Below are positions 1 through 64,000 of a stretch of DNA of 64,000 bases, piece after piece (positions within the stretch are counted from its first letter, which is position 1; each line of letters opens with the position of its first letter). The translations under genes and the position numbers were made by a program. The notes under the pieces are model-generated. The model was given only the letters and a program-made list of their open reading frames with translations. It was not told the DNA's origin and ran no database searches. This DNA comes from an uncultured Victivallaceae bacterium (GTDB lineage: Bacteria; Verrucomicrobiota; Lentisphaeria; Victivallales; GWF2-50-93). The stretch spans positions 62 through 64,061 of the forward strand of contig CAZWRV010000030.1 in the NCBI GenBank assembly GCA_964636325.1. Direction: 5' to 3'.

Positions 1-106
1 CCGCGGTTGAGCTTGGCTCAACCCTCCGGAAGACGACAAAGATAACGACAAAGATGGGCGAGTTTCAGAGGAATGCCAATCTGCGAACCTCGCAGTTTTG
101 TCGGGG
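1..106 (+). repeat. R2 composite dispersed element, copy 1 (5' part cut by window edge)
   Basis: Shares the CCGCGGTTGAGC-TTG-GCTCAACCCTCCGGAAGACGAC hairpin block with 4618-4772, 37764-37936(-) and 47891-47972(-). It has two 12-nt CGACAAAGATAA-type units, then ATGGGCGAGTTTCAGAGGA. Nt 73-106 begin a second CTGCGA-ACC-TCGCAG arm. Confidence 0.8.
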
Positions 107-209
107 TGAAACTTAATCGGCGTCGGGATCGGTATCGGAATCGGGGTCGAAAAGGCAAAGCTCGATAGCGATACCGATACCGACAGCGACCCCGATTAAC
201 AGGGAAGTT

Positions 210-2258
210 TCAGGGGATCGGGTCGATGTCCCACCTGAAGGGGAGGCCTGTGCAGTCGAGGCCGGCGCCGAGTAAGCGTGGGAGAGGCTTTTCCGGCTTC
301 TGGATCCAGGAGCGGTTGTTGCCCTTTTCGCCCTTGCCGCCGCCGGGATACTTGTCCTCGCCGTCCAGATCGATGAACAGAGCCCTGGTCAGTATCTCGG
401 ATCTCGTGCCAGTCTCGCTGAAGGTTGTCGATGAGCCTAAGGAGCCGCCCGCATAGCTGTCGTTTCCGGCGAAGTCGACGAACAGGGCGACGCTGTTGTT
501 GAGGGCCTGGCCGCATGCGGAGGCACCCTCGTATCGGTCGTCCCCGCCCTCCTCGACGAACAAACTTACGGAGAAGTCGTGAGCCGCGGCGACGTTGACG
601 CAGTTGGTGGAGGTGTAGAGATCGTTGCCGCCGCCGTCGCAGAGGTAGCTGATGCCGAAGTGCGCGGTGGCGGACTGCCCGTACCAGACAGAACGGTAGC
701 TGTCGTTTCCGGCGCGGTCGTCAAGTATCCCTATCCCGTACCAGTAACCGACGGCCTGGGAGAAGACTCCTCCGAAATATGCGTCGTTCCCTGCTGCGTC
801 CAGGAGCATGCCGACTCCGCCTGCGCCCGATTCGTTGTCGAGGTAGTCGCGTCGCTCGCCCGATGCGGCGCCCTGGGCCATGCTGCAGTTGTGCTCCTTG
901 GACTGTGCGCTGGGGTATCGGATGTCGGTGTCGTCGGCGGTATATCTGTCGTCGCCTTCGAAGTCCGCCAGCAGGCCCGCGCCGAGCGTGAGGGCGCTGC
1001 CCTGGGCGTAGCAGTATGCATGGTAGCTGTCGTTCCCTGACTTGTCGATCAGGATTCCGACCCCGAAACAGCCGAAGCCCTGCGCTGAGGCGAGCGAGTC
1101 GTAGGAGTCGTCGCCGGCGCCGTCGTAAAGGATGCCCATGCCCATGAAGCCGCAGCCCTGGCTATAGCCTCCGTCCGCCCTGTAGGAGTCGTTGCCAGCG
1201 AGATCCTCTAGGATGCCCCAGCCGAGCATGCCGGAACCGAAGGAGCCCCCCTGCCCCTTCATCTCATATTTGTCGCTTCCGCCCAAGTCTATGATTATTC
1301 CGATCGGATATTTTTCTCCGTCGGACGCGCCGCCGCAATCGTATACGTCGTCGCCGGAACTGTCTATCGTCAGGAGGTAGTGAAGGCCGGGCTGGTAGAT
1401 GTTTGCGGCGCCGCCGGACAGGAAGATGCGTCCGAACTTGGTGTCGCAGGCGAACTCGTATTTTTCCAGTATCTGCTCCTTGCCGAGTTCGGCGGCCGCG
1501 GCGTCCGTGACGGCGGCCAGGTCCTCTCCGGCCACCAGGAAAGCCTGCAGGTCGATCTTGGAGACAATGTCGGCCTGGTCCAGCGACTCCCTGCAGATCA
1601 CCGCCGAATTCAGGTTCTCCTCCTCCTTCTTCTGCTCCTCCTGGCTGGCGGAAATGCTCTTCAGATCCTTCTCGACGGCGTCATAAAGCGCCCTGCGCTC
1701 GGCCTGCGTGAGGCGGCGGAGTGCGCTCTCTCTCCATTTGACGGCCTCCGCCGCGGCGAAGACGATGGCCGCCGCCCATCTCTGAACCTTCTGCGGGACG
1801 ACCGAGTAGTCCGGCACTTTCGCATCCGGGTCAAGTGCGAGAATCGCAGCCTTAAGGGAGTCCGCCTTTTCGGCCTTGCCTTTGCATATCGACAGCGGCG
1901 CAGGATCGATCAGGTCGCGCGCCGACGAGAGGTTGATGAAGGACGCAGCCTCCTGGAATGTCTTATGCGTGGCGCCCTTGGCGGCGAGGATGTTGCCGCG
2001 CATGTGCCTTTCCCAGAACGGTATCCGCAGAGGATGGCAGAACCACCTGTCGAAGATCGGCGACTTGAAGAGCGTCGGATCCGCGCAGACCATCGCCTCC
2101 GGATCGACGCGGAAACCGCCGCGCGAGGTCGCGATCAGCCCGAGCGCATGGTCGAGCGCGTCGGACTGAGGCTCCGCCGCATCCTCGGCAAAAGCCCCCG
2201 GCATAATCGACAGCATCAGGAGCGCAGCCGCAGCCATCACTTTAATGTCAACCATCAT
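210..2258 (-). CDS. Secreted repeat protein of unknown function (12 G-[NDSE]-D-x-Y cores, beta-solenoid-like)
   Basis: 682-aa ORF with an N-terminal signal peptide (MMVDIKVMAAAALLMLSIMPGAFA). The C-terminal 400 aa consist of units of about 26-27 aa: [AS]G-x-D-x-Y ... QG ... G-x-G-[IL]L-x-D. Codon bias is strong; the opposite-strand ORFs look like GC shadows. Confidence 0.75.
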   Translation of the reverse strand: MMVDIKVMAAAALLMLSIMPGAFAEDAAEPQSDALDHALGLIATSRGGFRVDPEAMVCADPTLFKSPIFDRWFCHPLRIPFWERHMRGNILAAKGATHKTFQEAASFINLSSARDLIDPAPLSICKGKAEKADSLKAAILALDPDAKVPDYSVVPQKVQRWAAAIVFAAAEAVKWRESALRRLTQAERRALYDAVEKDLKSISASQEEQKKEEENLNSAVICRESLDQADIVSKIDLQAFLVAGEDLAAVTDAAAAELGKEQILEKYEFACDTKFGRIFLSGGAANIYQPGLHYLLTIDSSGDDVYDCGGASDGEKYPIGIIIDLGGSDKYEMKGQGGSFGSGMLGWGILEDLAGNDSYRADGGYSQGCGFMGMGILYDGAGDDSYDSLASAQGFGCFGVGILIDKSGNDSYHAYCYAQGSALTLGAGLLADFEGDDRYTADDTDIRYPSAQSKEHNCSMAQGAASGERRDYLDNESGAGGVGMLLDAAGNDAYFGGVFSQAVGYWYGIGILDDRAGNDSYRSVWYGQSATAHFGISYLCDGGGNDLYTSTNCVNVAAAHDFSVSLFVEEGGDDRYEGASACGQALNNSVALFVDFAGNDSYAGGSLGSSTTFSETGTRSEILTRALFIDLDGEDKYPGGGKGEKGNNRSWIQKPEKPLPRLLGAGLDCTGLPFRWDIDPIP

Positions 2259-2312
2259 ATAATCCTTTCATTTAAAATGTAGATCGCTCTGACAGCTATG
2301 CATAGAACAGTT

Positions 2313-3002
2313 CTAGGCCTCCTTGCTCAAGCAGCCCCTGGCTGCAAAAGCGAACGCAAGGCCGAACCATAATCCGATCAGCGCCCCCGCGAACACGTCA
2401 GAAGGGTAATGTGCAAGAATGTAAACCCTCGAGAAGGCGACAAGCGCTGTGCCGGCGAACGCTGGAACCGCAAGCGGCGCGGACACGAAGGCGACACCGG
2501 CCGCGGCGCCGAAGGAAGTCGCCGTGTGCGCCGACGGAAAGCTCTGGAAATCGCTCTTGAAAGAAGGCCCGTGGAACTTGTCCGGAAGCCTGTCCTCAAT
2601 CCTCGCCTTCGGACGCGGCCTTCCAGTCGAAAAGCGGACCGCGTTGTCAAAAAGCCCGGCCGCGGAGGCGGCAAGCAGCCCCGAAAGTCCGGCCAGCACA
2701 ATCCGCCGCCGTCCGAAATATTTTCCGGCGGCAAAGACAACCGCACACCCCGCCGCGACCCCGCCGAACCCGCCGTATCTGCTGACCATCTTCATCAGAT
2801 CATACGTCTGCCGGCTCTCCTTCTTGCAGTCCTTGAACCCGTCCGAAAGGCCGACATCCCAGGGGAAAAGCAGGTTTGCGCCAACTATGGCGGCAAGAGG
2901 CAGGACAACGAAAAATAAAATCTTCCGTCTCGAGACAATGCCAGCCGACAACTTCAGGAGATCAAGCAAGTCCGCCTTCAGTTCAAGCAAAAATGAACTC
3001 AT
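2313..3002 (-). CDS. PAP2-family (type 2 phosphatidic acid / undecaprenyl-PP) phosphatase, membrane protein
   Basis: PAP2 signature blocks RPRP..., PSAHTATSFGAAAG and SRVYILAHYPSDV, with several TM helices. The ORF is open to 3221, but the hydrophobic core starts at MSSFLL (3002). The start is uncertain (3002, 3041 or 3221). Confidence 0.8.
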   Translation of the reverse strand: MSSFLLELKADLLDLLKLSAGIVSRRKILFFVVLPLAAIVGANLLFPWDVGLSDGFKDCKKESRQTYDLMKMVSRYGGFGGVAAGCAVVFAAGKYFGRRRIVLAGLSGLLAASAAGLFDNAVRFSTGRPRPKARIEDRLPDKFHGPSFKSDFQSFPSAHTATSFGAAAGVAFVSAPLAVPAFAGTALVAFSRVYILAHYPSDVFAGALIGLWFGLAFAFAARGCLSKEA

Positions 3003-3246
3003 CCACTTTCCCCGTTTCTCCAATTCATTATTGAGGGACATGGCATTAAGGTATCTTGCTTGGCAAGTCGTTGCAATGCATTCTGCAAAATATACGGGCA
3101 ATAACTTGCCTGAATTATTCACACTGAAGGAGTATAATCCCACGGGGGGCGGATGAATGGGCGATTGTATGGTTGCGGAATGGATGGATTGAGTTACATT
3201 TCGTAAATGGATTTCATCCACGGCTTGACGTATGAAGAGATAATGA

Positions 3247-3396
3247 TTGTGGAAGGGACTTGAACCTTTATGGGATGAGCTGCAGCCGGATATAAGCGAC
3301 GAAGTGCCGTTCGTAAATCATAATCGTAAGCCGGGCCGGAACGAGCCGTGCCCCTGCGGAAGCGGGAAAAAATACAAGAAGTGCTGCCTGAAATAA
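3247..3396 (+). CDS. Small SEC-C metal-binding motif protein (49 codons, TTG start)
   Basis: Hand translation gives ..[41 protein letters not shown]. The [13 protein letters not shown] tail is the SecA-C-terminal/YecA-type zinc motif. Two in-frame stops lie directly upstream (3241, 3244) and only TTG is available as a start. It is below the ORF-track size cut-off. Confidence 0.35.
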
Positions 3397-3517
3397 ATGA
3401 CGGGATGATAAGAGGCGAATACTCGCACAAGTTGGGATCGCTGAAACCGCCTTCAATTTTGCAGCAAACGAAGTAGATATGGCAACTGCGGCCATTTGGT
3501 TAAGTATCAGAGGTCTT

Positions 3518-4606
3518 ATGCAATATATTCCGCTAGGCAGATCCGGCGTCCAGATTTCGCGTCTGAGCATGGGCTGCGGGCGTCTCCCGGAGAACGACGA
3601 CGAGTCTACGGAGCTCATCCATCGTGCGGTGGCCGCCGGGATAAACTTCTTCGAGACTGCGACATTCTACTGCAACAACCGCTGCCTTGAAAAGACTGGC
3701 ATGGGGTTGAAGGGGCTCCGCGACAAGGTGATGGTCCAGGTGAAGGTGGGAACCGGATGGGACGCGACTGCGGACAGCTTCCGCAAGGAGATGGAAATCC
3801 AGTTCCAGCGCCTGCAGATCGACCGGGCTGACTTCTTCCAGTTCGGCTGGCTCGCCTGGGAGCGCATGCCGGTCGTATTCAAGAAAGGCGGTCCGCTCGA
3901 AGGCGTCCGCAAGTTCATGGACGAAGGATTGATCAAGCACATCGGGTTCACCGGGCACGACACACCGGACAATTTCATTAAGATTCTGGAGACCGGCGTA
4001 TTCGAGAGCATGACCGTATCATACAACCTCTTGAGCCGCGCCTATGAAAAGACGATCGCCCGGGCTCATGAGCTGGGGGTCGGCGTGATCGTCATGAATC
4101 CCGTCGGCGGCGGCATGCTTGGCAATCCGAGCGCCACATTGCGCAAGCTCATACCCGGTTCGGCGACAACCGCGGCCGCAGCCTTGCGATTCGTCCTCGC
4201 CAATCCGGGCGTGTGCACGGCGAATTCAGGCATGAGCAGCATCTCCCAGCTGGAAGAAAACCTGGTTGTCGCCGAGACGGCCTCCGAGCTCAGCGCGGCG
4301 GAACTCGAGCAGATGCGGAAGATTATGGATGAATGCAAGGCCTTGGGCGACGCTTTCTGCACCGGATGCAAATACTGCATGCCCTGCCCCAACGGCGTGG
4401 ACATCCCGGCGAACTTCAACCTCCATAACTATTATAAGATATATGGATTTGAGGACTGGGCGCGGGGCCAGTATGCGGGGATGAAGGAGGAATGCCGCGC
4501 CGACAAGTGTAACGATTGCGCGCAGTGCGAAACCAAATGCCCGCAGAAAATACCCATCCGGCAACAGCTCAAACAGGTTTCCGGGCTGTTCGGCAAGCCG
4601 GAGTAG
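3518..4606 (+). CDS. Aldo/keto reductase with C-terminal 4Fe-4S cluster-binding domain
   Basis: Canonical AKR N-terminus MQYIPLGRSGVQISRLSMGCG. The C-terminus carries CTGCKYCMPCP and CNDCAQCETKCP ferredoxin-type Cys motifs. The ORF track starts at 3479, but MQY (3518) matches the usual family start. Confidence 0.85.
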   Translation: MQYIPLGRSGVQISRLSMGCGRLPENDDESTELIHRAVAAGINFFETATFYCNNRCLEKTGMGLKGLRDKVMVQVKVGTGWDATADSFRKEMEIQFQRLQIDRADFFQFGWLAWERMPVVFKKGGPLEGVRKFMDEGLIKHIGFTGHDTPDNFIKILETGVFESMTVSYNLLSRAYEKTIARAHELGVGVIVMNPVGGGMLGNPSATLRKLIPGSATTAAAALRFVLANPGVCTANSGMSSISQLEENLVVAETASELSAAELEQMRKIMDECKALGDAFCTGCKYCMPCPNGVDIPANFNLHNYYKIYGFEDWARGQYAGMKEECRADKCNDCAQCETKCPQKIPIRQQLKQVSGLFGKPE

Positions 4607-4617
4607 CCTGATTACAT

Positions 4618-4772
4618 GTGGCTGTCATCTGCGGAAATCGCAGTTATTTCGATGAGAAACTCCACGGAGGGCGAAGCCGTGCTGAGCCGCGGTTGAGCTC
4701 GGCTCAACCCTCCGGAAGACGACAAAGCCGGCGACAAAACTAACGACAAAGATGTTCACGTTGCAGAGGAGC
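4618..4772 (+). repeat. R2 composite dispersed element, copy 2
   Basis: Module order: CTGCGGAAATCGCAG hairpin, GGAGGGCGAAGCCGTGCTGAGCCGC, GGTTGAGC-TCG-GCTCAACC hairpin, three 12-nt CGACAAAG-type units, then ATGTTCACGTTGCAGAGGAG. It ends 6 nt before the GH36-like gene ATG. Confidence 0.85.
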
Positions 4773-4777
4773 TTTGC

Positions 4778-7210
4778 ATGAAACTAGAATGTGACGGCAA
4801 GAGCGGCATCCGCGTATTGATACCCGGATGGACAGGCTTCCACCTGGAAGGCCTGCGCCCGGCGTTATGCGTCGACGGGAACAGGATTGCCTGCGATGAA
4901 AATGCGGAAGTCAAACGCCGTTCGGACAGATTCGCCGTCACATGGAAACTTGGCCCATGCAGTCTAGAGATGCGTGCGGAAGGCCAAGTCGGCGGCGGCA
5001 CGGTAGTCACTTCCACCCTTATGAACACCGGCGATAGCGAACTCCGCCTGGATGACGTAGCGTTATTGCAGGCTGACTGCTCGTTATCAAGGCCGACGTT
5101 TGGAACCGACCATTCCCGTGTCCGTATACTTGAGCAAGGCAACTACTGGGGGCGTGTTCGGCCGTTGACGCATTCCTCCGCGGTGACTAGCTCCCTCGAC
5201 GCCGCGGAACCGGGCGGAGCGCCGGCCCGGCAGGAGCGCGCCTCGGACCTTGTCTCCGTCGTGTATGACCAGGACAGCCGACAGGCTCTGCTTGTCGGAT
5301 TCCTGGCAAGCGAACGTTGGCTTGGCCGCATCCTGGCGAACACCGGCCTGGACGGCTCGGTTTCCACATGGCGCATCGGTTTCGACGCAGGAGAACTGCT
5401 TGTCGAACCGAATGAAAGGCTTGAACTGGAGCCCATAATTTTTCTGTCCGGATCGGATCCGTGGCGCCTGTTGATTCAATATGCCGAACAAGCGGCCTTG
5501 AGGCACAGGCCCTGCATGCCTGTAGGACAAGTGGTCTCATGGTGCAGCTGGTATCCATACCGCCTGGGAGTGACCGAGGAACGAATCCTGGCGGAAGCGC
5601 GGATCGCCGCCCGGCGGCTGAAACCCCTCGGGCTGAAAATAATCGAAGTGGATCTCGGATGGGAAGAGCGGAACCTGCCATGCTCGTTCACTGAAAACGA
5701 ACGTTTCCCACATGGTCTGAAATGGCTTTCCGAGCGGCTCCAGGAATTTGGTTTTGAACTGGGGGCATGGAAGGCACCCTACACGATTTCCGAGTTCGAC
5801 CCACTGGTGAAAGAGCATCCTGAATGGCTGGTTTCCGACGAGACGGGGAGCCCTCTGGCGTATTGGGAATGGTTCTGGAAGCCGCACGGAAAAGTTCATA
5901 TCCTGGATCTGACGCATCCGGGTGCCCTTCAATGGCTGCGGGAAAAAGTGCAGAGCCTGACCGACCGCGGCGTACGCTACTTGAAGTTCGACTTCATCGG
6001 CTGCGCGGCGGATGGAAAGGCCAAGCGACGGCACAATCCCCGCATCGTAATGGGGGCCGGCACTGAGGCGGCGCGCAAGGCTGCAAGCCTGATCCGGGAA
6101 GCGGCGCCGGAAGCGCTGATCCTCAATTGTGGCGGACCGGAAATGCCGGGCACGGGCCACTGGCCACTGCTTTACGCATGCAACGACACCGGGAACTCAG
6201 GTTTCATCGGCCATGGGACGCAGTCTCTCAATTATGAAGCCGTGGCCTGCCATCTCTTCAAGAACCGCCGCTGGGGGCTCATCCAGCCTTCCTGCCTAGT
6301 GGTCGGCCTTCCCGGAACTGTAGAAGATGCCCGGCTGAGGGCGACAATCGCATTCCTTGCCGGAGGGCAGATCGACATATCAGACACTCTGACCACGCTA
6401 CCGGAGGAGCGCTGGCAGATCCTGACCGCGACGCTGCCGCCCGCGCCCGCCAGCGCCAGGCCGGTAGACTTGTTTGAGCCACTGGCCATGGTCCACTTCG
6501 ACTACGAAGGCACATGCCGCGGACAGCAGGGGCAGGCCCAGATCTTGCGGGAGCATCCTCCGGCGTCGGTCTGGCATCTGCGCATCAACGCCGGATGGGA
6601 CGAATGGGATCTTGTCGGAATTTTCTGCTACAGCCCGGGCAGCTCTTCGCCAAAGCCGGAGATATGCCGCTACGTGATTCCTTTGACAAAGCTTGGAATC
6701 TCCGAAGCGCTGCCGCTTTGGGGCTACGAGTTCTGGTCAGGGCAATTCCTGGGAAATGTCCCCGGCAAGCGGCACAATGCCGACGCCTACGTCCATCCTG
6801 GAGACTATCAGGATCTGAAAGTCGGAGGCACATCTGGCATACTTGATGTGGCATTCTTCGGGCCCTGCGCCAAGCTTATCTGCCTGCGCCGTCCAAAACC
6901 CCATCCTTGGGTGCTGGGCACCTCCTTCCACCAGAGCTGCGGCCTGGAACTTGCAGATGTCGCATGGGATCCGGCGGCGCGGCGCCTAAGCGGCGAACTG
7001 CGGCGCCCCGAAGGCGAATCGGGAACGATAATTTTCTCTTCTGACGGCCATGTCCCATTAAGAGCCGAGGCGGACGGACGGGAGATACCAGTTCGGCCTG
7101 GCGCATCAGGCAGCTATGCCTTGGCGCTCATAGCCGCCCGCTCCCCGCTGGAGTGGGCGGTATTTTTCTCGGAAGACTTATTTGTTTCAAAGACAAAGGA
7201 GGAAATGTGA
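4778..7210 (+). CDS. Glycoside hydrolase, GH36/clan GH-D alpha-galactosidase-like
   Basis: 810-aa ORF. The TIM-barrel region WCSWYPY..IIEVDLGWE and RGVRYLKFDF resembles the K-x-D nucleophile block of melibiase-type enzymes. No signal peptide. GAGGAG Shine-Dalgarno 6 nt upstream. Confidence 0.7.
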   Translation: MKLECDGKSGIRVLIPGWTGFHLEGLRPALCVDGNRIACDENAEVKRRSDRFAVTWKLGPCSLEMRAEGQVGGGTVVTSTLMNTGDSELRLDDVALLQADCSLSRPTFGTDHSRVRILEQGNYWGRVRPLTHSSAVTSSLDAAEPGGAPARQERASDLVSVVYDQDSRQALLVGFLASERWLGRILANTGLDGSVSTWRIGFDAGELLVEPNERLELEPIIFLSGSDPWRLLIQYAEQAALRHRPCMPVGQVVSWCSWYPYRLGVTEERILAEARIAARRLKPLGLKIIEVDLGWEERNLPCSFTENERFPHGLKWLSERLQEFGFELGAWKAPYTISEFDPLVKEHPEWLVSDETGSPLAYWEWFWKPHGKVHILDLTHPGALQWLREKVQSLTDRGVRYLKFDFIGCAADGKAKRRHNPRIVMGAGTEAARKAASLIREAAPEALILNCGGPEMPGTGHWPLLYACNDTGNSGFIGHGTQSLNYEAVACHLFKNRRWGLIQPSCLVVGLPGTVEDARLRATIAFLAGGQIDISDTLTTLPEERWQILTATLPPAPASARPVDLFEPLAMVHFDYEGTCRGQQGQAQILREHPPASVWHLRINAGWDEWDLVGIFCYSPGSSSPKPEICRYVIPLTKLGISEALPLWGYEFWSGQFLGNVPGKRHNADAYVHPGDYQDLKVGGTSGILDVAFFGPCAKLICLRRPKPHPWVLGTSFHQSCGLELADVAWDPAARRLSGELRRPEGESGTIIFSSDGHVPLRAEADGREIPVRPGASGSYALALIAARSPLEWAVFFSEDLFVSKTKEEM

Positions 7211-7236
7211 AGATCATAGGCAGCTACAGGCGGAAA

Positions 7237-8415
7237 ATGTCATTGGTTATTCGTTCGGCCCTGTGTCTGATTGCAGCCCTGTCCGTCCATGCGCTGACGG
7301 CGACCGAAAATCAGAGGCTTGCCGAGGACGACTTCAGCTACAAGAGTTCGTTCGACGGGGCGGAACCGCTGTTCGTCCATGCCGTCTATCCGGCAGACGC
7401 CAAGGATCTGCCGCTGATGGTTGTCCAGCACGGCTACTGGGGCAAGCGGCAGGACGTGCTCTACAGCCAGAAGCGCATCGCCGAACGCGGATATTTCGCC
7501 ATAGCCCTCGATACGCGCGGCTGGGATAAGGCCGGAGGGAAGCACGACGACGGCGGCGTGGAGATCATGGATATCTACGACGGCATCCAGGAGGCGCTGA
7601 AAAAATTCAAAGGAAAGATCAACCCTTCACGAATCTCGATCGTAGGCTACTCCAACGGCGGGGCGAACGTGTTCTTCTCCACAGTGCGCATGCCTTTCAT
7701 GTTCCGGGCGTCCATGGCGTTCTTCGGAATCCCCGACTACGGGATGTGGTATGAGCTGCAGCAGGGATTCAGGGGCGAGATGAACAAGGCTATCGGCGGC
7801 GAACCTAAGGCCTTACCCGACAAATATCTCGCGCGCAACTCGGCGCTGGCCGTCAAAAACATCGGGCAGACGCGCTTCCATATCGTATATGACGAGGAGG
7901 AGAAGCTCTGCCCCATCCCTATGGACGACGCCTTCGTGGAGGCGGCAAAGAAGGCCGGCCTGAAAAACGTCTTCGTCCATGTGAGCAAGAAAACCGACAA
8001 GAACCGCTGGAACCACGGCTACAACACCAACGGGCATCTTTCCCCGGCCGAGGACATCTTCATGGACGACATCGAAAAATCCAATGCCGCGCCACAGACG
8101 ATGCCGCCGGAAGGCGAACTCGTGGTCCTAGGCTTCGTGGTCACCCCGAAATTCACATGCGTCCTGGGAAGCGGCGAAGACACGGTCGCGACCATAAAAT
8201 ATGCCTTCAGAGGGGAAGGGGCGGGGCTTGAATTCTCAACTCCAGTCACATCTGTCAAGGATGCCAAAGTCCGTCTAATCATCCCCGCCGACGCCTTCAT
8301 GGGCGGGGCAGTCGCCATTATAGACGGCAAGGAGGCCGCATCTTCCAAGGCCGGAGAAGACCTGGCCTTCGAAACGTCGGTCACGAAGAAAATCGAAATC
8401 AGGCCGATAAAATGA
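7237..8415 (+). CDS. Secreted alpha/beta hydrolase (S9 peptidase / esterase-like)
   Basis: Signal peptide MSLVIRSALCLIAALSVHA. Nucleophile elbow G-Y-S-N-G-G in RISIVGYSNGGANVFF. Start moved from 7153 to 7237 to avoid overlapping the upstream gene and to begin at the signal peptide. Confidence 0.7.
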   Translation: MSLVIRSALCLIAALSVHALTATENQRLAEDDFSYKSSFDGAEPLFVHAVYPADAKDLPLMVVQHGYWGKRQDVLYSQKRIAERGYFAIALDTRGWDKAGGKHDDGGVEIMDIYDGIQEALKKFKGKINPSRISIVGYSNGGANVFFSTVRMPFMFRASMAFFGIPDYGMWYELQQGFRGEMNKAIGGEPKALPDKYLARNSALAVKNIGQTRFHIVYDEEEKLCPIPMDDAFVEAAKKAGLKNVFVHVSKKTDKNRWNHGYNTNGHLSPAEDIFMDDIEKSNAAPQTMPPEGELVVLGFVVTPKFTCVLGSGEDTVATIKYAFRGEGAGLEFSTPVTSVKDAKVRLIIPADAFMGGAVAIIDGKEAASSKAGEDLAFETSVTKKIEIRPIK

Positions 8416-8542
8416 AAAGACTGACGTATTATAAAAAATGGCATTTTTTTTACATGAACTCTTGCATTATAGAACAAAGCCGATAAATTATACGCTCAAA
8501 ATTAACTGATGAGCAGTTAAAAAACAAAACAAAGGGGAAAAG

Positions 8543-8752
8543 ATGAAGAAGCTCATGCTCCTCACAGCCGTCGCCGTCGCCACCGCCTTCACAGCCGGTA
8601 TCTACGCCGCCGAGGAAAAGGCCGCCGCCAAGTGCGCATGCGGACAGGAATGCACATGCGAGAAGGAGTGCAAGTGCACAGACAAGGACAAGGAATGCAA
8701 GTGCGAGAAGTGCGCTGAGCTCAAGAAGAAGGCCGAGAAGAAGGCTGAATAA
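8543..8752 (+). CDS. Small secreted Cys-rich (CxC) metallothionein-like protein
   Basis: 69 aa with a Sec signal peptide (MKKLMLLTAVAVATAFTAGIYA|AEE). The mature 47 aa carry 9 Cys arranged as CAC, CTC, CKC, CKC and C within a Lys/Glu-rich frame. AAAGGGGAAAAG RBS upstream and a strong terminator directly downstream. Confidence 0.7.
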   Translation: MKKLMLLTAVAVATAFTAGIYAAEEKAAAKCACGQECTCEKECKCTDKDKECKCEKCAELKKKAEKKAE

Positions 8753-8777
8753 GAATCTTCCGATTATCGACATAAAA

Positions 8778-8812
8778 AGACGACGCCTGCACAAGGCGTC
8801 GTCTTTTTTTTT
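8778..8812 (+). terminator. Rho-independent terminator
   Basis: AGACGACGCC-TGCACAA-GGCGTCGTCT: a perfect 10-bp GC-rich stem followed by T8. Confidence 0.8.
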
Positions 8813-8877
8813 GATCGGCTGCTGATTCACCGCATAGCTTCCAGCGCCTTAATCCCTTATTAAGAACACATGGTGGG

Positions 8878-8916
8878 ATAAATATTCAGTGAAAGGGCGT
8901 AGTTCACTGAATATTT
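8878..8916. repeat. R1 palindromic REP-like element, variant (TAAATATTCAGTGAA-AGGGCGTAG-TTCACTGAATATTTA)
   Basis: Same architecture and the same GGGCGTAG/CTACGCCC centre as the GTATGAATTCAGCAAA copies. Intergenic. Confidence 0.8.
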
Positions 8917-8948
8917 ACCGGCGGATGCCTATTACCCGCAGGAAAAAC

Positions 8949-10394
8949 TTAGTTCTTCCAAAGGGCGTTGAGAGATTTTACAGTCTCCTCGACTAGGACG
9001 TCGCCGGCCTCATGGCCGACCTCGTTGCAGTAGACGCATGCGCTGTAGCCCTGGCCCTCTTCGGCCTCGTCCGTGGGGAGGTAGCATATGTAGTCGTATC
9101 CCGCGCAGAGCTGGACGGTGAACGTCTGGACCGCCGGGCTCCGCGCCTGGATCCTTATCCCGAATTCTGAAAAGCATTCGAACGTATTTGTGGCGAAGGC
9201 GACATCGCCCACTCTGACGACATGCAGCTCCATGGGATAGGCCGTGTTTTCCTTCTGCTTCTCATAGCGTTCCAGAACCCTTCTGCAGCGCACCATCCTG
9301 GAATGGAGGATGGACTCCGACTCAAGATAGCTTTCCGAAACCTTTTTCTTCTCCAGCTCGCGGAGCCCCTTCCTCACCATGTCATATTCCTGCCTGGTCA
9401 CCTTTCTCGCGGGCAGCCTGACGGTCCTGACCAGATGGCCGGTCTCGGCCGAGCTTCTCATATCCTTCATGGCCGGCGGCAGGGCGTCGGCGAAGGCCGC
9501 GCATATCCTGTTTGCGATTTCCTGCCGCGGAGAGAGGCCTTTCAGCTCGAGCATGCGCTTCTCGGCGTTCTTGTTGAAGATGAGGTGGGGCGAGAGATCC
9601 CCGGAAGGGGCGCACTGCGGCAGCAGGAAGAGCTTCTTCCCGTATTTATTCCTGAGGCTCTGCCGGACCTCATGCCAGAAGTCCGCGGACATTTCGTTCA
9701 AGCACTCTGCCTGCTGGGACGGGCACGCGATGTTTACGACGGCGCCGGTAAGCCGTTTCGCAGTGTCGAAGGTGAAGAGGAAATGGGCGCTGTGGTCCGC
9801 ATATCCTTCGATCCCCTTGAATTTCGGATCGTTGGTATTGCCGTACATCCTGGCGTTCCTGTGGATGCTCATGCCCGCATGGTCGAAGTGGCCGGGCCTT
9901 TTGCTCAGATCGTCGGAATACAGGGCCCTTCTGCTGTGGCATGTCACGGCGTAGCCCATGGCCCAGGCGACATGGCCGGGCCTGCGCCCCTTCCAGCTCT
10001 CGGCGGCGGCCTCGGCGACGCGATCCGAGAAGAATTCAGAATATTCGTCCGGAGTCATGACTCCGTCCGGGACGGGCGGATACCATCGTCCCATCATATC
10101 CGGGGCGTCATGGGTATGCGTTGCGCTCAGGATCAGCCTGTCCGCCGGGAAATCTTCCGCGAGCTTCGCAAGCTTCCGCCTCACAAGCTCAAGGACATGA
10201 AGCGGGACATAGCAGGTGTCGCACGAAACCCAGATGAACGATCCGCCGTCCTTCCCCGAAGAGACCGCGAGCGCGGTGACAGTGAGCGGATCGTTCACCT
10301 TCGACGTTATCCGAGAGTGGAACTGCCCGAACAAGTTGACCGTTCTCCCTGGCGTCACATCCCGCGACGCCCAGCCGATTAGAATCTTTTCCAT
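8949..10394 (-). CDS. Hypothetical hydrolase, neutral/alkaline ceramidase N-terminal-domain-like
   Basis: 481 aa. The N-terminus ILIGWASRDVTPG...DPLTVTALAV...SATHTHDAPD follows the pattern I recall for ceramidase-like N-terminal domains (G.A..DITP ... ATHTHSGP). The family call is from memory only. Confidence 0.5.
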   Translation of the reverse strand: MEKILIGWASRDVTPGRTVNLFGQFHSRITSKVNDPLTVTALAVSSGKDGGSFIWVSCDTCYVPLHVLELVRRKLAKLAEDFPADRLILSATHTHDAPDMMGRWYPPVPDGVMTPDEYSEFFSDRVAEAAAESWKGRRPGHVAWAMGYAVTCHSRRALYSDDLSKRPGHFDHAGMSIHRNARMYGNTNDPKFKGIEGYADHSAHFLFTFDTAKRLTGAVVNIACPSQQAECLNEMSADFWHEVRQSLRNKYGKKLFLLPQCAPSGDLSPHLIFNKNAEKRMLELKGLSPRQEIANRICAAFADALPPAMKDMRSSAETGHLVRTVRLPARKVTRQEYDMVRKGLRELEKKKVSESYLESESILHSRMVRCRRVLERYEKQKENTAYPMELHVVRVGDVAFATNTFECFSEFGIRIQARSPAVQTFTVQLCAGYDYICYLPTDEAEEGQGYSACVYCNEVGHEAGDVLVEETVKSLNALWKN

Positions 10395-10410
10395 CTTAAC
10401 ACCTTCTGAT

Positions 10411-10440
10411 TACACTCATTTAACGTGAAAATCTACATTA
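10411..10440. repeat. Solo terminal repeat of the R3 MITE-like family
   Basis: TACACTCATTTAACGTGAAAATCTACATTA matches the left ends of R3 copies (TATACTCATTTGGCGTGGAAATTGACATTTTA; TATACTCTTTTAGCGTGAAAATTTACATTTTG) at about 25/32 positions. It lies 17 nt upstream of the 8949-10394 gene start. Confidence 0.5.
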
Positions 10441-10682
10441 TCGTCGCTAATTGAACGCTGCGCGATTGAGAGGACAAGAGTAAAAAATTGCGATTGATGA
10501 AACTCCGTTGCTTTTTCGTGCGGCCCTGCGCGCTTCCCGGCCTGCCCCGGAATAAGATCTCAATATGCCGGTCTTCGCCTTGAAAACCGCGTTTGCCGCA
10601 CTACAATACACACCCCGCGTATGCGGAACCAAAATTTGCAATCATCTCGACATATAAAAAATAGCAACGAAAGGTGGCTGCG

Positions 10683-11861
10683 ATGTTCGGAAACACATTC
10701 GGAAGGCTTTTCAGGATTACGTGCTGCGGCGAGTCCTACTCTGGAGGGTTCAGGAAGCACCTCCCCGTTCCGAAGGAGCTCTACGGCGGCCTGATGACCA
10801 TCGTCGACGGCGTGCCGGCCGGCATTAAGATCACCGCGGAGATGGTCCAGCACGAGCTCGACAAGCGCAAGCCCGGCCAGACGCCGCTAGATTCTCCTAG
10901 GAAGGAAATTGACAAAGTCTACATATTCTCCGGTGTCATGGAGGGCGACATAACCTCGGGCGCGCCTGTGGGAATGGTCATCCCCAACGTGGACATCCAG
11001 GACGTCCACATCGGCCAGTACCGCAGCTACAAGGACGAGATACGCCCCGGCCACGCCGAATACGGCTATTTCAAGAAATACGGCCGGCATGCGGACTGGG
11101 TCGGCGCCGGACGCGCCAGCGGTCGCGAGACCGCAAGCCGCGTCGCCGGCGGGGCCGTAGCCAAGGCCATACTCGACCGCATGGGCATCGACGTGATCGC
11201 ATACACCGTGGAGTCCAACGGCATCAAGGCGAAGCCCTTGAGCTACGTGGATGCGAAGAAGAACTACAGGAAGAACGATATCAACTGCCCAGACCTGGAG
11301 ATAGCCCCGAAAATGATCGAGGACGTCCTTAAGATCAAGGATGAAGGCGACACCGCCGCCGGAATCGTCGAGTGCGTCGCAGTCGGAGTCCCCGCCGGCC
11401 TCGGCGAACCGGTATTCGACAAGCTCAGCGCCATGCTGGCGCATGGGATATGTTCGATCGGCGCCATCAAGGGAATCGAGTTCGGAGCCGGCTTCGAACA
11501 TGCCCGGATGAAAGGCTCGCAGTCGAACGACAGGGCATACGTCGAAAAAAAGACCGGGCGCGTCCGGTTCAAGACCAACAATTCCGGAGGCATCCTCGGC
11601 GGGATTTCCAACGGGGAGGAGATACGGATCCGCTGCGCCGTCAAAGCGACCCCGACCGTCTCCGTCCCGCAGGAGACAGTCAACGTCGACAAGATGAAGG
11701 ACGTGATCCTCAAGCCCATCACGCGCAGGGATCCCAGCCTTCTGCCGAGGATATATCCAGTCATCGAGGCCATGGTCCGCTGCGTCCTCGTCGACGCCAT
11801 CTACATGGCCGAGGCCTACTGGAAGGTCGCCGAAGTCGAGAAGAAATGGCTGAAGATATGA
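10683..11861 (+). CDS. aroC: Chorismate synthase
   Basis: [23 protein letters not shown]-terminus and full-length collinear family pattern. Start set at MFGNTF rather than the MAAM extension. Confidence 0.95.
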
Positions 11862-13072
11862 TTGGAAAGGCGCTCATGAAGGTCGTAGTCGCATATTCGG
11901 GAGGGCTGGACACTTCGGTGATCCTGAGCTGGGTGAAGGAGAAATACAACGCCGAAGTAATCGCTTTCTGCGCGGACATCGGCCAGGAGGAGGAGCTGAA
12001 GGGGCTGGACAAGAAGGCCCTGAGGACCGGCGCAAGCAAGTGCTACATCGAGGATTTGCGCGAGGAGTTCGCCAGGGACTTTGTATTCCCCATGATGCAG
12101 GCGAACGCGATCTACGAGGGCAGCTACCTGCTCGGGACGTCCATCGCAAGGCCCCTCATCGCCAAGCACCTCATAGAAATCGCCCGCAAGGAGAAGGCGG
12201 ACGCCATCTGCCACGGCGCGACCGGCAAGGGCAACGACCAGGTCAGGTTCGAGCTGACAGCCTACGCCTTCCAGCCTAACATAAAGATCATCGCCCCATG
12301 GAGGATATGGAACTTCAAGGCGCGCTCCGACCTGATCGAGTACGCAAAGAAGCACAAGATCCCGGTGCCGGTGACCGCGTCAAAGCCCTACAGCATGGAC
12401 AGGAATCTGCTTCACATCAGCTTTGAAGGAGGTATCCTCGAGGATCCTTGGGCCGAGCCGCCGGCCGACCTTGGAGTCCTTACCAGCAGCATCGACAAGA
12501 CACCCGACAAAGGCGAGTATGTCGAGGTTGCATTTGAAAAGGGGATACCGGTCAAGGTCAACGGCAAGAAGCTCAGCCCCGCGAAGCTCATGACGGAGCT
12601 TAACAAAATCGGAGGAAAGCACGGCGTCGGCCGCGTGGACCTCGTAGAGAACCGCTTTGTCGGGATGAAGTCGCGCGGCGTCTACGAGACCCCCGGCGGA
12701 ACGATACTGCACGTCGCGCACCGCGCCATGGAGAGCATAACGATGGACAGGGAGGTCATGCACCTGCGCGACAGCTGGATCCCGACCTACGCCAGGCTCG
12801 TCTACAACGGATTCTGGTTCGCGCCCGAGCGGGAAGTCCTTCAGGCCGCGATCACCGAAGGCCAGAAGTTCGTCACCGGCGAAGTCAGGCTCAAGCTCTT
12901 CAAGGGCAGCTGCGTCGTCTGCGGAAGGCGCTCGCCGTTCAGCCTGTACGATCCGAACATCGCGACGTTCGAGAAGGATTCGGTCTACAACCAGGCCGAC
13001 GCGGAAGGCTTCATAAAGCTCAACGCGCTCCGCCTCAGGGTCAGGGCGAACAGCAGGCAGAAGAAGTATTGA
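11858..13072 (+). CDS. argG: Argininosuccinate synthase
   Basis: [22 protein letters not shown]..., ADIGQ, and the [13 protein letters not shown] signature. An ATGA overlap with the aroC stop gives a start at 11858; an alternative ATG is at 11875. The 566-aa track ORF from 11372 is an upstream out-of-gene extension. Confidence 0.95.
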
Positions 13073-13092
13073 TGCGGCAATTCCGCATCAAT
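13070..13092 (+). terminator. Hairpin overlapping argG stop codon (weak terminator candidate)
   Basis: TTGATGCGG-CAATT-CCGCATCAA: a perfect 9-bp stem, but no T-run follows. Confidence 0.3.
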
Positions 13093-13139
13093 AAAATTCA
13101 GAATACCGAAACCCGAAAGAATGATAAATTCCAAAATCC

Positions 13140-13172
13140 GGACGTCAAAAAGTTTTGTCCCTTTTTATTTTT
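13140..13172 (+). terminator. Weak intrinsic terminator candidate after argG
   Basis: GGAC...GTCC short stem followed by CTTTTTATTTTT. The surrounding spacer is AT-rich. Confidence 0.3.
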
Positions 13173-13232
13173 GATGTTTTGAAATTGTTTCGAAATTCGT
13201 AATTCGGATTTCGAATTTACCCGAGGATATAT

Positions 13233-14597
13233 ATGCAGCCCGTCAAAGTTCTTCTCTCCGACAAGGAGATTCCGCGCAGGTGGTACAACATCCAGGCCGA
13301 TCTTCCGAATCCGCTCCATCCGCCGCTGAACCCCGTGACCGGCAGGCCAGTCGGCCCGGATGATCTGGCGCCTGTCTTTCCGATGAACCTGATCGAGCAG
13401 GAGGTGAGCACGGAGCGCTGGATCGACATTCCGGAGCCGGTGCTTGGGAAATACGCACTCTACCGCCCTTCGCCGCTCTACCGGGCCGTGAACTTCGAGA
13501 AGGCGCTGGGAACTCCGGCGAAGATCTACTTCAAGAACGAGGGTGTCTCCCCGGCGGGCAGCCACAAGCCGAACTCCGCGCTGCCGCAGGCATACTACAA
13601 CAAGGTGTTTGGCATAAAGAGGCTGACGACCGAGACTGGCGCAGGACAGTGGGGCAGCGCGCTGAGCCTTGCATGCTGCCTCTTCGGCCTGAAGCTCAAG
13701 GTCTACATGGTTCGCATCAGCTTCGAGCACAAGCCCTTCCGAAAGCACATGATGAACATATGGGGCGCCGAGTGCGTGCCCAGCCCCAGCCGCGACACGG
13801 AGGCCGGACGGAAAGTCCTGGCCGAGATGCCTGACACCCCCGGCAGCCTCGGGATCGCCATAAGCGAGGCCGTAGAGGACGCCGTCACCTCCAAGGACAC
13901 GAAATACTCCCTCGGCAGCGTGCTCAACTTCGTCTGCCTGCACCAGACTGTCATCGGCCTCGAGGCGCAGAAGCAGATGAAGAAGATCGGCGAATACCCC
14001 GACACGGTGATCGGCTGCGTCGGAGGCGGCTCCAACTTCGCCGGGATATCCTTCCCGTTCGTCCAGGACAAGATAAACGGGAAGAAGGTCGCGGTGATCG
14101 GCGCCGAGCCGACCGCGTGCCCGACCATGACCAAGGGGCCCTTCATATACGACTACGGGGACAACTCGAAGATGACCCCGCTGCTGGCCATGCATTCGCT
14201 CGGGCACAACTTCATACCCGCGCCGCTGCACGCCGGCGGGCTCCGCTACCACGGAGTCGCGCCGCTCGTGAGCAGGCTCCTCGTGGACGGCCTGATCGAG
14301 GCGCGCTCCTACAACCAGCTCGAATGCTACAAGTATGCGTTGCTCTGGGCCAGGACCGAGGCGTTCATTCCCGCTCCGGAGGCCTCGCACGCCATCGCCG
14401 CAGTCGCGGCCGAGGCGCTGAAGGCGAAGGAGGAGGGCAAGGAAAAGACGATACTCTTCTGCTGGTCGGGCCACGGGCTCCTGGATCTTACCGGCTACGA
14501 GGCTTATATGGCCGGGAAGCTGACCGACTACGAGCTGCCGGACGAGGAGATCGCCAAGACCATCGCACGCCTGTCCTCCCATCCCAGGCCGGAATGA
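13233..14597 (+). CDS. trpB: TrpB-like PLP-dependent enzyme (tryptophan synthase beta chain, TrpB2 type)
   Basis: N-terminus [23 protein letters not shown].., GSHKPNSAL (PLP lysine region) and GGGSNFAGI are characteristic of the long TrpB2 subfamily. The 559-aa antisense ORF is a GC shadow. Confidence 0.9.
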
Positions 14598-14625
14598 GCT
14601 GAACTTCCTCTTTGTCTTAGCCTGA

Positions 14626-14687
14626 ATTATACATAAACGGTTGCCGTTTATGTATAATCCACTTCTGCGCAAAGAGTTGCGCAGAAG
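14626..14687. repeat. Two adjacent perfect hairpins 3' of trpB
   Basis: ATTATACATAAACGG-TTG-CCGTTTATGTATAAT (15-bp stem) followed by CTTCTGCGC-AAAGAGTT-GCGCAGAAG (9-bp stem). Confidence 0.6.
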
Positions 14688-14774
14688 CCGTGATGTTGGC
14701 AAAATGAAATTTGCCGACAAGCGGAGGTTGCCATGTTTCTCGTTGCAGCGCAACGAGATAGGGGGTGGATTATT

Positions 14775-14823
14775 CACAATTTCCGATTAGGGCACAGGAC
14801 ATATGCCCTAATCGGAAATTGTG
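14775..14823. repeat. 20-bp perfect inverted repeat
   Basis: CACAATTTCCGATTAGGGCA - 9-nt loop - TGCCCTAATCGGAAATTGTG. It is preceded by GGATTATTCACAA, which resembles the CTGAATTATTCACAA arm at 50104. Confidence 0.7.
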
Positions 14824-14896
14824 CAAAATGTTTATGCGCATATTTTGGACTTCGAACGCTCAACGCCGAATGAAGCTGAACAATCGGATTTAACAA

Positions 14897-14987
14897 TTCA
14901 GATTTCCGGCGCCCCTCGCTGAAAAGCCACAAGAGTATTTTCCAGCATTTCCAGCCGATTGATAGGTGCGGGTCAGGAAATCTGAAG
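14897..14987. repeat. R4 element (about 92 bp, terminal inverted repeats TTCAGATTTCC / GGAAATCTGAA)
   Basis: About 80% identical to 37262-37353. It starts immediately after the stop codon of the 14988-16568 gene. Confidence 0.75.
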
Positions 14988-16568
14988 CTACTTGATCTTC
15001 AGTGCGTCCCATCGCTTCTGGCCGCCGCCTATTGGAAGCTTGTAGCTGCCGCTCATGGTTGCGCCGGGGTTCATCATCTTGGAGCGGTTGTAGTAGACGA
15101 CTTCCCCGTTGACCACCTGCTTCTTGTTCCATGCGCGCAACTCCTCGACGTATTTGCCTTCGGGGGATAGGACTTCCTGCGGGACGAACTCGCGCTTGCC
15201 GCCTGGTGGGATCCATTCGAACTTCATGGTGATTATCCCGCAGACCTCGGTCAGGGAAATCTTTATGTCATATTTCTTTCCTGCCTCCAGGATGACCTTC
15301 TGGCTGTATTCTGTCGGAGCCTGCTCCTTCCATGCGTCTATAAGGACGCTGTCGCCGAGCCAGAAACGCGAACCGTCGTCCGCTGTTATGAAGAAAGTGT
15401 ATTCTCCGCCAACCTTTGGAATCAGCTGCCCTGCCCAGATCATCGATATTAGATCGGCCGTAAACTCCTCGTTCGGCTTCTTGGCCCCCCACTCGAAGTC
15501 CAGTTCAGGGTCGATCTTTTCGATGGTCTTCCCTCTAAAGGTCATCCATTCGAAATATGAGGCATAAAGCCCTCCTGCCCAAGCGCCGGTTACAGCTATG
15601 TCGCTGTCGTTGTATTCAGGATGGAAGGCCTTGGCCATGACCTTGCAGGGGCGGTTGAGGGTGATCGGCTCCTTGTAGAGCGGGGAGTCCTCGTTGGGCT
15701 CATCGCCGTTGAGCGTATATCGGATTTCCGCGTCAAGGGTTGGACAGCTTATGACGAACGGCTTCGACGGCTCGAAAATTCCGCCGTCGCACTCGAATAC
15801 CGGCGTGGCGGCCGCGGGATAAAGAATCCTGTCAGCTATCCTGGCGACCCTCTTCGCCTCCAGTTCCTGGAGCCTTTTCTCGTAAGCCTCGCGGTCGGCC
15901 TTGATCCATATCCTGCCGTCGACCAGGAGGAGCTCGTCATGCTTCTTGAGGAACTCGTCGGTCACGGCGGCGCCGAATTCGTCGAGCGTCCCCTTCACCG
16001 GTTCCTTGGAATAGTAGAAGTCGGTGTATTCCTGGATCAGGGCCGCCCTCTTCTCCTTGTCTCCGACCTTCGCGAAGAGGAGTGCGACCTCCTTGGAATT
16101 GATGATCGGATACTGCTGGAAAATCTCCATCTGGAGGTTTTCCCTGTATTCCAGAAGCTTGGCGTTGTATTCGTTCTTCTTCTTCCTGAGGTAGGCCTCC
16201 CTCTCCTTCTTGTTTTCCTCGGGAAAATATTTCAGCAAGTCCTTCCTGCCGAGGTCGTCGTTCAGTATCTTGGTGGAGCCGATCTGGACGAACCTTCCGT
16301 CAACGACGCCATTGTATTTACCCTTGGCGGTCTTCCTTCCGTTCATATAGGACAATGTGACCTCGGCGCCGAGCTGCGCCTGCGGAAAGGCCTCGTCGAA
16401 GTCCTTGTTGGCCTTGTCGGAGTCGAACTCAGGATACGTGGCCATCTTCTCGTCGTAGGCCTTCTGGCCGGCGGGCGAAAGGCTCTTGCTGGTGACGGCG
16501 ACCACGGAAGAGCAGGCGAAGACGGCGGCCGAGGCCGCCAAGGCGTGAACAAGTCTTAAATGTGGCAT
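14988..16568 (-). CDS. Secreted PA14-domain protein with chitobiase/hexosaminidase-C-like (FN3-associated) module
   Basis: Signal peptide. Central IRYTLNGDEPNEDSPLY module. C-terminal GLYASYFEW...FTADLISMIWAGQLIP..GGEYTFFITADDGSRFWLGD matches the PA14 pattern. Confidence 0.8.
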   Translation of the reverse strand: MPHLRLVHALAASAAVFACSSVVAVTSKSLSPAGQKAYDEKMATYPEFDSDKANKDFDEAFPQAQLGAEVTLSYMNGRKTAKGKYNGVVDGRFVQIGSTKILNDDLGRKDLLKYFPEENKKEREAYLRKKKNEYNAKLLEYRENLQMEIFQQYPIINSKEVALLFAKVGDKEKRAALIQEYTDFYYSKEPVKGTLDEFGAAVTDEFLKKHDELLLVDGRIWIKADREAYEKRLQELEAKRVARIADRILYPAAATPVFECDGGIFEPSKPFVISCPTLDAEIRYTLNGDEPNEDSPLYKEPITLNRPCKVMAKAFHPEYNDSDIAVTGAWAGGLYASYFEWMTFRGKTIEKIDPELDFEWGAKKPNEEFTADLISMIWAGQLIPKVGGEYTFFITADDGSRFWLGDSVLIDAWKEQAPTEYSQKVILEAGKKYDIKISLTEVCGIITMKFEWIPPGGKREFVPQEVLSPEGKYVEELRAWNKKQVVNGEVVYYNRSKMMNPGATMSGSYKLPIGGGQKRWDALKIK

Positions 16569-16667
16569 GTTGGAGGCACCCTCATTATTCCCTTACATAA
16601 AATTATGCAAGATGTTCTGCTGTCGTTTGAACATCCTACTTCGAACAAAATATTTCGGATTTGAATG

Positions 16668-16945
16668 TTATACTCTTTTAGCGTGAAAATTTACATTTTG
16701 ACGAGCAAGATTTGGGATTGGATTTTTTCGTTCCGACCGAGCGGCGACATGAATGTCGTCCGAGGAAGGAACGGAAAAATACGGCCCAAAGAAGCTCGCC
16801 GCAAGGCGGTTGCGGTCTTTCGGTTTTGCTCCGCCCCCTTCGAGAACCTTCGACACCTCGGTATCGGCGATCTCTCAGAATGCGAAGCAAATTCCAAAAT
16901 CCCAGCAATCAAAATGTAAATTTTTCAGCCTATAAGGAGTATATA
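16668..16945 (+). mobile_element. R3 MITE-like element, copy 1 (about 275 bp, about 35-bp terminal inverted repeats, no ORF)
   Basis: Collinear with 34659-34935 at about 85% identity. The ends TATACTCTTTTAGCGTGAAAATTTACATTTTGA and TCAAAATGTAAATTTTTCAGCCTATAAGGAGTATA are inverted repeats of each other. The many short overlapping track ORFs here are not protein-like. Confidence 0.65.
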
Positions 16946-16987
16946 TGTTGAACGATCAACGTTGGATTTTCAAGCTGTCGCGCCCTA

Positions 16988-19048
16988 TCACCCCAGGAAC
17001 TGTGCGATGACCTGCTGGAGGGTTGCCAGCTTGAAGGGCTTCGAGATATGGGCGTCCATGCCGCACTTCAGGCAGAGGCGCTTGTCCTCCTCCATCGCGT
17101 TCGCGGTCATGGCGACGATAGGGATCCTGCGCCCCGTGCCGGCTTCGAGCTTGCGAATCTCCTCGGTCGTCCTGTATCCGTCGAGGACCGGCATTTCGCA
17201 GTCCATGAAGACTATGTCGAACTGGCCGTCCTTGAACTTCTTCAGCGCCTCTTCGCCGTTGACGGCGATGGTGACCTTCACGCCGAGACGGTCGAGGAAG
17301 ATCTGCTCCATCTTCCTGTTCACGGGATCGTCCTCAGCGACGAGGGCCCTTATCTCCTTCGAGACCGGCTGCGCCTCCGCGGCGGGCTTCTCCTCCATCT
17401 TCCTTGCCTTCTTCTGGCGCATATCCCTTACGGTCTGTTCGTCCGAGAGACCGAAAGGCAGTTCGAAGACGAATTCGGAGCCCTTGCCCTTCTCGCTCCT
17501 GGCCGATATCCGCCCGCCCATCTGCTCGATCAGGTGCTTGCAGACCGCGAGGCCGAGGTTGACCGCGCCGAACTTGCGCGTGACGTCCACCTGCTCCTTG
17601 GTGAAGTCGAAGATGCGGTCCAGCTTCTCCGCGGAGATGCCCAGGCCCGTGTCCTTGACGGTGAAACGCATCCTCGCCTTCTGGCCGTCCTTCTCAAGGC
17701 ACACGAGGGAGACGGAGACGCCGCCGGCCTCGGTGAACTTGAGCCCGTTGGAGACGAGGACATACATAATCTGGCTTATCCTGGCCGGATCTCCGGAAAG
17801 GAAGACGGGCGCGCCGCACATATCCAGCTCCAGGCGGAGCCCCTTCTCCTTGGCCTTGACCGAAAGCATGTCGAGTGTCTCGTTCAGCACCTCCGCCAGA
17901 TCGAAAGGAACGGTCTTTATCTCGATTTTCCCGGTCTCTACCGCCTCGAAGTCCCTGATGCCGTCGATGACGTTCACGAGGACCTGGCTGGACTGGGCGA
18001 TGGTCTCCGCGTATTCCCTCTGCTTCGGGTCGAGCTTGGTCTCGAGGAGGAGGTCCGACATCCCGCAGATGCCGGTCATCGGCGTCCTGAGCTCATGGCT
18101 CATGCTAGCGAGGAAGTTGCTCTTGGCCTGGCTTCCAATCTCGGCCTGGATGGCGAGGTTTTTGACGGTCTGTATCAGCTCTTCGATCCTGTTCACCATG
18201 GATTCGGCGGACCTGCCGATGAAGCTCAGCTCGTCGAACTTCAGCCGTTCCGTGTCGAGCACGGCGTCCTTGCGCTCGGCGTATGCCTGGAAATAGCCGA
18301 GGAGCACGTCCATCTGCGTCTTGAGGTTCTTGGAGAACTTGACGGAGAACAGTATCGCCACGATGGCCAGGAATACGGAGATGCACATTATCAGCGCGAA
18401 GTCGGTGATGAGGTCTATCTTGAGCGCCAGGACGGAGATGGATCTTCCAACGTTGTAGCCGCTGTCGCCGAATTCTGCGCATATTATCCAGTTCCACTTC
18501 GGGTTCCGATACTTTTCGCCGTAGTATATGATGTCCTTGCCCGAGACGTTGTAGTTCGCGAGGGCGCGGCCGCCGCCCTCCTTCGCGTCCTTGATCAGCT
18601 TCAGGTAGGGTGCGGAGAGGCTCTCGTTGTTGGCGGCCTGTATCCTCTTGTTGGCCAGGGTCTTGTAGAGAGGATGGTAGAGCAGGACGCCTTCCTCGGT
18701 GAAGACGGAGACGTTCACATAGTTGTCGGAGCCGAACCTTATCCCGTTGAGCTGCTGGACTATCTCGCTCTGTACCTTGGAAAGCGCGCCGCCCTCCGGC
18801 TGCGGGGCGTCGGGATCCTCCCCGAGGTATCCGCGCTGGTAGTCGATGAACTTGACGACGTTGGCGACCTCGTTCTTTAGGAGGTTCAGCTTGAAGTCCT
18901 CGGTGAAGCTGTCGGAGAGCAGCCTCCTGTCCGTATAGGCCTGGTAGCGCAGGTAGAACAGGAACCCAGTGAAGATGACCGAGATGATGACGATGGTGCC
19001 TATCCACGAATAAAGGCTGGTCCTTACTATGCTGGTGTTCTTTTGCAC
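16988..19048 (-). CDS. Hybrid sensor histidine kinase / response regulator (periplasmic Cache-like sensor, HisKA, HATPase_c, REC)
   Basis: Two TM segments flank an extracytoplasmic domain. H-box [10 protein letters not shown] boxes, and a C-terminal receiver ([15 protein letters not shown], ..KPF). No HPt domain. Confidence 0.9.
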
Positions 19049-19094
19049 TTAAGTTCTCCTTGAGGAAAAACTCGCCGGGCGATGCATTATTCTA

Positions 19095-19610
19095 TCAGCT
19101 CTTGATGGCTTTTACAAGCCTTGGGATGACGAGCCACTTGAAGACGCAGCATCCGGGCCTGAACTTGTCCCAGGATGGGAGTTCCGCCTCGAAGCAGACG
19201 ATTGCCGACGTAGGAAGGGCGACCTTCGCCGTATATGAGGTGTCGCCGGAACAGAAGGCGCTGGCGGCCTGCTCCATGCAGGGGTTGTGGCCGACGAGCA
19301 TGACGACATTGATCTCCTGGCTGACCGTCTTCAGCCTTTCGAGCAATGCGTCTGCCCCCTCGGAGTAAAAGCTCTCGTCGAAGGAAATCTTACCTTTGTA
19401 TCCGCAGGTCTCGGCGAGGATCTCCGCGGTCTGCCGGGCGCGCTTCGCCGGCGACGAGATGATAAGCTCCGGGGCCGAGTTGTACGCCATCAGCACCCTG
19501 CCCATCTGCGGCACGTCCTTCAGGCCCCGGGGCGCAAGCGGCCTGTCGAAGTCCGGCACGTTCAGCTCCCTCTCCGACTTGCCGTGGCGCATCAGAAGGA
19601 TGTTCCTCAT
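19095..19610 (-). CDS. sixA: SixA-like phosphohistidine phosphatase (histidine phosphatase superfamily)
   Basis: MRNILLMRHGKSE...RPLAPRG...LVGHNP motifs. The track ORF start (19679) runs into an R1 repeat (MNSANYAPLLNS is repeat-encoded), so the start is set at MRNILL. Confidence 0.8.
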   Translation of the reverse strand: MRNILLMRHGKSERELNVPDFDRPLAPRGLKDVPQMGRVLMAYNSAPELIISSPAKRARQTAEILAETCGYKGKISFDESFYSEGADALLERLKTVSQEINVVMLVGHNPCMEQAASAFCSGDTSYTAKVALPTSAIVCFEAELPSWDKFRPGCCVFKWLVIPRLVKAIKS

Positions 19611-19640
19611 TCCGCCTCCTTTTAATGTTATACGCGGGCT

Positions 19641-19681
19641 GTATGAATTCAGCAAAGGGGCGTAGTTTGCCGAATTCATAC
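19641..19681. repeat. R1 palindromic REP-like element flanked by an 8-bp direct repeat
   Basis: GTATGAATTCAGCAAAGGGGCGTAGTTTGCCGAATTCATAC. CGCGGGCT occurs immediately on both sides (19633-19640 and 19682-19689). Confidence 0.85.
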
Positions 19682-19989
19682 CGCGGGCTTAACTCGCATG
19701 TAATTTAACGGGAGAGGGACACAATTCCACGGCGCGGATGAAGAAATCATCAACTTCAGGATAAATGCGCCCAGGAAGCAAAACATGAGGCACCTGCCTG
19801 GACATATCCGCAAATTCGACCTGAGATTGAAGCGGAACACCAGGCCATTAAAGCCGACTGACTCTTTCCTCCACATGCTTGACCGCGCGGACGCTATTGA
19901 TATTGCCACAATATGCTGTATAGGTTTTGCCACAGAAGCCGAAATACTGTCTTAATACGCAATTTCAAAAACCGTACATGATTTACTTG

Positions 19990-20018
19990 TTGATAAGCGT
20001 AAACATCCGTAGTAAAAT
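19990..20018 (+). promoter_or_regulatory. Sigma-70-like promoter candidate for the NarL-type regulator
   Basis: TTGATA - 17 nt - TAAAAT, with the -10 element ending 41 nt upstream of the ATG at 20060. Confidence 0.4.
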
Positions 20019-20059
20019 ATATACAAACGTGGCCGATGTACTTCCGGAATTGAGATCAA

Positions 20060-20725
20060 ATGGCGAAAAAAATCAGAATCTATGTTGTTGACGATCATCC
20101 CATGATAATCGAGGGGCTGAGAACGGTTTTCAGCAGAACCGCCGACCTTGAAATAATTGGTTCGAATACGGATGGCCCTTCGGCGCTGAAGGAAATACAG
20201 AAGCTCATGCCGGATCTGGCAATAATCGATCTTTACCTTCCCAGGTATGACGGGATTGCAATCTTGAAAGGGCTCACGGACGAGAAATATAAAGGAATAG
20301 GCAAGATCGTATTCTCCGGCTTCTATAATTTCAACGACATTGCCAGGGTTATCTCAAACGGGGCGAAAGGATATGTGATCAAAGGCTGCAGCCTTGACAT
20401 GATTGCCGACGCGGCCAGAACAGTAGGCAGGGGGAACTATTATTTCGACAGGGAAGTGGGCGATGTCATAACCAATAATTTCTCGTCCAGACCGGCTCCC
20501 GGAACTAAGGACGAAAGGGCTGAGCTGCTTAGTTCAAGGGAGAGGGAAGTCGTGGACTGCATCGCGGACGGGAAATCCTGCTCGGAAACCGCCGAAACTC
20601 TCGACATCAAGCTGAGCAGCGTCTATACATACCGCAACCGCCTGATGAACAAGCTGCGGGCGAAGAACCATGCAGATCTGCTCCGGATCGCGCTGAAGAT
20701 TGCGGGATACGAGAAACGGGGCTAA
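20060..20725 (+). CDS. NarL/LuxR-family response regulator (REC + HTH_LuxR)
   Basis: Receiver domain with DLAIIDLYLP phosphoacceptor region. C-terminal SSREREVVDCIADGKSCSETAETLDIKLSSVYTYRNRLMNKL. Confidence 0.9.
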   Translation: MAKKIRIYVVDDHPMIIEGLRTVFSRTADLEIIGSNTDGPSALKEIQKLMPDLAIIDLYLPRYDGIAILKGLTDEKYKGIGKIVFSGFYNFNDIARVISNGAKGYVIKGCSLDMIADAARTVGRGNYYFDREVGDVITNNFSSRPAPGTKDERAELLSSREREVVDCIADGKSCSETAETLDIKLSSVYTYRNRLMNKLRAKNHADLLRIALKIAGYEKRG

Positions 20726-23676
20726 ATCCCAGCCAAAGTCCCCTTGTAGCGTCCGAGCATATCTTCGAGGGAGAGAACAAGCTGCGAGCCGGGAAATCCG
20801 ATCTTAAGCGCCGGTCTTCGGATAACCTTGCCGATCTTTGCGAAAGGCAAATCTCCCAGTATCTTCGCGATCCTTGCGGCATCCTTTGGCGAAGCGGTCA
20901 TAATGAAGCGCGAAGACGACTCGGAGAATAGCTTCTCCAGGTCCGACATCGCGCCTTCTGCAGGAAGTTTTGAGAGATCGAGTTCAAGCCCGAGCCTTCC
21001 GGCCATGGCGGTCTTCGCCAATCCGACCGCGAGCCCGCCCAAACCCGGCGCGTGAAGCGAACGGGCAAGCCGGAGTTCCGTCAGCCTGTGGACGGCCTTG
21101 ATCGTTTTCAGGGCCAGAGCGGTGTCAGTCTTCGGGACGGCGTTGCCGACTGCGCCGAGCATGGCGTAGTATTCGCTGCCGCCGAGCTCCGCCCTGGTGG
21201 TGCCGACGACATAGACGTCGTCGCCTGCGGATTTCGCATCGAGTGTGACGGCCTTCGAGATGTCGCTGATCTTTGAGATTACGCTGAAGAGCACGCTCGG
21301 GGGTATTGAAATCTTCTTTCCGCCGCGTGTGCTGTCGTTCTTCATGCTGTCCTTGCCGGAGATGCATGGGACGCGGAAAGCCTTCGTGCAGTCGTAGAGG
21401 GCCCGGTTGGCGCGGACAAGCTGGGCGAGCTTGTATTCGCCGTCCGGGGTCTTGGCGCTCTTGACCGGATCCGGCCAGCAGAAGTTGTCAAGCCCGGCCA
21501 TGAGCTCCGGATCCGCGCCGGCCGCCACCGCCTTCCTGACGGCGAGGTCGATTGTCGCGGCCATCATGTGGTATGTGTCGATGTCGCTGTACCGCGGAAG
21601 GATGGCGGCCGAGAGCACAATCCCCTCCTTGGAAAGCTGCTCGGGCATGAAGACTGCCGCATCGCCCTGGACATCCGCGCATTTCCCGACGAACGGCTTG
21701 ATCACGCTGAGCCCCTTGACCTCGTGGTCGTACTGCCTGGCCTTGTATTCGTCGGAGCAGATGTTCAGGCGGCCCAGCATCTGGAGGATGTCCCTTCCAG
21801 GATTTCTGCCGTCCGTATTCGGCTCGCTCCAACTGGGCGGAACCCATTTGGCCTTCAGCTTCATCCTCGGCAGGCCGTCGTGCAGGAAGTCCATGTCCAA
21901 AAGCGCCACGGTTTTTCCGCCGAACAGTATGTGAAACTTGCCGCTGGCGGTGAATTCTCCGAGGACGGTGGCCTCAACATCCCTCTTCGCCGCAAGCGCC
22001 ATGAACTCTTCAATGTTCTCCGGGGGGACAGCGAAGCTCATCCTTTCCTGCGCCTCGGAGAGCAGTATCTCCCAGGGTTCCAGGCCGGCATACTTAAGAG
22101 GAGCCTTGGAAAGATCGATCCGGCATCCGCCTGAAACCCGCGCCATCTCGCCGACGCTTGAGGAGAGCCCGCCCGCGCCGTTGTCCGTGATGAAGCGGTA
22201 GAGGTTCCTGGCGCGGGCCTCGTATATGAAGTCGCTCATCTTCTTCTGAGTTATCGGGTCTCCGATCTGGACCGCCTGGCTGGGACTCTCGGTTCTCAGT
22301 TCCTCGCTGGAGAACGTCGCGCCGTGTATTCCGTCCTTTCCGATGCGCCCACCGGCCATCACCGCCAGGTCGCCCTTGCAGATTGCCTTAGACCAGCCCG
22401 GCACGCGCCCGATCTTCTTGGGCAGCGTCCCCACGGTCCCGCAGTATACCAGCGGCTTGCCGATGTAGCGTTCGTCGAAATATTCCCATCCGAGTCCGTA
22501 GGGGATTCCGCTCTGGTTGCCGCCGTCTATGACGCCCTTGTGGATGCCGTCGCGCAGGCGCCGGGGATGTATAAGCCCTTCCGGCACATCGCGTTCGGGC
22601 GTGAACGGCGACCCAAGGCAGTAGCCCCAGACGTTTACGAGGAGGTCGGCGCCCTGCCCCGTCCCCATCGGGTCGCGGTTCACCCCGACAATCCCGGTCA
22701 TGGCGCCGCCGTAGGGATCCAGCGCCGACGGGCTGTTGTGCGTCTCCACCTTGTACACCAGGTCGATTTTGTCGTTGAAAGCTATCACGCCGGCGTTGTC
22801 GTGGAAGACGGACACCAGCCAGGGTGCCTCCCTGCCTATCTCCTCAGTGCTCTTCCTGATGAAGCTCTTGAAGCAGGACACTATCTTATCCCTCCTGCCG
22901 GACTCGTCCTCGTAGTCTATCTCGGCGTCGAAGATCTTGTGCTTGCAGTGCTCGGACCAGGTCTGCGCTATCGCTTCGAGCTCAACGTCAGTCGGGGAAG
23001 ACCCGAGCCCGTATTTCGCGCGGCCCTTCGCCCCCCTGAAATATTTCTGGATCACCTTCATCTCGTCCAAGGTCAGCGCAAGTATCCCCTTCTCGCTGAT
23101 CTTCAAAAGCTCGCTGTCGGGAACTTCCAGGTCAATCGTCCTTACAGCCCCGCCGCCATGTTCGCGGACAAATGGCGTGTTGTGGGGCAGCTGCGCCTTG
23201 GATAACTCATCTGAGGAGTATATTGAAATCGTCTCGATGAGCCTGTTGGCCAGAAGATCCCACCCTATCCTTTCGACATCCTTGCGGGAGAGCCCCGGCG
23301 CATACAGCAGATATTCCACGGAGCTGAAAACCTGCTCCTCGTCCGAAAGCTTCCGCCCGACCACGTCGCCCACCGCCTCGTGCGCGGTCCTGCCGACATT
23401 GTCGGTGACGCCCGGCCTGAACCCTACGCTTATGAGCCAGTCGCAGCCGGTTCCGCGGGTCTCACCGACGATTCCCTTCTGCAGGATCGGATTGGCGATC
23501 TCTTCCGCCGCGGCCCGCGCCTCAGCGTCGGAAATATCCGCGCACACGGTGAAGACATCCCGCGTAACGACCTTGCGCACATTCAGCTTCAGGAACTCGC
23601 GTATCTGCCTGCGCACCCGCTCGCCGCGCACGTCGCGCCAGTTCCCCAGCGGCGAAATTTCGATCCTATACATCAT
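20722..23676 (-). CDS. purL: Phosphoribosylformylglycinamidine synthase, PurS-PurL fusion (FGAM synthase II)
   Basis: 984 aa. The N-terminal roughly 80-aa PurS-like domain is followed by PurL AIR-synthase-like repeats (HNSPSALDPYGGA, GKDSMKN). Its stop overlaps the convergent regulator's stop (CTAA). Confidence 0.93.
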   Translation of the reverse strand: MMYRIEISPLGNWRDVRGERVRRQIREFLKLNVRKVVTRDVFTVCADISDAEARAAAEEIANPILQKGIVGETRGTGCDWLISVGFRPGVTDNVGRTAHEAVGDVVGRKLSDEEQVFSSVEYLLYAPGLSRKDVERIGWDLLANRLIETISIYSSDELSKAQLPHNTPFVREHGGGAVRTIDLEVPDSELLKISEKGILALTLDEMKVIQKYFRGAKGRAKYGLGSSPTDVELEAIAQTWSEHCKHKIFDAEIDYEDESGRRDKIVSCFKSFIRKSTEEIGREAPWLVSVFHDNAGVIAFNDKIDLVYKVETHNSPSALDPYGGAMTGIVGVNRDPMGTGQGADLLVNVWGYCLGSPFTPERDVPEGLIHPRRLRDGIHKGVIDGGNQSGIPYGLGWEYFDERYIGKPLVYCGTVGTLPKKIGRVPGWSKAICKGDLAVMAGGRIGKDGIHGATFSSEELRTESPSQAVQIGDPITQKKMSDFIYEARARNLYRFITDNGAGGLSSSVGEMARVSGGCRIDLSKAPLKYAGLEPWEILLSEAQERMSFAVPPENIEEFMALAAKRDVEATVLGEFTASGKFHILFGGKTVALLDMDFLHDGLPRMKLKAKWVPPSWSEPNTDGRNPGRDILQMLGRLNICSDEYKARQYDHEVKGLSVIKPFVGKCADVQGDAAVFMPEQLSKEGIVLSAAILPRYSDIDTYHMMAATIDLAVRKAVAAGADPELMAGLDNFCWPDPVKSAKTPDGEYKLAQLVRANRALYDCTKAFRVPCISGKDSMKNDSTRGGKKISIPPSVLFSVISKISDISKAVTLDAKSAGDDVYVVGTTRAELGGSEYYAMLGAVGNAVPKTDTALALKTIKAVHRLTELRLARSLHAPGLGGLAVGLAKTAMAGRLGLELDLSKLPAEGAMSDLEKLFSESSSRFIMTASPKDAARIAKILGDLPFAKIGKVIRRPALKIGFPGSQLVLSLEDMLGRYKGTLAGI

Positions 23677-24427
23677 AATATCCTTATAAAATGGTTGTCG
23701 GAATATATGAGCCGGGTTACACCCAAGTTGCTACGCCCATGTTGAAATTGGATTCAATGAATTGCCGCTGAAAGAAGGAGGGAGATAATATAAATAATAG
23801 GTTTGACCCCGTATTCCCTCGTCTCCATCGGATACGCTGTTCTTTTCCCGACCCATTCGACTTTTTGTATTTTCCATCCTCTACCAAATCTCCGGTCCAG
23901 AATATTAGGCAAAGATCAAATATATGGGTTGAAGGACTACGATTTCAGCCTTACCAATATTTCCGTTTTTTTCCATCCAAATATTTTTGCCGAGAGAGTC
24001 GGCCAAATTGCACGGCATGTCTTGTCACAGGTTGCCTGCTGTCCTATCTCAACATGCCTTGTATGGCCTGTGGCGCTATCATTTAGTCGCCGAATGATTC
24101 ACGATCAGGTTTTTATATTCCTATATTCATTCAGCGTTGTGTGCATTATAGCCTTGTCTTCCATATTCTTAATCTCCGAGCGTCCGCTGTGGTGGATTCT
24201 TAGCTTTTCGATGGACAGGCTTCTATTGGTTGCCGGAGTTCCTGCATGGTTGGGTTGCGCATATGCCGCCAGCCGCCGGACGAAGTTATGGATCGACCGG
24301 TAGTATTCGATTCGCGCATTCGTCCAACCAGAATTCCACCAGATATAAACTTCCCCGAAATTCCGATTCAGGAGGAATTTCAATTCAGATTTCCCGCTAA
24401 CTGCCGCTTTCGGCGAAAGCGGCATAC

Positions 24428-24516
24428 TTCAGATTTTCCGGCGCGGGAGATTGCACAGGTGCACAATTTGTTATTTCCCGCAAACGCACCGAAATCCTCG
24501 GCGCGAAAAAATCTGA
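24428..24516. repeat. Diverged R4-like element 3' of the sigma-54 activator gene
   Basis: CTTCAGATTTTCCGGCGCGGG ... CGCGAAAAAATCTGAAAT. A second TTCAGATTTCC half-site lies at about 24383-24393. It abuts the stop codon at 24519. Confidence 0.45.
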
Positions 24517-24518
24517 AA

Positions 24519-26048
24519 TTACTTGAAGCTGTCCGCGTCGATCCCGTATTTCCCGATCTTGTAGTGCAGTATCCTCTGGGTGAGCTTGAGTGCCCTTCCG
24601 GCGGCGGCCACGTTGCCGCGGTTGTTCTTAAGGGCGTCGACGATTATCTCGCGCTCGAACGACGTCACCATGGTCTTGAAGTCGGCGCCGTCGGCGGGGA
24701 CTATCTGAGTGCCGGTCTCCTTGGCGGTCTGCAGCGACGGCGGCAGGTCGTAGGCCTTTATTACATCGTCGCGGCTGAGGAGCAGGGCGCGCTCCACGCA
24801 GTTCTCCAGCTCCCTCACGTTGCCGGGCCAGTGGTACATCATCATCATGTTGATCGCCGGAGTGGATATCCTGCGTATGTTCTTGCTGTAGAGCTTGTTG
24901 TATTTCCCGAGGAAGTGGTCCGCCAGCAGGAGTATGTCCGACTTGCGCTCCCTGAGGGGCGGGATCATTATGGGGAAGACGTTGAGCCTGTAGTAGAGGT
25001 CATCCCTGAAGCGGCCCTGCTGCATCTCCTCCTCCAGGTTCCTGCTCGTCGCAGTTATGATCCTGACGTTCGCCTTGATGGGCTGGTGCGACCCGACGCG
25101 TTCGAACTCGCGCTCCTGGAGCACTCTGAGGAGCCTGACCTGCACCGCGGGGCTGATGTCGCCGATCTCGTCGAGGAAGAGAGTGCCGCCGGAGGCCAGT
25201 TCGAAACGGCCTTTCCTCTGCTGTATCGCGCCGGTGAACGCGCCCTTCTCATGGCCGAAGAGCTCGCTCTCGATGAGCGCCTCGGGCAGGGCCGCGCAGT
25301 TCACCGCCACGAACGGGCCCGATTTCCTTGGGCTTGAATAATGAATCGCCCTTGCCACAAGCTCCTTGCCTGTTCCGGACTCGCCGCGTATCAGGACTGT
25401 CGCCGGACTCTCAGCCACCTGCGCGATCATCATGTAGATCTGCTTCATCGCCCCGCAGTTGCCGATTATATTGTTGGGGCGGAAGCGCTCGCCCAGCTCG
25501 AGTCGGAGGCGCTCGTTCTCGGACTTCAGCGTCTCCTTCTCCTCGATCTCCTTGCGGAGCGTCGCGACGGCGTCCGCGATGATGTTGGCCACTATCGTGA
25601 GGAGGTTCTCTATCTTCCTCAGCTCCTCCATGGGGGCGCTAGGATGGTCGATGCTCAAGGTGCCGACGACCTCGCCCTCGCTGCGGATGGGCACGCAGAT
25701 GAACGCTATCTGCCCCGACTTGCGCGCGCCGGTCCTGTTGAGGAACTCGCGGTCCTTCGATATGTCCTGTATGATCCTCGGCTTCCCGCTCTCCGCGACC
25801 TTCCCGGTGACACCCTCGCCGATCTTATACTGCCCCCGCCCGACTTCCTCTTCAGAAAAGCCGCTGGACGCCTCGATGACAAGCATGTCCCCGCGCCGCA
25901 GCGTCAGCGTGCCGCGCTCAAGCCCGAGCTCCTGCTTAAGGATGTCGAATACCTCGCGCAGAAGCGCCGACACATCCCTCTGGTGCACAAGCACATGGCT
26001 TATCTGATAGAGGACGTTCAGCTTGAGGTTTTCGTCGTTGCTGTTCAT
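24519..26048 (-). CDS. Sigma-54-dependent transcriptional activator (GAF - AAA+ - Fis-type HTH; NifA-like architecture)
   Basis: N-terminal GAF-like domain. Walker [15 protein letters not shown] motif (EKGAFTGA), and C-terminal HTH ([24 protein letters not shown]). Confidence 0.9.
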
Positions 26049-26093
26049 GGGGGTGGGAGTGTCCCTTATCCGTTATCCGAATACTTTATTAAT

Positions 26094-26113
26094 CGCGGTT
26101 AATAATAACCGCG
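26094..26113 (-). terminator. Hairpin 3' of rseP (terminator candidate)
   Basis: CGCGGTTA-ATAA-TAACCGCG: a perfect 8-bp stem followed on the minus strand by an AT-rich tract (ATTAATAAAGTATT). Confidence 0.35.
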
Positions 26114-26149
26114 CACGGTAACCATTCGCTATCCGCTATGCGGAATCTG

Positions 26150-27901
26150 TCATCTGCCCTCTTCCGACGGCTTTTCGGCGGCGGGCTGCGCCGAGGCCGG
26201 TTCCGCCTTATCCTTCTGCGCGGACTTCGCCGGCGGCGTCCTGGCCTTGCTCGGGGGCGCCCCCATGCGTGCAATGAGCCTTCCGATGTCGTGGTATGTC
26301 ACGAAGACCATCAGTGAAACCAGCAGGAACACGAAGAAATACATCACCGGCCTCAGTATCCACTCCGGCGGAGGACGCCTGAACATCGACTCGTAAAGGG
26401 CGATTACGATATGCCCTCCGTCCAGGATCGGGATAGGCAGGAGGTTGAAGACCGCAAGGCTGTAGGTGATTACGACGATGAAATAAAGCGCCCACAGGAC
26501 GCCGCGGTTGTAGACCACAAGCCATATCGTCGAAACTATCCCGACGGGCCCGCTCAGATGCCTCGCCCCCAGCGAGCTCTCCGTCTTCTTGGCCAGTATG
26601 CCCCTAAGCGCCTTGTAGCTCTTCACCATCACGTCATTGAAGAGCTGGACCGGATTAGGATGGTTGTAGAATATCACTTCGGCGTCAAGCTTGTAAAACT
26701 GCAGCACCGACGGGACAATCCCATCCAGCTCGAGCTTCTCGCCGTCCCTTTCCACGGTGAAAGTCATCTTGCCGCCGCGGCTGCAGGCTATAGCAGTCTG
26801 AAGCTGGTCTGACCCGCCCGAGCCGAAGAGCCTCCCCAAGAAATCCGAGATCCGCGCGGCAATCCCCCGCTTCTCCCCGGCGCCGTCCAGGCTCTTCCCG
26901 TTTACGGCGAGAATGACGTCGCCCACCTTCAGGCCGCCCCTTTCGGCCGGCGAATCCTTCTGGACGTCGGTGATCGTGAGAGGCATTTCCCGGTCATAGG
27001 CGATCCCGATCCTCGGCCTGCTGGAATCCCCCGCCTCAATCGGCACGACACCCTTGACATCCACGAGCTTCCCCTCCCTTTCGACCGTCAGATCCAGAGG
27101 CGCGCCATGTGCGTCGTTGACGATGTTGGCGTAGTCTTCTATGTCATTGACCGGAATTCCGTTGATCTTTACGACGATGTCGTTCTTTCGGATTCCCGCC
27201 TGGTAGGACTTGGATCCGGAAGGCGGGAAAAGCACCACCGGAATCCTAGGCCTGAAGAAAGGCAGCGCCAGACGGTCCGCCCCGGACACCCTCCTGTTCT
27301 CCGCGGGGTAGTAGCTGACGGTCTTTGTGTCCCCGCCGCTTTTCACCGTAAGTTTTATCTTGCCTATCGTGAAGAGAAGCTCCTCCATGATCTCGTGCCA
27401 GGTAAGGTAGAACTTCCTGCCGTTGATCTCGGTTATCCTGTCCCCGGGGCGCAGGCCGGCCTCGTACTCCGGGCTGGCCTCCTCGACTGACGCCACCTCG
27501 ACCGTGCTCATCTTAGGAGTGTCCTCGGGAATCCCGGTGACCCACAGCAGAAGTCCGAGCGCCACCCCGAAGAGGATGTTGAAGAAGGGGCCGGCGAACG
27601 CGGTGATTATCCTGTCCATCGGCTTCGCGGGCGGCAAAGGCGTGCCGTCCTCCTTCTTCGCCGAGCCGTGCGCGTCAAGCTGCGGAATATCCACGTAGCC
27701 GCCGAATGGAAGGCAGCCTATCCTGTATTCTATCCCGTTATGCTTGAAGGCCCACAGCTTCTTGAAGCCGAGCGAGAAGGCGACGATGTGGAGCCTGCGC
27801 CACTTCGCCGCCAGAAAATGCCCCAGCTCATGCACGAGTATGCAGAGCCCGAAGAACACCAGCACGAAAAAGGTTATCAGTATGTAGGTTATAAAAGCCA
27901 C
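26150..27901 (-). CDS. rseP: RIP metalloprotease RseP (site-2 protease, M50) with PDZ domains and a Pro/Ala/Lys-rich C-terminal tail
   Basis: HELGHFLAAK zinc motif in TM1, several PDZ-like segments, and the NLLPIPILDGGH motif. The last roughly 45 aa are low complexity (PPSKARTPPAKSAQKDKAEPASAQPAAEKPSEEGR). Confidence 0.92.
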   Translation of the reverse strand: MAFITYILITFFVLVFFGLCILVHELGHFLAAKWRRLHIVAFSLGFKKLWAFKHNGIEYRIGCLPFGGYVDIPQLDAHGSAKKEDGTPLPPAKPMDRIITAFAGPFFNILFGVALGLLLWVTGIPEDTPKMSTVEVASVEEASPEYEAGLRPGDRITEINGRKFYLTWHEIMEELLFTIGKIKLTVKSGGDTKTVSYYPAENRRVSGADRLALPFFRPRIPVVLFPPSGSKSYQAGIRKNDIVVKINGIPVNDIEDYANIVNDAHGAPLDLTVEREGKLVDVKGVVPIEAGDSSRPRIGIAYDREMPLTITDVQKDSPAERGGLKVGDVILAVNGKSLDGAGEKRGIAARISDFLGRLFGSGGSDQLQTAIACSRGGKMTFTVERDGEKLELDGIVPSVLQFYKLDAEVIFYNHPNPVQLFNDVMVKSYKALRGILAKKTESSLGARHLSGPVGIVSTIWLVVYNRGVLWALYFIVVITYSLAVFNLLPIPILDGGHIVIALYESMFRRPPPEWILRPVMYFFVFLLVSLMVFVTYHDIGRLIARMGAPPSKARTPPAKSAQKDKAEPASAQPAAEKPSEEGR

Positions 27902-28001
27902 AGAAATCCTATTGTTATTTTTACGGATGACTCAATGACCCGGTGACTTGACGACCCGATGGCGGCCTGAGCAAATCCGGCAACATCCATCAATCCATCA
28001 G

Positions 28002-29165
28002 CTATAAGTGCCCGGCGAATTCGGCCGCCTTCCTCCTGGCCCATAAGTCGGCTGATAGAATAGCATCAAGTGATGGACGGTCAAGCGTTTCAGCCGAGGA
28101 CATCGTGAATTCGATGATCCTCCAGATGTCCGTGAACCCGATCTCGCCCTTTCTGAAAAGCTCCACCGCCGTCTCGTTGGCCGCGTTCATGACGGCCGGC
28201 AGGCCCCCTCCTTTCCTCAGCGCCTCGTAGGCGAAGCCCAGAGAAGGGAAGCTCCTCCTGTCGGGGGCTTCGAAAGTCAGGCTTGCCAGCTTCGCGAAGT
28301 CGAGCGGCCTGAGCCCTCCCGGATGCTTTCCCGGATACGTAAGCGCATATTGTATGGGGAAGCGCATGTCCGGCTCGCTCATCTGCGCCAGCACCGTGCC
28401 GTCCACGAACTCAACCATCGAATGAATCACGCTCTGAGGATGTATCACGACATCTATCCCGGAGCCGGGCATGCCGAAGAGCCATCTCGCCTCGACGATC
28501 TCAAGTGCCTTGTTCATAAGCGTCGCGGAGTCGATGGTCACCTTCGGGCCCATTTCCCAGGTAGGATGCCTGAGCGCGTCCTCGACGCCGACCCTTCCGA
28601 GCTCCTCTGCCGTCATCCCCTTGAACGGGCCGCCGCTGGCAGTCAGGATTATCTTGGAGACATCCTCGCGCCTGCGCCCCTCCAGGCACTGGAAGATCGC
28701 GCTGTGCTCGCTGTCCACGGGAATCAGGCGGACGCCGTGCTTTCCGACCTCCGACATGATTATCTCCCCGGCCATGACAAGCACCTCCTTGCTCGCCAGC
28801 GCGACATCCTTGCCGGCCCTCACAGCCTCGAGCACCGGGCGCAGGCCCTCCGTCCCGACGATCGCGCAGAGGACGATGTCGACGTCGGGGCGCCTTACAA
28901 GCTCTATCTGCCCTTCGATGCCCGACAAGGCCGTGCAGCTCTTTGGAAGCAGAGCCTTCATCTCGTTGAAATGACGCGGGTCGCTCAGGACTGCGAACTT
29001 CGCGCCGCAGGAGGACGCCTGCTCGGCCAGCCGCCTGTAGCTGCTCCGCGCCGAGACCCCGACAAGCTCAAGCTCGCCCTGAAGATGCCTTATCACCTTC
29101 AGTGCATTGCACCCGATCGATCCGCTCGATCCAAGGACCGCGACCCTCTTCTTTTTACCGGGCAT
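28002..29165 (-). CDS. dxr: 1-deoxy-D-xylulose 5-phosphate reductoisomerase
   Basis: VAVLGSSGSIGCNALKV NADPH-binding N-terminus, PVDSEHSAIFQCL, and LTASGGPF motifs. Confidence 0.95.
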   Translation of the reverse strand: MPGKKKRVAVLGSSGSIGCNALKVIRHLQGELELVGVSARSSYRRLAEQASSCGAKFAVLSDPRHFNEMKALLPKSCTALSGIEGQIELVRRPDVDIVLCAIVGTEGLRPVLEAVRAGKDVALASKEVLVMAGEIIMSEVGKHGVRLIPVDSEHSAIFQCLEGRRREDVSKIILTASGGPFKGMTAEELGRVGVEDALRHPTWEMGPKVTIDSATLMNKALEIVEARWLFGMPGSGIDVVIHPQSVIHSMVEFVDGTVLAQMSEPDMRFPIQYALTYPGKHPGGLRPLDFAKLASLTFEAPDRRSFPSLGFAYEALRKGGGLPAVMNAANETAVELFRKGEIGFTDIWRIIEFTMSSAETLDRPSLDAILSADLWARRKAAEFAGHL

Positions 29166-29201
29166 CGCTCACCTATTCTTGACCCGCGGAACCAATAACC
29201 A

Positions 29202-30368
29202 TTAACCATTAACTCTCTCGCACCCCGCTCCGTCGCCGAGGCTGCAGATTACGGTCTCCGTCTCCTTACCTGTCCTCAGCTTGAACGCCGTCCTCAGGCG
29301 CCGGCTGTACGCCTCCGCCTCCTTTTCTTCGACGAAGTGTATCGAGATGCCGCCGAATCCGCCGCCGCTGAGGCGGGCGCCTATGCATCCGGGCAGGGAC
29401 TTTGCAAGCTCCACGAGGTAGTCCAGCTCCGGACAGCTGTTCTCGAAATTGCAGCGCGAACTCTCGTGAGACTCGTAGAGGAGCCTCCCGAAATCGGCGG
29501 CCTTCCCCTCCCCGAGCAGCCGGACGGCCTCCATCACCCTCTCGTCCTCGCCGACGATGTGCCTGGCCCTTAGGAAATCCTGATGGTCCAGATGCTCCCT
29601 GGCGGCTTCGAGCATCTTCATGTCCACGTCGCGGAGCGCGCTTATATCCGGATATTTTTTCCTGAGCGAGTCGAGCGCGCGGCGGCAGCTCTCGAACCTC
29701 AGATTGTAGTCGGAGTCCACAAGATCATGCTTCACCATGCTGTTGGCGACGACGATCGCGTAGCCTTCCGGAAGGGGGACGGTCTTCAGCACCTCCACCT
29801 TGCGGAAGTCGCACAATATCAATGAGTTCTTCCTGCCGAATATCGAGCTGAACTGGTCCAGCAGCCCAGACTTGACGCCGACGAAGTTGTTCTCGGCCCC
29901 CTGCCCTATCCTCGCCCAGTCCGTAAGCGGGAACTTCAGCCCGAAGGCCTCGCGGAACGCGAACCCCGCCGACATCTCCAGGGCCGCGGAACTGCTCATG
30001 CCCGCCGAGAGCGGCACGTCGCTCGACACCGCCGCGTCGAAGGCGCCGACCTCGCCGCCCCGCTTGCGGATTTCGCAGATCACCCCCACTACATAGGTCG
30101 TCCAGTCCTTCTTCCCGCCTCCTGCGCGGAGCTTGTCCAGATCCAAGATCCTCACATTTCCGTCCATCTCGCTGACTATCCTGCAGATACTGCCCTTGAC
30201 CGCACGCATGGCGAACTCGGTCCTCTGCGAAACCGCGCCGCTCAGCACGTAGCCCTGGTTGTAGTCGGTATGGTTCCCCAATATCTCCAGCCTTCCCGGG
30301 GCGCTGGCCAAGTATTCAGGAACCCCCTCGAAAACCTTTTTGAAAAGCTGCACCGACCTCGAACTCAT
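29202..30368 (-). CDS. galK: Galactokinase (GHMP kinase)
   Basis: Galactokinase signature GRLEILGNHTDYNQGYVL, GHMP motif PLSAGMSSSAALE, and C-terminal GARLSGGGFGG. Confidence 0.9.
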   Translation of the reverse strand: MSSRSVQLFKKVFEGVPEYLASAPGRLEILGNHTDYNQGYVLSGAVSQRTEFAMRAVKGSICRIVSEMDGNVRILDLDKLRAGGGKKDWTTYVVGVICEIRKRGGEVGAFDAAVSSDVPLSAGMSSSAALEMSAGFAFREAFGLKFPLTDWARIGQGAENNFVGVKSGLLDQFSSIFGRKNSLILCDFRKVEVLKTVPLPEGYAIVVANSMVKHDLVDSDYNLRFESCRRALDSLRKKYPDISALRDVDMKMLEAAREHLDHQDFLRARHIVGEDERVMEAVRLLGEGKAADFGRLLYESHESSRCNFENSCPELDYLVELAKSLPGCIGARLSGGGFGGISIHFVEEKEAEAYSRRLRTAFKLRTGKETETVICSLGDGAGCERVNG

Positions 30369-30540
30369 TCAAAATCTCCGTGTATAATTATTGAATTGGC
30401 AAATTATTAAGATAATTCTTAGTGCTTACAAATGCAAAAAGCGGATGCTATCTTAAGATGGTTATTCGTTATTGGTTACTCGTTATTCGTGTCTTGAGAG
30501 AGTCGCAGGTTGAGAATCGTCCGTTCACATTGTTTTTTAC

Positions 30541-31944
30541 ATGAATCAAAGCAGTACAGTTCAACCGCTTAAAGGCAAGACGGCCGCGATCGTCACCATA
30601 GGCTGCCGGCTCAACCAGGCGGACACGGCGCTCATCAACGGCCGCCTGGCCGACGCCGGCTGCAGAATAGTCCGTCTGGAAGACGGCTGCGAGCCCGACC
30701 ACATCATCGTCAACACCTGCTGCGTGACCGCAAGCGCGTCAAGCAAGGGACGCCAGACAGTCCGCGCTCTCAGGAAGAAACATCCCGCCGCCCACATAAC
30801 CGTCACCGGCTGCAGCACAAGCGCGGAAAGGAGCCTCTGGAAGGACGAGGGAGCCACCGACCTGGTCATTTCCGGAGACGAGAGGCTGGACATCGCAAGA
30901 AGGCTGGCGGAGCTTGACCTGGCAAACGCCGACATCCCTGCAATGCAAATGACTCGCGACGCGCGACACGCGACCGAAGATTACTCATCCCTGTCCTCAA
31001 GGGCCTCTCCGTCATCCTCCCCCGATCCCTCCCCGGTCTTCTCCGAGGGGACCACTGCGCGCTTCCCGTTCAGGAGCCGCGCGTTCCTCAAGATACAGGA
31101 CGGCTGCGGATCCGCCTGCACATACTGCATGGTCCCTCTCGCTCGCGGCAGGACGGAGCGCTCCCGCGACAGGGCGGAGATAATCCGCGAATTCCGCAGC
31201 CTCATGGACGAGGGACACAGGGAAGTCGTGATCGCCGGCGTCAACATCTGCGCATACAAGGACGGCGGCAGGTCGCTATATGATCTGCTGTCCGAGCTCG
31301 TTTCGATCACGCCGGACGGACGCAGGATCAGGCTGAGCTCCACCGAACCGCATCCCGAAACCTGGAAGATTCTGAAGATTATGGCGGGGAACCCTAAAAT
31401 CTGCCGGTTCCTGCATCTTCCGCTCCAGCACGGAACCGACGAAATCCTCAAGGCCATGGGAAGGAACTATGCCGCAGCGGATTTCACCGAGTTCATCCAT
31501 GCGGCGGCGGAAAGCGTTCCCGGGATACACCTCGGAACGGACGTCATCGCAGGCTTCCCCGGCGAGACAGACGCCCTCTTCGAGAGATCATGCCGCCTCA
31601 TCGAATCCCTCCCCCTGGCAAACCTCCACATCTTCCGCTTCTCGCCGCGCAAAGGGACCCCGGCCGCGGATTTCGCGGGGAAAATCCCGCAGAACACCAT
31701 AAAGAGGCGCGCCGCCGCCCTGGCGGCGCTGGAAGAAGCCCTTACCCGCAATTTCCTTCTCGCTCAGGTCGGCAGGCCGCTCGAAGTCCTGGTTGAAAAA
31801 AGCGGGAGCGGACACGCCGAAGGCTGGAGCGACAACTACGCCAAGGTCGTAATCGCCTCCAATCCGTCTCCGGCAAGGAACTCCATCGTCAAGGCCTTCA
31901 TCAAGGGGTTCGACGGGCAATCCTCGCTCGTGGCAGAAGCCTGA
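30541..31944 (+). CDS. mtaB: Radical-SAM methylthiotransferase, MiaB/MtaB-like
   Basis: N-terminal UPF0004 domain (TIGCRLNQADT..NTCCVT), radical SAM CxxxCxxC (GCGSACTYCMVP), and a TRAM-like C-terminus. A roughly 50-aa Ser/Pro-rich insert separates the first two domains. Confidence 0.8.
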   Translation: MNQSSTVQPLKGKTAAIVTIGCRLNQADTALINGRLADAGCRIVRLEDGCEPDHIIVNTCCVTASASSKGRQTVRALRKKHPAAHITVTGCSTSAERSLWKDEGATDLVISGDERLDIARRLAELDLANADIPAMQMTRDARHATEDYSSLSSRASPSSSPDPSPVFSEGTTARFPFRSRAFLKIQDGCGSACTYCMVPLARGRTERSRDRAEIIREFRSLMDEGHREVVIAGVNICAYKDGGRSLYDLLSELVSITPDGRRIRLSSTEPHPETWKILKIMAGNPKICRFLHLPLQHGTDEILKAMGRNYAAADFTEFIHAAAESVPGIHLGTDVIAGFPGETDALFERSCRLIESLPLANLHIFRFSPRKGTPAADFAGKIPQNTIKRRAAALAALEEALTRNFLLAQVGRPLEVLVEKSGSGHAEGWSDNYAKVVIASNPSPARNSIVKAFIKGFDGQSSLVAEA

Positions 31945-32001
31945 ACCAAGCCGTTTTGTAAAAAGACCGCCCCATATGTATATTGACGAAAATAATCCAC
32001 A

Positions 32002-32970
32002 TTGCAGCATATGCCTGAATCAAGCTTTTCAAAAAATTCGAGAGGATATTCCCGCCGCGGCGAAAAGAAGGGGGGCGTCCCATTCTGGCTGATCTTCATC
32101 GTCGTCACATCGATAATGACCTTCACAGTCTACTTCTTCATACCGAAAGGCGCTTCGAAGCCCCAGCCCGTTGAAGGGCAGCCCGGCGTAAAAGTGCCGC
32201 CCCCGAATCAGGATCCGGCGGATTCCAGGCTGCCGCAGAGCATCCAGGAAATGATTTCCCGGGCCAAGGACGCCTTGGCCAAGCAGGACTGGAGGACTGC
32301 AAGGGACATCATGAGAGGCGCCATGCCGCAGATTCCGCCCGACTCGCCCGACTGGGGACCTGCCGCCGAAATACTCGGCAAGGCCAATATTGAAATCTTC
32401 TATTCCAAGACTCCCGTCCCGGAAAAGGAGTCCTACGCCATCAAGCCCGGCGACAACCTCATCAAGATAGCCTCGAGGTTCAACATCAGCCTGGAGGCGC
32501 TCCAGAAGTCCAACGGCCTGGATCCCACCAGCCCAGTCATACACGCGGGGAAGATGCTCAGCATATACAAGGGGACATGGCAAGTGACGATAGACAAGTC
32601 CCGGTTCAGGCTCTGCCTCATGGACGGAATCAACCTTTTCAAGGCATACCGCATAGGGCTGGGGCCGCGCCTGTCTCCGCCGCCTGGAGTCTATGAAATA
32701 AGGGCAAAAGAAAAGGATCCGGTCTGGTATTCTGACGGCAAGGCTATACCTTATGGGGCTGACGGAAACATCATCGGAACCAGATGGATGTCCATCCGCG
32801 AGCTGAAGCCGTCCTCATCCCAGAAGAAAGGCACGGGCATCCACGGGACATGGCAGCCATCCGAAATCGGCAGGATCGCCGGGGGCGGCTCCGTGAAGAT
32901 GTTCAACTCCGACATCGAGGAGCTCTACTCCATCATCCCGGTCAAGGTCATAGTCATAGTGAAGGAATGA
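32002..32970 (+). CDS. LysM + YkuD (L,D-transpeptidase-like) domain protein, membrane anchored
   Basis: N-terminal TM helix. LysM domain (YAIKPGDNLIKIASRFNISLEALQKSNGL). YkuD-like domain with GIHGT, but GGGSVKM in place of the SHGC[IV]RM catalytic block. Confidence 0.8.
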   Translation: MQHMPESSFSKNSRGYSRRGEKKGGVPFWLIFIVVTSIMTFTVYFFIPKGASKPQPVEGQPGVKVPPPNQDPADSRLPQSIQEMISRAKDALAKQDWRTARDIMRGAMPQIPPDSPDWGPAAEILGKANIEIFYSKTPVPEKESYAIKPGDNLIKIASRFNISLEALQKSNGLDPTSPVIHAGKMLSIYKGTWQVTIDKSRFRLCLMDGINLFKAYRIGLGPRLSPPPGVYEIRAKEKDPVWYSDGKAIPYGADGNIIGTRWMSIRELKPSSSQKKGTGIHGTWQPSEIGRIAGGGSVKMFNSDIEELYSIIPVKVIVIVKE

Positions 32971-32976
32971 ATATAT

Positions 32977-33933
32977 ATGCCTAACGTAGTCCTGGACTTC
33001 GAAAAGCCGGTCAAGGAGCTGGAACAGAAAATAGACGAACTCCTCAAGATTGGCAATTCTACCAACGTCAATGTTGAGCATGAGATCGGCATGCTCAAGG
33101 GCAAGATCGAGGAGATGAAGAAGTCCATCTACGAGAACCTGACCCCCTGGCAGAGGGTGCAGCTGGCCCGGCATCCGGACAGGCCCTACACGCTCGACTA
33201 CGTCGACAGGATATTCACCGACTTCCTTGACTTCAAGGGGGACAGGCGCTACGCGGAGGATCCGGCCATTGTCGGCGGATTCGCCAAGCTGGACGGGAAG
33301 CCGGTCATGCTGATCGGCACGCAGAAGGGGCGCAACACTAAGGAGAACGTGTTCAGGAACTTCGGGTGCCCGCATCCGGAAGGCTACCGGAAGGCGCTGC
33401 GCCTAATGAAGATCGCCGACCGCGCGCGAGTGCCCATCGTCTCCCTTATCGACACGCCCGGGGCGTTCCCCGGAATCGCGTCGGAGGAAAGGCATATCGG
33501 CGAGGCCATCGCAGTCAACCTGAGGGAGATGTTTTCGCTCTCTGTCCCCTTTGTCGCCGTGGTCATTGGAGAGGGCGGCAGCGGCGGAGCGCTAGGCATT
33601 GGCGTCGGCAACAGGATATTGATCCTGGAAAATGCATACTATTCGGTCATAACACCGGAAGGGTGCGCCGCAATCCTGTGGAAAGATCGCTCCTACTCGG
33701 CCAAGGCCGCCGAGTCACTGAAGATTTCCGCAAGGGATCTGAAGGAGCTCGGCATAATAGACGAAATAGTGAAGGAGCCTTCCGGAGGCGCCCACAAGGA
33801 CATTGAGACTGCGGCGGCCCTCCTCAAGAGGGCGCTGAAGAAAAATCTCGCCGACCTGGAGGGTATGAAGCCCGACCAGCTAAGGGAGCAGCGTTATGCG
33901 AAATACCGCGCCATTGGAGTCTTCGTGCAGTAG
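32977..33933 (+). CDS. accA: Acetyl-CoA carboxylase carboxyltransferase subunit alpha
   Basis: Full-length AccA pattern: LTPWQRVQLARHPDRPYTLDY, IDTPGAFPG, GEGGSGGALG. Confidence 0.95.
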   Translation: MPNVVLDFEKPVKELEQKIDELLKIGNSTNVNVEHEIGMLKGKIEEMKKSIYENLTPWQRVQLARHPDRPYTLDYVDRIFTDFLDFKGDRRYAEDPAIVGGFAKLDGKPVMLIGTQKGRNTKENVFRNFGCPHPEGYRKALRLMKIADRARVPIVSLIDTPGAFPGIASEERHIGEAIAVNLREMFSLSVPFVAVVIGEGGSGGALGIGVGNRILILENAYYSVITPEGCAAILWKDRSYSAKAAESLKISARDLKELGIIDEIVKEPSGGAHKDIETAAALLKRALKKNLADLEGMKPDQLREQRYAKYRAIGVFVQ

Positions 33934-33960
33934 CCTCGCCGGCCACAGCCCCTTACCCAA

Positions 33961-34434
33961 ATGAAAAAGCCCCCCGCAGCAGCAAGAATACGTCCAGCCC
34001 GCAAGGGGGAGGCCGAGATCATTTCCCGGATATTGAACAAATACGCCAGGCGCAAGCTGCTCCTGCCAAGGACGGCCGACGACATACTCAGGCACATCTC
34101 CAACTTCTGCGTCGCAGTGTCCGGCGGGGAAATCGTCGGCTGCTGCGCCACAAGGAGCTACGGGAGGGGACTTTTCGAAGTAAGATCCCTGGCCGTAGTC
34201 CCCGGATTCACCGGCCAGGGCATCGGCAGCAGGCTCGTGAAGCACTGCGTCCGCAGAATCGGACGGCAGCCCGGCACCAGGATATTCGCCCTGACCTACA
34301 GGGCCGACCTTTTCAGGCGGCTCGGATTCAGGGACGTGGAAAAGGAGATGTTCCCCGAGAAGATCTGGAGCGACTGCTCCATCTGCCCCAAGCGGTCCCG
34401 CTGCGACGAGGAGGCGTTGCTGCTGGAGATCTGA
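33961..34434 (+). CDS. GNAT-family N-acetyltransferase (ArgA C-terminal-like)
   Basis: 157 aa with the acetyl-CoA-binding motif VVPGFTGQGIGSRLV (Q/RxxGxG/A). Confidence 0.75.
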   Translation: MKKPPAAARIRPARKGEAEIISRILNKYARRKLLLPRTADDILRHISNFCVAVSGGEIVGCCATRSYGRGLFEVRSLAVVPGFTGQGIGSRLVKHCVRRIGRQPGTRIFALTYRADLFRRLGFRDVEKEMFPEKIWSDCSICPKRSRCDEEALLLEI

Positions 34435-34521
34435 ACCTCATGGAACTTCGTTTCGGTTCTCCGTCATTCGTTATCAGCTATTCGCGAACCGTAATCGCCG
34501 TCCGCAAGCGTCCGCCGAAAA

Positions 34522-34560
34522 GTGAATTCAGCGAACTACGCCCTTTTGCTGAATTCATAC
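34522..34560. repeat. R1 palindromic REP-like element
   Basis: GTGAATTCAGCGAACTACGCCCTTTTGCTGAATTCATAC. Confidence 0.85.
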
Positions 34561-34600
34561 TTAAAGACACAAGACTAAGAGGTGCGACAAATCCGCCTAG

Positions 34601-34655
34601 GCGGACGCCCTCAACCGAGTTTCTGATCAACAAAACTGCGAATCTCGCAGAGCGG
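34601..34655 (-). repeat. R2 element, partial copy (5' arm only)
   Basis: ..GCCCTCAACCGAGTTTCTGATCAACAAAACTGCGAATCTCGCAGAGCGG aligns with 37880-37934 (GCCCTCCATCGAGTTTCTGATCGACAGAACTGCAAATTTCGCAGATGG). Confidence 0.7.
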
Positions 34656-34658
34656 CAT

Positions 34659-34935
34659 TTATACTCATTTGGCGTGGAAATTGACATTTTACGAGCGAGA
34701 TTTGGAATTGGATTTTTTTGTTCCGACCGAGCGGCGACATGAATCTCGTCCGAGGAAGGAACGGAAAAATACGGCCCAAAGATACTCGTCCGCCTTGGCG
34801 GATTGCGGTCTTTCGGTTTTGCCTCGCACCCTTCGAGAGCCTTCGATACCTCGGTATCGGCGGCCTCCCAGAATACGGAGCGATTCCCGAAATCTCCGCA
34901 ATCAAAATGCTCAATTTTCAGCCTAAAGGAGCATA
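34659..34935 (+). mobile_element. R3 MITE-like element, copy 2
   Basis: Collinear with 16668-16945. Terminal inverted repeats TATACTCATTTGGCGTGGAAATTGACATTTTA / TCAAAATGCTCAATTTTCAGCCTAAAGGAGCATAT. Confidence 0.65.
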
Positions 34936-34997
34936 TCTCTGACCCGGGAATATCCAAAAGCCGGCACTCAATACCGCCAGAGGCCGGGATTGGACAT

Positions 34998-35816
34998 TCA
35001 AACTCCTGCCTTCCGCAGGTGCTCCACGGAACGCTTCAGAGCCTTCCGGATGTTTTCCGGAGTGGCGGCTTCGCCCAGCGCGGCCGGCCCCTCTATTTCG
35101 ATCGACGAATTTCCTTTGAATCCGCCTTCGTCCAAGATATCGAATATCTTCTTGAAGTCGATCGTCCCGTCGCCTAGAGCGGGGAAGAAGTTCTCTAGAT
35201 ATCCCTTGCGGCTGTCCTTGACGTGGAGGTGCGCCACATGCTTCACGAGCCTGCGCAGTTCAGCGTCGCCGTCTATCCCCTGGGTGTAGTAGTAGATGTT
35301 GGCCGTGTCGAAATTGAGCATGATGCTCGGATGCCCGACGTCCATGAGCGTCCAGAGCGAGTAGATGGAGTTGTGCCCCATCGGAGGATGCGTCTCCATG
35401 GCCACGGTCAGACCGCACTTCTCCGCGGCTCCGCCGATCTCCTTGAGGGCAGGTATGGCCTTCATCGGATCCTGGCCGCTGCCGGTGACAAGCGTGGAGG
35501 CCCCGAGCATCCGCCCGACGTCAAGGCAGAGCTTCAAAATCTGCCGCTGCTCATCCTTCTCGAAGTCCACGAAGCACGAGACCGTGCTTATCTTCACACC
35601 TTTAGCCTCGGCCATGCCCCTGACCGACTCCGCCCTGCGCGCAATCTCCTTCCTCGGAATCTCAAGAGGCTTCTCCCCGGGTTTCGCGATGCTCCACAGA
35701 TCCCCCCCGAGGTTCAAGTCAAGGTTGGAAAGGCCCGCCTTCTTCAGCTCGTCAAGCGCCCCCTCGTATCCAAACATGGAAAGCAGAGGGCTGAACACCT
35801 CGATCACATGCTTCAT
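34998..35816 (-). CDS. Sugar phosphate isomerase/epimerase (xylose isomerase-like TIM barrel)
   Basis: 272 aa. AP-endonuclease-2/TIM-barrel pattern (ETHPP..., HLHVKD, ...EIEGP). Confidence 0.8.
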   Translation of the reverse strand: MKHVIEVFSPLLSMFGYEGALDELKKAGLSNLDLNLGGDLWSIAKPGEKPLEIPRKEIARRAESVRGMAEAKGVKISTVSCFVDFEKDEQRQILKLCLDVGRMLGASTLVTGSGQDPMKAIPALKEIGGAAEKCGLTVAMETHPPMGHNSIYSLWTLMDVGHPSIMLNFDTANIYYYTQGIDGDAELRRLVKHVAHLHVKDSRKGYLENFFPALGDGTIDFKKIFDILDEGGFKGNSSIEIEGPAALGEAATPENIRKALKRSVEHLRKAGV

Positions 35817-36056
35817 CTTTTTCCGCCTCCTTATTTTTTTTGCCTACATAAATATATGGCGGCGGGCCATATCGCAAATGGCCGGAATAAAAATATCTTC
35901 CTTTGAGCCGGTCAGAAAATCTGAAAGATTGGAGCATTACCTTGATTTTACGGCAGACACAGCTTTAAAAACGACCCTTTGCATGCTATCATTACACGAT
36001 CTCTGAAACATGCGAATCGTCCGGCTGAGGCCTCAAACAATCCGGGATGTCAAATC

Positions 36057-37196
36057 ATGCACAAGGAAGGCGTGGTAAAGGTTCGGCTCTATCTTCTGCT
36101 CTGCCTCATATTCCTCTCAATCAACCTACTCTTCGTCAACTTCAAGCCGTACATAGACGGTTTCAGCAGAAGCATCTTCGCCTTCACCGGCGAGCTTTCT
36201 CCACGGCAGTCCCCCGATGACAAGCCTGCGCCCGGCAAGCCTGCCGCCGCCAAGCCTGCGCCGCAGGCTAAAAACACACCCGCACAACCGAAGGAGGCGC
36301 AGAAGCCCAAGGAGGAACCCAAGGCGAAACCTCCTCCGCCCCCTCCTCCTCCGCCGCCCGACTTGAACAATCCGGTGGTCAGGGATCTGCCAAAGACCAA
36401 GCCGCCCGTCATAGCGTTCACAGCTTCCGTCCCGGACTTCAACGACCCCAAGATTCCGACCTTCCCGGAGCTTAGAAACTTCACCGGCGACAGATGGGGG
36501 CAGGAAAACACTGACATCAGGATGGCCACCACAGGCCCGCTGCTCTACGTCCACATCACATGCTTCGACAAAAATCCATACGGGCTCATAACCAAAAACG
36601 CGAAGGCGAAGCCCAGCGAAGCATGGAAGGACGACTGCATACAGATATTCCTCATGAAGGACGCCGACGCGGACCACTATTGCCAGTATGTCGCATCGGC
36701 CGCAGGAATACACTTCATATTCTACATGAAGGCCGACCCGGAAAATCCTCTAAAAGGAACGTCGGCCAAGCTACCCGAGGGATTCGTGGACGCCAAGAGC
36801 GTCATAAAGGTCACATACAACGCCTTCACCGTAGACATGATAATAGACATCTCGAACAACCTGGGACTGGAGGCCGCGCCTGGCAAGACGGTGCTGATGC
36901 AGATCGTCAGGGGCTACCGCGGCAACCAAGCATCCCTCCAGCTCTTCCCCAACCACATCTACTGCGACAGCCGGAACAAGATGAACAACCACGACAGACG
37001 CGCATTCATACCGGTCGAGATAAGAGACCTCTCAGCACCCGCACCCGAGCCGCAGACCGGCAAAGCCGACGACACTGGCGCCGATCCGAAGGACAAGAAA
37101 ACGGTTCCGTACCACGACCCGCTGGCCCCCAAGCCGCAGGCCCAGAAAAAGCAGGGCGACGACCCGGGTATACTCGACCTCCCGCCCCTTGACTGA
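36057..37196 (+). CDS. Membrane-anchored proline-rich protein with CBM9/DOMON-like domain
   Basis: TM helix (LYLLLCLIFLSINLLFV), a Pro/Ala/Lys linker including P10, then a domain with YVHITCFDKNP...WKDDCIQIFL resembling carbohydrate-binding family-9-like modules. Start set at MHKEG (36057). Confidence 0.55.
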   Translation: MHKEGVVKVRLYLLLCLIFLSINLLFVNFKPYIDGFSRSIFAFTGELSPRQSPDDKPAPGKPAAAKPAPQAKNTPAQPKEAQKPKEEPKAKPPPPPPPPPPDLNNPVVRDLPKTKPPVIAFTASVPDFNDPKIPTFPELRNFTGDRWGQENTDIRMATTGPLLYVHITCFDKNPYGLITKNAKAKPSEAWKDDCIQIFLMKDADADHYCQYVASAAGIHFIFYMKADPENPLKGTSAKLPEGFVDAKSVIKVTYNAFTVDMIIDISNNLGLEAAPGKTVLMQIVRGYRGNQASLQLFPNHIYCDSRNKMNNHDRRAFIPVEIRDLSAPAPEPQTGKADDTGADPKDKKTVPYHDPLAPKPQAQKKQGDDPGILDLPPLD

Positions 37197-37261
37197 GAAC
37201 AGACATCCCGAGCCATGCGAAAAGAGATGTGGTGAGATACCGACTCCTGAAGGTATTTCAG

Positions 37262-37353
37262 TTCAGATTTCCGGCGCCCCGCCCTGAAAAACCACAAGGT
37301 TATTCCCCCCCCGTTTCTTGCATTTCCAAAGTAGCGGGTCAGGAAATCTGAAG
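37262..37353. repeat. R4 element (TTCAGATTTCC...GGAAATCTGAAG)
   Basis: About 80% identical to 14897-14987. The mutT stop codon (37339-37341) and its last 4 codons lie inside the right terminal repeat. Confidence 0.75.
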
Positions 37354-37728
37354 CCTGAGGAACTCCCCAAGCGGCCTGTCGGCGGGGACAAGCTCGTCGA
37401 CTTGAAGACCTGCTAACATCACCCATCTCATCCGCTGGCCCTCCTTAGGATGCAGCATGGCCGGATCCGACAGCAGGAAAGTCCGGTAGAAGCATATGAC
37501 GATCGGCCTTTCACTGGTGAGGTTCTGGAACCTGTAGATGCGGTCGGCGACGGCGATTTCGACGCCCAGCTCCTCACGGATCTCCCTGCGAAGGCAGGCC
37601 GCATCGCCCTCATGCGGTTCCCTCTTGCCGCCTGGAAACTCCCAGAAACCCGCCATGTAGGAGCCTTCCGGCCTCGAACATATCAGCACCTCGCCGCCAC
37701 GCCTGAATACGGCGGCGCAGACGTTCAT
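37339..37728 (-). CDS. mutT: NUDIX hydrolase, MutT-type 8-oxo-dGTP diphosphatase
   Basis: Nudix box GGKREPHEGDAACLRREIREELGVEI. ATG at 37728 is preferred over the TTG at 37758. Confidence 0.85.
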   Translation of the reverse strand: MNVCAAVFRRGGEVLICSRPEGSYMAGFWEFPGGKREPHEGDAACLRREIREELGVEIAVADRIYRFQNLTSERPIVICFYRTFLLSDPAMLHPKEGQRMRWVMLAGLQVDELVPADRPLGEFLRLQIS

Positions 37729-37763
37729 TGTCTTAACTTTGCCAACTGTCACGCTCAAATCGC

Positions 37764-37936
37764 CTCCTCTGAAACTCGCCCATCTTTGTCGCGAACTTTG
37801 TCGTTATCTTTGTCGTTATTTTTGTCGTTATTTTTGTCGTCTTCCGAAGGGTTGAGCCAAGCTCAACCGCGGCTCAGCACGGCTTCGCCCTCCATCGAGT
37901 TTCTGATCGACAGAACTGCAAATTTCGCAGATGGCC
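37764..37936 (-). repeat. R2 composite dispersed element, copy 3 (most complete; five 12-nt units)
   Basis: In element orientation: CTGCGAAATTTGCAG hairpin, GATCAGAAACTCGATGGAGGGCGAAGCCGTGCTGAGCCGC, GGTTGAGC-TTG-GCTCAACC, CTTCGGAAGACGAC, (AAAAATAACGAC)x2, AAAGATAACGAC, AAAGTTCGCGAC, AAAGATGGGCGAGTTTCAGAGGAGG. Confidence 0.85.
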
Positions 37937-38084
37937 ACTCCTCCTGAAACTTGATAATCGGTCCTCAGGTCTTCGTCTCCGTTCTTCGTCTGCTTCATAA
38001 AAGACAAAGACATAAGACGAAGAGTTGCGACAAAGAATTCCGCCATCCACGCCCGAAACGGGCATAGGAAATGGAGGGTTGAGT

Positions 38085-38125
38085 GTATGAATTCAGCAAA
38101 CTACGCCCTTTTGCTGAATTCATAC
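38085..38125. repeat. R1 palindromic REP-like element
   Basis: GTATGAATTCAGCAAACTACGCCCTTTTGCTGAATTCATAC, followed by a partial extra arm GCTGAGTTCAGCA. Confidence 0.85.
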
Positions 38126-38302
38126 TGCTGAGTTCAGCATAACGGGAAGCCTGAATCATCACCCTTCAACTTCGAGCACAGCCCCCTCTCCATCGGTAAG
38201 GCTGAACCGGACTGCCACTTCCTCACCGGCGAAGTCGTGCTGGACTGGCTTGCCATCGCGGCGGACTTCGAACTTCGCGCTGCATGCGGCGTATAACGTC
38301 TG

Positions 38303-39184
38303 CTACTCCTTGATCGGCATCTTGCCAGCCTTCTTCATGTCCTCGCAATATTTATCCTTCTGCGAGGAGCTGAGCCACATCAAAAGGCCGTCACCCTCAA
38401 GATCCAAGGCCATGGCATGCGTGCCCTCGGCTGTGAAATCGGCATGCACCATGATACAGTGTAGGCCGATGTCCCAAGGCAGCTCAATGGCTTCGCCTGG
38501 CTTCTTGGGGGCCAGCTCCTGGAAATCTGCGTAGAGGAAGGTCGGAATCTTTTGTTTTTTAGGCGTCTGAAGACGCAGAGTCACAGTCTGCTTTCTCTCG
38601 GACACGAACCAAAACAGGCTGAAGGCCTGGGTTCCGGCCTGCTGCTGTGACACGAAGCAAGGGGGAGGCTCGGCCTTGCCCTTCGCCTTTCCAGCCGCAG
38701 GCGCGCCGGGCTTGCTCTTTGCCTGCGCCTCCAGGAACTTTTCGACGCCCTCGACACCGCCCGGAACCGGAACGGCTGTCAACATCTGCATCGCGATCTC
38801 CTTGCCGTCGTCCTGGTAGACCCAATGCATTGTCTTCTTGCACCACTCCATGAACTTATCGCGAGAGACAGGCGTGTCCGCGGGTGCCACCATGCCGTAG
38901 CCATAACGTATCGGACCGGACTCAAGGCGCTTGTACCAGCTATGGCTGCCGCTGGCCGCGATATACGCCGGAGAAAATGCGCTGCGGTTGTTGGTCTTGA
39001 GCCACTCCTGCATGGCGGGATTATCAATCGCCCCCCAGCAGTTCACCTCGACCGGTGCCGACTCCTCGGCCTTGTCCTTCTTCTTCCCCTTCCCCTCCGC
39101 GGCGTCGATAAGCGGAGAACAAAATATGACAAGGGCAGACAAAACTAATACGGACATCCACATGCTGTGAGCAAATCTCAACAT
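38303..39184 (-). CDS. Secreted hypothetical protein
   Basis: 293 aa with a signal peptide (MWMSVLVLSALVIFCSPLIDA) and Lys-rich linkers. No recognisable family. It ends at a TAG that is followed in frame by 47 coding-like codons (see findings). Confidence 0.7.
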   Translation of the reverse strand: MLRFAHSMWMSVLVLSALVIFCSPLIDAAEGKGKKKDKAEESAPVEVNCWGAIDNPAMQEWLKTNNRSAFSPAYIAASGSHSWYKRLESGPIRYGYGMVAPADTPVSRDKFMEWCKKTMHWVYQDDGKEIAMQMLTAVPVPGGVEGVEKFLEAQAKSKPGAPAAGKAKGKAEPPPCFVSQQQAGTQAFSLFWFVSERKQTVTLRLQTPKKQKIPTFLYADFQELAPKKPGEAIELPWDIGLHCIMVHADFTAEGTHAMALDLEGDGLLMWLSSSQKDKYCEDMKKAGKMPIKE

Positions 39185-39324
39185 AAGATACCTCTTGAAA
39201 AAAACATCCTGAACCTTTATATTGCTTCAGCATTGAGCATGGTCAAGTGCAATATTAGAAGGCACCTATCCTCCTGCTGTCCCGACTGGGACGCCAGTAG
39301 CTGGCGGCGTAGAGAATTATCGGT

Positions 39325-39365
39325 GTAAATATTCAGTGAACTACGACCTTTCACTGAATATTTAC
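39325..39365. repeat. R1 variant element (GTAAATATTCAGTGAA-CTACGACC-TTTCACTGAATATTTAC)
   Basis: Palindromic, with the same centre as the other R1 copies. Confidence 0.8.
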
Positions 39366-39471
39366 CATGGAAAAATGCAAAATCCAAATGGTTTCTGCCA
39401 AATACTGGTGGAGGACCGTGAAAATTATCGGCTTTGGGTATAAAAACGAACGATTTTGCTTTTTTCTTTAA

Positions 39472-39512
39472 GTGTGAGTTCAGCAAAAGGGCGTAGTTTG
39501 CTGAATTCATAC
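39472..39512. repeat. R1 palindromic REP-like element
   Basis: GTGTGAGTTCAGCAAAAGGGCGTAGTTTGCTGAATTCATAC. Confidence 0.8.
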
Positions 39513-39740
39513 CTTGATCGGCTCGCCCGAGTCCAGCTTCTTCTTCACGTCGGTGGTCTCCGACCACGGACACGCCATTTCGACAATCCCAGTGTTGCCG
39601 TCACGCATCATCGAGAGCTTGCCCTCGTCGACCGGACCTCCGTCGCGCTCCGCCTTGGGCTGTCGCGGATAGAAATGCTTGCGCGGCACCCCGGGCGCGA
39701 ACAGACGGAATATTTCAGCCCCGCCTACGAACTTTTCCGC
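39507..39740 (-). pseudogene. Possible 3' remnant of a truncated gene
   Basis: The coding-like frame NFQPKAEKFVGGAEIFRLFAPGVPRKHFYPRQPKAERDGGPVDEGKLSMMRDGNTGIVEMACPWSETTDVKKKLDSGEPIKV* is open from a TAA inside the solo R3 end. Only an internal GTG start is available (track ORF 39507-39689). The stop lies inside an R1 copy. Confidence 0.3.
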
Positions 39741-39764
39741 TTTAGGCTGAAAATTTTACATTTC
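39741..39764. repeat. Solo R3 terminal repeat (inverted orientation)
   Basis: TTTAGGCTGAAAATTTTACATTTC matches the reverse complement of the R3 right ends (AAAATGTAAATTTTTCAGCCTA). Confidence 0.5.
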
Positions 39765-39831
39765 TCTTACGGAGCGACTTGGAAAATCTTTCTGCCGAAA
39801 AGATAGTTTGCACGCGCCGCGCGCAAACTAC

Positions 39832-39872
39832 CTGCGCGCCGCAAGGGCGCATTTTTCCCGCAGGGAAAAACC
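39832..39872 (+). repeat. R5 double-hairpin element
   Basis: CTGCGCGCCGCAAGGGCGCATTTTTCCCGCAGGGAAAAACC is nearly identical to 46983-47023. The hairpins are GCGCC-GCAAG-GGCGC and TTCCC-GCA-GGGAA. Confidence 0.75.
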
Positions 39873-39955
39873 TAGTATCTTACTGGACAATATATAATGC
39901 CACCGCCCTGTGGGGGGATTGAATATATGCAATCTCAGGTAAAGAAAAGATGCCT

Positions 39956-40813
39956 TCAGTTCCTGTATCCCCAGGCTTCTCGGAGGATTTCCTTGGTCTG
40001 TGCGGCGCAGGCGTCGCTGAGTCCCGGAGGGAAACGCAGGGATATTACGGAGCAGTCGTTGTTCCCGAAGTTGACGGAGCGTCGGCGTATATGCGCCGGA
40101 ATATAGCCCCAGTTGGCGCCCATCCCCTGCGGGAAGTTGTATGAGCCGTACAGCGCCACAAGCGGCTGTATATGAACCGGCGGGCATGAAAGTATCGGCA
40201 TGGTCCAGGTGCTCTTGATTGAAGTCATCCACCTGGCCCAGTTTGCCTCGGTCTGTGCGATGTTGATGCCGGCGCCTCCGTTCGCAAGTATCCCGTGTAT
40301 CGGAGAAGGGGCCCATGGGCCGTAGGCGATCGGTTCGTTGACGACACCCGCGCCGGCGGCGTTGACGGTCGGGCGCGGCAGCCCTATCGCCCTCGCAGTG
40401 AAGATGTAATATGCGTTATGGCGCTTGTCGGCTGGGACGACTTCGCTGGTTGCGGGATTGTATCCGGCAATATACGTGGCGAACCCGTAGTTCTCGGGCA
40501 GTGCCGTGCATTGTGCTACTTCGGGGTTTGGAAGATAGCGCAGTTCTACGAGGCCTTGGCTCAGCCAGGCATAGAACATGCCGCTGTTCGTGCCGGGAGG
40601 GCTCTGCTGGCAGCTGAACCATGGATAGCCCTGCTCGGTATCGCCGGCATAGCCAGCCAGAGCTACTGTCACCTGCTTCTGGAGGCTCTTGCAGCTTATC
40701 ATGTGCGCCTGCTCCTTCGCAGAACGAAGGCTCGGCATGAGGATCGACAGCAGGATTGCGATTATGGCGATGACGACGAGCAGTTCTATCAACGTAAACT
40801 TCCTTGCGTACAT
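39956..40813 (-). CDS. Prepilin-type N-terminal cleavage/methylation domain protein (DUF1559-like pseudopilin)
   Basis: [29 protein letters not shown] is a class III signal / N-methylation motif. The C-terminal H-X9-DG region is degenerate ([17 protein letters not shown]). Start set at MYARK (40813); the ORF is open to 40855. Confidence 0.85.
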
Positions 40814-40987
40814 ATGCGTCTCCCACCTGGACCGCAGCTGTTCATCTGATGGCAAGCGCCGGGAAAGGCGTCCAAAGCCTACGGTCTGATTTAATGTTTT
40901 AAAACATTATCGCGAGACATGTGAAAAGTCAAGGACAGCCAGCTTTTTTCGTGCATTCGGCTCCGACCCCGCATCATGCACCTGGGC

Positions 40988-41971
40988 CTATTCTTCCTTC
41001 GGCGAATCCTTCAATTCCAGGTAGATCTCATCAGGAGATATCTTCAGAAGCTTAACGCCCGGAGTTCCGACATGGCATTCGGGCCTGAGCGAATACGTCC
41101 CTGAGGCCTTTATGGACGATGCGTCCACATATGCGCTGAGGTCGTCCTCGGCCATGGTCTCGATCACGCTCTTCAAGCCCTGGACGGAGACGTCGACGTT
41201 GGTGGGCGAGAGCCTCCGCGGGGAAAGCGGCGATGCGGACGGCATCAATACGCGCAGGGGAAGGCTCTTGAACTCCCTGGAGTCAAGCTTCTTGTATATT
41301 TCCACCTGGATTTTCACCTTTTCAGGGGAGACTCTCAGTCCTTCTGGTGCGACGACGGCCGAAACACATTCGAAGTCCTCGACCGTCCTCTTGTCGAGAA
41401 TTACAGGCTCGGTCTGCAGCTCCGCGACGCGCCTCAGGATGCTCATAGGCCCGGTAACGGTCGCCCTCGGCGGGTCGACGACGACTTCTCCGCAGGCGTA
41501 GTTTTCCTGGGTCGAACCGGAGAAACGAACCTTGACGGGGAGATCCGCCGAGCCACGGCGGTCAAGCCTCACAGATACGGTGTCGGGCCTTGCCCCGAGC
41601 ACCTCGACGCCTTGGGGGGCCGTTATCTTGGCGTTGTCCAATATCCTGCAGCTGAAAGGCTTGTCCATGCTGGAATAGTTCTCCGGTATCTCGATCAGGA
41701 GCTTGAAGTCAGAGGGGGAGATGCCGTTGAGGATGTCCTTCGATTTCGCCCTGATCATAAGCTTTACGAGCCTTGGGCTGTCGTCCAGGACCATTACGCT
41801 GCCGTATGAGAGTATGTCCAGCCTGACGTTTTCGACGGTGTCCTCGACGCCGATCTGCAGCGAGACCTTCCAGTAGATTATGACGGCGAAAAGCACGGCG
41901 ATGAGCTTCCTGAAGAGGTCGTGCCTGATGGCTCCCGGCATACGGAAGCCGCTTGACTGCCTGTCATCCAT
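40988..41971 (-). CDS. cdaR: YbbR-domain protein (CdaR, diadenylate cyclase regulator)
   Basis: N-terminal TM segment plus repeated YbbR-like beta-rich modules. Positioned immediately downstream of cdaA with an 8-nt overlap (ATGGATGA). Start set at MDDRQ (41971). Confidence 0.8.
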   Translation of the reverse strand: MDDRQSSGFRMPGAIRHDLFRKLIAVLFAVIIYWKVSLQIGVEDTVENVRLDILSYGSVMVLDDSPRLVKLMIRAKSKDILNGISPSDFKLLIEIPENYSSMDKPFSCRILDNAKITAPQGVEVLGARPDTVSVRLDRRGSADLPVKVRFSGSTQENYACGEVVVDPPRATVTGPMSILRRVAELQTEPVILDKRTVEDFECVSAVVAPEGLRVSPEKVKIQVEIYKKLDSREFKSLPLRVLMPSASPLSPRRLSPTNVDVSVQGLKSVIETMAEDDLSAYVDASSIKASGTYSLRPECHVGTPGVKLLKISPDEIYLELKDSPKEE

Positions 41972-42815
41972 GGCGGAAAATCTCCTTGTCCTGGTCGTCC
42001 AGCTCCCTCTGCTCATCCCCGGAGCCATTGGTGCTGGACTCGAGAAAATCCTTCGCGTCGACGAGGATCGACTGCAGGAGGGCCGAAAGCTTCTCCGGCG
42101 ACACGTTCCTCGCGAGCTCGCCCCTGCAGGCGACGCTTATCTGGCCGTTCGTCTCGGAGACGACCACGGCTACGGCGTCGGTCTCCTCGCTTATCCCCAG
42201 CGCGGCCCGGTGCCGCGTGCCGAACGACTGCGCGATGGCCTCGTCCTGGGAGAGCGGGAATATGATATGCGCGGCGACGATCTTGTTGTCGCCGATTATG
42301 ATTCCGCCGTCGTGCAGCGGGGTGCCGGGATGGAATATCGTCTCGATGAGGGAATGCGAGATGCCGGCGTCGAGCACCGTGCCGCTGGCGAAGAGGGCTC
42401 TCATGCCGATCTGGCGCTGAAAGACGATGAGCGCGCCGGTCCTGCTCTTGGAGAGGTTCTGTGCCGCCGTGACGACCTCGTGTATGGCCTCCTCCTGGCG
42501 GATCCTCCTTGCGAAGGGGCGGCTTCCGAGCTGCGCGAACGCCCTCCGCAGATCCGGCTGGAATATTATGAGCAGAGCCACCGGGAACACCGCCCAGAGC
42601 CCGTTCAGCAGCCAGCTGAGAACGCTCAGCTTCAGGTTCTCGGTGACGAACGTGAGGAGAGTTATCGCGATGATGATGCCCGCGAGTATGTTGGCGCTCC
42701 TCGTTCCGCGGAGGTAGTAGAGGATGTAGTAGATGAGCAAAGCAAGGATGGCGATCTCAAGCGCCGGACCGCCGTAAGCCAGGATGTTCCGGAAGAGTTC
42801 GGCCGCCCTGTCCAT
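41964..42815 (-). CDS. cdaA: Diadenylate cyclase CdaA (c-di-AMP synthase)
   Basis: Three N-terminal TM helices. DAC domain motifs TGALIVF, HPGTPLHDGGIII, and LGTRHRAALGISEETDAVAVVVSETNG. Confidence 0.92.
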   Translation of the reverse strand: MDRAAELFRNILAYGGPALEIAILALLIYYILYYLRGTRSANILAGIIIAITLLTFVTENLKLSVLSWLLNGLWAVFPVALLIIFQPDLRRAFAQLGSRPFARRIRQEEAIHEVVTAAQNLSKSRTGALIVFQRQIGMRALFASGTVLDAGISHSLIETIFHPGTPLHDGGIIIGDNKIVAAHIIFPLSQDEAIAQSFGTRHRAALGISEETDAVAVVVSETNGQISVACRGELARNVSPEKLSALLQSILVDAKDFLESSTNGSGDEQRELDDQDKEIFRHG

Positions 42816-42859
42816 TCACTAAACCTCAATGTTAAAGATGCAAGATGCCGGACAACGGA

Positions 42860-43789
42860 TTACTGATTTCCCCTCTTCAGCGCTTCCAGTACTTTGACGA
42901 GATCGGCCATCTCCCTTACATCATGGACTCTGACGAATTCCACGCCGCGGCAGACCAGCCATGCCACCGCCCCGGCGGTGCCCCAGATTCTGTCCGACGG
43001 TGCCCTGCCACCGAGCAGATGCCCTATGAACGACTTCCGCGAAGGGCCTGCGAAGAGCGGATGACCGAGCTTCCTGAAAAAGTCTATTTGGGAAATAATC
43101 TCGACGCTCTGCTCCGGCGTCTTTGCAAATCCGATACCCGGGTCGAGGGCAATCGATTCCGCCCGCACACCTGCGGCGCGCGCCTTCCGGGCCGCCTCGC
43201 CAAGTCCGGATGCAACTTCGTCCAGCAGGTTCCCGTAATTGGCGAGGCCCGCCATGGTCGCCGGCGTGCCCTTCATGTGCATGAGGACGAGGCCGGCGCC
43301 TTTCTGCGCGACCAGATCCGCCATGCCTTCTGAAAGGCTCAGTCCCGAAATGTCGTTTATTATGTCGGCGCCGGCGTCGAGGGCGGCCCTTGCGACGGAG
43401 ACCTTGTAGGTGTCCGCGCTGATGACCGCGTCCGGCCTAAGCTTTCTGATGTCCGATATGACCGGAACTATCCTGCGGCACTCCTCTCCTGCGTCCACAG
43501 GCGGGGCGCCGGGCCTGGTGGACTCCCCCCCGACGTCGACGAGGTCGGCTCCGCCGTCGAGCATCTCCATGGCACGTCCGACCGCAGCCTTCCGATCCAG
43601 GAAGAGGCCGCCGTCGCTGAACGAGTCCGGCGTGACGTTGAGGATTCCCACGATACGGCTTCCGGAGCCCAACGAGATCGAGCGCCCCCTGAAGACGAAT
43701 TCGCCGAGCCGTCCCTCCTGAGAGCCGGCGCACAGGCGTCTCTCAGCCCCCCTCCTCCTTCTTATCTCCTTCTCCGCCATCTTCGCCAT
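42860..43789 (-). CDS. folP: Dihydropteroate synthase
   Basis: GILNVTPDSFSDGG, DVGGESTRPG, DPGIGFAKT motifs. The start is uncertain: the ATG at 43789 overlaps the gyrA 3' end by 47 nt. Confidence 0.9.
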   Translation of the reverse strand: MAKMAEKEIRRRRGAERRLCAGSQEGRLGEFVFRGRSISLGSGSRIVGILNVTPDSFSDGGLFLDRKAAVGRAMEMLDGGADLVDVGGESTRPGAPPVDAGEECRRIVPVISDIRKLRPDAVISADTYKVSVARAALDAGADIINDISGLSLSEGMADLVAQKGAGLVLMHMKGTPATMAGLANYGNLLDEVASGLGEAARKARAAGVRAESIALDPGIGFAKTPEQSVEIISQIDFFRKLGHPLFAGPSRKSFIGHLLGGRAPSDRIWGTAGAVAWLVCRGVEFVRVHDVREMADLVKVLEALKRGNQ

Positions 43790-46301
43790 CTTTCCCGGCC
43801 TTTATGATCTTTGTTATGTCGGAAATTCTGTCGTCGTCGGCGAGATTGATTATCTTCACGCCCTTCGAGGCCCTTCCGACAGTGCGGATTTCGTCGACCG
43901 GGATCCTCACCATCTGCCCGTTCACAGTCATGACGAGTACTTCGTCGCCGGGCGCGATGAGGAGCGTGCCCTTGACCAGTTCGCCCTCCTTCAGCTTGAT
44001 GTTGAGGACTCCTTTCGCTCCCCTCCGAGTCTTGCGGTAGCCCGCCACATAGCTTCTCTTGCCCATGCCGCCGTCAGTGACGACGAGCAGCTCGGGCCCG
44101 CCCTTCCGCTCGGCCTCCTCGTCGCTGACCTCATCCGAGGCCTCCACGACCTGCATGCTGACCAGGCTGTCGCCGGGGATCTTGAATCTGATGCCGATGA
44201 CCCCTATCGCCGTCCTGCCCATCGGCCGGATCTCGTATTCGGAGAAGCGGCACGCCATGCCCATCGCGCTTGACAGGATGACCTCGCTGGTCCCGTTTGT
44301 GATCGCCGCATCGATCAGGTCGTCGCCCTCCTCTATCACAAGCGCCCTGATCCCGGTCTTGCGCAGGTTCTTGAACGCGGAGAGCCGGGTCTTCTTGATG
44401 CAGCCCCGGCGGGTCGCCATGAGTATATATAGGCCTTCATTGTCGAAGTCGTCCTTCGAAACCGTCATCATCGCCCTTATCTTCTCGCCGGGCTCGACCT
44501 TGATCAGGTTGATCACGGCCTTGCCCTTGCCGGAGCGCGAGCCCTCGGGTATCTCGAATACGTTGAGCCAGTGCATGAAGCCCTTGTCGGTGAAGAAGAA
44601 GATGAGGTCGTGGCTGTCGGCGTTGAAAAGGTGCTCCACAATGTCCTCGTCCTTGGTCTCCATGCCGATGACGCCCTTGCCGCCCCTGTGCTGGACCTCG
44701 TAGGTGTCCGCCGGAACCCGCTTGACGTATCCGGACTTCGAGACGGTTATCACGCACATGTGCCTGGGAATGAGGTCCGCGATGTTGAAGTCGCCGTCGT
44801 CCATCGTGATCTCCGTCCTGCGTTCGTCGGCATACTTCTTCCTGATCTCGAGCAGCTCGTCCTTGATGACCTTCAGAAGGAGGCCCCTGTTGGCGAGCAG
44901 TGAGCTGAGGTACGCTATGCGCTCCTGTATCTCATGGTACTCCCTCTCAAGATCGTCGATGGCGAGGCCGGTGAGCTGGTGCAGCCTCATGTCGAGAATG
45001 GCGTCGGCCTGCCTCTGCGAAAGGGAGAACTTCGACATGAGGGCCTCCGCGGCGACCTCGCGCGTCCTTGACTCCCTGATGGTCCTGACGACCTCGTCGA
45101 TGTTCCTCACCGCGATGAGGAGTCCTTCCAGGATGTGCGCGCGCGCCTTGGCCTTGTCGAGCTCGAAAACGCACCGGCGCGTCACCACTTCCTCCCTGTG
45201 GTCCAGGTAGGCCTGGATAAGCTCCTTGAGGTTGAGGATGCGGGGACGCTTCTTGTCGACGACCATGAGGATGGCGCCGAACGTGCTTTCGAGGAGCGTG
45301 TGGGCGTAGAGCTGGTTGAGGACGACGGAGCCCATGGCGCCCTTCTTGATGTCGACGACGATCCTGATTCCAACGCGCCTGCTGGTCTCGTCTCGCAGGG
45401 CCGAGATGCCAGTCAGCTTCTTCTCATTGACCAGCTCGCCTATCTTTTCGAGGAGCGTCTCCTTGTTGACAGCGTATGGGATTTCCGTGATTATTATCTG
45501 CTCCTTGCCCTCCTTTTCGACGATGTCGGCCTTGGCGCGTATCCTTATCGTCCCCCTGCCGGTCTCGTAAAGGTTGCGGATCTCGCCCATGCCGCGAATT
45601 ACTGCTCCCGTCGGAAAGTCCGGCCCCTTTATGAAGCCCATGAGATCGGAGACGGCTGCCTGCGGATTTTCAAGGAGGTGGACCGTCGCGTCGACGACTT
45701 CGCCGAGGTTGTGCGGAGGGATGTTGGTCGCCATTCCGACCCCTATGCCGGTCGAGCCGTTTACCAGGAGGTTGGGGAAGTTGGAGGGCAATACTTCCGG
45801 CTCCTGGTTCTGCTCGTCGAAGGTCGGCAGCATGTTCACCGTGTCCTTCTCGATGTCCATCAGGAGCTCCTCGGCTATCCTCTCGAGGCGGCATTCAGTA
45901 TACCTGTAGGCGGCCGGTGGGTCGCCGTCGATGCTGCCGAAATTCCCCTGCCCGTCGATAAGGACCATCCGCATGGAGAAGTCCTGGGCCATGCGCACGA
46001 GAGTGTCGTAGACCGACTGGTCGCCGTGGGGATGGTAGTTTCCGATGACCTCTCCGACCACCTTCGCGCTCTTGGTATAGGCGTGCGACTTGCCCAGGCC
46101 GAGCTTGTGCATCGCGTAGAGGATGCGCCGGTTCGCCGGCTTCAGGCCGTCGCGGACGTCAGGTATCGCACGCCCCACGTTGACGCTCAGCGAATACTGG
46201 AGATACGCGGTGTGCATTATGTTTTCGATATTGATGGGATAGTCGTTCTGGCTGACCCTGCCAGTGGTCTGCGTGCTTTCGTTGTCGCTCATTTCGCCCA
46301 A
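43743..46301 (-). CDS. gyrA: DNA gyrase subunit A
   Basis: Full-length GyrA pattern (RAIPDVRDGLKP, NYHPHGD, AAYRYTE active-site Tyr region, GyrA-box beta-pinwheel repeats). Acidic Gly/Glu C-terminal tail. Confidence 0.97.
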   Translation of the reverse strand: MGEMSDNESTQTTGRVSQNDYPINIENIMHTAYLQYSLSVNVGRAIPDVRDGLKPANRRILYAMHKLGLGKSHAYTKSAKVVGEVIGNYHPHGDQSVYDTLVRMAQDFSMRMVLIDGQGNFGSIDGDPPAAYRYTECRLERIAEELLMDIEKDTVNMLPTFDEQNQEPEVLPSNFPNLLVNGSTGIGVGMATNIPPHNLGEVVDATVHLLENPQAAVSDLMGFIKGPDFPTGAVIRGMGEIRNLYETGRGTIRIRAKADIVEKEGKEQIIITEIPYAVNKETLLEKIGELVNEKKLTGISALRDETSRRVGIRIVVDIKKGAMGSVVLNQLYAHTLLESTFGAILMVVDKKRPRILNLKELIQAYLDHREEVVTRRCVFELDKAKARAHILEGLLIAVRNIDEVVRTIRESRTREVAAEALMSKFSLSQRQADAILDMRLHQLTGLAIDDLEREYHEIQERIAYLSSLLANRGLLLKVIKDELLEIRKKYADERRTEITMDDGDFNIADLIPRHMCVITVSKSGYVKRVPADTYEVQHRGGKGVIGMETKDEDIVEHLFNADSHDLIFFFTDKGFMHWLNVFEIPEGSRSGKGKAVINLIKVEPGEKIRAMMTVSKDDFDNEGLYILMATRRGCIKKTRLSAFKNLRKTGIRALVIEEGDDLIDAAITNGTSEVILSSAMGMACRFSEYEIRPMGRTAIGVIGIRFKIPGDSLVSMQVVEASDEVSDEEAERKGGPELLVVTDGGMGKRSYVAGYRKTRRGAKGVLNIKLKEGELVKGTLLIAPGDEVLVMTVNGQMVRIPVDEIRTVGRASKGVKIINLADDDRISDITKIIKAGKDGEDGGEGDKKEEGG

Positions 46302-46369
46302 GCTCCGGATATGTTGTTGTCACCCAAAGTACGAAAGAATAATATAGCTTCCTCAATTATTTTCATCAA

Positions 46370-46867
46370 TTAGGATTTCCAGTTTTTCCTTATTATCTCC
46401 GCGGTTTCCACCAGCGCCTCCGGGACGACGCGGACATCCGCAAGCACCGGCATGAAGTTGGTGTCGCCAGCCCACCTCGGAACCAGGTGGAAATGTATGT
46501 GGTCCTCGACTCCGGCGCCGGCCGCGGTGCCGAGGTTGAATCCGGCGTTGAAGCCGTCCGGGCTCATGATGCTCTGGAGGACATTTTTCGCGACCACGGT
46601 CAGATCCATTATCTCGTGGAGCTCATCCTTCGACAGCGCCGAGATGTCGCCCGCGTGCCTGTACGGGCAGATCATCAGGTGGCCCGAATTGTATGGATAC
46701 CTGTTCAGCATGACAAAGGCCTTCGCCCCCCGGAAGACCACAAGCTTCCCGTCCGGAGCGGCCTGCCCGCCATCCTTTCCGCAAAGGAAGCAGCCTTTGC
46801 CCTTGTGCCCCCTTATATATTCGATCCTCCACGGCGCCCATACGGGCCTTCTCCTCCTCGATGCCAT
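46370..46867 (-). CDS. HIT-family nucleotide hydrolase/transferase
   Basis: Histidine triad HIHFHLVPR and NRYPYNSGHLMI. GGGAG RBS before the ATG at 46867; the track start at 46978 adds a non-conserved leader. Confidence 0.85.
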   Translation of the reverse strand: MASRRRRPVWAPWRIEYIRGHKGKGCFLCGKDGGQAAPDGKLVVFRGAKAFVMLNRYPYNSGHLMICPYRHAGDISALSKDELHEIMDLTVVAKNVLQSIMSPDGFNAGFNLGTAAGAGVEDHIHFHLVPRWAGDTNFMPVLADVRVVPEALVETAEIIRKNWKS

Positions 46868-46982
46868 CTTTATTTCTCCCTTGATTCTATTCGGTGCAAC
46901 TTGGAAAACGTTTTTATCAAAGTATGCCGCGTTCGCCTGTAGCGGCAGTGGCGACTTTTGCGAAGTCGCCATACTCAAGCTC

Positions 46983-47023
46983 CTGCGCGCCGCAAGGGCG
47001 CCTTTTTCCCGCAGGGAATAACC
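46983..47023 (+). repeat. R5 double-hairpin element
   Basis: CTGCGCGCCGCAAGGGCGCCTTTTTCCCGCAGGGAATAACC. It is preceded by another hairpin, GGCGACTT-TTGCG-AAGTCGCC. Confidence 0.75.
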
Positions 47024-47132
47024 TGGCTTTTTACGGCTAACCGCGCCAATATTTTGGGGCTTCCGCCGGAAATCCGGTATAAGCCTTCCGCGAGCTGCTT
47101 CGTTATCTCTTGTCCGTTATCCGGCATCCCCC

Positions 47133-48044
47133 TCACACTATCCTCGTCCATTTCGGACGAATCTCGCCGAGGAAATTCATAAGCCTTAACCCGTTTGCGT
47201 TCAGCCACTTGCGATGTTCACGGCATTCCGGGACAAGATCCGCCACCTGCTTCCAGAACTCGGAGCCGTGATCGGCCCTTCGGAGATGGGAGAGCTCGTG
47301 CGCCACCACATATTCGCATACCTTCTCCGGCGCCATCACAAGCCTCCAGTTGAGGCTTATCCTGCGGTTCCGCTTCGAGCAGGTCCCCCAGCTAGTGCGA
47401 AGATCCTTCAGCCAGAGCGAGACGCTTCCGCCTGGCGCGGCCGGCTCAAGGCGCAACCATATCTGCCTGATCAGTTCAGCGCTCCGCCTGAAATACCATG
47501 ATGCCAGCATGGAGGCCATAAGGCGTTCCTGCTCCCGGGCGTCAAGACGATCCAGGCCGGACTTGAAGATCGCTATCCGTCCACCGTCTGCCGCCACGGA
47601 ATGCGAAAAGCCGGTCCCCTTCTCCAGGCGGAGCTCCACCATCTCCCCGCGGAATGGGACCATTACCGTCCCTCCTGCGAGAATCGGCGAAAGGCTGATG
47701 CGGCTCCCTCGGTATTCGGCGAGCTTCCTTCGTATCCAGGCGCCGTGGCGCTCAAGGAAGCGGGCCACCTCGCCTTCGCCGCAGCCGCAGGGAACTCTTA
47801 CGCTTACGCCGCCCGCTCCCACTGAGAGCGAAAGCCTTCTGAACCTTGTGTCCCGTAGGTATGAAATTTCGCAGTTGTCGATGTGAAATGTCTCCTGAAA
47901 CTCACATATCTCTGTCGGTATCTTTGTCGCGAACTTTCTCGTCTTCCGGAGGGTTGAGCCAAGCGCCGCGCCGTAGTCCGACGAAGACGGGAGTAAAATG
48001 ATTTCATGGCGGGCTTGCTGAGGCCGCCATGAAATCATCCTCAA
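47133..48044 (-). CDS. YgjP/DUF45-like M48-type zinc metallopeptidase (start uncertain)
   Basis: HELSHL (HExxH) and WGTCS motifs. The family core begins near [21 protein letters not shown]. The N-terminal roughly 45 codons (TTG start) are a translation of an R2 repeat copy. Confidence 0.7.
47891..47972 (-). repeat. R2 composite dispersed element, copy 4 (degenerate, inside the ygjP-like ORF 5' end)
   Basis: In element orientation: GGCGCGGCGCTTGGCTCAACCCTCCGGAAGACGAGAAAGTTCGCGACAAAGATACCGACAGAGATATGTGAGTTTCAGGAGA. The left arm of the GGTTGAGC hairpin is lost. Confidence 0.7.
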
Positions 48045-49519
48045 TATCCGTCGAGGAACTTCCTGCGCTCTGGATGCCGCAGCTTCTCGAGCGCCCGGTT
48101 CTCGATCTGGCGCACCCGCTCCTTGGATATCTTGAAGTGCGCGCCCAGCTCCTCGAGCGTGCGCTCCTTCTCCCCGAGCAGCCCGAAGCGCATCATGAGC
48201 ACCTGCTGCTCCCTCTCGGAAAGAGTGTCCAGCGCCAGGCGGACCTTCTCCTTGAGGAAGTCGTACGACACCTTCTGCGCGGGATCAAGGCTGTCGGAGT
48301 CGGCGATCAGATCCTCTATCGAAGCGTCCTCGCCCTCCTTGACGGTTGACTGCAGCGAAATCGTCTGCTGCGCCATCTTCTTCAAGGCCCTGATGCGCTC
48401 CTTCGGCATATCGAGGAGGGCGGCCAGCTCCTCCGGCTCCGGCTCCCTGCCGTGCTCCTGCAGGAAGCGCTGCTCCATCTGGAACATCCTGCTTATGGTC
48501 GAAATCATGTGGACCGGCAGGCGTATCACGCGCGACTGGTCTGCTATCGCCCTTGAAATCGCCTGCTTTATCCACCAGGTCGCGTAAGTGCTGAACTTGT
48601 GGCCCAGCCTGTAGTCGAACTTCTCCACGGCCTTCATGAGGCCGATGTTCCCCTCCTGTATGAGATCGTTGAAGTGAAGCCCCTTGCCCTTGTATTTTCT
48701 AGCGACGCTGACCACCAGGCGGAGGTTACCCTCGAGCATCCTCTTCCGCGCCGCGAACGCCTCGTCCCTCAGGCTGCCGATCCTCGACATCTCGGCCTTG
48801 AAAAGTTCCATGCCCATCAGAACCTTGTCCTCCACGGCGCGCGCCTCCACCAGGGGCGCGCCTCCTGCGGGCCGCGGCTCTTGAGCGGCGGAGAAGCGCT
48901 TGAGGTATTCAGAAGCAACCTCGTACCATTCGTCCACATATTCCGCCTGCATCCTGTACCTTCCAAGGACGCAGGCAAGCCTGTCCCTCAGCTTCTGCGC
49001 GGGCGCATCGGGGCCGCGGTAGGCCTTGGCGAGCGCCGCATGGCATGCCAGTATCTCCTTGTTCCAGCCTGCAAGCTTCGGGAGCAGCGACTCGGGGCAG
49101 CGGATTGCGTCGGAATCCGCATGGAGCTGGAAATGTTCAGCAAGATTCTCGGCGTTGCAGTCAGCTATTATCCTCGAGTGCTCAAGCGCCACGAACCCGA
49201 ACCGGTAGACCGCGGCGCGTATCTTCTCGAAGGAGTCGAAGTATCTCTTCGAAAGCGACTGCTCCTCCTCGAACGTCAAAAGGGGATTCTGCCCCATCTG
49301 CTTGAGATAGATGTCGAGGACCTCGGCCTCCCCAAGCCCTGCCGGACCGGAATCAATCTCCGGGAGGGTTCCCGTCCCGTCCATGTCGAACATGGAGCTG
49401 ACCACGTCCCCGCCGTCCGGATCCGCGGAGGATGCCGCATCCACGGCACCGCCGGAATTCCTTTTCTTCCTAGCGTTCAAAAGAAACCTCGACAATTCGC
49501 GCCTAAAGTTCCGCATCAA
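48041..49519 (-). CDS. rpoD: RNA polymerase primary sigma factor (sigma-70)
   Basis: Region 1.2, 2.x ([29 protein letters not shown]), 3 and 4.2 ([24 protein letters not shown]) are all present. Confidence 0.95.
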
Positions 49520-49531
49520 GCTGTTGAATAA

Positions 49532-49571
49532 TAAAAATTCAGCGAGAGGGCGTAGTTCACTGAATATTTAC
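49532..49571. repeat. R1 variant element
   Basis: TAAAAATTCAGCGAGAGGGCGTAGTTCACTGAATATTTAC, flanked by TTGAATA on both sides (49524-49530 and 49573-49579). Confidence 0.7.
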
Positions 49572-49881
49572 ATTGAATATACATCCGCCGCCCCCCCTTG
49601 AAAACCTCGCGGGCCTCCTATTTCTTATGTTTTGTTCATATTTCAGGCTTTCCTGCCCCGCCTCCATGAAGTGCCTGAAAACGCTGGAGGATACTGTTTG
49701 CCTTTTCAAAGCGGGGCACCGGAAATCCGAAATGAAACACCTTCCCGGTGTCCCTACTCCCCACATGTTTATTTTCCACGGATTAACATGTCTGTATTTC
49801 GGGCAAAGGGCGCGGATGGGTTTGACTTGGGCGAAAGCGGGAATAGATTACACCCAATTCCAAGGAAAGCACTCACCTCAA

Positions 49882-49958
49882 GGGGCAGTAGCTCAGTTGG
49901 CTAGAGCGGTACGTTCGCAACGTACAGGCCAGGGGTTCGAATCCCCTCTGCTCCACCA
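49882..49958 (+). tRNA. tRNA-Ala (anticodon CGC), CCA encoded
   Basis: Hand-folded cloverleaf: acceptor GGGGCAG/CTGCTCC with the G3:U70 Ala identity pair, D arm GCTC-AGTTGGCTA-GAGC, anticodon arm GTACG-TTCGCAA-CGTAC, T arm AGGGG-TTCGAAT-CCCCT, then ACCA. Confidence 0.95.
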
Positions 49959-50103
49959 TTTATAACTACCTGCGAATGAATGAGTTAACTCTCATACTTG
50001 TAGAATCTTGCATACCCCTCCTTTACCCCTGATTTCAGACGTTTTCACGTCCAAAAAGCAAGCATAAAGGAAGCACCATTTTTCCCGCCATACTCCCTCT
50101 AGT

Positions 50104-50156
50104 CTGAATTATTCACAAACTTTTTTACATGCAAAAAACGCTTGTGAATAATTCAG
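50104..50156 (-). terminator. Long hairpin 3' of the hydrolase operon (terminator candidate / repeat)
   Basis: CTGAATTATTCACAA ... TTGTGAATAATTCAG (perfect 15-bp arms) with an inner TTTTTT-ACATGC-AAAAAA palindrome. It lies 9 nt beyond the stop at 50165. Confidence 0.45.
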
Positions 50157-50164
50157 GTTAGTCA

Positions 50165-53100
50165 TCATTCAATGCCGAACTCGAAGAGGCGGTAGTCATG
50201 GCGGCGAACAGGGCAGCTCAATACTCCGTCCTTCCACTCGAACTTGCCGTCGGGATCGTTGGCGCGGCGCTGCTCTACTGGCAGATCATCCGGGTTCTCA
50301 TCGGGCTTCATGTCTGCGACCGCCGACTCGATATTGTCATATGTCCCATTTGATTCGCTCAGTTTCGGCTTCGCGGTCGTCGTCACGTCGTCCCTGAAAT
50401 ATGTCAAAATATCCTGATCGGCCTGCCTTGCTGTGATTTTTGCAGGGGATACGTCTCCGAACCCCATTGCCATAGGATCAAGCTTCACGGAGGCATTGAA
50501 GCGTTCCGCGCCGATGTTGACAAGAATGACAACACATTTCCCAGGACATTTCCATGCCGAAACAAGGAGGTTCTTGTGGGTGTGTGACGCGAGCCCATGA
50601 AGATTCCAGTAGGGGACAAATTCTGTGTCGGGCATGTTGATCCGCGTCTCCTTGAGGACTGATTCGGGAAAGGGGCGAGCGATGTCGTGGACGGCAAGGT
50701 TGGCCGCGTAGGCGCGTTCCTGGCGGAATATCCAAGATTCATACTTCTTCTTCTCTATCGGGCCGGAATACCCGAGCCAGATAGAGGGGATGCCCCACTT
50801 CTCCGAATTCATGAAACGTATTCGGTCCGGAGGCCAGTGGTCGATGAAATCGTCCTGGCTGCAAGGATGGGAATATTTATCCTCGCCGTCCAATATTGAT
50901 GTGAAGAAAGAATGATAGGGGATGAAATACGTATGTGTTGTGTGCGCAGTCAGGCGAGGCGGATAGATTCCATGGCCGACGCAGATCTGGTATGCGCGTT
51001 TTATGCGTTCCCTGAATCCCCTGAACTCAAAGCCAGGCTGGACATGACCGTCGGCAAGCGCATATGTGTGGGGCCCACCTGCCTTGGTGTGCGGACGGTT
51101 CCAGCAGTCATCCATATAAAAACCTTGTATGAATTTGTCCGTATGTTCGATCCATTCGTTCCAAGCCCATGAGATATAGTCCAAGAACTCCGGGGTGTAA
51201 TATAGGTAGTCGTCGACATTCGGATACCCTGGATACCAAGCTTCCGCCCATTCGCGCATCTCTTTTGGAAAACCGACCCAGTTCAAGTCCCAGTAGAGTC
51301 CGGGAACCTTCTCATATTCATCCTGAGCGGGTTCGCGCCCAAGTTCCTTCCGCCATTCCGCCTTGAGCCGTGAAAACAGGATTTTCAACCCTGCCGCTTT
51401 CTTCGTCAACCCTTCGCCGTCAATCCTTCGCCGCACCGCATCCCAGTCATCCTCGGGATAGGCATGAAATACTGTGGATCTGTCTCCTTTCAGGTTGTTG
51501 CCGGTGAAGGTGTCGGGCATTACCCCGCCGCCGCGTCGCCAGTATTTGGTCAACGGGCGGACCGGCACAGGATGGAGGCCGAATTCGAAGGCCCGCAAAT
51601 CGAAGTTAACAGGTTCCGAGATGATGTTCAGCACAAGAGTAACAACTCCGTCCCCGCGTTCAACGCTGACAGCCGCATTCTCAATGCTCTGAGTCCATCC
51701 CTGGTCGTTTTCAGCGAACCATGCCATGCCTCTTTTGTCGCCAACCAGAGACATGTATGGGATGAAGCTGCCGCGAAGTTCTGGCGGACGTTCGACTATC
51801 TTGTCGTCGTTGCTGCGGAAGACAATGCCTGTGCCTTCGGGCACTGTACCAATGTGGACTACTTTCGGATTACGGAAATCACGCTGACCGCTCCACCAGT
51901 GGAACATTCCGGCATTTTCCGACCGGAATGGGATATGCATTGCAAGCCTCCCTATCCGCGCAGTTTTCCCGGCCTCAGCAGCTTTCATGGCCAGGCGGAA
52001 CCAGATCATGCCGTCGAATTCGATGCTCGCCTCGGTTTCGAAACTGACCTCTGCCGCAGAAACAGTTCCGCGCACATCGACTCTTGCCTCCTTTGCCGAG
52101 ACGATCTCGAATTTACCATTCTCCATGGGGAGAGGTTTTCCGTCAAGTAGTATCTTGATCGGACCTCCGAGGATATCTTCGCCTGCAGAGACAATATTCT
52201 CCGGGAGTCCGACGGAACTGAAGACAATCTCGCGCCCCCAGACCCTGACTGTTCGATCCCCGGCCTGAATGGGCGTCCACGGCGGCGGCACTTTGTCCGA
52301 CAATCCAGCCCTGCATTTCCACCATGGCGGCTGTTTGCGGACAATCGCCTGTTCTGCATTACCAATCACCTTGCCGTCGGTATTCTTTACTTCGGCCTTG
52401 AGAACATATTTTGCGAATTCCAGAACCGGCGTCCGGAACTCGACCATGGCCAGCTTGCGATCATTCATTGAAGCTGTTCCTCGGCCGACAGGCTTAGTGT
52501 CGCCTTCCTTGAAAAGCGCGGCCGAAACATAGGCGGCCGAGGCGTAGTCCTTCATGAGAGCTGTGATTTTCACCTTGACCAGGCCGGTCGCACCGTTGCA
52601 GTCAACGTCCATGTCCATATCCGGTAGAGGCAGCAATGGTTTGCGATGATCGCAGATACGCACCAGATTGCGGAGTTCGCTGCGGGAGAGGGCCCGTCGG
52701 TATACCCTGAAGTCATCAATCGCCGAGCGTGGAGCAGGAAGATTCAGCTTGTCCCAATACATCATGGTTCCGAATCTGAGCGCGTCCGGAAGCGACTTGA
52801 GCCACCATTCCGGAACCGGTTTTTCTCCCGTGGTGTTATTGTTCGGATACATCGCGGCCACAATCCGCCATTCTCCATGCGTGGCGTCGAAGTTTAGATC
52901 ATGCTTCTCGCCGTTCACATAGGTTGAGAACAGGCTTTTCTCGTCCCAGGTGATTGTGATGTGCGTCCAAATACCAGGGGTAAGCTGGGCCGGATTGTGC
53001 AGCGTCTCGTTCAAATCCTTGTTGATGTTGAACTCAAGGAGCCAGCCTTTCCGGCTGAAGCGGGAGTAATAAGAATCGTCAGGATAGACACCGTCGATCT

Positions 53101-54361
53101 GTAAGAGGCCGAATGTCAAAGGGCTGATGTTGTCATAAGGATTGTCACGGCTGAGGTTATCCCAGTCGAGTGGTCGCAGCCAGAAGGCGATTGTGCCTTC
53201 TTGGGGAAGGACATTGCCGATTCCCCTATAAACCGGAGAAAGCGAGCCCTCGCCCAGCATCAGCGCAGTTCCTTCGACACCGTCCGGAAATAGTTCTCTA
53301 ACCTTGGCTGGATTCAAATCGCAATCGGCCTTTGTGACGGTATGTTCTTTAAAGGCCGTCCCTGGAACGCACAGATCCGGAGTCAAGGTCCTGTTGAATC
53401 CAGCCCTGAAGATCAGGTCGGATTCGTCGCGGAAATAAGGTTGGCCGATGCGTACCGGTGCCTGTTTGTTCAACTCGACCCAGTCCAGGTCGTATTCATA
53501 GAACTCGCGTATAGTCTTGGAAATCCTGACCTCATCGATGATTCCCTTGATGCCGGACTTCATGCTTGGATCATTTCCGACTGTGACCATGTTCAGGCGG
53601 CATTCCGGCCCCAAGTCGGGCTTGCCGATCGGTTGGCGTTGCCGCCAAATCTCTTTCCCTTGCGCGAAAAGTATGACATTGTTCTCATACGGATATCTGT
53701 CTACAGTCCACTGCAGGCAGAGATGCGTCCATTGGCATACGGACAGCTTGTGGGTTCCGACTAGATATTTATTCCTGCGGATATCGACTTCGAGCGCCCC
53801 GTCCGCAAGAACGCGCAATATAATTGGACTTAACGGGAACGAGTCGGGGGTTTTAATCTGGGGATTGTCCCAGTATATGATGGTCGCGGCGGAGAGAGGC
53901 ATCTCATCAAGCTTAAGCCATAGTTCAGTGCTGTGGCTAGATAGAGACTTTGCTCCGGTGTCGAACATGAGTGCACCGCCCTTGTCGCCAAACCTGAGAC
54001 CGCCCCCGAGCCGCCCTTCGGAGACCGGAGCAGCATCTCCTTGAAGCAGACCGGGCGGTCCCATCTTGTTTGCGTTGAGAACGATTCCCGGGGCAGTCAC
54101 GGACTCGATCTTGATATCCATGCAGGGAACCTCATTATCATCGGTCAGCTCAAGCTCTTTGGAAGTCTCGTCTTTTTCGTCGAGATGGAACAGCGCCAGC
54201 GTGTAGCCGTCCCATTGATAAGGTATCCATGGCGCGGAGCGGGTCAGCAGCGGATAGTGCGGGACAGGCATTTTATTTTCCGCTCCGGAGAAAAGGCTTA
54301 AGGAAAACAGGAAACCGGTTGCCATCAATATCGTCTTATGCCTGTGTTTGTATTCGGTCAT
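50165..54361 (-). CDS. Giant secreted LamG/concanavalin-like lectin-domain protein with C-terminal glycoside-hydrolase-like (DUF4091/GH123-like) region
   Basis: 1398 aa with a signal peptide. The N-terminal half has LamG-like blocks (LHLDE.., GRLGGGLRFGD.., IDEVRIS, IDDFRVYRRALS). The C-terminal half is paralogous to 56487-60056 (shared VWGR and I-[QN]-G-x-[YW]-x-D-[DN] blocks). The family name is from memory and unverified. Confidence 0.6.
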   Translation of the reverse strand: MTEYKHRHKTILMATGFLFSLSLFSGAENKMPVPHYPLLTRSAPWIPYQWDGYTLALFHLDEKDETSKELELTDDNEVPCMDIKIESVTAPGIVLNANKMGPPGLLQGDAAPVSEGRLGGGLRFGDKGGALMFDTGAKSLSSHSTELWLKLDEMPLSAATIIYWDNPQIKTPDSFPLSPIILRVLADGALEVDIRRNKYLVGTHKLSVCQWTHLCLQWTVDRYPYENNVILFAQGKEIWRQRQPIGKPDLGPECRLNMVTVGNDPSMKSGIKGIIDEVRISKTIREFYEYDLDWVELNKQAPVRIGQPYFRDESDLIFRAGFNRTLTPDLCVPGTAFKEHTVTKADCDLNPAKVRELFPDGVEGTALMLGEGSLSPVYRGIGNVLPQEGTIAFWLRPLDWDNLSRDNPYDNISPLTFGLLQIDGVYPDDSYYSRFSRKGWLLEFNINKDLNETLHNPAQLTPGIWTHITITWDEKSLFSTYVNGEKHDLNFDATHGEWRIVAAMYPNNNTTGEKPVPEWWLKSLPDALRFGTMMYWDKLNLPAPRSAIDDFRVYRRALSRSELRNLVRICDHRKPLLPLPDMDMDVDCNGATGLVKVKITALMKDYASAAYVSAALFKEGDTKPVGRGTASMNDRKLAMVEFRTPVLEFAKYVLKAEVKNTDGKVIGNAEQAIVRKQPPWWKCRAGLSDKVPPPWTPIQAGDRTVRVWGREIVFSSVGLPENIVSAGEDILGGPIKILLDGKPLPMENGKFEIVSAKEARVDVRGTVSAAEVSFETEASIEFDGMIWFRLAMKAAEAGKTARIGRLAMHIPFRSENAGMFHWWSGQRDFRNPKVVHIGTVPEGTGIVFRSNDDKIVERPPELRGSFIPYMSLVGDKRGMAWFAENDQGWTQSIENAAVSVERGDGVVTLVLNIISEPVNFDLRAFEFGLHPVPVRPLTKYWRRGGGVMPDTFTGNNLKGDRSTVFHAYPEDDWDAVRRRIDGEGLTKKAAGLKILFSRLKAEWRKELGREPAQDEYEKVPGLYWDLNWVGFPKEMREWAEAWYPGYPNVDDYLYYTPEFLDYISWAWNEWIEHTDKFIQGFYMDDCWNRPHTKAGGPHTYALADGHVQPGFEFRGFRERIKRAYQICVGHGIYPPRLTAHTTHTYFIPYHSFFTSILDGEDKYSHPCSQDDFIDHWPPDRIRFMNSEKWGIPSIWLGYSGPIEKKKYESWIFRQERAYAANLAVHDIARPFPESVLKETRINMPDTEFVPYWNLHGLASHTHKNLLVSAWKCPGKCVVILVNIGAERFNASVKLDPMAMGFGDVSPAKITARQADQDILTYFRDDVTTTAKPKLSESNGTYDNIESAVADMKPDENPDDLPVEQRRANDPDGKFEWKDGVLSCPVRRHDYRLFEFGIE

Positions 54362-56481
54362 GCCTGCAATTCCCGGGATGAGAGCGCCTTTTTTGCATCA
54401 ATGCTCCTTGCGAAATCCGCAGTTTTAAGTAGCGGATTGGAATTCTCCCGGTTCTGCCAAGCGCGCCCCCATCCTTCGAGCTTCCTGATTCGTTCATAAA
54501 GGGGGGTACTTGCACGAGCCTCCGTCTCTATTGCTTTGAATGCCGCGCGCAGTTCTTCACGGAAATTGTTCCACGGCCCCTTGCAGAGATCCCAGCTCTT
54601 CTCGCGGCAGTTCACGTAGTAGGCCCATGCGATATTGTGGCTGATGCGCATGACGTGGAGCAGGTAACGGCATCTGAGGCGGAAGAGCTCATCCCCGTCC
54701 GCATCGGCCAAGGCCAGCGCCTTCTCCAGATCCGAGATAGCGTCCGCAAGAGCCGGAAGCTCCTCTTCCTCCATATTGTCCGCGAGAATCATCATGAGTT
54801 CATCCACCTTGTCGTTCGCCTTGATGCGTTCAAGCATATTGTAGAACCGGGAAAAGACGCCGAATGGATGGCCGATGCCCGTCTTGTCCAGTGACGCCTG
54901 GCAGAGCGTGGCCAGATCGTAGAGGGCATATGCCATGGCCTGGCTCCGAACGTCCTTGACATCCTGCGATAAGGCATAGCTGCGCAGAGTTTCATCAAGT
55001 CCGCGTCCGCAACTGTTCCAGGAATATTCCGCTGCGACGAAAAGGCCCATCTGGTCCGCGGGATAAGCGAAGGACATGGAGTTGATTCCCCTGAACCGTC
55101 CGTCGATGGCATGGGCAATGTTACGGCGGATGACTTCGAGAACAGCCGGACGCGCAATTCCGCCGACAACTGTATTGCATAGAGACAGCCAATGGCCTTC
55201 GGCTGCAGCCTGAGAAAGCTCGGGAGGGATAGGATTGAATTTCCGAGTCGTATACGTGCCGCGCCGTTCGCCGGAATAGAAGCTCCACTTGGTGTCTTTC
55301 GGGAAACTTCTTATTATCTGGGGATTTTCAGGATACGAACCCTGCGTCAGAAGTATCTTCAGGCCGACGTCGGATTTAGACTCATGCCGGACGCGGTCGA
55401 TGATCTTGTGGAAGACCTGTGCCTCCTTTAAGAAATAGCTTTCCTTGGAATTGGAGATCGCATGCAGGCGGTTTTCAGCCATCCAGAAGCAGATTTCATC
55501 AGGGGAATATGCGTCACACAGCCCCACGGCGAGATCACCCATGAGGCGCACCGCCTTGTCATCGTAGTAATTTATTGGCAACCCGAGGCTGTGCCCATGA
55601 TGCCATATGGACACTCCCGGCTTCAGCTCAGGATGCAACTTGCGTATCAAAGCGAAATGATCCGTATGCGACACCGTCGGAACGATCCTTATGCCCCTTG
55701 AACGGGCGTAGGCCATCATCCTGCCCATAAGAACCTGAGTGCTTTTGGCATCCGTGGCGGACAGCCTTGGATCCTTCTTGTTAACCCATGAGCAACCATT
55801 GCCGGCAAGGGCAATCACTTCAATCAGATTTATCTTGTGGTCGCTCAACCAGTCTATCAAATTACGGTAATGCTTTTCCGCATCCACCAGTCTTGTTGCG
55901 GATGCCCCATCTAGCGTGAAAGTGTTTGTCCAGATACCACGATCCTCCAAGTCGGCGCCGTCGAGGATTCTGACCATCGGAATCCTGACTGTCCTACCGT
56001 TATAACTAATGAGCTGTTTCAACGTCTTCATGCCCCAGTATACACCCTGCCGGTCAAGCCCCTGCAGGACAAGCTCATCCTGTCCGACGGAGCAGATTCG
56101 ATAAGAGTGGAAGCCGACAGGGCCTTTAGCTCCTGAAAAGAAGGGTGCTTGAAAGACGGCGGAATATTTGCCGCAGCCATTGCCAGATAACAGATGTATA
56201 TGAAAGGGGCGCACCCGGCCGGGCTTTGCGTCCATTCGAGGCTTGCATCCTGTTCTCGACTGGAAGAATCCAGCCAGCTCGTCGGCCGCCCTCAGCGTCC
56301 ACAGCTCCTTATCATGACATTTTACGACAAGCCTCTTCGACTCGACTCCAATAGCGCCATTGATTTCGATCCGACGTGGCATTGGCGACAGCCCCTGCAT
56401 GGATTCAATTTCCAACATATATTCACCGGTCTTATTGCTGACGTTGCAGTCGTGGTTTATTCTCCGTGAGAGTTTGCCCAT
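54358..56481 (-). CDS. Putative glycoside hydrolase (GH20-like fold), cytoplasmic or start mis-set
   Basis: The roughly 700-aa ORF has an ATGA overlap with the downstream gene. N-terminal P-M-P-R-R-I-E-I-N-G module, then VRILDGADLEDRGIW, reminiscent of the GH20 domain-2/catalytic junction. Candidate starts are 56526, 56481 and 56418. Confidence 0.45.
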   Translation of the reverse strand: MGKLSRRINHDCNVSNKTGEYMLEIESMQGLSPMPRRIEINGAIGVESKRLVVKCHDKELWTLRAADELAGFFQSRTGCKPRMDAKPGRVRPFHIHLLSGNGCGKYSAVFQAPFFSGAKGPVGFHSYRICSVGQDELVLQGLDRQGVYWGMKTLKQLISYNGRTVRIPMVRILDGADLEDRGIWTNTFTLDGASATRLVDAEKHYRNLIDWLSDHKINLIEVIALAGNGCSWVNKKDPRLSATDAKSTQVLMGRMMAYARSRGIRIVPTVSHTDHFALIRKLHPELKPGVSIWHHGHSLGLPINYYDDKAVRLMGDLAVGLCDAYSPDEICFWMAENRLHAISNSKESYFLKEAQVFHKIIDRVRHESKSDVGLKILLTQGSYPENPQIIRSFPKDTKWSFYSGERRGTYTTRKFNPIPPELSQAAAEGHWLSLCNTVVGGIARPAVLEVIRRNIAHAIDGRFRGINSMSFAYPADQMGLFVAAEYSWNSCGRGLDETLRSYALSQDVKDVRSQAMAYALYDLATLCQASLDKTGIGHPFGVFSRFYNMLERIKANDKVDELMMILADNMEEEELPALADAISDLEKALALADADGDELFRLRCRYLLHVMRISHNIAWAYYVNCREKSWDLCKGPWNNFREELRAAFKAIETEARASTPLYERIRKLEGWGRAWQNRENSNPLLKTADFARSIDAKKALSSRELQA

Positions 56482-56486
56482 TGGCC

Positions 56487-59400
56487 TTATTCCGCCTCGA
56501 TCGCCAGCACGACATATTCGTGCCATGGCACGACGAGCACCTGATTAATCCGCCACTTCCCGTCCTGTGCGGCCACGGCTACGTCCCGCTCTGTTTCCAA
56601 GTCGTATATGCGTTTGATCTTGCGCGGTGCATCAGGCAGAGGATGCCCGGAGATTATCTTGTTCACGTCAAGTACGGTTCCTTCCAGGGACAAGTCCTTT
56701 CTTGAGATGTTGCCGAATATGACGGCGGTGCTGAGCGTTGCAGTGTTGGAGTAGAACGAAACCTTTATGTCGGCATCCGGCGGTGTTATGAACGCCGTGG
56801 AGTTCCAATAGCCGGTGAAGAGGCAGCGGATGCAGTCAGGAAGGTCGACCAGCGCGTCAAGCCTGCGACGAAGAGGATATAGGAAGGAATTAATGTTAGT
56901 GTAGTCGACTATAGGAACGATATCGTGCAGCAATTGGATTGCGGCCAGGCTACGCCCTATTTTCAGCCCGCGTGAGGGATCTGGATGTTTCTCCCAGCTT
57001 CTAAAAAAACCGCCGTAGGAAGGCTTGGGAACAAGCATTGTGGTCTTGGTCCTCGTAAGGGCACGATACTGATCCAGGGACCACACATCAAAAGACGTGT
57101 AGTCGGCGTTTGATGAGAACCAGAGGTTCTCTATCTGCCATGCCATCTGGTTGAACGACATGTCGGAGCAATGCATGTTGCTTGTCCAAAAAGGCGGGCG
57201 CATGAGTTCCCATCCAAGATGATTCAGGCGTTTTAAAAGCTGGCGCCTCTGCCAGAGGTTGAATGACAGTTCCATGTGCCCGGTTTCGGGGTTGTATTCC
57301 CTTATAGTTCCGATCGAGGCGTTGTCCCACCATGTACCGTTGATGCCGCACTTCTCCATCAGAGGCTTGTGGTACCATATGAAGAAGTCGTTATAGCTGG
57401 CCGTCCAGTTATACCACCAAGGGGTCAGCTGCTCTTCGCTGGTCCACTTTATTGTTCCGCCGTCGTTCAATTGGTTGGCATAGCTTGGATCCGGACGCGG
57501 CTTCCAGTCGCTCCTCCCAAGCCATTCACCGCCGAAAGTCTTATGTTCGGGGGCGCCAACGCCGCCCATGAAAGTGGAACCGTATAGGACAATCCGGTTG
57601 GCGTTGCGGAATCGTTCGTGAAAAATATTCATGTTCCCTGCTGTGATTTCCGGATATTTCGTCCCATATAGCAGATGCCTGCGCAAAGCCGTGAAATCTC
57701 TCTCATCATGCAACGCATAGCCGTCCACGGAATCGCCATAAGTCCTGTAGCCTGGGGTGGCATGGGCGATACCGCCCTCCTGCACCAAAGTCCGGTAGCG
57801 CGGGTTGTTGGGCTTCATGGGTGCCGCCTGGAAGGCGAAACGCAGATTCCGGGGTTTGTCGACCGTGACCGGCCCGGCCAGGAGACGAACGGTCATGCGC
57901 ACCTGCCCATTCTCAAGGCGTTCCAAGCACATCATGGGCTGTTCAGCGCGCAGTTCCCATCCGGCATCAGACCAAGCGAAGAACCACAGGCCGCGGTCAC
58001 CGCTGCCGACATACGAAACCGGCACGAAGGAGAGCCAGTCCTTGCCACGGTCGCAGTAGGCTGCCAGCTCAGTGCTTTCAAAAAACAGACCCGGACTCGA
58101 CGGAATCGCTCCGAAACGGTTGCCTGCCCAAGAATCGCCGTTGCGCTGGATGTACAAGGTATCAGCCGGGATGTCGGCCAGTTCGAGAAGCAGATCTAGC
58201 GACTCGACCACGAGATGCTTTTCAGGAGTCAGCGTAAGTTTCACTCCATACCATCCATCGTATTCGAGGGTTCCCGATATATCGGCACGGATATCCCCCA
58301 GCTTCTGGCTGCCGGCGATTTCGACGGCATGAGCAGCCACACACGGGAACTTGACTTCGGCATCCGCCGCCGCCACCATCTTGTTGTCGGTCTTCAGCAG
58401 CAATCGCATTGGAGATGCCAACAAGCCAGCCTCAAGGCCGCGCTGTCCTGTAGGCATTCTGGCGCTGATGCCGTCAAGCAAACCTCCCTTTCCGACCAAA
58501 TAGCTGCGACCCCACACTGAAAGCCGGCGGTCTTTAACAGCAATGGGGGAGAAGGGCGGAATGACCTCCTCGTTTATTCCAAGAGTATTGTGCTCAAATG
58601 GGTAATGGCGACGTTCGAACTTGGATGTCTGCTCGGCAATCCGTCCGCCTTCCGAGTCAAGGAGCTGGAAAACAGCTTCATAGTCCCCATCATCAAGGGA
58701 TGGAACGTCGAGCAACAGCGATCCTGTCCTATCCCGGATGGGCGCTGCGCCAAACGCCAAAGTGCTGCGGAACCAGCCGTTTACGGGACGGATCGCCACC
58801 TTGAAAGATGCCGCCGCCTGAATTTCGGCAGGAACTCCGAAGAAGTCCAAATCCACTCCGGCCTCGGCCTTTCCACTGTATGGAAGATAAGCCAAGTGCG
58901 ACTCCCATGCGCCGCTCTGTGGTCTGCCTGCAAGCCACTTGACGAGATACTCCGTCCGGTAAGATCCGTTTAGAGCTACAAAAGGCTGGCGATTATGGTA
59001 GAGCACCGTATTGCCAGACAATGCCTTTATTTCCATCCAGTTGCGCTTGGAATCCTTCTGGGTTATTTGAGTTATCGGAATGCCTGTTTTCTTGAAATGC
59101 GCTTCCGCAGACTCGCCAGGATTCAGCTTTAGGGTTCGGTTTTCCCGGAAGATATTCTTGCCCTCAGCGTTTTCAACCGAGACCTCAATGAATGCTTCAG
59201 CGGGCTTGCTTCCGCCGGCAACTGAGATCATCGTGTCGAGCATGCCGTCCATGACTTCTCCGGTTTTCGTGTAGCGGAAGACCGGAGCGTCCGGGGCGAA
59301 ATCAACACGTGCGAATCGCTTCCATTCGGTCCAGCAGCCAGGCACCAGACCGGCAAAGTAGAAACCGCCCGACTCGTCGGCGCGCACAAGTTGCATCACC

Positions 59401-60056
59401 AGGCTTCGGCCATCCAGTGAATCAATGTTCATGCGCTTGAGCTCCACAGCCATTTCGAGCTGCCATGCATCCTCCGTAACATGACATTTGAGCGGTCCTC
59501 CCATCGACCAAAGCGTTTCCGATCCGGGCGTGCCGTTGAAAAACCACATGTCTGTCACAGCGCCCTTGGGATTGGCCATGATCTTATAAAAACCCTTCCC
59601 CTCGAACATTGCATCCTTACGTTCGTTAGTCAGTATCTGCACCTCGACGTGATCCTCGAAAAGCAAAGCTTCACTCTCGTTTTCCTTCACACGTGCCTTG
59701 GGATACGTCCCCTTGGGGTTTGGAGAATGCATCGCCAGATAAAGATATTTGCTGTCGTAGCCGATATACCAGATAACCTGCTGGACTTCCGCAACCATCG
59801 AGAAGGGGCCTACGCCGCCGGTCGACGCAAGGCCGGTGATAGCCGCCGCCCCCCGCCATTCCTCCTGTCCGATCACTCCGTCTATATTCGGCGGCACCTT
59901 CATCTTCGGCGCCAGCAACACGGGATACTCGAATTTTCCGGATTCATCCTCTTCCGCCCAAGCAACTCCCCCCAGGATAATCGCTCCTAAGGCGCAGGTC
60001 ACTATTGGAGTCCAGAAGGCGCATGATGCATCCTTATGCCATCCAAATCTTCTCAT
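56487..60056 (-). CDS. Giant secreted CBM9-like + glycoside-hydrolase-like (DUF4091/GH123-like) protein
   Basis: 1189 aa with a signal peptide and AAGGGGG RBS. N-terminal PNIDGVIGQEEWRGAA...YLYLAMHSPNP...EDHVEVQIL (CBM9/DOMON-like). The C-terminal region is paralogous to 50165-54361. Confidence 0.6.
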   Translation of the reverse strand: MRRFGWHKDASCAFWTPIVTCALGAIILGGVAWAEEDESGKFEYPVLLAPKMKVPPNIDGVIGQEEWRGAAAITGLASTGGVGPFSMVAEVQQVIWYIGYDSKYLYLAMHSPNPKGTYPKARVKENESEALLFEDHVEVQILTNERKDAMFEGKGFYKIMANPKGAVTDMWFFNGTPGSETLWSMGGPLKCHVTEDAWQLEMAVELKRMNIDSLDGRSLVMQLVRADESGGFYFAGLVPGCWTEWKRFARVDFAPDAPVFRYTKTGEVMDGMLDTMISVAGGSKPAEAFIEVSVENAEGKNIFRENRTLKLNPGESAEAHFKKTGIPITQITQKDSKRNWMEIKALSGNTVLYHNRQPFVALNGSYRTEYLVKWLAGRPQSGAWESHLAYLPYSGKAEAGVDLDFFGVPAEIQAAASFKVAIRPVNGWFRSTLAFGAAPIRDRTGSLLLDVPSLDDGDYEAVFQLLDSEGGRIAEQTSKFERRHYPFEHNTLGINEEVIPPFSPIAVKDRRLSVWGRSYLVGKGGLLDGISARMPTGQRGLEAGLLASPMRLLLKTDNKMVAAADAEVKFPCVAAHAVEIAGSQKLGDIRADISGTLEYDGWYGVKLTLTPEKHLVVESLDLLLELADIPADTLYIQRNGDSWAGNRFGAIPSSPGLFFESTELAAYCDRGKDWLSFVPVSYVGSGDRGLWFFAWSDAGWELRAEQPMMCLERLENGQVRMTVRLLAGPVTVDKPRNLRFAFQAAPMKPNNPRYRTLVQEGGIAHATPGYRTYGDSVDGYALHDERDFTALRRHLLYGTKYPEITAGNMNIFHERFRNANRIVLYGSTFMGGVGAPEHKTFGGEWLGRSDWKPRPDPSYANQLNDGGTIKWTSEEQLTPWWYNWTASYNDFFIWYHKPLMEKCGINGTWWDNASIGTIREYNPETGHMELSFNLWQRRQLLKRLNHLGWELMRPPFWTSNMHCSDMSFNQMAWQIENLWFSSNADYTSFDVWSLDQYRALTRTKTTMLVPKPSYGGFFRSWEKHPDPSRGLKIGRSLAAIQLLHDIVPIVDYTNINSFLYPLRRRLDALVDLPDCIRCLFTGYWNSTAFITPPDADIKVSFYSNTATLSTAVIFGNISRKDLSLEGTVLDVNKIISGHPLPDAPRKIKRIYDLETERDVAVAAQDGKWRINQVLVVPWHEYVVLAIEAE

Positions 60057-60437
60057 GTTTCCCCCTTTCTTTATTTAATATCCTAAGGCGGGCTTCGCCC
60101 GCAACCCAAAATTCAATGAATTCCATAGACACATGCATGCTTTTGTGATAGAAGTTTTTAAGAAAGTATCCTAATTTCTTTGGCAATGAATCATATGAGT
60201 GCCCTCGCATAATCTGCCCCGTCAAATAAAGATTTTCTTTGATGGCTTGGACAAGGCCTCGGGATGCCGTAGAATCATACCGGACCGGAAGCCAAGCCCA
60301 AGCGAGAGCATGATTCAATAAGCTATGGAATCCGATCATAAACGCCACCTTTTTCCACTGCCTACGTTCAAATCAGGCATGGCATATTGCTTTTGGCATC
60401 CCAAGGATTAAACTCACTGTATTCAAAGATGCTTGAT

Positions 60438-61373
60438 TCACTTCTGTCCCATGTATGTGGCATACGACCATAGTCCACCAGTTCCTCCCTGGGAAAAGTA
60501 CCCGTTCCCATAATTCAGGACATTCGAATCAAGATTCAGGATGACATATGCGGGCGTTGAGAACCACTGGACATGCCCGTCAATATATGTGCAATTAATT
60601 CCTTTCTTCCAATGGGTGATCGGAGAATACTGGCTGGGCGTATCTAGGGATGCCTTGAATCGAAAACACTGGATGTATGCTGTCAAATGATCAATTTTCC
60701 CATAGAACGACTTGTCTGGATCCCAGTTTGCCGCATTTCTACCGGGCATCCCGAAACGGCCTTTGGCCGTATTGCTTGGAGTATTTTCATAGAATACACA
60801 GGTGTTGGTTGCATATGATCCCCAATAGTCGGTGGCAGGATTCGCAAGAACTTTCTCATACATTTCTTTAAAGGACTTGACCGTTTGATCTTTCTGCTCC
60901 GAGGGACATGTGAAAGCATCGGACGGTACCATGTAGTCAGGAGCAAGCTTGGCAATACCCCACCACGCTCTTATCAGAGTATCAGGAGGGGTTGGAGAGT
61001 TATATGTCACGTATCCATTATTCCCGAAAAATCCGGTTCCGAAATAATTGTTGCTCCTGTATCCGCTCCATGCATTTGTTTCAGGAAGCATCTGGCTGTA
61101 GTCGTTGGAATAGTTCGCAAGCCCAGTATAAAGCTGCTTGTGGTTGCTGATGCATACCGCCCGTCTCCCCATCTCCTTGGCGACTTTCAGCGCGGGGAGT
61201 AAAATCGCCATAAGAATCGCGATAATCGCAATCACCACCAGAAGTTCTATTAGGGTGAATGCCGCCCGATGAAACGGGGAGTTTTCTAGCCATAGGCCAA
61301 AACGTGCATGAAGTTTCCCCTCATGCGGCTTCCCCACTGGAATTTCCTTTAGGATTTCGACATTCCGCCTCAT
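60438..61373 (-). CDS. Prepilin-type N-terminal cleavage/methylation domain protein (DUF1559 / H-X9-DG-type pseudopilin)
   Basis: [26 protein letters not shown] methylation motif. C-terminal [18 protein letters not shown] (H-X10-DG). The ORF is open to 61709 (ATGA overlap with the regulator's stop). Other candidate starts are ATG 61373 and GTG 61337 (AGGA RBS). Confidence 0.8.
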
Positions 61374-61705
61374 ACCCGCGCTTATCCCCGGCCGGGAGAA
61401 CCGTGTCAGACCTCCCCCGTTGCTTGAGGTCGCTTCCTCTTCGTGCCGCCCCCTTTTACACTGTCGGACAGACGGGCGCTGCCCATTCCCTTCCCGCGGC
61501 TTTGTCGCCATGCTTAGTGACGGAGCATGGCTGTCCGCCATGACGGTCAGGCGACCTGCCTGAATTGGGCAATTGGCAGGGACATAGCTTGAATATGTCA
61601 AGTGACTCCAGCCTTCGCTGGGCACATGTTCGATCAGTGTGAAAGCGGCACTTCTCGCTCCGGTAGCGCCGGTGACATCCGGCAGAATTGAAGAAACTTG
61701 AGTTC

Positions 61706-63172
61706 TCATGCAATCAACCTTTCAGCTTTTACCGCAGGCAGATAGCTTGTTTCAGCCAGGAGGTGCTTGAGTCTTGCGATACATTCACTCCTTGTGAGTT
61801 TCCCCGCCATGAAATCCCTGTTGCAGGCTTCTATGTTCATGATGAACCAGTAGTAGGCTGCGGTCATCGGATGAAGAAGCGTGCATTTCCGCAGATTCTC
61901 CCCTATCAGGGTTTCAGGCAGATGATGGTTTCTCACATAGGTCCCGTCTATCAACTCCTGGTATATGGGCAGGTTCAAATGCAGGGATGCAAAGAGATTC
62001 TGGACTTCTCTAGAGCAGAGATACTTCACCAAGCTTATACATTCGCTCATATATTTCGCTCCAGATGAAATGGCAAAGCACGATAGTGTTACTTCCTGCT
62101 TGGCACCGGGTGCGAGCGGTTTCTCTATGACATCCCAGCCGCCCTCCTTCCTGTTGTTCAATTCGGTGAAGAGATGAGATGTGTTTCTCAGGAGCAGAAG
62201 CCGATCGTCGAAAAACTCCCGCAACTGGTCGGGATTGATAGCATTGCGGCCTTTAAGGGTGAGACCATCGACAAATGATATGAAATCCTCGGTTTTCTGC
62301 CAGTCGATTGCAGGCAGGCCGTTGCTCTTCCACAAAAGTGCTCCGGAATTGACCAGGTTGTAGTAAAGACCGCTAGGGTAAAAGCCATACTCGTCCACAT
62401 TTGCATATTTTTTTTCAAATAGCTCCCCAAGTCTGAAAATATCATCATATGTTCTTGGCTCCCGGAACTCTTTGAATTTGGCCTTGAGACTCCTATTTAT
62501 GAATAGAAATGGCAGGGAGACAGCAAAGGGAATGACGCATTGATGGCTATATGGACTTTTCACGAACTCATGCAGTATGCATGCAAGTTCTGCTTCCTGT
62601 ATCCCGATTTCGGCAAGATCCTCGAACTGGACGAATTTGTCGTATCCTATACTGTCCAGTATATGCGGGGTCGTGTTGAGGATGTCAAAATGTTCTTTCT
62701 TCCAGGCATCTTCAATATGGTTGCTGGCGCAGCTTGAATATGAGATATCCACATTGTTTTTCCTCCCGTACTCCTTCAGCACCACATCCCACAGCATCGA
62801 TATGTTTGAGTCATAGTCCGAAATGAAAATGCGCAGACTGGGCCTACTGTTGAAAAAAACAGGGGTAAGATATTCCGAGAAGTCAGTGATCTTCTCGTTG
62901 CCTGGATTCGCTCCCTTTGAAAGAACTCCTTCCCCGGAACAGATTTTCCGCGAGACAGAATAGCCTTTACCACCTTTAACGAGGACAGATCTAGAAACCA
63001 AGATATGGAGGGCGGACAGGACTATTCTCTGGCTTACCTTGTAGAACTTGACAAGTTCTCTGATAGACAGTATCCTGTCACCGGGGGCAAGCCTGCCCGT
63101 CCGAATCTGTAGGTTGATATCATCAACAAGCTCTTTCACTTTGTCGGGTTTCTTTATATTTCCTAATGGCAT
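61706..63172 (-). CDS. GntR-family winged-HTH regulator fused to a periplasmic solute-binding-protein-like sensor domain
   Basis: N-terminus [38 protein letters not shown] (GntR wHTH). The remaining roughly 400 aa resemble an SBP fold. Start at 63172 is supported by a GGGAGG RBS and an upstream consensus promoter. GC is about 42%. Confidence 0.8.
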
Positions 63173-63200
63173 GGCGGTGAAAACCTCCCTTTTTCCATTT

Positions 63201-63229
63201 ATTGTAGCATTATGTTTACAAATTGTCAA
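63201..63229 (-). promoter_or_regulatory. Near-consensus sigma-70 promoter of the GntR/SBP regulator
   Basis: On the minus strand: TTGACA - 17 nt (ATTTGTAAACATAATGC) - TACAAT, then a roughly 22-nt leader with GGGAGG before the ATG at 63172. Confidence 0.6.
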
Positions 63230-63250
63230 CATAATGATTGCATTATGTCA
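63208..63250. promoter_or_regulatory. Candidate operator (inverted plus direct repeats of CATTATGT) overlapping the promoter
   Basis: CATTATGTT-N11-AACATAATG is a perfect 9-bp inverted repeat (63208-63236), with a third GCATTATGTCA copy at 63240-63250. It contains the GT..AC cores typical of GntR operators. Confidence 0.35.
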
Positions 63251-63524
63251 TTTTTTATTCATTGCGGCAGTAGCCATGCCCCTTTTGAAGTGAGCCGCAA
63301 AAAGCGGCAAAACTCTGTCTTTTTCCGCATTTATAGCTCGCTTGTTATGCTGCGGCGCCCCCCCTGCCGACAATGTCCTGCGAGTTCCTGCACCATGCTG
63401 TGATTTCCCGCGACACCGAGAGTGTTGGAGATTGCGCGCAATGTAAGGGCTGCATGAAGCCATCCTAACCCATCTTTCGCCATCCCCGATCTGATGGAAG
63501 AAGGGGTGCAGCACGAGGTCGCTT

Positions 63525-63761
63525 TTGAGTATCCGGAAGGCGCATGCGGAGCGCGCGGCCAGATTCGAAAGAATAATCTACCAGATAGAGGACAAGGCCG
63601 GAAAGGAAAGTTTCGCGAGCAGGAGGGACGCCTGCCTGTGGCTGTCGGAAAACGCACGCGGGCTTGCAGCTTGCTTCGCCGTAAAAAACGGCGAAGGCGG
63701 AAAAGCGAAGATAGCCAGAAAGGCGCGGGCCGTCGCCAGCGCGACCGCTCACTTCGGATAA
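63525..63761 (+). CDS. Hypothetical small protein (weak call)
   Basis: The 78-codon TTG-start ORF (SIRKAHAERAARFERIIYQIEDKAGKESF...) is the only frame in 63.25-63.9 kb with protein-like composition and GC3 bias. No family was recognised. Confidence 0.25.
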   Translation: MSIRKAHAERAARFERIIYQIEDKAGKESFASRRDACLWLSENARGLAACFAVKNGEGGKAKIARKARAVASATAHFG

Positions 63762-63972
63762 GCGGTAGTGCTGACCGATAGAAAGGGACGGACGGGCGAG
63801 GAGGTGCTTGCCGACCACCGGAGCAGGGACTTGGCCGATCGGCAGTGAATATCCCGTTGCCAGTATAGATACCACAATTTTTTTAGTTTAGGTTCCACGG
63901 CTGGACGCTCACGGTGTTCCGCTGATACGGAAGGCGCATTTCAATGATGCGGATTCTACAGCCCGGTGCAGA

Positions 63973-64000
63973 GTATGAATTCAGCAAACTACGCCCTTTT
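63973..64000. repeat. R1 palindromic REP-like element (cut by window end)
   Basis: GTATGAATTCAGCAAACTACGCCCTTTT is identical to the first 28 nt of the copy at 38085. Confidence 0.8.

Follow-up and report, generated by a model that had tools for sequence, protein, structure and literature searches.

Several kinds of short bacterial repeats and leader ORFs offer points of comparison for the element described here. Mycobacterial interspersed repetitive units (MIRUs) are short intergenic repeats with tandem units that lie between co-oriented genes and in the same orientation as these; in the summary of Supply et al. 1997 given in PMC12548453, MIRUs regularly contain a coupled ORF, and this small repeat ORF can overlap the downstream start at -4. 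Pneumococcal BOX elements (boxA-boxB(n)-boxC; PMC3049150) consist of constant end modules around internal units that vary in number, are shorter than 200 nt, contain hairpins, are co-transcribed with their neighbours and are restricted to a narrow lineage. In natural leader-ORF coupling and in synthetic bicistronic designs (PMC12548453), a short leader ORF contains the Shine-Dalgarno sequence (SD) of the main gene and ends in a stop codon overlapping the start of that gene; a functional leader has its own ribosome-binding site. Finally, REP/BIME, ERIC and Correia-type repeats and MITEs are multi-copy, non-coding, structured sequences in transcribed intergenic regions and can alter the expression of flanking genes. 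Here, we describe a repeat in a stretch of 64,000 nucleotides (the window) on contig CAZWRV010000030.1 of an uncultured Victivallaceae bacterium, which shares features with all of these systems and in one place has a short upstream ORF (uORF) that overlaps the start codon of a GH36-like gene.

The repeat, termed R2 in the initial annotation, is real: it is a modular element of roughly 150-175 nt that occurs far above chance, with four matches to its hairpin core in the window versus 0.01 expected, nhmmer E-values from 1e-21 to 1e-49 for copies c1, c2, c3 and c4, and a pairwise identity between copies of 83-94%. Module A consists of hairpins, module B of A-rich 12-nt units (ACGACAAAGATA), of which 1.9-4.9 (about 2-5) are found between modules A and C, and module C has the end GTTTCAGAGGAG. 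In copy c2 (4618..4771, + strand), which is full length with modules A, B and C, has an nhmmer E-value of 4e-49 and was aligned with c1, c3 and c4, module A begins with a weak terminator-like hairpin, CTGCG-N5-CGCAG with a T-rich tract behind it (4629..4653, +), the stem of which is constant and the loop variable in the four copies. It continues with a central hairpin region (4665..4714, +), in which CGGAGGG...CCCTCCG surrounds GGTTGAGC-TCG-GCTCAACC (4691-4709) and TGAGCCG/CGGCTCA provides an alternative register. Module B of c2 (4719..4753, +) is made up of three degenerate 12-nt units, ACGACAAAGCCG, GCGACAAAACTA and ACGACAAAGAT; cleaner arrays are present in c1, c3 and c4. The repeat resembles BOX in its architecture, and no Rfam family matched it; the two differ in that boxB is about 45 nt long, whereas the unit here has 12 nt, and in that no terminal inverted repeats (TIRs) or target-site duplications (TSDs) were detected here and the end of the 3' module is SD-like and adjoins start codons. 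A sequence similarity between the repeat and MIRUs was not found.

The 5' end of the repeat is complementary to its 3' end over 6-8 nt at best, no more than in shuffled sequences (p = 0.08-0.36), and no direct repeat is common to the flanks of c2, c3, c4 and c1b. Because neither TIRs nor TSDs were detected, a classical MITE is ruled out; the repeat nevertheless has MITE-like traits, being small, non-coding and multi-copy, with empty sites in relatives. The same two features, together with an orientation strongly tied to the downstream gene, set it apart from the REP/BIME, ERIC and Correia/MITE group. As the TIR and TSD hallmarks were not found, it is the distribution of the copies that suggests a mobile character. 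A sigma-70-like promoter was looked for and found in none of the copies. The element was also considered as coding sequence and rejected as such, since its DKDNDKD frame lacks a start codon and runs into a TGA within the hairpin.

The 64-kb window holds at least six copies, four of them clear and two diverged or partial. Some form tandem or nested pairs (c1-c1b, E3a-c3), and others are truncated (c4, c5). Copies c2, E3a/c3 and c4 lie between co-oriented genes and in the same orientation, and c1/c1b, the one such case, adjoin a convergent gene at its 3' end. Copy c1 (1..72, +) has lost its 5' part at the window edge and is followed by the diverged copy c1b (73..217, +), which keeps the start of module A and a GTTTCAGGGGA end around a replaced middle, where 6-nt repeats make up a hairpin (121-200), has neither an ATG nor a co-oriented downstream gene, and overlaps with its end the stop of the convergent gene (210..2258, -). 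The full-length copy c3 (37763..37938, -) contains 4.9 of the 12-nt units and has the diverged element E3a (37939..38060, -), a GAC-rich hairpin with a GTTTCAGGAGGA end and no ATG, directly upstream. Copy c4 (47890..47975, -) is without module A and is located within an annotated 301-aa YgjP-like ORF. Copy c5 (34606..34651, -) consists of module A only, and a paralogous empty site gives this module a sharp 5' edge.

In the public collections searched, the repeat is confined to an uncultured Lentisphaeria-like lineage. Exact-pattern scans of the GTDB species representatives for the 21-mer of the hairpin core and for a degenerate module A pattern, which recovers four of the four window copies, gave no match; scans of viral contigs gave none either, and the one match in the JGI metagenomes was a chance match in coding sequence. 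Rfam returned nothing relevant to the element at gathering or at permissive thresholds, and a chimeric peptide from the element's open frames, designed to reveal other copies that had been miscalled as ORFs, had no match in a set of 5.8 billion proteins. The element is absent from all of the relatives' loci; in one relative rpoD and ygjP overlap by ATGA, at the place where the window has a hairpin and c4. A short-read (Logan) contig of the same organism terminates inside the element.

The GH36-like alpha-galactosidase gene (4778..7210, +) encodes a product of 810 aa with a weak Pfam match to the Melibiase/GH31 TIM barrel, and its start agrees with the N-terminus of the ortholog and with the public annotation. 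(P0243, the 'representative' under which the GH36 cluster is listed, has 53 aa, is unrelated and was discarded as a clustering artefact.) The gene is preceded by an aldo/keto-reductase/Fe-S gene with its stop at 4604-4606, and the 171-nt spacer between the two is almost entirely occupied by c2. The SD of the GH36-like gene, GAGGAG (4766-4771, +), is located 6 nt 5' of the ATG at 4778 and within the repeat's terminal CAGAGGAG. The likeness of c2 to c1 and c3 extends through GTTKCAGAGGAG and ends there, with 12 of 17 positions after the uORF ATG identical, including all of the last 8, and what follows the SD, the spacer and the start codon, is unique DNA. Since the similarity between copies runs through CAGAGGA(G), the SD is repeat-derived, and the proposal that the end of the element supplies it is borne out by the copy alignment, which places it within the last 8 nt of the repeat. 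This SD is probably functional. A weak estimate that takes first starts as called finds an SD-like 4-mer ahead of 28% of these and of 18% of internal start codons, and NTGA junctions led by an SD are routine in this genome, as in AAGGAGGaaatGTGA at 7197-7210.

Orthologs with the same ATG and SD but without the element had been named as evidence against an element-borne coupling, and the closest GH36 ortholog is of this kind. This protein, P0001 (locus L002), is 72% identical and begins at the same Met (MRLACDG versus MKLECDG); its upstream region has AGGAG at the same -11..-7 and the same ATGA, with no element, and the stop involved in that ATGA is the one of a genuine upstream gene of 504 aa.

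Direct reading of c2 confirms both the uORF (4752..4781, +) and its overlap with the gene: it runs from the ATG at 4752-4754 through TTC ACG TTG CAG AGG AGC TTT GCA to the TGA at 4779-4781, nine codons that would encode MFTLQRSFA, and together with the ATG of the GH36-like gene (4778-4780) forms an ATGA. We judge it to be incidental. The uORF ATG consists of the 'AT' of the last 12-nt unit and the G that follows, its frame is interrupted by stops further upstream, inside the element, and its stop is formed by the gene's own ATG and the A of the second codon (AAA, Lys). The ATG had been described as conserved, which holds for its position in c1, c2 and c3; it is shifted by 2 nt in c4 and absent from both diverged copies. 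The uORF ends at a different point in each copy, always in flanking DNA and never within the element, after 20 codons in c1 (54-116, running into the next element), 9 in c2, 16 in c3 (37783-37733) and 1 in c4, where the ATG is followed by TGA at once (47907-47902). The -4 stop/start overlap is seen in c2 only, one of the four copies, and no copy has GGAG, GAGG or AGGA within 20 nt 5' of the uORF ATG. Among the 550 ATGA sites of the window, 22% end an upstream ATG-initiated ORF of at most 30 codons and 10% one of at most 12 codons, and a simple model puts a chance upstream ORF at ATGA at 0.21; the overlap is at chance level. In contrast to MIRUs as summarised in PMC12548453, where a coupled ORF is regular, it is found here in one of four copies, with a stop taken from flanking DNA, and in a different phylum; nor does the ORF begin at the stop of the upstream gene, as the uORF ATG lies 146 nt past that stop, neither overlapping nor abutting it. 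The arrangement in c2 also resembles a bicistronic leader, but it differs from a functional one in having no ribosome-binding site of its own and in not being repeated in the other copies.

At the NUDIX gene downstream of c3, called mutT in the initial annotation, the 4-nt gap between uORF stop and ATG is literally there (TAA 37735-37733, gaca, ATG 37728), but the public annotation starts the gene at GTG 37752, which would place the end of the uORF 17-19 nt within the coding sequence. AGGAGG (37768-37763) is found 10 nt ahead of the GTG, whereas ATG 37728 is without an SD, and the N-termini of NUDIX homologs reach 2-4 residues upstream of the ATG-encoded Met. Annotation and SD spacing favour GTG 37752. 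Were ATG 37728 the start after all, a uORF stop 4 nt upstream would make sense for ribosome loading, which would speak against a by-product.

Folding predictions place the uORF ATG in an unstructured A-rich tract (probability of being unpaired, 0.55-0.74); in c2 the SD has a value of 0.51 and the main ATG one of 0.47. A small hairpin of 7 bp joins the first half of this SD to the spacer (48-nt context, -10 kcal/mol, z = -0.98). Folded as a whole, the element gains no stability over shuffled sequences (z = -1.7 and -1.0), and the long-range stem is broken in c2. Two observations on these structures run counter to an incidental uORF: the A-rich unstructured tract could permit SD-independent initiation, and a ribosome on the uORF would open the SD/spacer hairpin of c2.

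Taken together, we consider it probable that this is a lineage-specific, modular, non-coding intergenic repeat with a terminal SD, behind which translation initiates in the ordinary SD-directed way and the uORF is a by-product. In this explanation, which rests on six copies within the 64-kb window, a copy would have come to occupy the spacer at 4618-4771, and its terminal GAGGAG would now act as the SD of the GH36-like gene, 6 nt 5' of the ancestral start codon and in place of the ortholog's own AGGAG. Translation of the hydrolase would then proceed by ordinary SD-directed initiation, the uORF ATG would have been created by a G directly after the last GACAAAGAT unit, and its frame would have been open for 8 codons by happenstance, up to a TGA made from the gene's ATG and the A of the second codon; the repeat itself presumably spread by some duplicative process. 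The initial annotation had instead suggested termination-reinitiation coupling built into a mobile sequence, which is not supported, given stops outside the element, variable lengths, the missing uORF SD, an overlap at chance level, the element-free ortholog and a main ATG with its own well-spaced SD, predicted not to be strongly occluded. Such a MIRU-like mechanism, in which the element's short ORF is translated, termination at ATGA passes the ribosome to the hydrolase start and the element can precede genes without silencing them, is in our view very unlikely, even though c2 has the geometry of a leader ORF that is coupled at -4 and contains the main SD, MIRUs provide a precedent for the concept (PMC12548453, where Supply et al. 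1997 is cited for it), the uORF ATG lies in the unstructured tract while the SD is half-paired, and the c3 uORF stops 4 nt ahead of an SD-less ATG. The overlap in one of four copies, the uORFs of 20, 9, 16 and 1 codons with stops in the flanks, the uORF ATG without an SD and its loss from both diverged copies, the 22% chance rate, the ortholog with the same ATGA and no element, and the NUDIX annotation, SD spacing and homolog N-termini in favour of GTG 37752 all argue against it. That the length of the 12-nt unit is divisible by 3 might seem to fit, but the units lie upstream of the uORF ATG and their length is therefore irrelevant to its frame. We see the uORF as probably having no selected role.

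Three further explanations differ in what they make of the repeat itself. It might act as a cis-regulatory leader RNA, in which the anti-SD-like CCCUCC would pair with the upstream GGAGGG or the downstream SD in a structured 5'UTR, or as an array of 12-nt sites for a regulator, common to several genes. The order of GGAGGG, CCCTCC and GAGGAG fits such a switch, the element is co-oriented with and directly adjoins the downstream gene in three of four loci, hairpin stems are kept while loops vary, and the inverted repeat GAAACTCG/CGAGTTTC of c3 is replaced by GAAACTT/AAGTTTC in c1b, a compensatory change. We regard this as unlikely, given folds no stabler than shuffles and a broken long-range stem in c2, downstream genes (alpha-galactosidase, NUDIX, YgjP-like) that form no evident regulon, one locus without a downstream gene, near-identical, truncated or tandem copies in the pattern of repeat spread, and no match in Rfam or outside the lineage in the collections searched. 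It is more doubtful still that the AGGAG before ATG 4778 is a native SD, with the element inserted just upstream and the copy ends reflecting a preference for SD-like targets: the ortholog does have AGGAG at exactly -11..-7, and tandem copies are joined immediately past an ...AGGAGGA or ...AGAGGA end, but the similarity of c2 to c1 and c3 reaches 5' of AGGAG through GTTKCAG (12 of 17 positions past the ATG), no SD-like sequence flanks c2 or c5 on the 5' side, and there is no target-site duplication. An undescribed mobile Lentisphaeria element with a portable 3' translation-initiation region, which lands before start codons and replaces the native SD, seems improbable to us as well; as parts of this same improbable reading, the portable region would comprise the unstructured A-rich 12-nt repeat tract and the SD, and the element would be analogous to MIRUs, independently evolved, with the short leader ORF contributing at some loci.

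Overall, we class the element as a known type of intergenic repeat that is specific to its lineage, with an incidental uORF. The practical value is modest, as the idea of built-in termination-reinitiation lacks support here and is not a new one. For annotators there is reason to mask it, as it breaks short-read assemblies and has once been annotated as coding, in the YgjP-like gene. If the SD of a conserved gene is truly supplied by the repeat, this would be a clean case of a repeat rewiring translation initiation without harming the gene and, coming from a poorly studied phylum, would add a PVC-group member to the few operon-internal families, such as MIRU and BOX.

The intergenic repeat R2, which we mapped by repeat finding, motif searches, alignment and nhmmer, is modular, spans about 150-175 nt and is larger than the initial annotation described. 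Module A begins (G/A)TG(G/C)C.ATCTGCG, continues with a small hairpin (CTGCG-N5-CGCAG; stem conserved, loop variable) and a T-rich tract, and has a 3' part reading GAAACTC..GGAGGGCGAAGCCGTGCTGAGCCGCGGTTGAGCTYGGCTCAACCCTCCGGAAG; in module B the 12-nt unit ACGACAAAGATA is repeated in tandem (1.9, 4.9 and 1.9 units in copies c1, c3 and c4 by TRF, and three degenerate units in c2); and module C is GATGGGCGAGTTTCAGAGGAG. Full-length copies are c2 (4618-4771, plus strand) and c3 (37938-37763, minus), while c1 (1-72, plus) is clipped by the window edge, c4 (47975-47890, minus) is without module A and c5 (34651-34606, minus) consists of module A only. The diverged copies c1b (73-217, plus) and E3a (about 38060-37939, minus) still have the start of module A and/or the GTTTCAGGRGGA end, and their middle is swapped for hairpins of 6-nt repeats. 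These hairpins are long and imperfect (121-200, and 37960-38040 on the minus strand; units TCGGGA/CGATAC, and AAAGAC/GACGAA), and have a GAY-NNN periodicity in common with the 12-nt units. Identity is 94% between c1 and c3, 90% between c1 and c2, 83% between c2 and c3, and 71-81% between c4 and the others. The motif GTTKCAGRRG occurs six times in the window, each time at an element end, and a search for sigma-70-type promoters was negative for every copy.

After an exact match, the nearest relatives of the window's sigma-70 protein are from Lentisphaeria/Victivallales MAGs (53-57% identity). The element was absent from every relative's locus fetched, and two scans of 185,579 GTDB species representatives returned none. 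It was likewise not found in viral contigs or in JGI metagenomes (the single match, in coding DNA, is due to chance), has no family in Rfam, and gave no spurious ORF calls in a set of 5.8 billion proteins. In the Logan short-read data, a contig of the same organism breaks off within the element core, as expected for a multi-copy repeat. Two comparisons pair an occupied site with an empty one, the first described here and the second, at rpoD, below. Within the window, two paralogous non-coding regions of about 240 nt (16697-16932 and 34687-34925; 84-93% identical) are collinear up to ...GAGTATAA, beyond which module A adjoins one and unrelated sequence the other; the minus-strand 3' end of each, ...ATGTCAATTTCCACGCCAAATGAGTATAA, is loosely promoter-like and was left unscored by the promoter scan.

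The GH36-like gene downstream of c2 (4778-7210, plus strand; 810 aa) has weak Pfam matches to Melibiase and the GH31 TIM barrel, and hundreds of full-length homologs, named alpha-galactosidase in their sources. GAGGAG (4766-4771) precedes its ATG at a spacing of 6 nt and, as far as the sequence can show, this Shine-Dalgarno sequence (SD) is supplied by the element, in agreement with the initial annotation. The likeness of c2 to c1 and c3 runs through GTTKCAGAGGAG and ends there (12 of the 17 positions 3' of the upstream ATG are identical, including all of the final 8), and beyond the repeat, in the spacer CTTTGC and the ATG, the DNA is unique. The start itself is ancestral: the N-terminus (MKLECDG) matches that of the closest ortholog, P0001 (MRLACDG; 72% identity), and NCBI annotates an 810-aa product of identical extent. 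The P0001 locus, L002, reads caccAGGAGAgcaacATGAgac and has AGGAG at -11 to -7 as in the window, without the element, so the terminal SD of the repeat probably occupies the place of a former native one. ATGA is present there as well, its TGA being the stop of a real 504-aa upstream gene; ATGA is the GH36-like gene's own (second codon AAA or AGA) and no part of the element.

In L002, this upstream gene encodes an S9-type hydrolase (4490-6004) and overlaps the GH36-like gene (6001-8412); in the window an S9-like gene lies 3' of the GH36-like gene, and its product shows only a distant relationship to the S9-type protein of L002 (23% identity over 104 aa). At 7197-7210 the GH36-like stop overlaps the start of this next, S9/esterase-like gene (signal-peptide-like N-terminus) in a GTGA that follows AAGGAGG; this junction within the same operon is canonical, with an SD and -4 coupling. 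The 90% cluster of the 810-aa protein has as its representative P0243, an unrelated protein of 53 aa; this clustering artefact of the database accounts for the lack of a 100% match in the homology search.

The upstream frame (uORF) in c2 reads as initially described, ATG (4752-4754), TTC ACG TTG CAG AGG AGC TTT GCA and TGA (4779-4781), the last overlapping the first start codon of the GH36-like ORF, ATG 4778-4780, by two bases (direct reading of 4300-5100). That it forms a termination-reinitiation device built into the element is, in our view, highly unlikely: the uORF is not conserved, its overlap is at chance level, and its stop lies outside the element in every copy. The supposedly conserved ATG, formed where the last GACAAAGAT unit joins a G, does open frames in c1, c2 and c3 (20 codons, running into the next element, 9 and 16), but is displaced by 2 nt in c4 (one codon, ATG TGA) and missing from both diverged copies, and no SD-like 4-mer lies in the 20 nt 5' of it in any copy. 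Among the 550 ATGA sites in the window, 22% end an upstream ATG-initiated ORF of <=30 codons and 10% one of <=12 codons, and a simple model puts the chance overlap at 0.21. Structure predictions offer such a device some support, as the uORF ATG would lie in an unstructured A-rich tract and the c2 spacer would pair with the first half of the SD (TGCAGAG/CTTTGCA), a pairing strengthened by a c2-specific T-to-G change; however, a well-spaced SD of its own precedes the main ATG, predicted accessibility is intermediate (P(unpaired) 0.51 at the SD, 0.47 at the ATG), and the local hairpin does not stand out (-10 kcal/mol, z = -0.98). The c1/c1b locus also speaks against coupling, having no co-oriented gene downstream; its 'SD' end and the stop codon of a convergent gene (682 aa) overlap.

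The NUDIX gene downstream of c3 (mutT), put forward as a second case, gives uncertain support. ATG 37728, taken as its start, is indeed without an SD of its own, as coupling would have it, but the public annotation (exact-sequence match; 137 aa) starts at GTG 37752, 10 nt past the AGGAGG of the element, and the N-termini of homologs fall 2-4 residues 5' of the ATG-37728 Met. With GTG 37752 as the start, the c3 uORF would end 17-19 nt inside the gene, an overlap at which translational coupling is said to fall off strongly (PMC12548453). We also find it unlikely that the element is a regulatory leader: the GGAGGG/CCCTCC/GAGGAG arrangement and a long-range inverted repeat that differs between c3 and c1b by one compensatory change are consistent with this, whereas whole-element folds are not exceptional (z = -1.7 and -1.0).

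In the relative's locus L006, rpoD and a YgjP-like gene directly overlap (caaATGAagc), whereas in the window a strong hairpin plus c4 separate them. This hairpin, ATGATTTCATGGCGG-N10-CCGCCATGAAATCAT followed by TTTT (47996-48036, minus), lies directly after the rpoD stop and is terminator-like, although missed by a simple terminator scan, and the annotated YgjP ATG falls within its stem. The public start of the YgjP-like gene (47133-48044, minus) is ATG 48038, 2 nt beyond the stop of rpoD, and the frame passes through the 15-bp hairpin and c4 (47890-48038), giving 301 aa versus 250 aa in the relative. No canonical start lies between the AGGAGA of c4 and the conserved YgjP N-terminal region, only ATC 47882, 8 nt after AGGAGA. 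Either the repeat is translated as an N-terminal extension of about 50 aa, or a non-canonical start is used, or the gene is poorly expressed.

Intergenic repeats are unusually abundant on this contig as a whole. A second family, a REP- or terminator-like palindrome of about 40 nt, GTATGAATTCAGCAAACTACGCCCTTTTGCTGAATTCATAC, has eight copies in both orientations, mostly just past gene ends (8878-8918, 19641-19682, 34523-34561, 38088-38126, 39325-39366, 39472-39513, 49531-49571 and 63965-64000). Two-copy repeats lie at 39831-39883 and 46982-47034 (89% identical, nested hairpins), and at 14894-14939 and 37259-37304 (87% identical).

Coupling of the kind initially proposed has a direct precedent in MIRUs, according to the part of PMC12548453 that cites Supply et al. 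1997; R2, however, lacks features that define MIRUs, a stop regularly placed at -4 and a start located at the stop of the upstream gene. Unlike in MITEs, no terminal inverted repeats were detected for its copies and no target-site duplications around them. The closest architecture is that of the pneumococcal BOX repeats, which are A-B(n)-C, lineage-restricted and co-transcribed (PMC3049150). Small, multi-copy and modular, R2 is a lineage-specific interspersed intergenic repeat, and the repeat with its SD-bearing end is real and mildly interesting.

Follow-up and report, generated by a model that had tools for sequence, protein, structure and literature searches.

A cysteine-rich small gene with a predicted Sec signal peptide in an uncultured Victivallales bacterium: a candidate exported metallothionein-like peptide

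Known thiolate proteins and a peptide of similar form

Metal handling outside the bacterial cytoplasm is thought to use Met, His and carboxylate ligands, the reason being that the periplasm oxidises thiols; Met, His and Trp ligands survive in an oxidising periplasm, and the thiolate-cluster proteins SmtA/BmtA, MymT and Csp3 are cytosolic. Periplasmic metal capture has been built by engineers, who fused animal metallothioneins to export signals. The metallothionein (MT) beta domain binds an M(II)3Cys9 cluster or up to six Cu(I). Small bacterial Cys-rich metal-binding proteins include SmtA/BmtA (PF02069) and mycobacterial MymT, metallothioneins are listed among the cytosolic Cu-binding proteins of bacteria, and the Tat-exported four-helix bundles of Csp1 are the one described exported Cys-based copper store (PMC7558416). 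We found no description of a native periplasmic, secreted or exported bacterial metallothionein in the full-text literature (subscription journals lay outside its scope). This agrees with an earlier sequence-only reading of the DNA studied here, which had called an exported version unusual; in sequence space the remark does not hold, since metagenomes contain C-x-C-G peptides with signal peptides.

The window, by which we mean the whole 64-kb stretch of DNA that was analysed, carries a 69-codon ORF with a stop codon (8543..8752, + strand, ATG start) that encodes a Cys-rich peptide precursor of 69 aa, with the translation exactly as the sequence-only reading had written it. The predicted mature peptide, AEEKAAAKCACGQECTCEKECKCTDKDKECKCEKCAELKKKAEKKAE (8609..8749, + strand; 47 aa, delimited by a heuristic cleavage site), has a mass of 5.2 kDa, a pI of 7.7 and a net charge of about +1. 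Its nine Cys form four C-x-C pairs (residues 9/11, 15/17, 21/23 and 30/32) plus C35, set among 13 Lys, 12 Glu/Asp and 8 Ala, with one each of Gly, Gln and Leu and with neither aromatic residues nor His (0 of each), so that the nine-Cys peptide in a Lys/Glu setting described earlier is indeed encoded. Lys residues neighbour the Cys, and there is one C-x-x-C besides the C-x-C pairs. Cys accounts for 9/47 residues (19%) of the mature peptide and 9/27 (33%) of the Cys-rich core CACGQECTCEKECKCTDKDKECKCEKC (8633..8713, + strand), which has the pattern CxC-x3-CxC-x3-CxC-x6-CxC-x2-C; this is the highest Cys density of any ORF segment in the six frames of the whole window. For a peptide of this composition, four C-x-C pairs without a CC would arise by chance with a probability of about 0.01-0.02. 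The core begins with an 18-bp internal tandem repeat (8633..8672, + strand; 2.2 copies, 82% matches) that encodes a hexapeptide module, CxCxxE, which suggests that the Cys domain grew by duplication. An AlphaFold single-sequence model (mean pLDDT 62) contains one short C-terminal helix only, and Foldseek returned no structural match in the PDB for this model.

By sequence, the sole PDB match in phmmer was the beta domain of human MT-2 (2mhu), which was not significant (E = 9, 10 bits). One 4-residue gap in this alignment pairs 8/9 Cys. In a shuffle test that permuted non-Cys residues and kept Cys positions and composition, the alignment score lay 3 SD above shuffles (P = 0.004, or about 0.03 after eight tests), and the likeness was driven by the strings C-T-C, C-K-C and K-E-C-K-C. 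The vertebrate MT-1/MT-2 beta domain (PF00131) shares with the peptide nine Cys arranged as four C-x-C pairs and then x2-C, Lys by Cys, the lack of aromatic residues and His, and a length of about 30 residues. The Cys spacing differs, being x3/x3/x6 in the peptide and x5/x3/x2 in the beta domain; furthermore, unlike vertebrate metallothionein, the peptide is bacterial, has a predicted cleavable Sec signal and Lys/Glu helical tails, and lacks an alpha domain. The simplest account of this likeness is that the two converged on one chemistry; we do not take it as a sign of common descent. In plant type 1 metallothionein (PF01439), the N-domain spaces its first three pairs as in the peptide (CxC-x3-CxC-x3-CxC) and likewise has Gly after the first C-x-C pair, whereas after the second pair it has Gly (C-x-C-G-x-x-C-x-C-G-x-x-C-x-C) and the peptide has Glu. 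Plant metallothioneins also differ from the peptide in being cytosolic and in having a long Cys-free linker and a second Cys domain. The shuffle test showed no significant similarity between the peptide and plant type 1 metallothionein (P = 0.18); a plant metallothionein-like sequence (P0057) was recovered by a profile that includes the peptide.

Among bacterial proteins, SmtA/BmtA are cytosolic, with Cys and His ligands, a zinc-finger-like fold and a Zn4 cluster, whereas the peptide has a predicted signal and no His. Neither Pfam profiles nor phmmer returned a match between the peptide and SmtA/BmtA or MymT, in keeping with the earlier statement that the SmtA/BmtA type is unrelated in pattern. 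Csp1 is a Tat substrate, a pre-folded bundle of about 120 aa that forms tetramers with Cys lining the helices; unlike Csp1, the peptide has a Sec-type signal and 47 aa, its C-x-C pairs face all directions on a helical wheel, and it has no hydrophobic core. Where Csp1 features were sought, we found an MKK start without RR, 47 aa, one short modelled helix and no structural match in the PDB. CusF, PcoE/SilE and PtrA resemble the peptide in being small and, as predicted for it, Sec-exported, and they handle Cu/Ag in the periplasm (PMC7558416 and general knowledge); they bind through Met, His or Trp and none is Cys-rich, whereas the peptide is. Against the operational definition of metallothioneins by Kagi and co-workers, the peptide is below 10 kDa and high in Cys, with C-x-C and C-x-x-C motifs and a scarcity of aromatic residues and His. 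It therefore appears metallothionein-like in form, as the sequence-only reading had proposed from such traits; by sequence it is a member of no metallothionein family, and on that side the proposal finds no family profile match.

Locus, predicted export and genomic context

The Cys-rich ORF lies between an upstream esterase gene of the Peptidase_S9 family (7237..8415) and a convergent downstream gene for a 481-aa protein that has no Pfam match (8949..10394, − strand). An AT-rich spacer (8416..8542, + strand, 29% GC) extends from the esterase stop to the ORF and ends in a GGGG-type ribosome-binding site (RBS), AAAGGGGA (AAAGGGGAAAAG; 8531..8538, + strand), 5 nt ahead of the ATG. A minus-strand gene that starts at 60056 has a near-identical motif, AAAGGGGGAAAC, ahead of it. 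Downstream, an intrinsic terminator (8774..8812, assigned to neither strand) has A5 and T9 on its opposite sides; its 15-pair hairpin (8774-8808) folds at −24 kcal/mol, and the T run then reaches 8812. The clear RBS and the strong terminator of the sequence-only reading are thus both present. The hairpin is usable both ways and can also end the convergent gene, and the terminator could merely belong to the neighbouring genes. A consensus scan upstream of the ORF found no promoter that fits the sigma-70 consensus, and there is no terminator between the esterase stop and the ORF. A promoter may lie within the spacer; alternatively, transcription of the esterase gene may continue into the ORF, because no terminator separates the two. 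Rfam returned sub-threshold matches to the terminator hairpin only, and no RNA family accounts for the region.

The N-terminus of the precursor reads as a predicted Sec (SPase I) signal peptide, MKKLMLLTAVAVATAFTAGIYA (8543..8608, + strand; n/h/c architecture by heuristic), with an MKK n-region followed by LMLLTAVAVATAFTA and then by G-I-Y-A|A. The features of a Sec/SPase I precursor are all found by the heuristic, namely a positive n-region, an h-region in the range of 10-16 uncharged residues (15 here, with I-Y-A ahead of the cleavage site) and small −3/−1 residues. We scored the window with this heuristic (basic n-region, an uncharged hydrophobic stretch of at least 12 residues, small residues at −3/−1), and 7/1001 ATG ORFs of at least 40 aa passed, the Cys-rich ORF included; at least some of the other six are real exported proteins. 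A twin-arginine (RR) motif is absent from the n-region, and so is a lipobox (L-[ASTVI]-[GAS]-C), the first Cys being residue 31, 9 residues past the predicted cleavage site. We rejected a lipoprotein (SPase II), a Tat substrate, a prepilin and a RiPP precursor since their defining motifs are missing; for a Cys-rich RiPP precursor (e.g., SCIFF or ranthipeptides), in addition, the N-terminus is a hydrophobic signal peptide and there is no adjacent maturase. The precursor is probably exported and cleaved after Ala22, as far as its sequence features tell. The Sec signal with cleavage after IYA proposed earlier is consequently sustained as to type, with neither RR nor lipobox; the site of cleavage is heuristic only.

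The window is core chromosome. By their Pfam domains, its genes include those for chorismate synthase, argininosuccinate synthase, a PLP-dependent enzyme, an AIRS/FGAR-amidotransferase protein, DXP reductoisomerase, an ACCA carboxyltransferase, a pterin-binding enzyme, DNA gyrase subunit A and a four-region sigma-70 factor; the window also carries many glycoside hydrolases and a prepilin-type protein. We scanned 29 long ORFs with Pfam (25 with matches, four without), and none of the 29 in the 64-kb window encodes a metal transporter or sensor, a Dsb/thioredoxin-type protein, an ECF sigma factor or a peptide maturase. The sole sigma factor in the window is the four-region, RpoD-type one (48044..49516), 40 kb from the Cys-rich ORF, and the sole radical-SAM gene (UPF0004 and Radical_SAM domains), which we read as a putative MiaB-type methylthiotransferase, lies 22 kb away. 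Since the window holds no metal or redox gene, the context is silent on peptide function.

Possible roles and origin of the peptide

We tentatively favour, at somewhat less than even confidence, a Sec-exported peptide whose thiolate cluster would bind metal in an anaerobe's periplasm. The 69-aa precursor would be threaded unfolded through SecYEG and cleaved after Ala22 by signal peptidase I, which would free into the periplasm a 47-residue peptide without a hydrophobic core. This peptide would fold around metal only, its nine thiolates enclosing an M(II)3Cys9 or Cu(I)4-6 cluster like the animal MT beta domain, with the Lys by Cys balancing the charge of the cluster and two helical tails rich in Lys/Glu (the C-terminal helix being predicted) keeping the peptide soluble. 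Victivallales live anaerobically, and this lifestyle makes reduced periplasmic thiols plausible: the periplasm of a strict anaerobe need not oxidise the peptide thiols. In the periplasm the peptide would then buffer, sequester or donate soft metals, for example Cu(I), Zn(II) or Cd(II). In this proposal we infer export, the cleavage site, the reduced state, metal binding and its stoichiometry alike. The metal-thiolate reading is favoured by the odd Cys count, the four tandem C-x-C pairs without a CC, the lack of aromatic residues and His, the single Leu and the MT-2 beta match, and also by C-x-C-G analogues with signal peptides (described below), one of them encoded next to a secreted heavy-metal-associated domain protein; it is weakened by the lack of a homologue, of a metallothionein profile match and of a metal or redox gene in 64 kb.

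The same evidence for a gene and for export would serve an exported thiol-rich redox or scavenger peptide, whose thiols would buffer the periplasm against oxidants, electrophiles or polysulfide and would be either sacrificed or recycled. Disulfides within C-x-C are strained and redox-active, and the C-x-C pairs of such a peptide would close into strained disulfides that are easily reduced; the window, moreover, offers no metal context. We nevertheless consider this role unlikely, because the vicinity lacks a gene for a partner reductase or a thioredoxin-fold protein, because the metallothionein-domain pattern match and the juxtaposition of Lys and Cys suit metal clusters better, and because a stoichiometric scavenger of 47 aa is a costly design.

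A further alternative, which takes in the disulfide-knotted option of the sequence-only reading, is an exported disulfide-cross-linked peptide acting as a signal, an antimicrobial, a structural element or the ligand of an envelope sensor. Being small, of secreted type and Cys-rich, the peptide has the general make-up for it, and in metagenomes the genes of CPCG peptides (described below) are always followed directly by those for an ECF sigma factor and a protein of about 180 aa. However, full intramolecular disulfide pairing is impossible, because the Cys count is odd (nine), and C-x-C pairs, of which there are four, are poor disulfide partners; the odd count together with the four tandem pairs thus argues against a fixed disulfide fold. 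Its charge and the lack of an amphipathic or hydrophobic face are unlike an antimicrobial peptide. Nor does the window contain an ECF sigma, anti-sigma, transporter or immunity gene, and no radical-SAM or other maturase is adjacent, the RpoD-type and radical-SAM genes lying at the distances given above. We hold a disulfide-linked peptide to be improbable.

Searches for relatives of the peptide bear on its origin. Pfam and NCBIfam gave nothing relevant for the precursor, the mature peptide or the core, and none of the metallothionein Pfam families (PF00131, PF01439, PF02068, PF02069 and others) matched any of the three even at E ≤ 10. A word-indexed search of 5.8 billion proteins yielded three candidates, none of them scoring, and exhaustive phmmer against 1.84 billion cluster representatives gave 0 matches at E ≤ 0.001. 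At that database size, gapless Cys-keeping relatives with 60% of the other residues replaced still reached E < 1e-7 in a power test; relatives with linker indels, or unannotated ones, could escape this search. DNA encoding the exact 47-mer is not in metagenome contigs, and tblastn against plasmids and phages gave no match, the low-complexity filter probably masking the query. We also scanned a genome collection by synteny, and three related Victivallales loci, located via the neighbouring 481-aa gene, have no syntenic copy (no Cys-rich Lys/Glu ORF). The best genomic relatives of the 481-aa neighbour, from an uncultured Victivallis sp. and a Victivallales MAG, are about 60% identical, and the closest match to the esterase shares 58% identity. 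The neighbouring genes thereby assign the window to Victivallales (Lentisphaerota, PVC group); with nearest relatives only ~58-60% identical at the neighbour genes, there is no close genome for comparison. The Cys-rich gene thus appears to be an orphan, not conserved as far as the searches reach. The sequence-only reading had named a lack of conservation in relatives as grounds for giving up its proposal, and at the level searched (phmmer and synteny) this is how matters currently stand.

The lack of homologues anywhere and of a syntenic copy at related loci, together with the internal 18-bp tandem duplication and the low-complexity Lys/Glu/Ala/Cys sequence, would fit a young orphan, arisen de novo or from a recently expanded repeat, that is expressed and exported with no selected function or with a function unrelated to Cys. 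To such an origin we assign a low probability, given a non-random Cys pattern and two features unexpected for an unselected newcomer: a well-formed signal peptide and strongly optimised codon usage. In the ORF, Lys is encoded by AAG in 15/15 cases, Cys by TGC in 9/9 and Ala by GCC in 11/14, these being codons preferred by this genome, and GC3 is 0.81.

With a codon table trained on 28 long ORFs of the window, the sense frame of the Cys-rich ORF (69 codons) scored +43 bits, compared with 23 ± 15 bits for true coding windows of equal length and −34 ± 30 bits for non-coding frames. This score is at the 90th percentile among coding windows and is reached by 0.6% of non-coding frames (i.e., it beats 99.4% of them). 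GC content is 58% in the ORF and 38% in the stretch from the ORF to the hairpin, beside the 29% of the upstream spacer. Among simulated 64-kb Markov sequences, 0/100 contained an ORF with four C-x-C pairs within 30 aa. We rejected an antisense ORF of 126 aa (8450..8830) as the true gene: over its 126 codons it scores only +6.6 bits, its reading frame crosses the terminator, and its Leu/Phe-rich product mirrors the Lys/Glu gene. The exact protein, a version from an alternative start and three antisense variants are all absent from a collection of 15 billion proteins that does contain both neighbour proteins, from the same NCBI contig; the annotators, therefore, did not call the ORF. Among the source samples, SRR12969846 carries the neighbouring gene. 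A chance ORF in a long 3′ region between convergent genes, with a hairpin serving just those genes, would agree with this absence, with a promoter that does not fit the consensus, with the lack of detected conservation and with a bidirectional terminator, but it is very unlikely in view of the codon score so seldom found in non-coding frames, a signal-like N-terminus of a kind seen in <1% of window ORFs, the correct RBS spacing, the GC island within an AT-rich spacer, the simulated windows, none of which held a comparable ORF, and the poor score of the longer antisense ORF. We are highly confident that 8543..8752 is a genuinely translated gene, and in our reading this small gene would be restricted to the lineage of its host, an uncultured Victivallales (Lentisphaerota) bacterium.

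Exported C-x-C-G peptides in metagenomes and their meaning

Matches to plain 6-Cys and 8-Cys codon patterns were overwhelmed by microsatellites of viral contigs, of hexanucleotide and (TGC)n type, and the codon-pattern scans were hardened with 'not-T' codon constraints and a hydrophobic-run constraint. The hardened scans recovered, in viral contigs and metagenomes, small proteins in which CxC-G-x-x-CxC-x3-CxC comes after a signal peptide, and a profile search seeded with ten such peptides found more. Curated families gave no match for any scanned C-x-C-G peptide; the matches of the profile search have no precomputed Pfam domain, except the plant metallothionein P0057, and are named at most 'hypothetical protein'. 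The Gly after the first C-x-C, which lies outside the search pattern, is invariant in 10/10 aligned sequences, the window peptide included. C-x-C-G analogues do not prove homology, because they were fished with the Cys pattern.

Several types can be told apart. CPCG peptides of 39-47 aa (MKKWFAVAALLALPSIALASDCPCGEGCPCGAGCPCQHG from L389, P0048 and P0052) are encoded by genes that always precede an ECF sigma factor gene, and an acidic 83-aa peptide with nine C-x-C pairs (L350/P0056) has the same arrangement. An ECF sigma gene lies directly 3′ of the peptide gene in L389, L350, L355 and L404-L406, and where the contig extends (L389, L404-L406) a third gene of about 155-186 aa follows the ECF sigma gene. 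An exported peptide of 110 aa (L328) is followed by the gene for a secreted heavy-metal-associated (HMA) domain protein. A further exported C-x-C-G peptide is L089/P0049. Closest to the window peptide are multi-module peptides of 88-113 aa rich in Lys, Asp, Glu and Gly (P0053 and P0054); their Cys domain starts with AAADCPCGPECKC, compared with AAAKCACGQECTC in the window peptide, and all three share AAA[K/D]CxCGxECxC, K-E-C-K-C modules and a Lys/Asp/Glu-rich make-up. Most metagenome C-x-C-G peptides, in contrast, are rich in Pro, Gly and Asp and end in His, which the window peptide does not, and CPCG genes are linked with an ECF sigma operon, whereas the window peptide has no ECF sigma in its 64 kb. 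Beyond the Cys scaffold and composition, the likeness of the window peptide to P0053/P0054 has a P of about 0.05. We rejected homology with P0053/P0054 or L089, since these were found through the pattern itself and P is only about 0.05-0.16.

Exported C-x-C peptides thus appear to recur in bacteria, with at least one apparently tied to metal biology, and the CPCG/ECF sigma arrangement hints at a sensing role for the CPCG type. Several exported C-x-C-G peptides of seemingly unrelated kinds, some of them locked to ECF sigma operons, point to envelope metal or redox sensing, and the ECF-linked ones may be a more testable lead than the orphan gene.

For the window peptide, the new aspect would be metallothionein-type chemistry behind a Sec signal, a hypothesis whose case consists of the sequence features of one orphan gene. 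It is possible, and in our view rather doubtful, that the peptide is at once the first natural Sec-exported metallothionein, serving as a periplasmic buffer in an anaerobe of the PVC group, and a member of a wider, unrecognised C-x-C-G class, some members of which are wired to ECF sigma factors or secreted HMA proteins. If this is true, anaerobes can run metallothionein chemistry in the periplasm, the 47-residue peptide would be a minimal natural scaffold for periplasmic metal capture, and thiolate-based metal handling or sensing would operate outside the bacterial cytoplasm too.

Antisense ORFs and the second sample

The whole small gene for the nine-Cys peptide (8543-8752, +) is covered on the opposite strand by an ORF of 126 aa (8450-8830, -), which extends through the terminator. 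Its Leu/Phe-rich composition is the mirror of the Lys/Glu codons of the small gene, its codon support is weak (+6.6 bits with the codon table trained on long ORFs of the window), and its product is likewise not in the protein collection. An automatic annotation could call a shadow ORF of this kind in place of the genuine small gene. Another antisense pair consists of a 494-aa ORF (13098-14582, -) opposite the PLP-dependent (TrpB-like) gene (13233-14597, +), very probably a shadow ORF as is typical of GC-rich genomes. Because this ORF is included in the codon training set, the coding test is slightly conservative.

The protein of the upstream esterase gene (7237-8415) is identical in a second public sample (Logan SRR12969846), where a 3884-bp contig (L004) matches about 4700-8581 of the window. 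The contig ends 166 bp past the esterase stop; by position, it covers only about the first 39 bp of the small ORF and so provides no independent evidence on that ORF.

Cys-rich proteins without a signal peptide and in viruses

Our metagenome pattern scan also returned a large bacterial family of Cys-rich proteins of 48-67 aa in which the signal peptide is absent (MNATQQxPCNCTTCPGTGCTCGCQQAAA..CACGPQCxCGAQCQCG..; loci L309, L317, L321, L329, L333-L335, L337, L340, L341, L345, L351, L358, L373, L386, L388, L390, L391, and L401). Its members are frequent in metagenomes, matched no Pfam or NCBIfam model, and have the appearance of a cytosolic, metallothionein-type family that is still uncurated. 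Genes for tiny C-x-C proteins are carried by IMG/VR viral contigs as well (L018:2333-2452(-), L049, L115; L259:6670-6822(+), L268, L276, L304; L089:8244-8429(+)). They are of three types: a 28-aa protein (MPKCECGPDCNCGDNCECKDCDCKKEEK) with a sub-threshold match to Pfam Metallothio (E = 0.0056), a 43-aa protein of lipoprotein type (MKYLIIAILGATLVGC...CPCDKVCACKGECICDK), and a 52-aa protein with a signal peptide (P0049, at L089).

Predicted exported C-x-C proteins and their gene neighbors

Nearest in style to the window peptide are two predicted exported proteins of 88-113 aa, P0053 (L402:115-456) and P0054 (L403:818-1084), both nameless in their sources. They are composed of repeated G-K-E-C-K-C-G-A-E-C-K-C-D-S-K-D-G-C-K-C modules and have a His-rich C-terminal end (GHGGHKG); the neighbors of P0053 encode a response regulator and Mrp/Nuo-type antiporter subunits. 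P0062 (JGI; 124 aa, predicted exported) carries twice a longer module, Y-x-C-x-C-G-x-x-C-x-C-x-T-x-S-x-x-P-G-x-C-x-C-G-K, and has no Pfam domain on record.

Among the analogues, an explicit metal context was found only at L328 (201-1289, +), where a predicted exported, C-x-C-rich protein of 110 aa (MKKKFSMAIIIFFIAVFNFSGNAFA|ECRCVFECACGVECRCDDGCACKNECEC...) is encoded and the very next gene 3' specifies a secreted protein of 226 aa containing an HMA (heavy-metal-associated) domain.

A module of peptide and ECF sigma factor, apparently new to description, is repeated at six loci of high-GC metagenome contigs (L389:2006-3219(-), L350:222-1018(-), L355:190-886(+), L404:1168-2395(+), L405:2606-3840(+), and L406:2647-3797(+)). 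The peptide, predicted to be exported, has 39-47 aa (83 aa in the longer L350 version), with a signal peptide, then CPCGxxCPCGxxCPC, and often His at the C-terminal end. The ECF sigma factor gene (Sigma70_r2) lies directly 3' and, at L389 and L404-L406, where the contigs are long enough, is followed by a third gene, whose product (~155-186 aa) has no Pfam match and could be an anti-sigma factor. At two loci, the module adjoins a Planctomycete cytochrome C (PSCyt1) protein, which indicates that part of the module loci come from the PVC group.

Follow-up and report, generated by a model that had tools for sequence, protein, structure and literature searches.

A short non-coding repeat with terminal inverted repeats and two strand-specific hairpin arms in Victivallales, probably a non-autonomous mobile element

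Introduction

[quoted passage not shown] REPINs are palindromes of about 70-110 bp, in which REP units (~20-40 nt) with a GTAG head are arranged in inverted pairs, and they are associated with a RAYT transposase. For prokaryotic MITEs in general, a total length under ~500 bp has been used as a criterion (PMC10969869). The Correia elements (CREE/NEMIS) of Neisseria have TA ends, terminal inverted repeats, promoters at their junctions, and transcripts that form hairpins (PMC2649163, PMC10969869). ERIC and SPRITE-type repeats are imperfect palindromes in transcribed intergenic DNA, which can alter mRNA stability or termination (PMC10969869).

The window analyzed here, a stretch of 64,000 nucleotides from an uncultured Victivallaceae bacterium, carries two copies of an element that shares traits with all of these systems. 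The Correia element is, by analogy, its nearest counterpart in behaviour. Both are short, non-coding, and intergenic with terminal inverted repeats of ~26-33 bp and TA at both ends, both have stable hairpins when co-transcribed, which for the Victivallales element is a prediction, and in both a terminal -10-like TATA makes promoter-like sites at the junctions. In addition, swapped terminal-repeat variants in one copy (L003a, see below) resemble the reported inversion of Correia elements. There is, however, no sequence similarity between the two; the Victivallales element is about twice as long, belongs to another phylum (Lentisphaerota), and differs in its two long self-complementary, strand-specific arms and its variable central hairpin.

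With RUP and Nezha the element has the terminal inverted repeats and the TA ends in common, the TA being inseparable from the terminus. It differs from them in a paralogous empty-site comparison that needs no extra TA, and an IS630-like partner was not found in the searches described below. Compared to ERIC and SPRITE-type repeats, it has a much greater length and well-defined terminal repeats, and owing to its two-fold symmetry a polymerase meets the same structure from either side, while terminator-like hairpins called near the centre of some copies are a shared trait. Like REPINs and REPs, it consists of nested palindromes that fold as a single strand and are interspersed between genes; in contrast to these, its unit comprises ~135 nt with 33-bp repeats and ends in TATACTC, and there is no GTAG head at the termini. 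A Y1 transposase was not found in the window.

Copies and remnants in the window

The two copies are collinear and show 86.4% identity over 280 nt (blastn, E=8e-89), or about 84% in a comparison of all copies. In the alignments, similarity starts with TATACTC and stops with GAGTATA, and the flanks are unrelated. The initial annotation had described two collinear copies of about 85% identity bounded by these inverted repeats and accompanied by two solo ends. All of this was confirmed, although the true ends lie 1-2 bases further inside, and the second solo end is a weaker remnant than the first. The following features were delimited, with the strand given where one applies.

16669-16943, unstranded: copy 1, full element, TATACTC...GAGTATA
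16669-16701, unstranded: copy 1, left terminal inverted repeat (helix 1)
16702-16798, plus strand: copy 1, arm L, ~97-nt hairpin with GTTCC...GGAAC and CGACAT-GA-ATGTCG
16799-16809, unstranded: copy 1, central GC hairpin CCGC-AAG-GCGG (helix 4)
16810-16908, minus strand: copy 1, arm R, ~99-nt hairpin, diverged inverted homologue of arm L
16909-16943, unstranded: copy 1, right terminal inverted repeat
34660-34935, unstranded: copy 2, full element
34660-34691: copy 2, left repeat
34692-34788: copy 2, arm L
34789-34802: copy 2, central hairpin
34803-34901: copy 2, arm R
34902-34935: copy 2, right repeat
10410-10441, plus strand: solo left-end remnant TACACTCATTTAACGTGAAAATCTACATT, 25/29 identical to the left end, terminus included
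39740-39788, minus strand: decayed right-end remnant, consensus positions 221-267, nhmmer E=0.003, weaker than 10410-10441

The terminal inverted repeats comprise 33-35 nt and match at 82-86% within each window copy. They are retained in all five full copies known (see below), in which helix 1 is paired in 96% of cells. The core motif TTAGSSTGAAAATTKACATTTT occurs four times in the window, compared to 0.00 occurrences expected from shuffles. A search with nhmmer and the alignment of copies revealed no more copies in the window beyond these copies and remnants. The remnant at 39740-39788 is without the last 7 nt of the element, the terminal GAGTATA.

Upstream of the minus-strand gene 8949-10394, at 16 nt from its start codon, lies the solo end at 10410-10441. 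The possibility that this end belongs to an otherwise wholly decayed copy spanning the 264-bp intergenic region was rejected, as positions 10445-10690 score no better than shuffles. A function as promoter of the adjacent gene is likewise unconvincing, with a -10 at ~16 nt from the ATG and a poor -35.

Copy 1 is flanked by the 3' end of a gene for a hybrid histidine kinase (16988-19048, minus) and by the 5' end of one for a PA14-domain protein (14988-16568, minus). Copy 2 lies between the convergent genes of a GNAT acetyltransferase (33961-34434, plus) and a xylose-isomerase-like TIM-barrel protein (34998-35816, minus). Ordinary chromosomal genes are found across the window according to Pfam, namely gyrA, rpoD, argG, aroC, purL, folP, dxr, and accA; the encoded AccA has no relative closer than 80% identity. 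From its protein matches, the window organism belongs to the Victivallales (Lentisphaerota).

Coding capacity and searches for known RNA families

Several frames of either strand contain long open stretches, and the indels, which vary between copies, preserve no frame. A search with the six-frame translation of the consensus against 5.8 billion proteins returned no match. On these grounds a coding element was rejected, in agreement with the statement of the initial annotation that no frame is protein-like. That annotation had also named a known ncRNA family as something to be checked for; in a search with Rfam over the whole window at gathering thresholds, the only match was a tRNA, and a permissive search over copy 1 gave a best E>6, so that no Rfam family matched the element. 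Distant blastn searches against plasmids and phages yielded no match to the element, and neither did scans of viral contigs with two internal patterns and one terminal-repeat pattern. In one public assembly, three short ORFs have been annotated inside or adjoining copies.

Predicted fold and strand-specific arms

A ~135-nt unit, comprising a terminal repeat and a hairpin arm, is duplicated in inverted orientation to make up the element, with a short variable hairpin where the two units join. The left half and the reverse-complemented right half are 54% identical overall, with near-identical terminal repeats. In the predicted single-strand fold, a ~30-bp stem formed by the terminal repeats closes arm L (~97 nt), a short GC hairpin, and arm R (~99 nt). 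Folding z-scores range from -5.4 to -9.1 compared to dinucleotide shuffles on either strand.

Over the whole structure, standard pairs account for 93.6% of cells. Pairs that are changed on both sides number 12, compared to 5.3+/-1.7 in column shuffles (0/500 reach 12) and to 0-3 in slid-partner controls, and divergence is 0.126 in paired columns vs 0.276 in unpaired ones. The central hairpin of 9-14 nt varies in sequence and length while its pairing is kept, with three of its four pairs changed on both sides. A hairpin that differs between copies and still pairs at this position had been noted before, as had the GTTCC...GGAAC and CGACAT/ATGTCG stems, which are indeed conserved and both fall within the ~97-nt arm L. 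The covariation counts are based on six sequences including five full copies, which makes for thin statistics. Taken as they are, the alignments provide moderate evidence that the fold of the element has been maintained. Alternatively, the compensatory changes could result from templated repair within palindromes.

The two-fold symmetry, the strand specificity of the arms, and the conservation of arm L were overlooked in the initial annotation. While the whole element folds similarly on both strands in the alignment (-105.5 vs -106.3 kcal/mol), the arms do not. Arm L is more stable on the plus strand by 6-17 kcal/mol in 6/6 copies, and arm R on the minus strand by 8-19 kcal/mol in 5/5 copies. 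In copy 1, for example, arm L reaches -48.0 kcal/mol on the plus strand vs -38.5 on the minus strand, and arm R reaches -45.9 kcal/mol on the minus strand vs -26.9 on the plus strand. Thus, each arm folds better on the strand that is read inward from its nearer end, and the arms are strand-specific.

The same preference is visible in the non-standard pairs. Arm L on the plus strand has 30 G.U cells and no A.C cell, and arm R on the minus strand has 21 G.U and 6 A.C cells; on the inward-read strands, there are about nine majority G.U positions vs about one A.C position. Among polymorphic stem transitions, 12 events lead to G.U vs 5 to A.C. The direction of the asymmetry is the same with DNA energy parameters, so that RNA is neither proven nor necessary as an explanation. 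As the arm interiors have strongly diverged and both keep this property, we think that it reflects selection rather than inheritance alone, bearing in mind that the copies share ancestry and that the numbers are small.

Within the element, conservation is highest in arm L, with 6% divergence in the window pair compared to 15-17% in the terminal repeats and arm R. The window pair is the only pair of copies found without a search pattern and is, hence, unbiased in this respect. For a MITE that is purely selfish, it is unusual that arm L should be better conserved than the terminal repeats, a hint that the interior has a function.

Promoter- and terminator-like signals

An outward-facing sigma-70-like -35/-10 pair had been proposed for each terminal repeat. 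Copy 1 does contain the underlying string TGTAAA-N17-AGTATA, but its resemblance to the sigma-70 consensus is poor, and no promoter was called in the terminal repeats of either window copy. Elsewhere, a good outward match was obtained only in L009 at 8493-8464 (ATGACA-18-TATAGT, 10/12), two bases of which come from the flank. In the inward direction, the terminal TATACT matches five of the six bases of a -10 hexamer, and an inward promoter with a flank-supplied -35 was called in two copies. Terminator-like hairpins near the centre were called in 3/10 copy-strands. The window organism encodes a standard RpoD. In sum, the promoter and terminator signals of the element, as predicted from the letters, are hints only.

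Copies in other contigs and hosts

Copies beyond the window were obtained from pattern scans of genomes and metagenomes, after which the LigA contigs of one metagenome-assembled genome (MAG), DYRX01, were retrieved for the full locus. In the genome scan, an internal 21-mer had at least two matches, both in this MAG, which is labelled Victivallis vadensis. Its LigA has no relative of >68% identity in the protein collection and its contigs have a GC content of ~49%; the species label appears doubtful. The scan of metagenomes yielded at least two further contigs with the element.

In all, there are at least five full copies of 271-278 bp, two in the window and three elsewhere, and at least two truncated copies outside the window. 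Each copy is located in a different gene neighbourhood and has identical sharp boundaries. The possibility of a segmental duplication, which the initial annotation had set down for checking, is excluded by the unrelated flanks and by the further copies in other genomes and metagenomes. Its description of a short repeat that is non-coding, interspersed, and bounded by terminal inverted repeats holds across many unrelated contexts and at least two divergent host lineages.

In the lineage with 49% GC, ligA is flanked by two copies. One of the truncated copies, L009 10926-11142, stops at consensus position 214, where an AT-rich insertion interrupts it. The adjoining AT-rich DNA at L009 11143-11753 contains small ORFs without Pfam match, one of which runs off the contig end, and looks like a later insertion into the second element copy beside ligA. 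In L002, a fragment at 2779-2869 consists of arm L alone with 91-92% identity and lies directly 3' of the stop codon of a sugar-transferase gene; the sequence after it has a tRNA-like look, and a tRNA was not found there.

Sequence details at two other copies are of note. In L005, the stop codon (558-560) of a gene for a VapC-type PIN-domain protein (558-974, minus) is provided by the last three bases of the element. This copy alone ends with TTTA instead of TATA, by which TAT becomes the stop codon TAA on the gene strand, possibly a mutation that restored a stop after insertion. In copy a of L003/L009, the diagnostic dinucleotides of the terminal repeats (left GCG, right GGC type; alignment columns 14-16 and 264-265) are swapped relative to the interior, which suggests an inversion by recombination between the repeats.

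The window has a GC content of 56.7%, the contigs with non-window copies have 48-50%, and the element itself has 45-50%. L013, a contig from the same sample as the other assembly of the window organism, has 56.6% GC and two intergenic repeats in common with the window. One of these is the short repeat CAATTCAGATTTCCGGCGCCCC..., found at 14894-14986 and 37259-37352 of the window and at 4757-4840 and 8904-8931 of L013, which helped to tie L013 to the window organism. Based on the matching GC content and the shared intergenic repeats, L013 very likely belongs to this organism. Its LigA shares only 66% identity with the one encoded between two element copies in the 49%-GC lineage, and its ligA locus is without the element. 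Between the two lineages, copies share 80-90% identity, and the most similar pair of all comes from different hosts, copy 2 of the window and the copy in L004, with 90% vs 84% for the window pair. At such a host distance, neutral intergenic DNA would be unalignable; the element has therefore either spread horizontally or is strongly constrained. It is present in two divergent Victivallales lineages, and the identity between its copies greatly exceeds the background of the hosts.

The ligA loci of two relatives do not carry the element, nor does the accA-GNAT locus of another; these hosts are too divergent for a base-exact empty site. Exact-protein look-ups of the flanking genes led to only one other assembly of the window organism, which is fragmented at repeats. 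Short-read contigs of carrier organisms end 30-59 nt inside the element at 4/4 boundaries (L001, L006, and both ends of L011), as is expected of a multi-copy repeat.

Target site and proposed mode of spread

The element has several properties of a MITE, namely a length of 271-278 bp, terminal inverted repeats, no coding capacity, and interspersed copies with identical boundaries. We consider it to be a non-autonomous transposable element of this type, with a probability of roughly 0.7. As such, it represents a MITE family that has not been described before; it is of a known kind and otherwise an ordinary mobile-element relic. Full-text searches of the literature gave no account of such an element in Victivallis or Lentisphaerae, and a MITE survey of ~183,000 prokaryotic genomes leaves the phylum unmentioned.

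The element would most likely be moved by a transposase encoded elsewhere in the genome that binds to the 33-bp terminal repeats. An autonomous partner of such a MITE would have a size of 1-2 kb, be bounded by TATACTCATTTAGCGTGAAAATTGACATTTTGA, and encode the transposase. This enzyme is probably of the TA-target IS630/Tc1 kind, judged solely from the TA at both ends. A transposase was not detected in the window with Pfam, and an insertion sequence with matching ends was found neither in the window nor among the genome and metagenome matches listed, nor with the terminal-repeat pattern in viral contigs. Direct repeats of 2-10 bp outside the conserved termini were found at none of the copies. 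TA is present at 10/10 ends, and only TA or TATA fits a target duplication, which is indistinguishable from the terminal repeat. Copy 2 appears to interrupt another repeat of the window between TCAGAGR and AATGCC, with a far-side match of only 6-7 nt; as a paralogous comparison on this short match, the interruption fits an insertion without extra TA.

Given that the arms have their best folds on the strands read inward from their respective ends, a transcript entering the element from either side would first form a strong ~97-nt hairpin. The element may thus end or stabilize neighbouring transcripts or mark them for processing in either orientation of insertion. If it is a MITE, it suggests that elements of this type are active in Lentisphaerota and pass from one lineage to another even where base composition differs greatly. 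Short-read assemblies break at the element, and it is liable to be miscalled as small genes. With its symmetrical, strand-specific arms and the conserved arm L, it is a candidate for a MITE that has been adapted to influence adjacent transcripts in both orientations.

Alternative explanations

A stronger version of such a role is that the element is a horizontally spreading RNA-structure cassette with two-fold symmetry, in which selection acts on each half as a strand-specific hairpin RNA of ~100 nt. The halves would act either as two convergent small RNAs or as an orientation-independent module for transcript ends, termination, or insulation. In this reading, arm L would form the functional core, given its conservation above that of the terminal repeats and its survival as a lone fragment at one locus. 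This is unlikely. The form with two convergent small RNAs, which is compatible with mobility and is the main rival of the MITE reading, would have inward-directed hairpins of ~100 nt ending at the central hairpin, with the terminal repeats as promoter regions, and we regard it as unlikely, too. Every copy has arms that are 6-19 kcal/mol better on the inward-read strand, with G.U favoured over A.C there (about 9 vs 1 positions, 12 vs 5 events), yet DNA parameters reproduce this asymmetry, and its mirrored form may descend from an ancestral end unit and not from selection. TATACT provides 5/6 of an inward -10, and a promoter was called in two copies with a -35 from the flank, but no complete inward promoter lies inside the element, so that the -35 must come from wherever a copy has landed. 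Terminator-like hairpins were called near the centre (3/10 copy-strands), but the T-runs 3' of the central hairpin are interrupted. Arm L as the best conserved part, surviving alone in L002 at 91-92% identity, speaks for such RNAs, whereas the gene context and orientation that vary between copies and the absence of a matching Rfam family speak against them.

It is very unlikely that the element is a palindrome mobilized as single-stranded DNA in a REPIN/RAYT- or IS200/IS605-like manner, by a Y1/HUH enzyme that reads strand-specific hairpins. The nested-palindrome architecture, the strand specificity of hairpins also under DNA parameters, and the lack of a detected target duplication beyond TA would fit, and REP-like hairpins of a different family, with a CGTAG loop, are abundant in the window, so that the machinery may exist in this genome. 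With ~275 bp and true 33-bp terminal inverted repeats, however, the element is much larger than REPINs, its arms favour opposite strands whereas the end hairpins of IS200/IS605 elements sit on one strand, and neither a RAYT nor a TnpA gene is found in the window. The chances are slimmer still for a non-mobile regulatory palindrome of the host, such as a bidirectional terminator or a protein-binding site, whose copies arose by recombination or selection. Copy 2 is located between convergent genes, copy 1 and several others lie just 3' of a gene end, the structure is conserved, and terminator-like hairpins are called near the centre. On the other hand, sharp identical boundaries in unrelated loci, the existence of solo ends and truncated copies, the absence from orthologous ligA loci of relatives, and a cross-host identity far above background are at odds with it, and one copy (L009) is situated between divergent genes, where a terminator has no role. 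Finally, that only two full copies are found in the window would be in line with a segmental duplication or chance similarity, whose probability is negligible and which is refuted by the unrelated flanks, the copies in other genomes and metagenomes, and the blastn E=8e-89.

Other repeats and features of the window

A second repeat family in the window consists of ~40-nt hairpins with the pattern TTCAGYRA-NNGGSCGTAGTT-YRCYGAA and a conserved asymmetric loop, AAAGGGCGTAGTT. It has seven matches vs none expected, plus one cut by the window end:

8878-8918
19641-19681
34523-34561
38085-38128
39325-39365
39472-39512
49531-49571
63965-64000 (cut by the window end)

These hairpins occur in both orientations and mostly just 3' of gene ends. 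Their stems show compensatory differences (GTGAA/TTCAC vs GCAAA/TTTGC), and the family looks REP-like.

A third, composite intergenic repeat consists of a hairpin (GGTTGAGCYNGGCTCAACC), followed by 12-nt tandem units (GACAAAGATAAC-like) and a terminator-like hairpin (CTGCGAnnnTCGCAG) with TTTTG after it. It is located at the following positions:

1-113
4626-4775
37765-37933
47886-47964
34606-34658 (partial)

The partial copy lies directly left of copy 2 of the element, which, from this arrangement, seems to have landed inside a copy of the third repeat.

A tRNA at 49882-49955 is followed by a stretch of lower GC content (49-54%) at 50000-64000. This stretch encodes very large predicted glycoside hydrolases, GH123-like and GH20-like (1398, 722, and 1189 aa), as well as a GntR regulator, and may be an acquired glycan-utilization island. 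A 53-nt direct repeat of 89% identity, at 39831-39883 and 46982-47034, contains two small GC hairpins (CCTGCGCGCCGCAAGGGCGC...CCCGCAGGG).

Follow-up and report, generated by a model that had tools for sequence, protein, structure and literature searches.

Background

The systems that most resemble the repeat described here (a 41-bp element, R1) are the REP/REPIN-RAYT systems of Enterobacteria, Pseudomonas and Stenotrophomonas. Like R1, REPs and REPINs are short extragenic hairpin repeats that occur in many copies and in both orientations. Their sequence is specific to a species or lineage, compensatory changes keep the hairpin, and they share with R1 a GTAG/CTAC tetranucleotide that is single-stranded next to the stem. 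BIMEs, again like R1, are mosaics in which other short motifs take part. Known REPs measure about 20 to 35 nt; they are imperfect, G+C-rich palindromes whose 5' foot carries GT(A/G)G (see the table in PMC2817692). REPINs are hairpins with conserved ends in which compensatory changes are common (PMC3116915). RAYTs are mostly encoded by single-copy genes elsewhere in the genome (PMC5581495), and an enzyme acting on R1, if any, would similarly be expected as a single gene elsewhere. The host phylum of R1, the Lentisphaerota, is not named in the RAYT surveys consulted (PMC5581495).

The subterminal hairpins of IS200/IS605 elements can also be likened to R1. They are read as single-stranded DNA stem-loops by Y1 transposases, which need no terminal inverted repeats and produce no larger target-site duplications (PMC2817692). 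These hairpins are, however, imperfect, occur at either end of an element that carries a gene, and have fixed cleavage tetranucleotides, whereas R1 is a free-standing perfect palindrome. A further comparison is provided by IR-I of the pMV158 double-strand origin which, like R1, is a stem with a conserved nonamer-sized loop; the HUH initiator RepB nicks the 9-mer TACTACG/AC in this loop (PMC1851628). Bacterial MITEs (Correia, ERIC and IS-derived elements) are, like R1, non-coding and intergenic, have terminal inverted repeats and can fold as a hairpin. Their usual size range exceeds the 41 bp of R1. Duplications of 8 bp are made by several IS families (IS6, IS66, ISL3, IS256 and IS1595), and the ends of IS66 begin with GTAA.

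Results and discussion

Copy number and structure

The DNA analysed (the window) is a stretch of 64,000 nucleotides. It is a segment of the core chromosome of a Victivallales bacterium (Lentisphaerota), carrying purL, rpoD, gyrA, argG, dxr, accA and folP, and it also encodes two-component systems, glycoside hydrolases and DUF1559-type proteins. R1 is a 41-bp element which, in every copy, is composed of two complementary 16-bp arms and a 9-nt asymmetric centre. The window contains eight copies (about one per 8 kb), seven of them complete and one cut by the window end. A first-pass annotation of this DNA had announced nine copies, although its own list held eight; the loci that it gave were correct, with the exception of two starts, which are 34520 and 49531 rather than 34522 and 49532. 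The copies and the direct repeat flanking one of them are as follows:

8878..8918, minus strand: variant-arm copy (ATAAATATTCAGTGAA / TTCACTGAATATTTAC), plus-strand centre AGGGCGTAG, 66.6 bits, without a flanking direct repeat; between convergent genes, 30 bp past the stop of 8949..10394 (minus) and 124 bp past the small 8544..8753 (plus)
19633..19640, no strand: left 8-bp direct repeat CGCGGGCT, abutting the copy at 19641
19641..19681, minus strand: canonical-arm copy, plus-strand centre GGGGCGTAG, 65.6 bits, with a loop substitution and a single arm mismatch (G-T, minus strand); it precedes the start codon of a His_Phos_1 (SixA-like) gene, 19095..19610 (minus), by 30 bp and is 378 bp from a response-regulator gene at 20060 (plus)
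19682..19689, no strand: right 8-bp direct repeat CGCGGGCT, overlapping a small hairpin GCGGGCTTAACTCGC at 19683-19697
34520..34560, plus strand: canonical-arm copy, centre CTACGCCCT, outer left arm degenerate (AAGTGAATTCAGCGAA), 61.8 bits; 85 bp past the stop of a GNAT gene, 33961..34434 (plus), and itself followed by two other repeat modules
38085..38125, plus strand: copy identical to the consensus (0 mismatches, arm pairing 16/16), centre CTACGCCCT, 70.5 bits
39325..39365, plus strand: variant-arm copy with perfect arms, centre CTACGACCT, 65.6 bits, -13.4 kcal/mol, z -6.4; 140 bp upstream of the gene 38303..39184 (minus) and inverted relative to the copy at 39472, 147 bp start to start
39472..39512, minus strand: canonical-arm copy, plus-strand centre AGGGCGTAG, two arm mismatches, 65.4 bits
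49531..49571, minus strand: decayed copy with hybrid arms and a barely stable hairpin, 61.5 bits, -4 kcal/mol, z -0.8; the rpoD ORF starts 11 bp further downstream (49519), and a minus-strand promoter-like site closely precedes the copy
63973..64000, plus strand: canonical-arm copy cut by the window end (left arm, centre and first 3 right-arm bases), partial match of 17.6 bits

With up to three mismatches allowed, the consensus pattern matched the copies at 19641, 38085 and 39472, where none was expected (100 shuffles, both strands). The remaining loci (8878, 34520, 39325, 49531 and the truncated 63973) were found through separate searches with the arms and the centre and a hairpin scan. A covariance model built from the seven full copies and applied, unfiltered, to the entire window returned the same seven, at 61 to 70 bits, together with the cut copy, and no further or diverged copies above noise.

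Two arm types can be distinguished when the copies are oriented by the centre CTACGCCCT. The canonical type, GTATGAATTCAGCAAA, occurs at 38085, 19641, 34520, 39472 and 63973 and the variant type, GTAAATATTCAGTGAA, at 39325, 8878 and 49531, so that the variant subfamily proposed previously is borne out. For example, the copy at 19641-19681 reads GTATGAATTCAGCAAA-GGGGCGTAG-TTTGCCGAATTCATAC. As also claimed previously, the asymmetric centre occurs in both orientations: the plus strand carries CTACGCCCT in four copies and AGGGCGTAG in the other four, and orientation is thus unbiased. Arm complementarity is 88 to 100% in six copies; the 16-bp arms are perfect at 38085 and 39325, and the copy at 8878 has one terminal mismatch. 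The G+C content of R1 (32 to 44%) is low compared with that of the window (56.7%). The source contig has 64,251 bp, and one copy is located at most about 280 bp from its end.

The R1 sequence is the same in three independent assemblies and is therefore not an assembly artefact. This identity, together with the sequence variants and the intergenic restriction, also rules out an adapter artefact, which had been considered because R1 contains GAATTC. R1 does not qualify as an invertible switch (the 9-bp centre is too short) or as a parS or dif-type site (the architecture is wrong). The initial observation of the repeat family was sound and is partly confirmed, with the small corrections given above.

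Pairing of the arms

The two arm types differ at 5 of the 16 stem positions, and all five differences are compensated on the opposite arm. In the seven sequences, 94.6% of stem cells are paired, compared with 29 to 46% when the partners are slid by one to three columns. This covariation represents a single split into two subfamilies and counts as one evolutionary event in the seven sequences. Folded as single-stranded DNA, six of the copies give -9.8 to -17.2 kcal/mol with z scores of -3.4 to -7.3 (for example, -15.3 kcal/mol and z -6.3 at 38085). The compensated changes are probably the outcome either of selection on pairing or of the regeneration of one arm from the other.

The centre is common to both subfamilies, apart from two single substitutions. 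If five changes were scattered over 25 positions, all of them would land within the 16 arm positions with a probability of about 0.08, by our own calculation. Taken alone this is not significant, and the constancy of the loop across the subfamilies is no more than suggestive. In either arm type, the arms and the centre have similar substitution rates, as expected for neutral decay after insertion.

Location of the copies

All eight copies are located outside genes (38 genes counted; coding fraction 84%, non-coding about 16%; p ~4e-7). The sole gene contact is at 39472, which overlaps the stop codon of a 60-aa ORF (39507..39689, minus strand), the terminal GTATGA of R1 providing its TGA stop. 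The REP-like description given initially thus holds in a broad sense: R1 is short, palindromic, repeated (eight copies in 64 kb compared with none by chance) and strictly extragenic. Positions relative to genes are mixed and include 3' tails, 5' leaders and the interval between convergent genes, with the copies at 38085, 39325 and 63973 in longer spacers. The spacers around R1 are rich in other short repeats, whose order varies from locus to locus. At 34520, for example, the order is R1, module m and b-tail and at 38085 it is b-tail, module m and R1.

A Pfam search of the approximately 40 ORFs of the window identified no transposase, integrase or HUH gene; the mobilising enzyme envisaged in the first-pass annotation is thus not encoded in this stretch. 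R1 was also considered as an intrinsic (Rho-independent) terminator and rejected: its stem is A+T-rich, no copy has a T-run 3' of the stem, and a terminator scan of the window reported no R1 copy. Nor does it correspond to a known RNA family. At the gathering score, Rfam identifies only tRNA-Ala in the window, and the regions around two R1 copies give nothing beyond generic long-hairpin matches, below threshold, to miRNA precursors of plants and animals.

R1 can seed spurious ORF starts, as had been proposed: the ORF 19095..19679 begins at the ATG of R1. One public assembly called this 194-aa version of the phosphatase, while the cluster representative is the 171-aa version.

The direct repeat at 19641

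The copy at 19641 is bracketed by CGCGGGCT, exact and abutting the element on either side (19633-19640 and 19682-19689). An exact-boundary direct repeat of at least 8 bp was found at none of 20,000 random 41-bp placements, which over the seven copies tested amounts to a chance of about 1e-4, and the pair is present in three independent assemblies. The duplication reported initially is therefore real. It had also been described as a direct repeat and not an extension of the palindrome. The direct repeat stands; the second part of the description holds only in part, since CGCGGGCT is half self-complementary, and complementarity over 26-nt arms at this locus is 81%, the flanks partly extending the palindrome.

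As a family property, the duplication fails. It occurs at one of the seven complete copies, and the other six, including the consensus-identical copy at 38085 and the perfect-arm copy at 39325, have no exact-boundary repeat. The flanks of 38085 share only TGAGT (5 bp), offset by 3, and those of 49531 share TTGAATA (7 bp), offset by 1 (p ~0.004 per copy); at the remaining four complete copies there is nothing beyond the 2 to 4 bp that are routine in random placements. The two offset repeats resemble the arm of R1 itself (TGCTGAGTTCA, TTGAATAT) and may be partial arm copies. A transposase that generates duplications should mark the best-preserved copies most clearly, but the only marked copy, 19641, carries two substitutions.

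The suggestion that a RAYT-like insertion would leave such a duplication is inconsistent with the IS200/IS605-type Y1 enzymes, which are described without larger target-site duplications (PMC2817692). The original interpretation of R1, as a REP-like element with a target-site duplication left by RAYT-like insertion, is thus supported only in part. We infer that the CGCGGGCT duplication is a peculiarity of the locus at 19641 and not the signature of the insertion chemistry of the family. Its possible origins include occasional insertion at a staggered break, local slippage or, if R1 were a MITE, a true target-site duplication. An insertion of the duplicating type at 19641 would predict the empty allele TATACGCGGGCTTAACTCGC. 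Paralogous empty sites were not found within the window, where only the left flank of 38085, GGAGGGTTGAG, matches another repeat family (four copies).

Occurrence outside the window

A degenerate pattern, TTCAGYRARCTACGMCCYTTYRCTGAA, had no match in GTDB representatives, JGI metagenomes or IMG/VR. A looser pattern, TTCAGNNNNCTACGCCCNNNNNCTGAA, gave five metagenome matches, none with complementary arms, and all are attributed to chance. BLAST searches with R1 identified no match in plasmids and, in phages, only a weak partial match of 24 nt (E = 0.6) to two Streptococcus phage records. A profile search with a padded 41-column alignment gave no candidate for proteins reading through R1; in local tests, a 13-residue read-through profile could reach significance.

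R1 is absent from 1.39 Mb of sequence surrounding purL in 80 related species of Victivallales, where about 170 copies would be predicted at the density of the window, and the relatives lack it even beside orthologous genes. Some of them have their own unrelated 40-bp palindromes, and species-specific hairpin repeats seem to be common in Victivallales. Judged from these searches, R1 appears to be lineage-specific and previously unrecorded as a sequence, and ordinary in kind.

The organism itself is recorded as one strain, represented by this contig and short identical contigs from two runs. Exact-protein look-ups with the two genes flanking 19641 retrieved only contigs of runs SRR12969846 and SRR12976788, which are 100% identical to the window. 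The three assemblies are identical over shared regions, and no movement of R1 was observed. Among 185,579 species representatives, the nearest PurL has 72% identity, and the best matches are all Victivallales/Lentisphaerota MAGs. The phosphatase beside 19641 has a nearest homologue with 48% identity, and a search for paralogues of the DUF1559-like gene gave a best match of 59% identity in another MAG (GCA_025360875.1).

Interpretation

R1 is a repetitive extragenic palindrome in the broad sense and does not pass as a RAYT-type REP. Unlike the G+C-rich imperfect palindromes of known REPs, its 16-bp stem is perfect and A+T-rich, and GTAG is found within the conserved loop of 9 nt. No GT(A/G)G head is present at the stem foot, and no tetranucleotide is conserved among the flanks. 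The eight copies, a small number on which to judge a REPIN-like doublet arrangement, are mostly singlets: one inverted pair (39325 and 39472, 147 bp apart start to start and of different subfamilies) resembles a REPIN doublet, and the six others are single. No RAYT is encoded in the window, and one copy has an 8-bp duplication of a type not described for Y1 enzymes.

Our preferred reading, to which we give a probability of about one half, is that R1 is a lineage-specific, non-autonomous, REP-like dispersed hairpin repeat of the Victivallales chromosome that is copied in trans. This reading is based on its extragenic location in both orientations, the mosaic neighbourhood, the lineage restriction, the compensated pairing and the fact that there is no general duplication. 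The unit that matters would be a folded single strand (extruded DNA or single-stranded DNA at the replication fork) and not two protein-binding ends, as the five stem differences mirrored on the other arm suggest. An enzyme encoded elsewhere in the genome would recognise the hairpin and its loop and make copies in trans; as for the REP/REPIN-RAYT systems, the most likely candidate would be a Y1/HUH-type nuclease. Inserted copies would then drift neutrally. Effects on the host (hairpins at mRNA 3' ends, a borrowed stop codon, false ATG starts and hairpin decay near the rpoD start) would be incidental. Against a RAYT-type enzyme, the window encodes no RAYT, Y1 or HUH gene, and against Y1 chemistry, the exact 8-bp repeat at 19641 would suit a DDE transposase, with the offset 5- and 7-bp repeats at two more copies pointing in the same direction.

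That exact repeat, abutting R1 and seen at 0 of 20,000 random placements, is also the principal argument for R1 as a minimal MITE, in which two 16-bp terminal inverted repeats and 9 bp between them would be moved by a DDE transposase from elsewhere with an 8-bp stagger, CGCGGGCT being the target-site duplication. The perfect terminal inverted repeats at 38085 and 39325 agree with this, as do the offset repeats of 7 bp at 49531 and 5 bp at 38085, unless these are partial copies of the arm. We nevertheless consider it unlikely. MITEs have a fixed-length duplication at most copies, whereas a clean flanking repeat is found at one of seven R1 copies and is missing from the two best preserved, and R1 was rejected as a typical MITE for this reason in spite of its terminal inverted repeats. 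The five mirrored stem changes fit a base-paired hairpin better than two ends bound by one transposase, because a change at the second end would restore pairing and not binding. If the two arm types had independent IS-derived origins, their common 9-bp centre would be unexpected. In addition, R1 has no known parent IS, the window lacks transposase genes, and 41 bp is under the usual MITE size range.

R1 could alternatively be a hairpin signal used by the host and kept by selection, for example as a stabiliser of mRNA 3' ends, a terminator-like or translation-modulating stem-loop, or a site for a nucleoid or topology protein. For REPs, binding of gyrase and of DNA polymerase I has been reported, as has a contribution to Rho-dependent termination (PMC2817692). 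The R1 hairpin is stable, with pairing preserved across subfamilies, and several copies are close to gene ends: 30 and 85 bp past stops (8878 and 34520), overlapping a stop (39472), or 11 and 30 bp before starts (49531 and 19641), the decayed hairpin being the copy nearest the rpoD start. We regard such a role as doubtful for the family. Orientation relative to the most likely local transcript is inconsistent (about 5:3), there is no fixed distance to gene ends, and no T-tract follows the stem, while a canonical intrinsic terminator is present nearby at 8772-8810. Transition mismatches giving G-U are not clearly commoner on the sense strand (about 6 to 4 over the antisense), a ratio that is uninformative on RNA-level selection. 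The element is absent from relatives even beside orthologous genes, and near-identical sequence at unrelated loci would still require a copying mechanism. It is very improbable that R1 is a double-stranded operator of a dimeric transcription factor with a regulon of palindromic sites. R1 is palindromic and two copies occupy divergent promoter regions (19641 and 49531, the latter upstream of rpoD and tRNA-Ala), but half of the copies are downstream of genes or between convergent genes and the flanking genes (SixA-like phosphatase, rpoD, GNAT, secreted proteins) are functionally unrelated. A conserved asymmetric 9-nt centre would be unexpected in an operator, the arm types differ at 5 of 16 positions, and the variant arm no longer has the TGAATTCA dyad found inside the canonical arm.

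A further point on the preferred, trans-copied reading concerns the loop. Together with its 5' neighbour at the arm-loop junction (A-ACTACG-CCC), it reads ACTACG, the core of the RepB nonamer TACTACG/AC. We would treat this six-base identity as a lead only; it was noticed post hoc and may be due to chance. Unlike the nick hairpins of rolling-circle HUH systems, R1 is a dispersed chromosomal repeat and not a single origin, and it has neither a Rep gene nor nearby binding iterons. It is quite unlikely, on our assessment, that R1 is the substrate of an undescribed mobilisation system of the PVC superphylum, whether by HUH nicking of a nonamer loop (CTACG/CCCT) with the second arm regenerated from the first, or as the smallest known duplication-making unit (41 bp with an 8-bp duplication).

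Conclusions

On present evidence, R1 is an ordinary kind of feature, and the duplication at 19641 is a genuine one-locus curiosity that does not generalise within the window. R1 has practical consequences for annotation: its ATG seeds false N-terminal extensions, which explains the disagreement between gene callers at the R1 loci, as over the phosphatase (194 or 171 aa). It probably also causes breaks between contigs when this organism is assembled. In this lineage it marks the intergenic regions as unusually rich in short repeats whose order is shuffled, and it adds a phylum, the Lentisphaerota (order Victivallales), to those in which hairpin repeats are abundant. Its layout departs from that of textbook REPs in the perfect A+T-rich stem and the conserved loop containing CTAC. 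If a cognate HUH gene in single copy, or 8-bp duplications in large number, were found in the full genome, R1 would provide a useful comparative case for the copying of repeats. If a novel mobilisation system were indeed involved, the 'domesticated replicator' biology of the REP/RAYT type would reach the Lentisphaerota with a different hairpin grammar, based on recognition of the loop and an A+T-rich perfect stem.

Other repeats in the window

R1, the 41-bp hairpin-forming REP-like repeat, is accompanied by a second dispersed family, composed of tandem CTTTGTCG(TTAT) units followed by a hairpin, GGTTGAGC-CAA-GCTCAACC. Its members are as follows:

1-72, inverted
4626-4753, inverted
34606-34651
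37765-37933
47920-47964

In three cases the reverse complement of this family lies immediately upstream of a gene:

4778..7210 (+)
37339..37729 (-), NUDIX-like
47133.. (-), YgjP-like

In this arrangement the family looks like a common leader or promoter module. A fragment of it (GGAGGGTTGAG) also adjoins the R1 copy at 38085.

A longer repeat of approximately 280 bp is present in two copies with approximately 87% identity, together with a partial third:

16668-16950, copy
34659-34945, copy
near 39728-39760, minus strand, partial copy

Its 3' end, AAATGTAAATTTTTCAGCCTA.AAGGAG, is found again upstream of the 60-aa ORF at 39689. No consistent ORF occurs across the copies and there is no Rfam match to the repeat. 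It could represent a leader sequence, a non-coding RNA outside the established classes, or a mobile element of larger size. In addition, a 43-bp direct repeat (95% identity) is shared by two unrelated intergenic regions (39831-39873 and 46982-47024).

Other palindromes

The window includes three long A+T-rich palindromes with arms of 18-28 bp, one of which is located directly after the stop codon of a gene for a 1398-aa GH123-like protein:

14623-14661
14767-14829
50099-50161

Their arms start with a common motif, TGAATTAT(T/A)CA(C/T)AAA, whose similarity to the R1 arm is loose, and the palindrome at 50099-50161 scores only 14.5 bits with the covariance model built from seven complete R1 copies.

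Rumen Victivallales MAGs have a 40-bp palindrome of their own, CTAGTTTCAGTTAAAA-N8-TTTTAACTGAAACTAG, whose centre varies. It flanks a tandem pair of paralogous genes on both sides, at corresponding positions, and in L074 it belongs to a tandem unit of approximately 200 bp. It is located as follows (coordinates of each MAG sequence):

L074, 3602-4036
L077, 52-266 and 3878-3934
L079, 17-244 and 3906-3963

Genes and gene calls

An ATG within R1 provides the SixA-like phosphatase with a false in-frame extension of 23 residues (extended ORF 19095-19679, minus strand). One public assembly includes the resulting 194-aa call, while the cluster representative has 171 aa. A small gene (8544-8753, plus strand) encodes a 69-aa protein that is rich in Cys and Lys and whose amino terminus resembles a signal peptide; downstream of the gene is a textbook bidirectional terminator (8772-8810).

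The final stretch of approximately 770 bp (63233-64000) lacks a convincing ORF, has no match in Rfam and terminates in a cut R1 copy near the end of the source contig. It is preceded by a minus-strand block (50165-63232) whose third-position G+C is clearly lower than elsewhere in the window (0.54-0.64 versus 0.7-0.87). This block encodes two GH123-like proteins, a GH20-like protein, a DUF1559/N-methyl protein and a GntR-type regulator, and may be a glycan-utilisation locus that is either recently acquired or fast-evolving.
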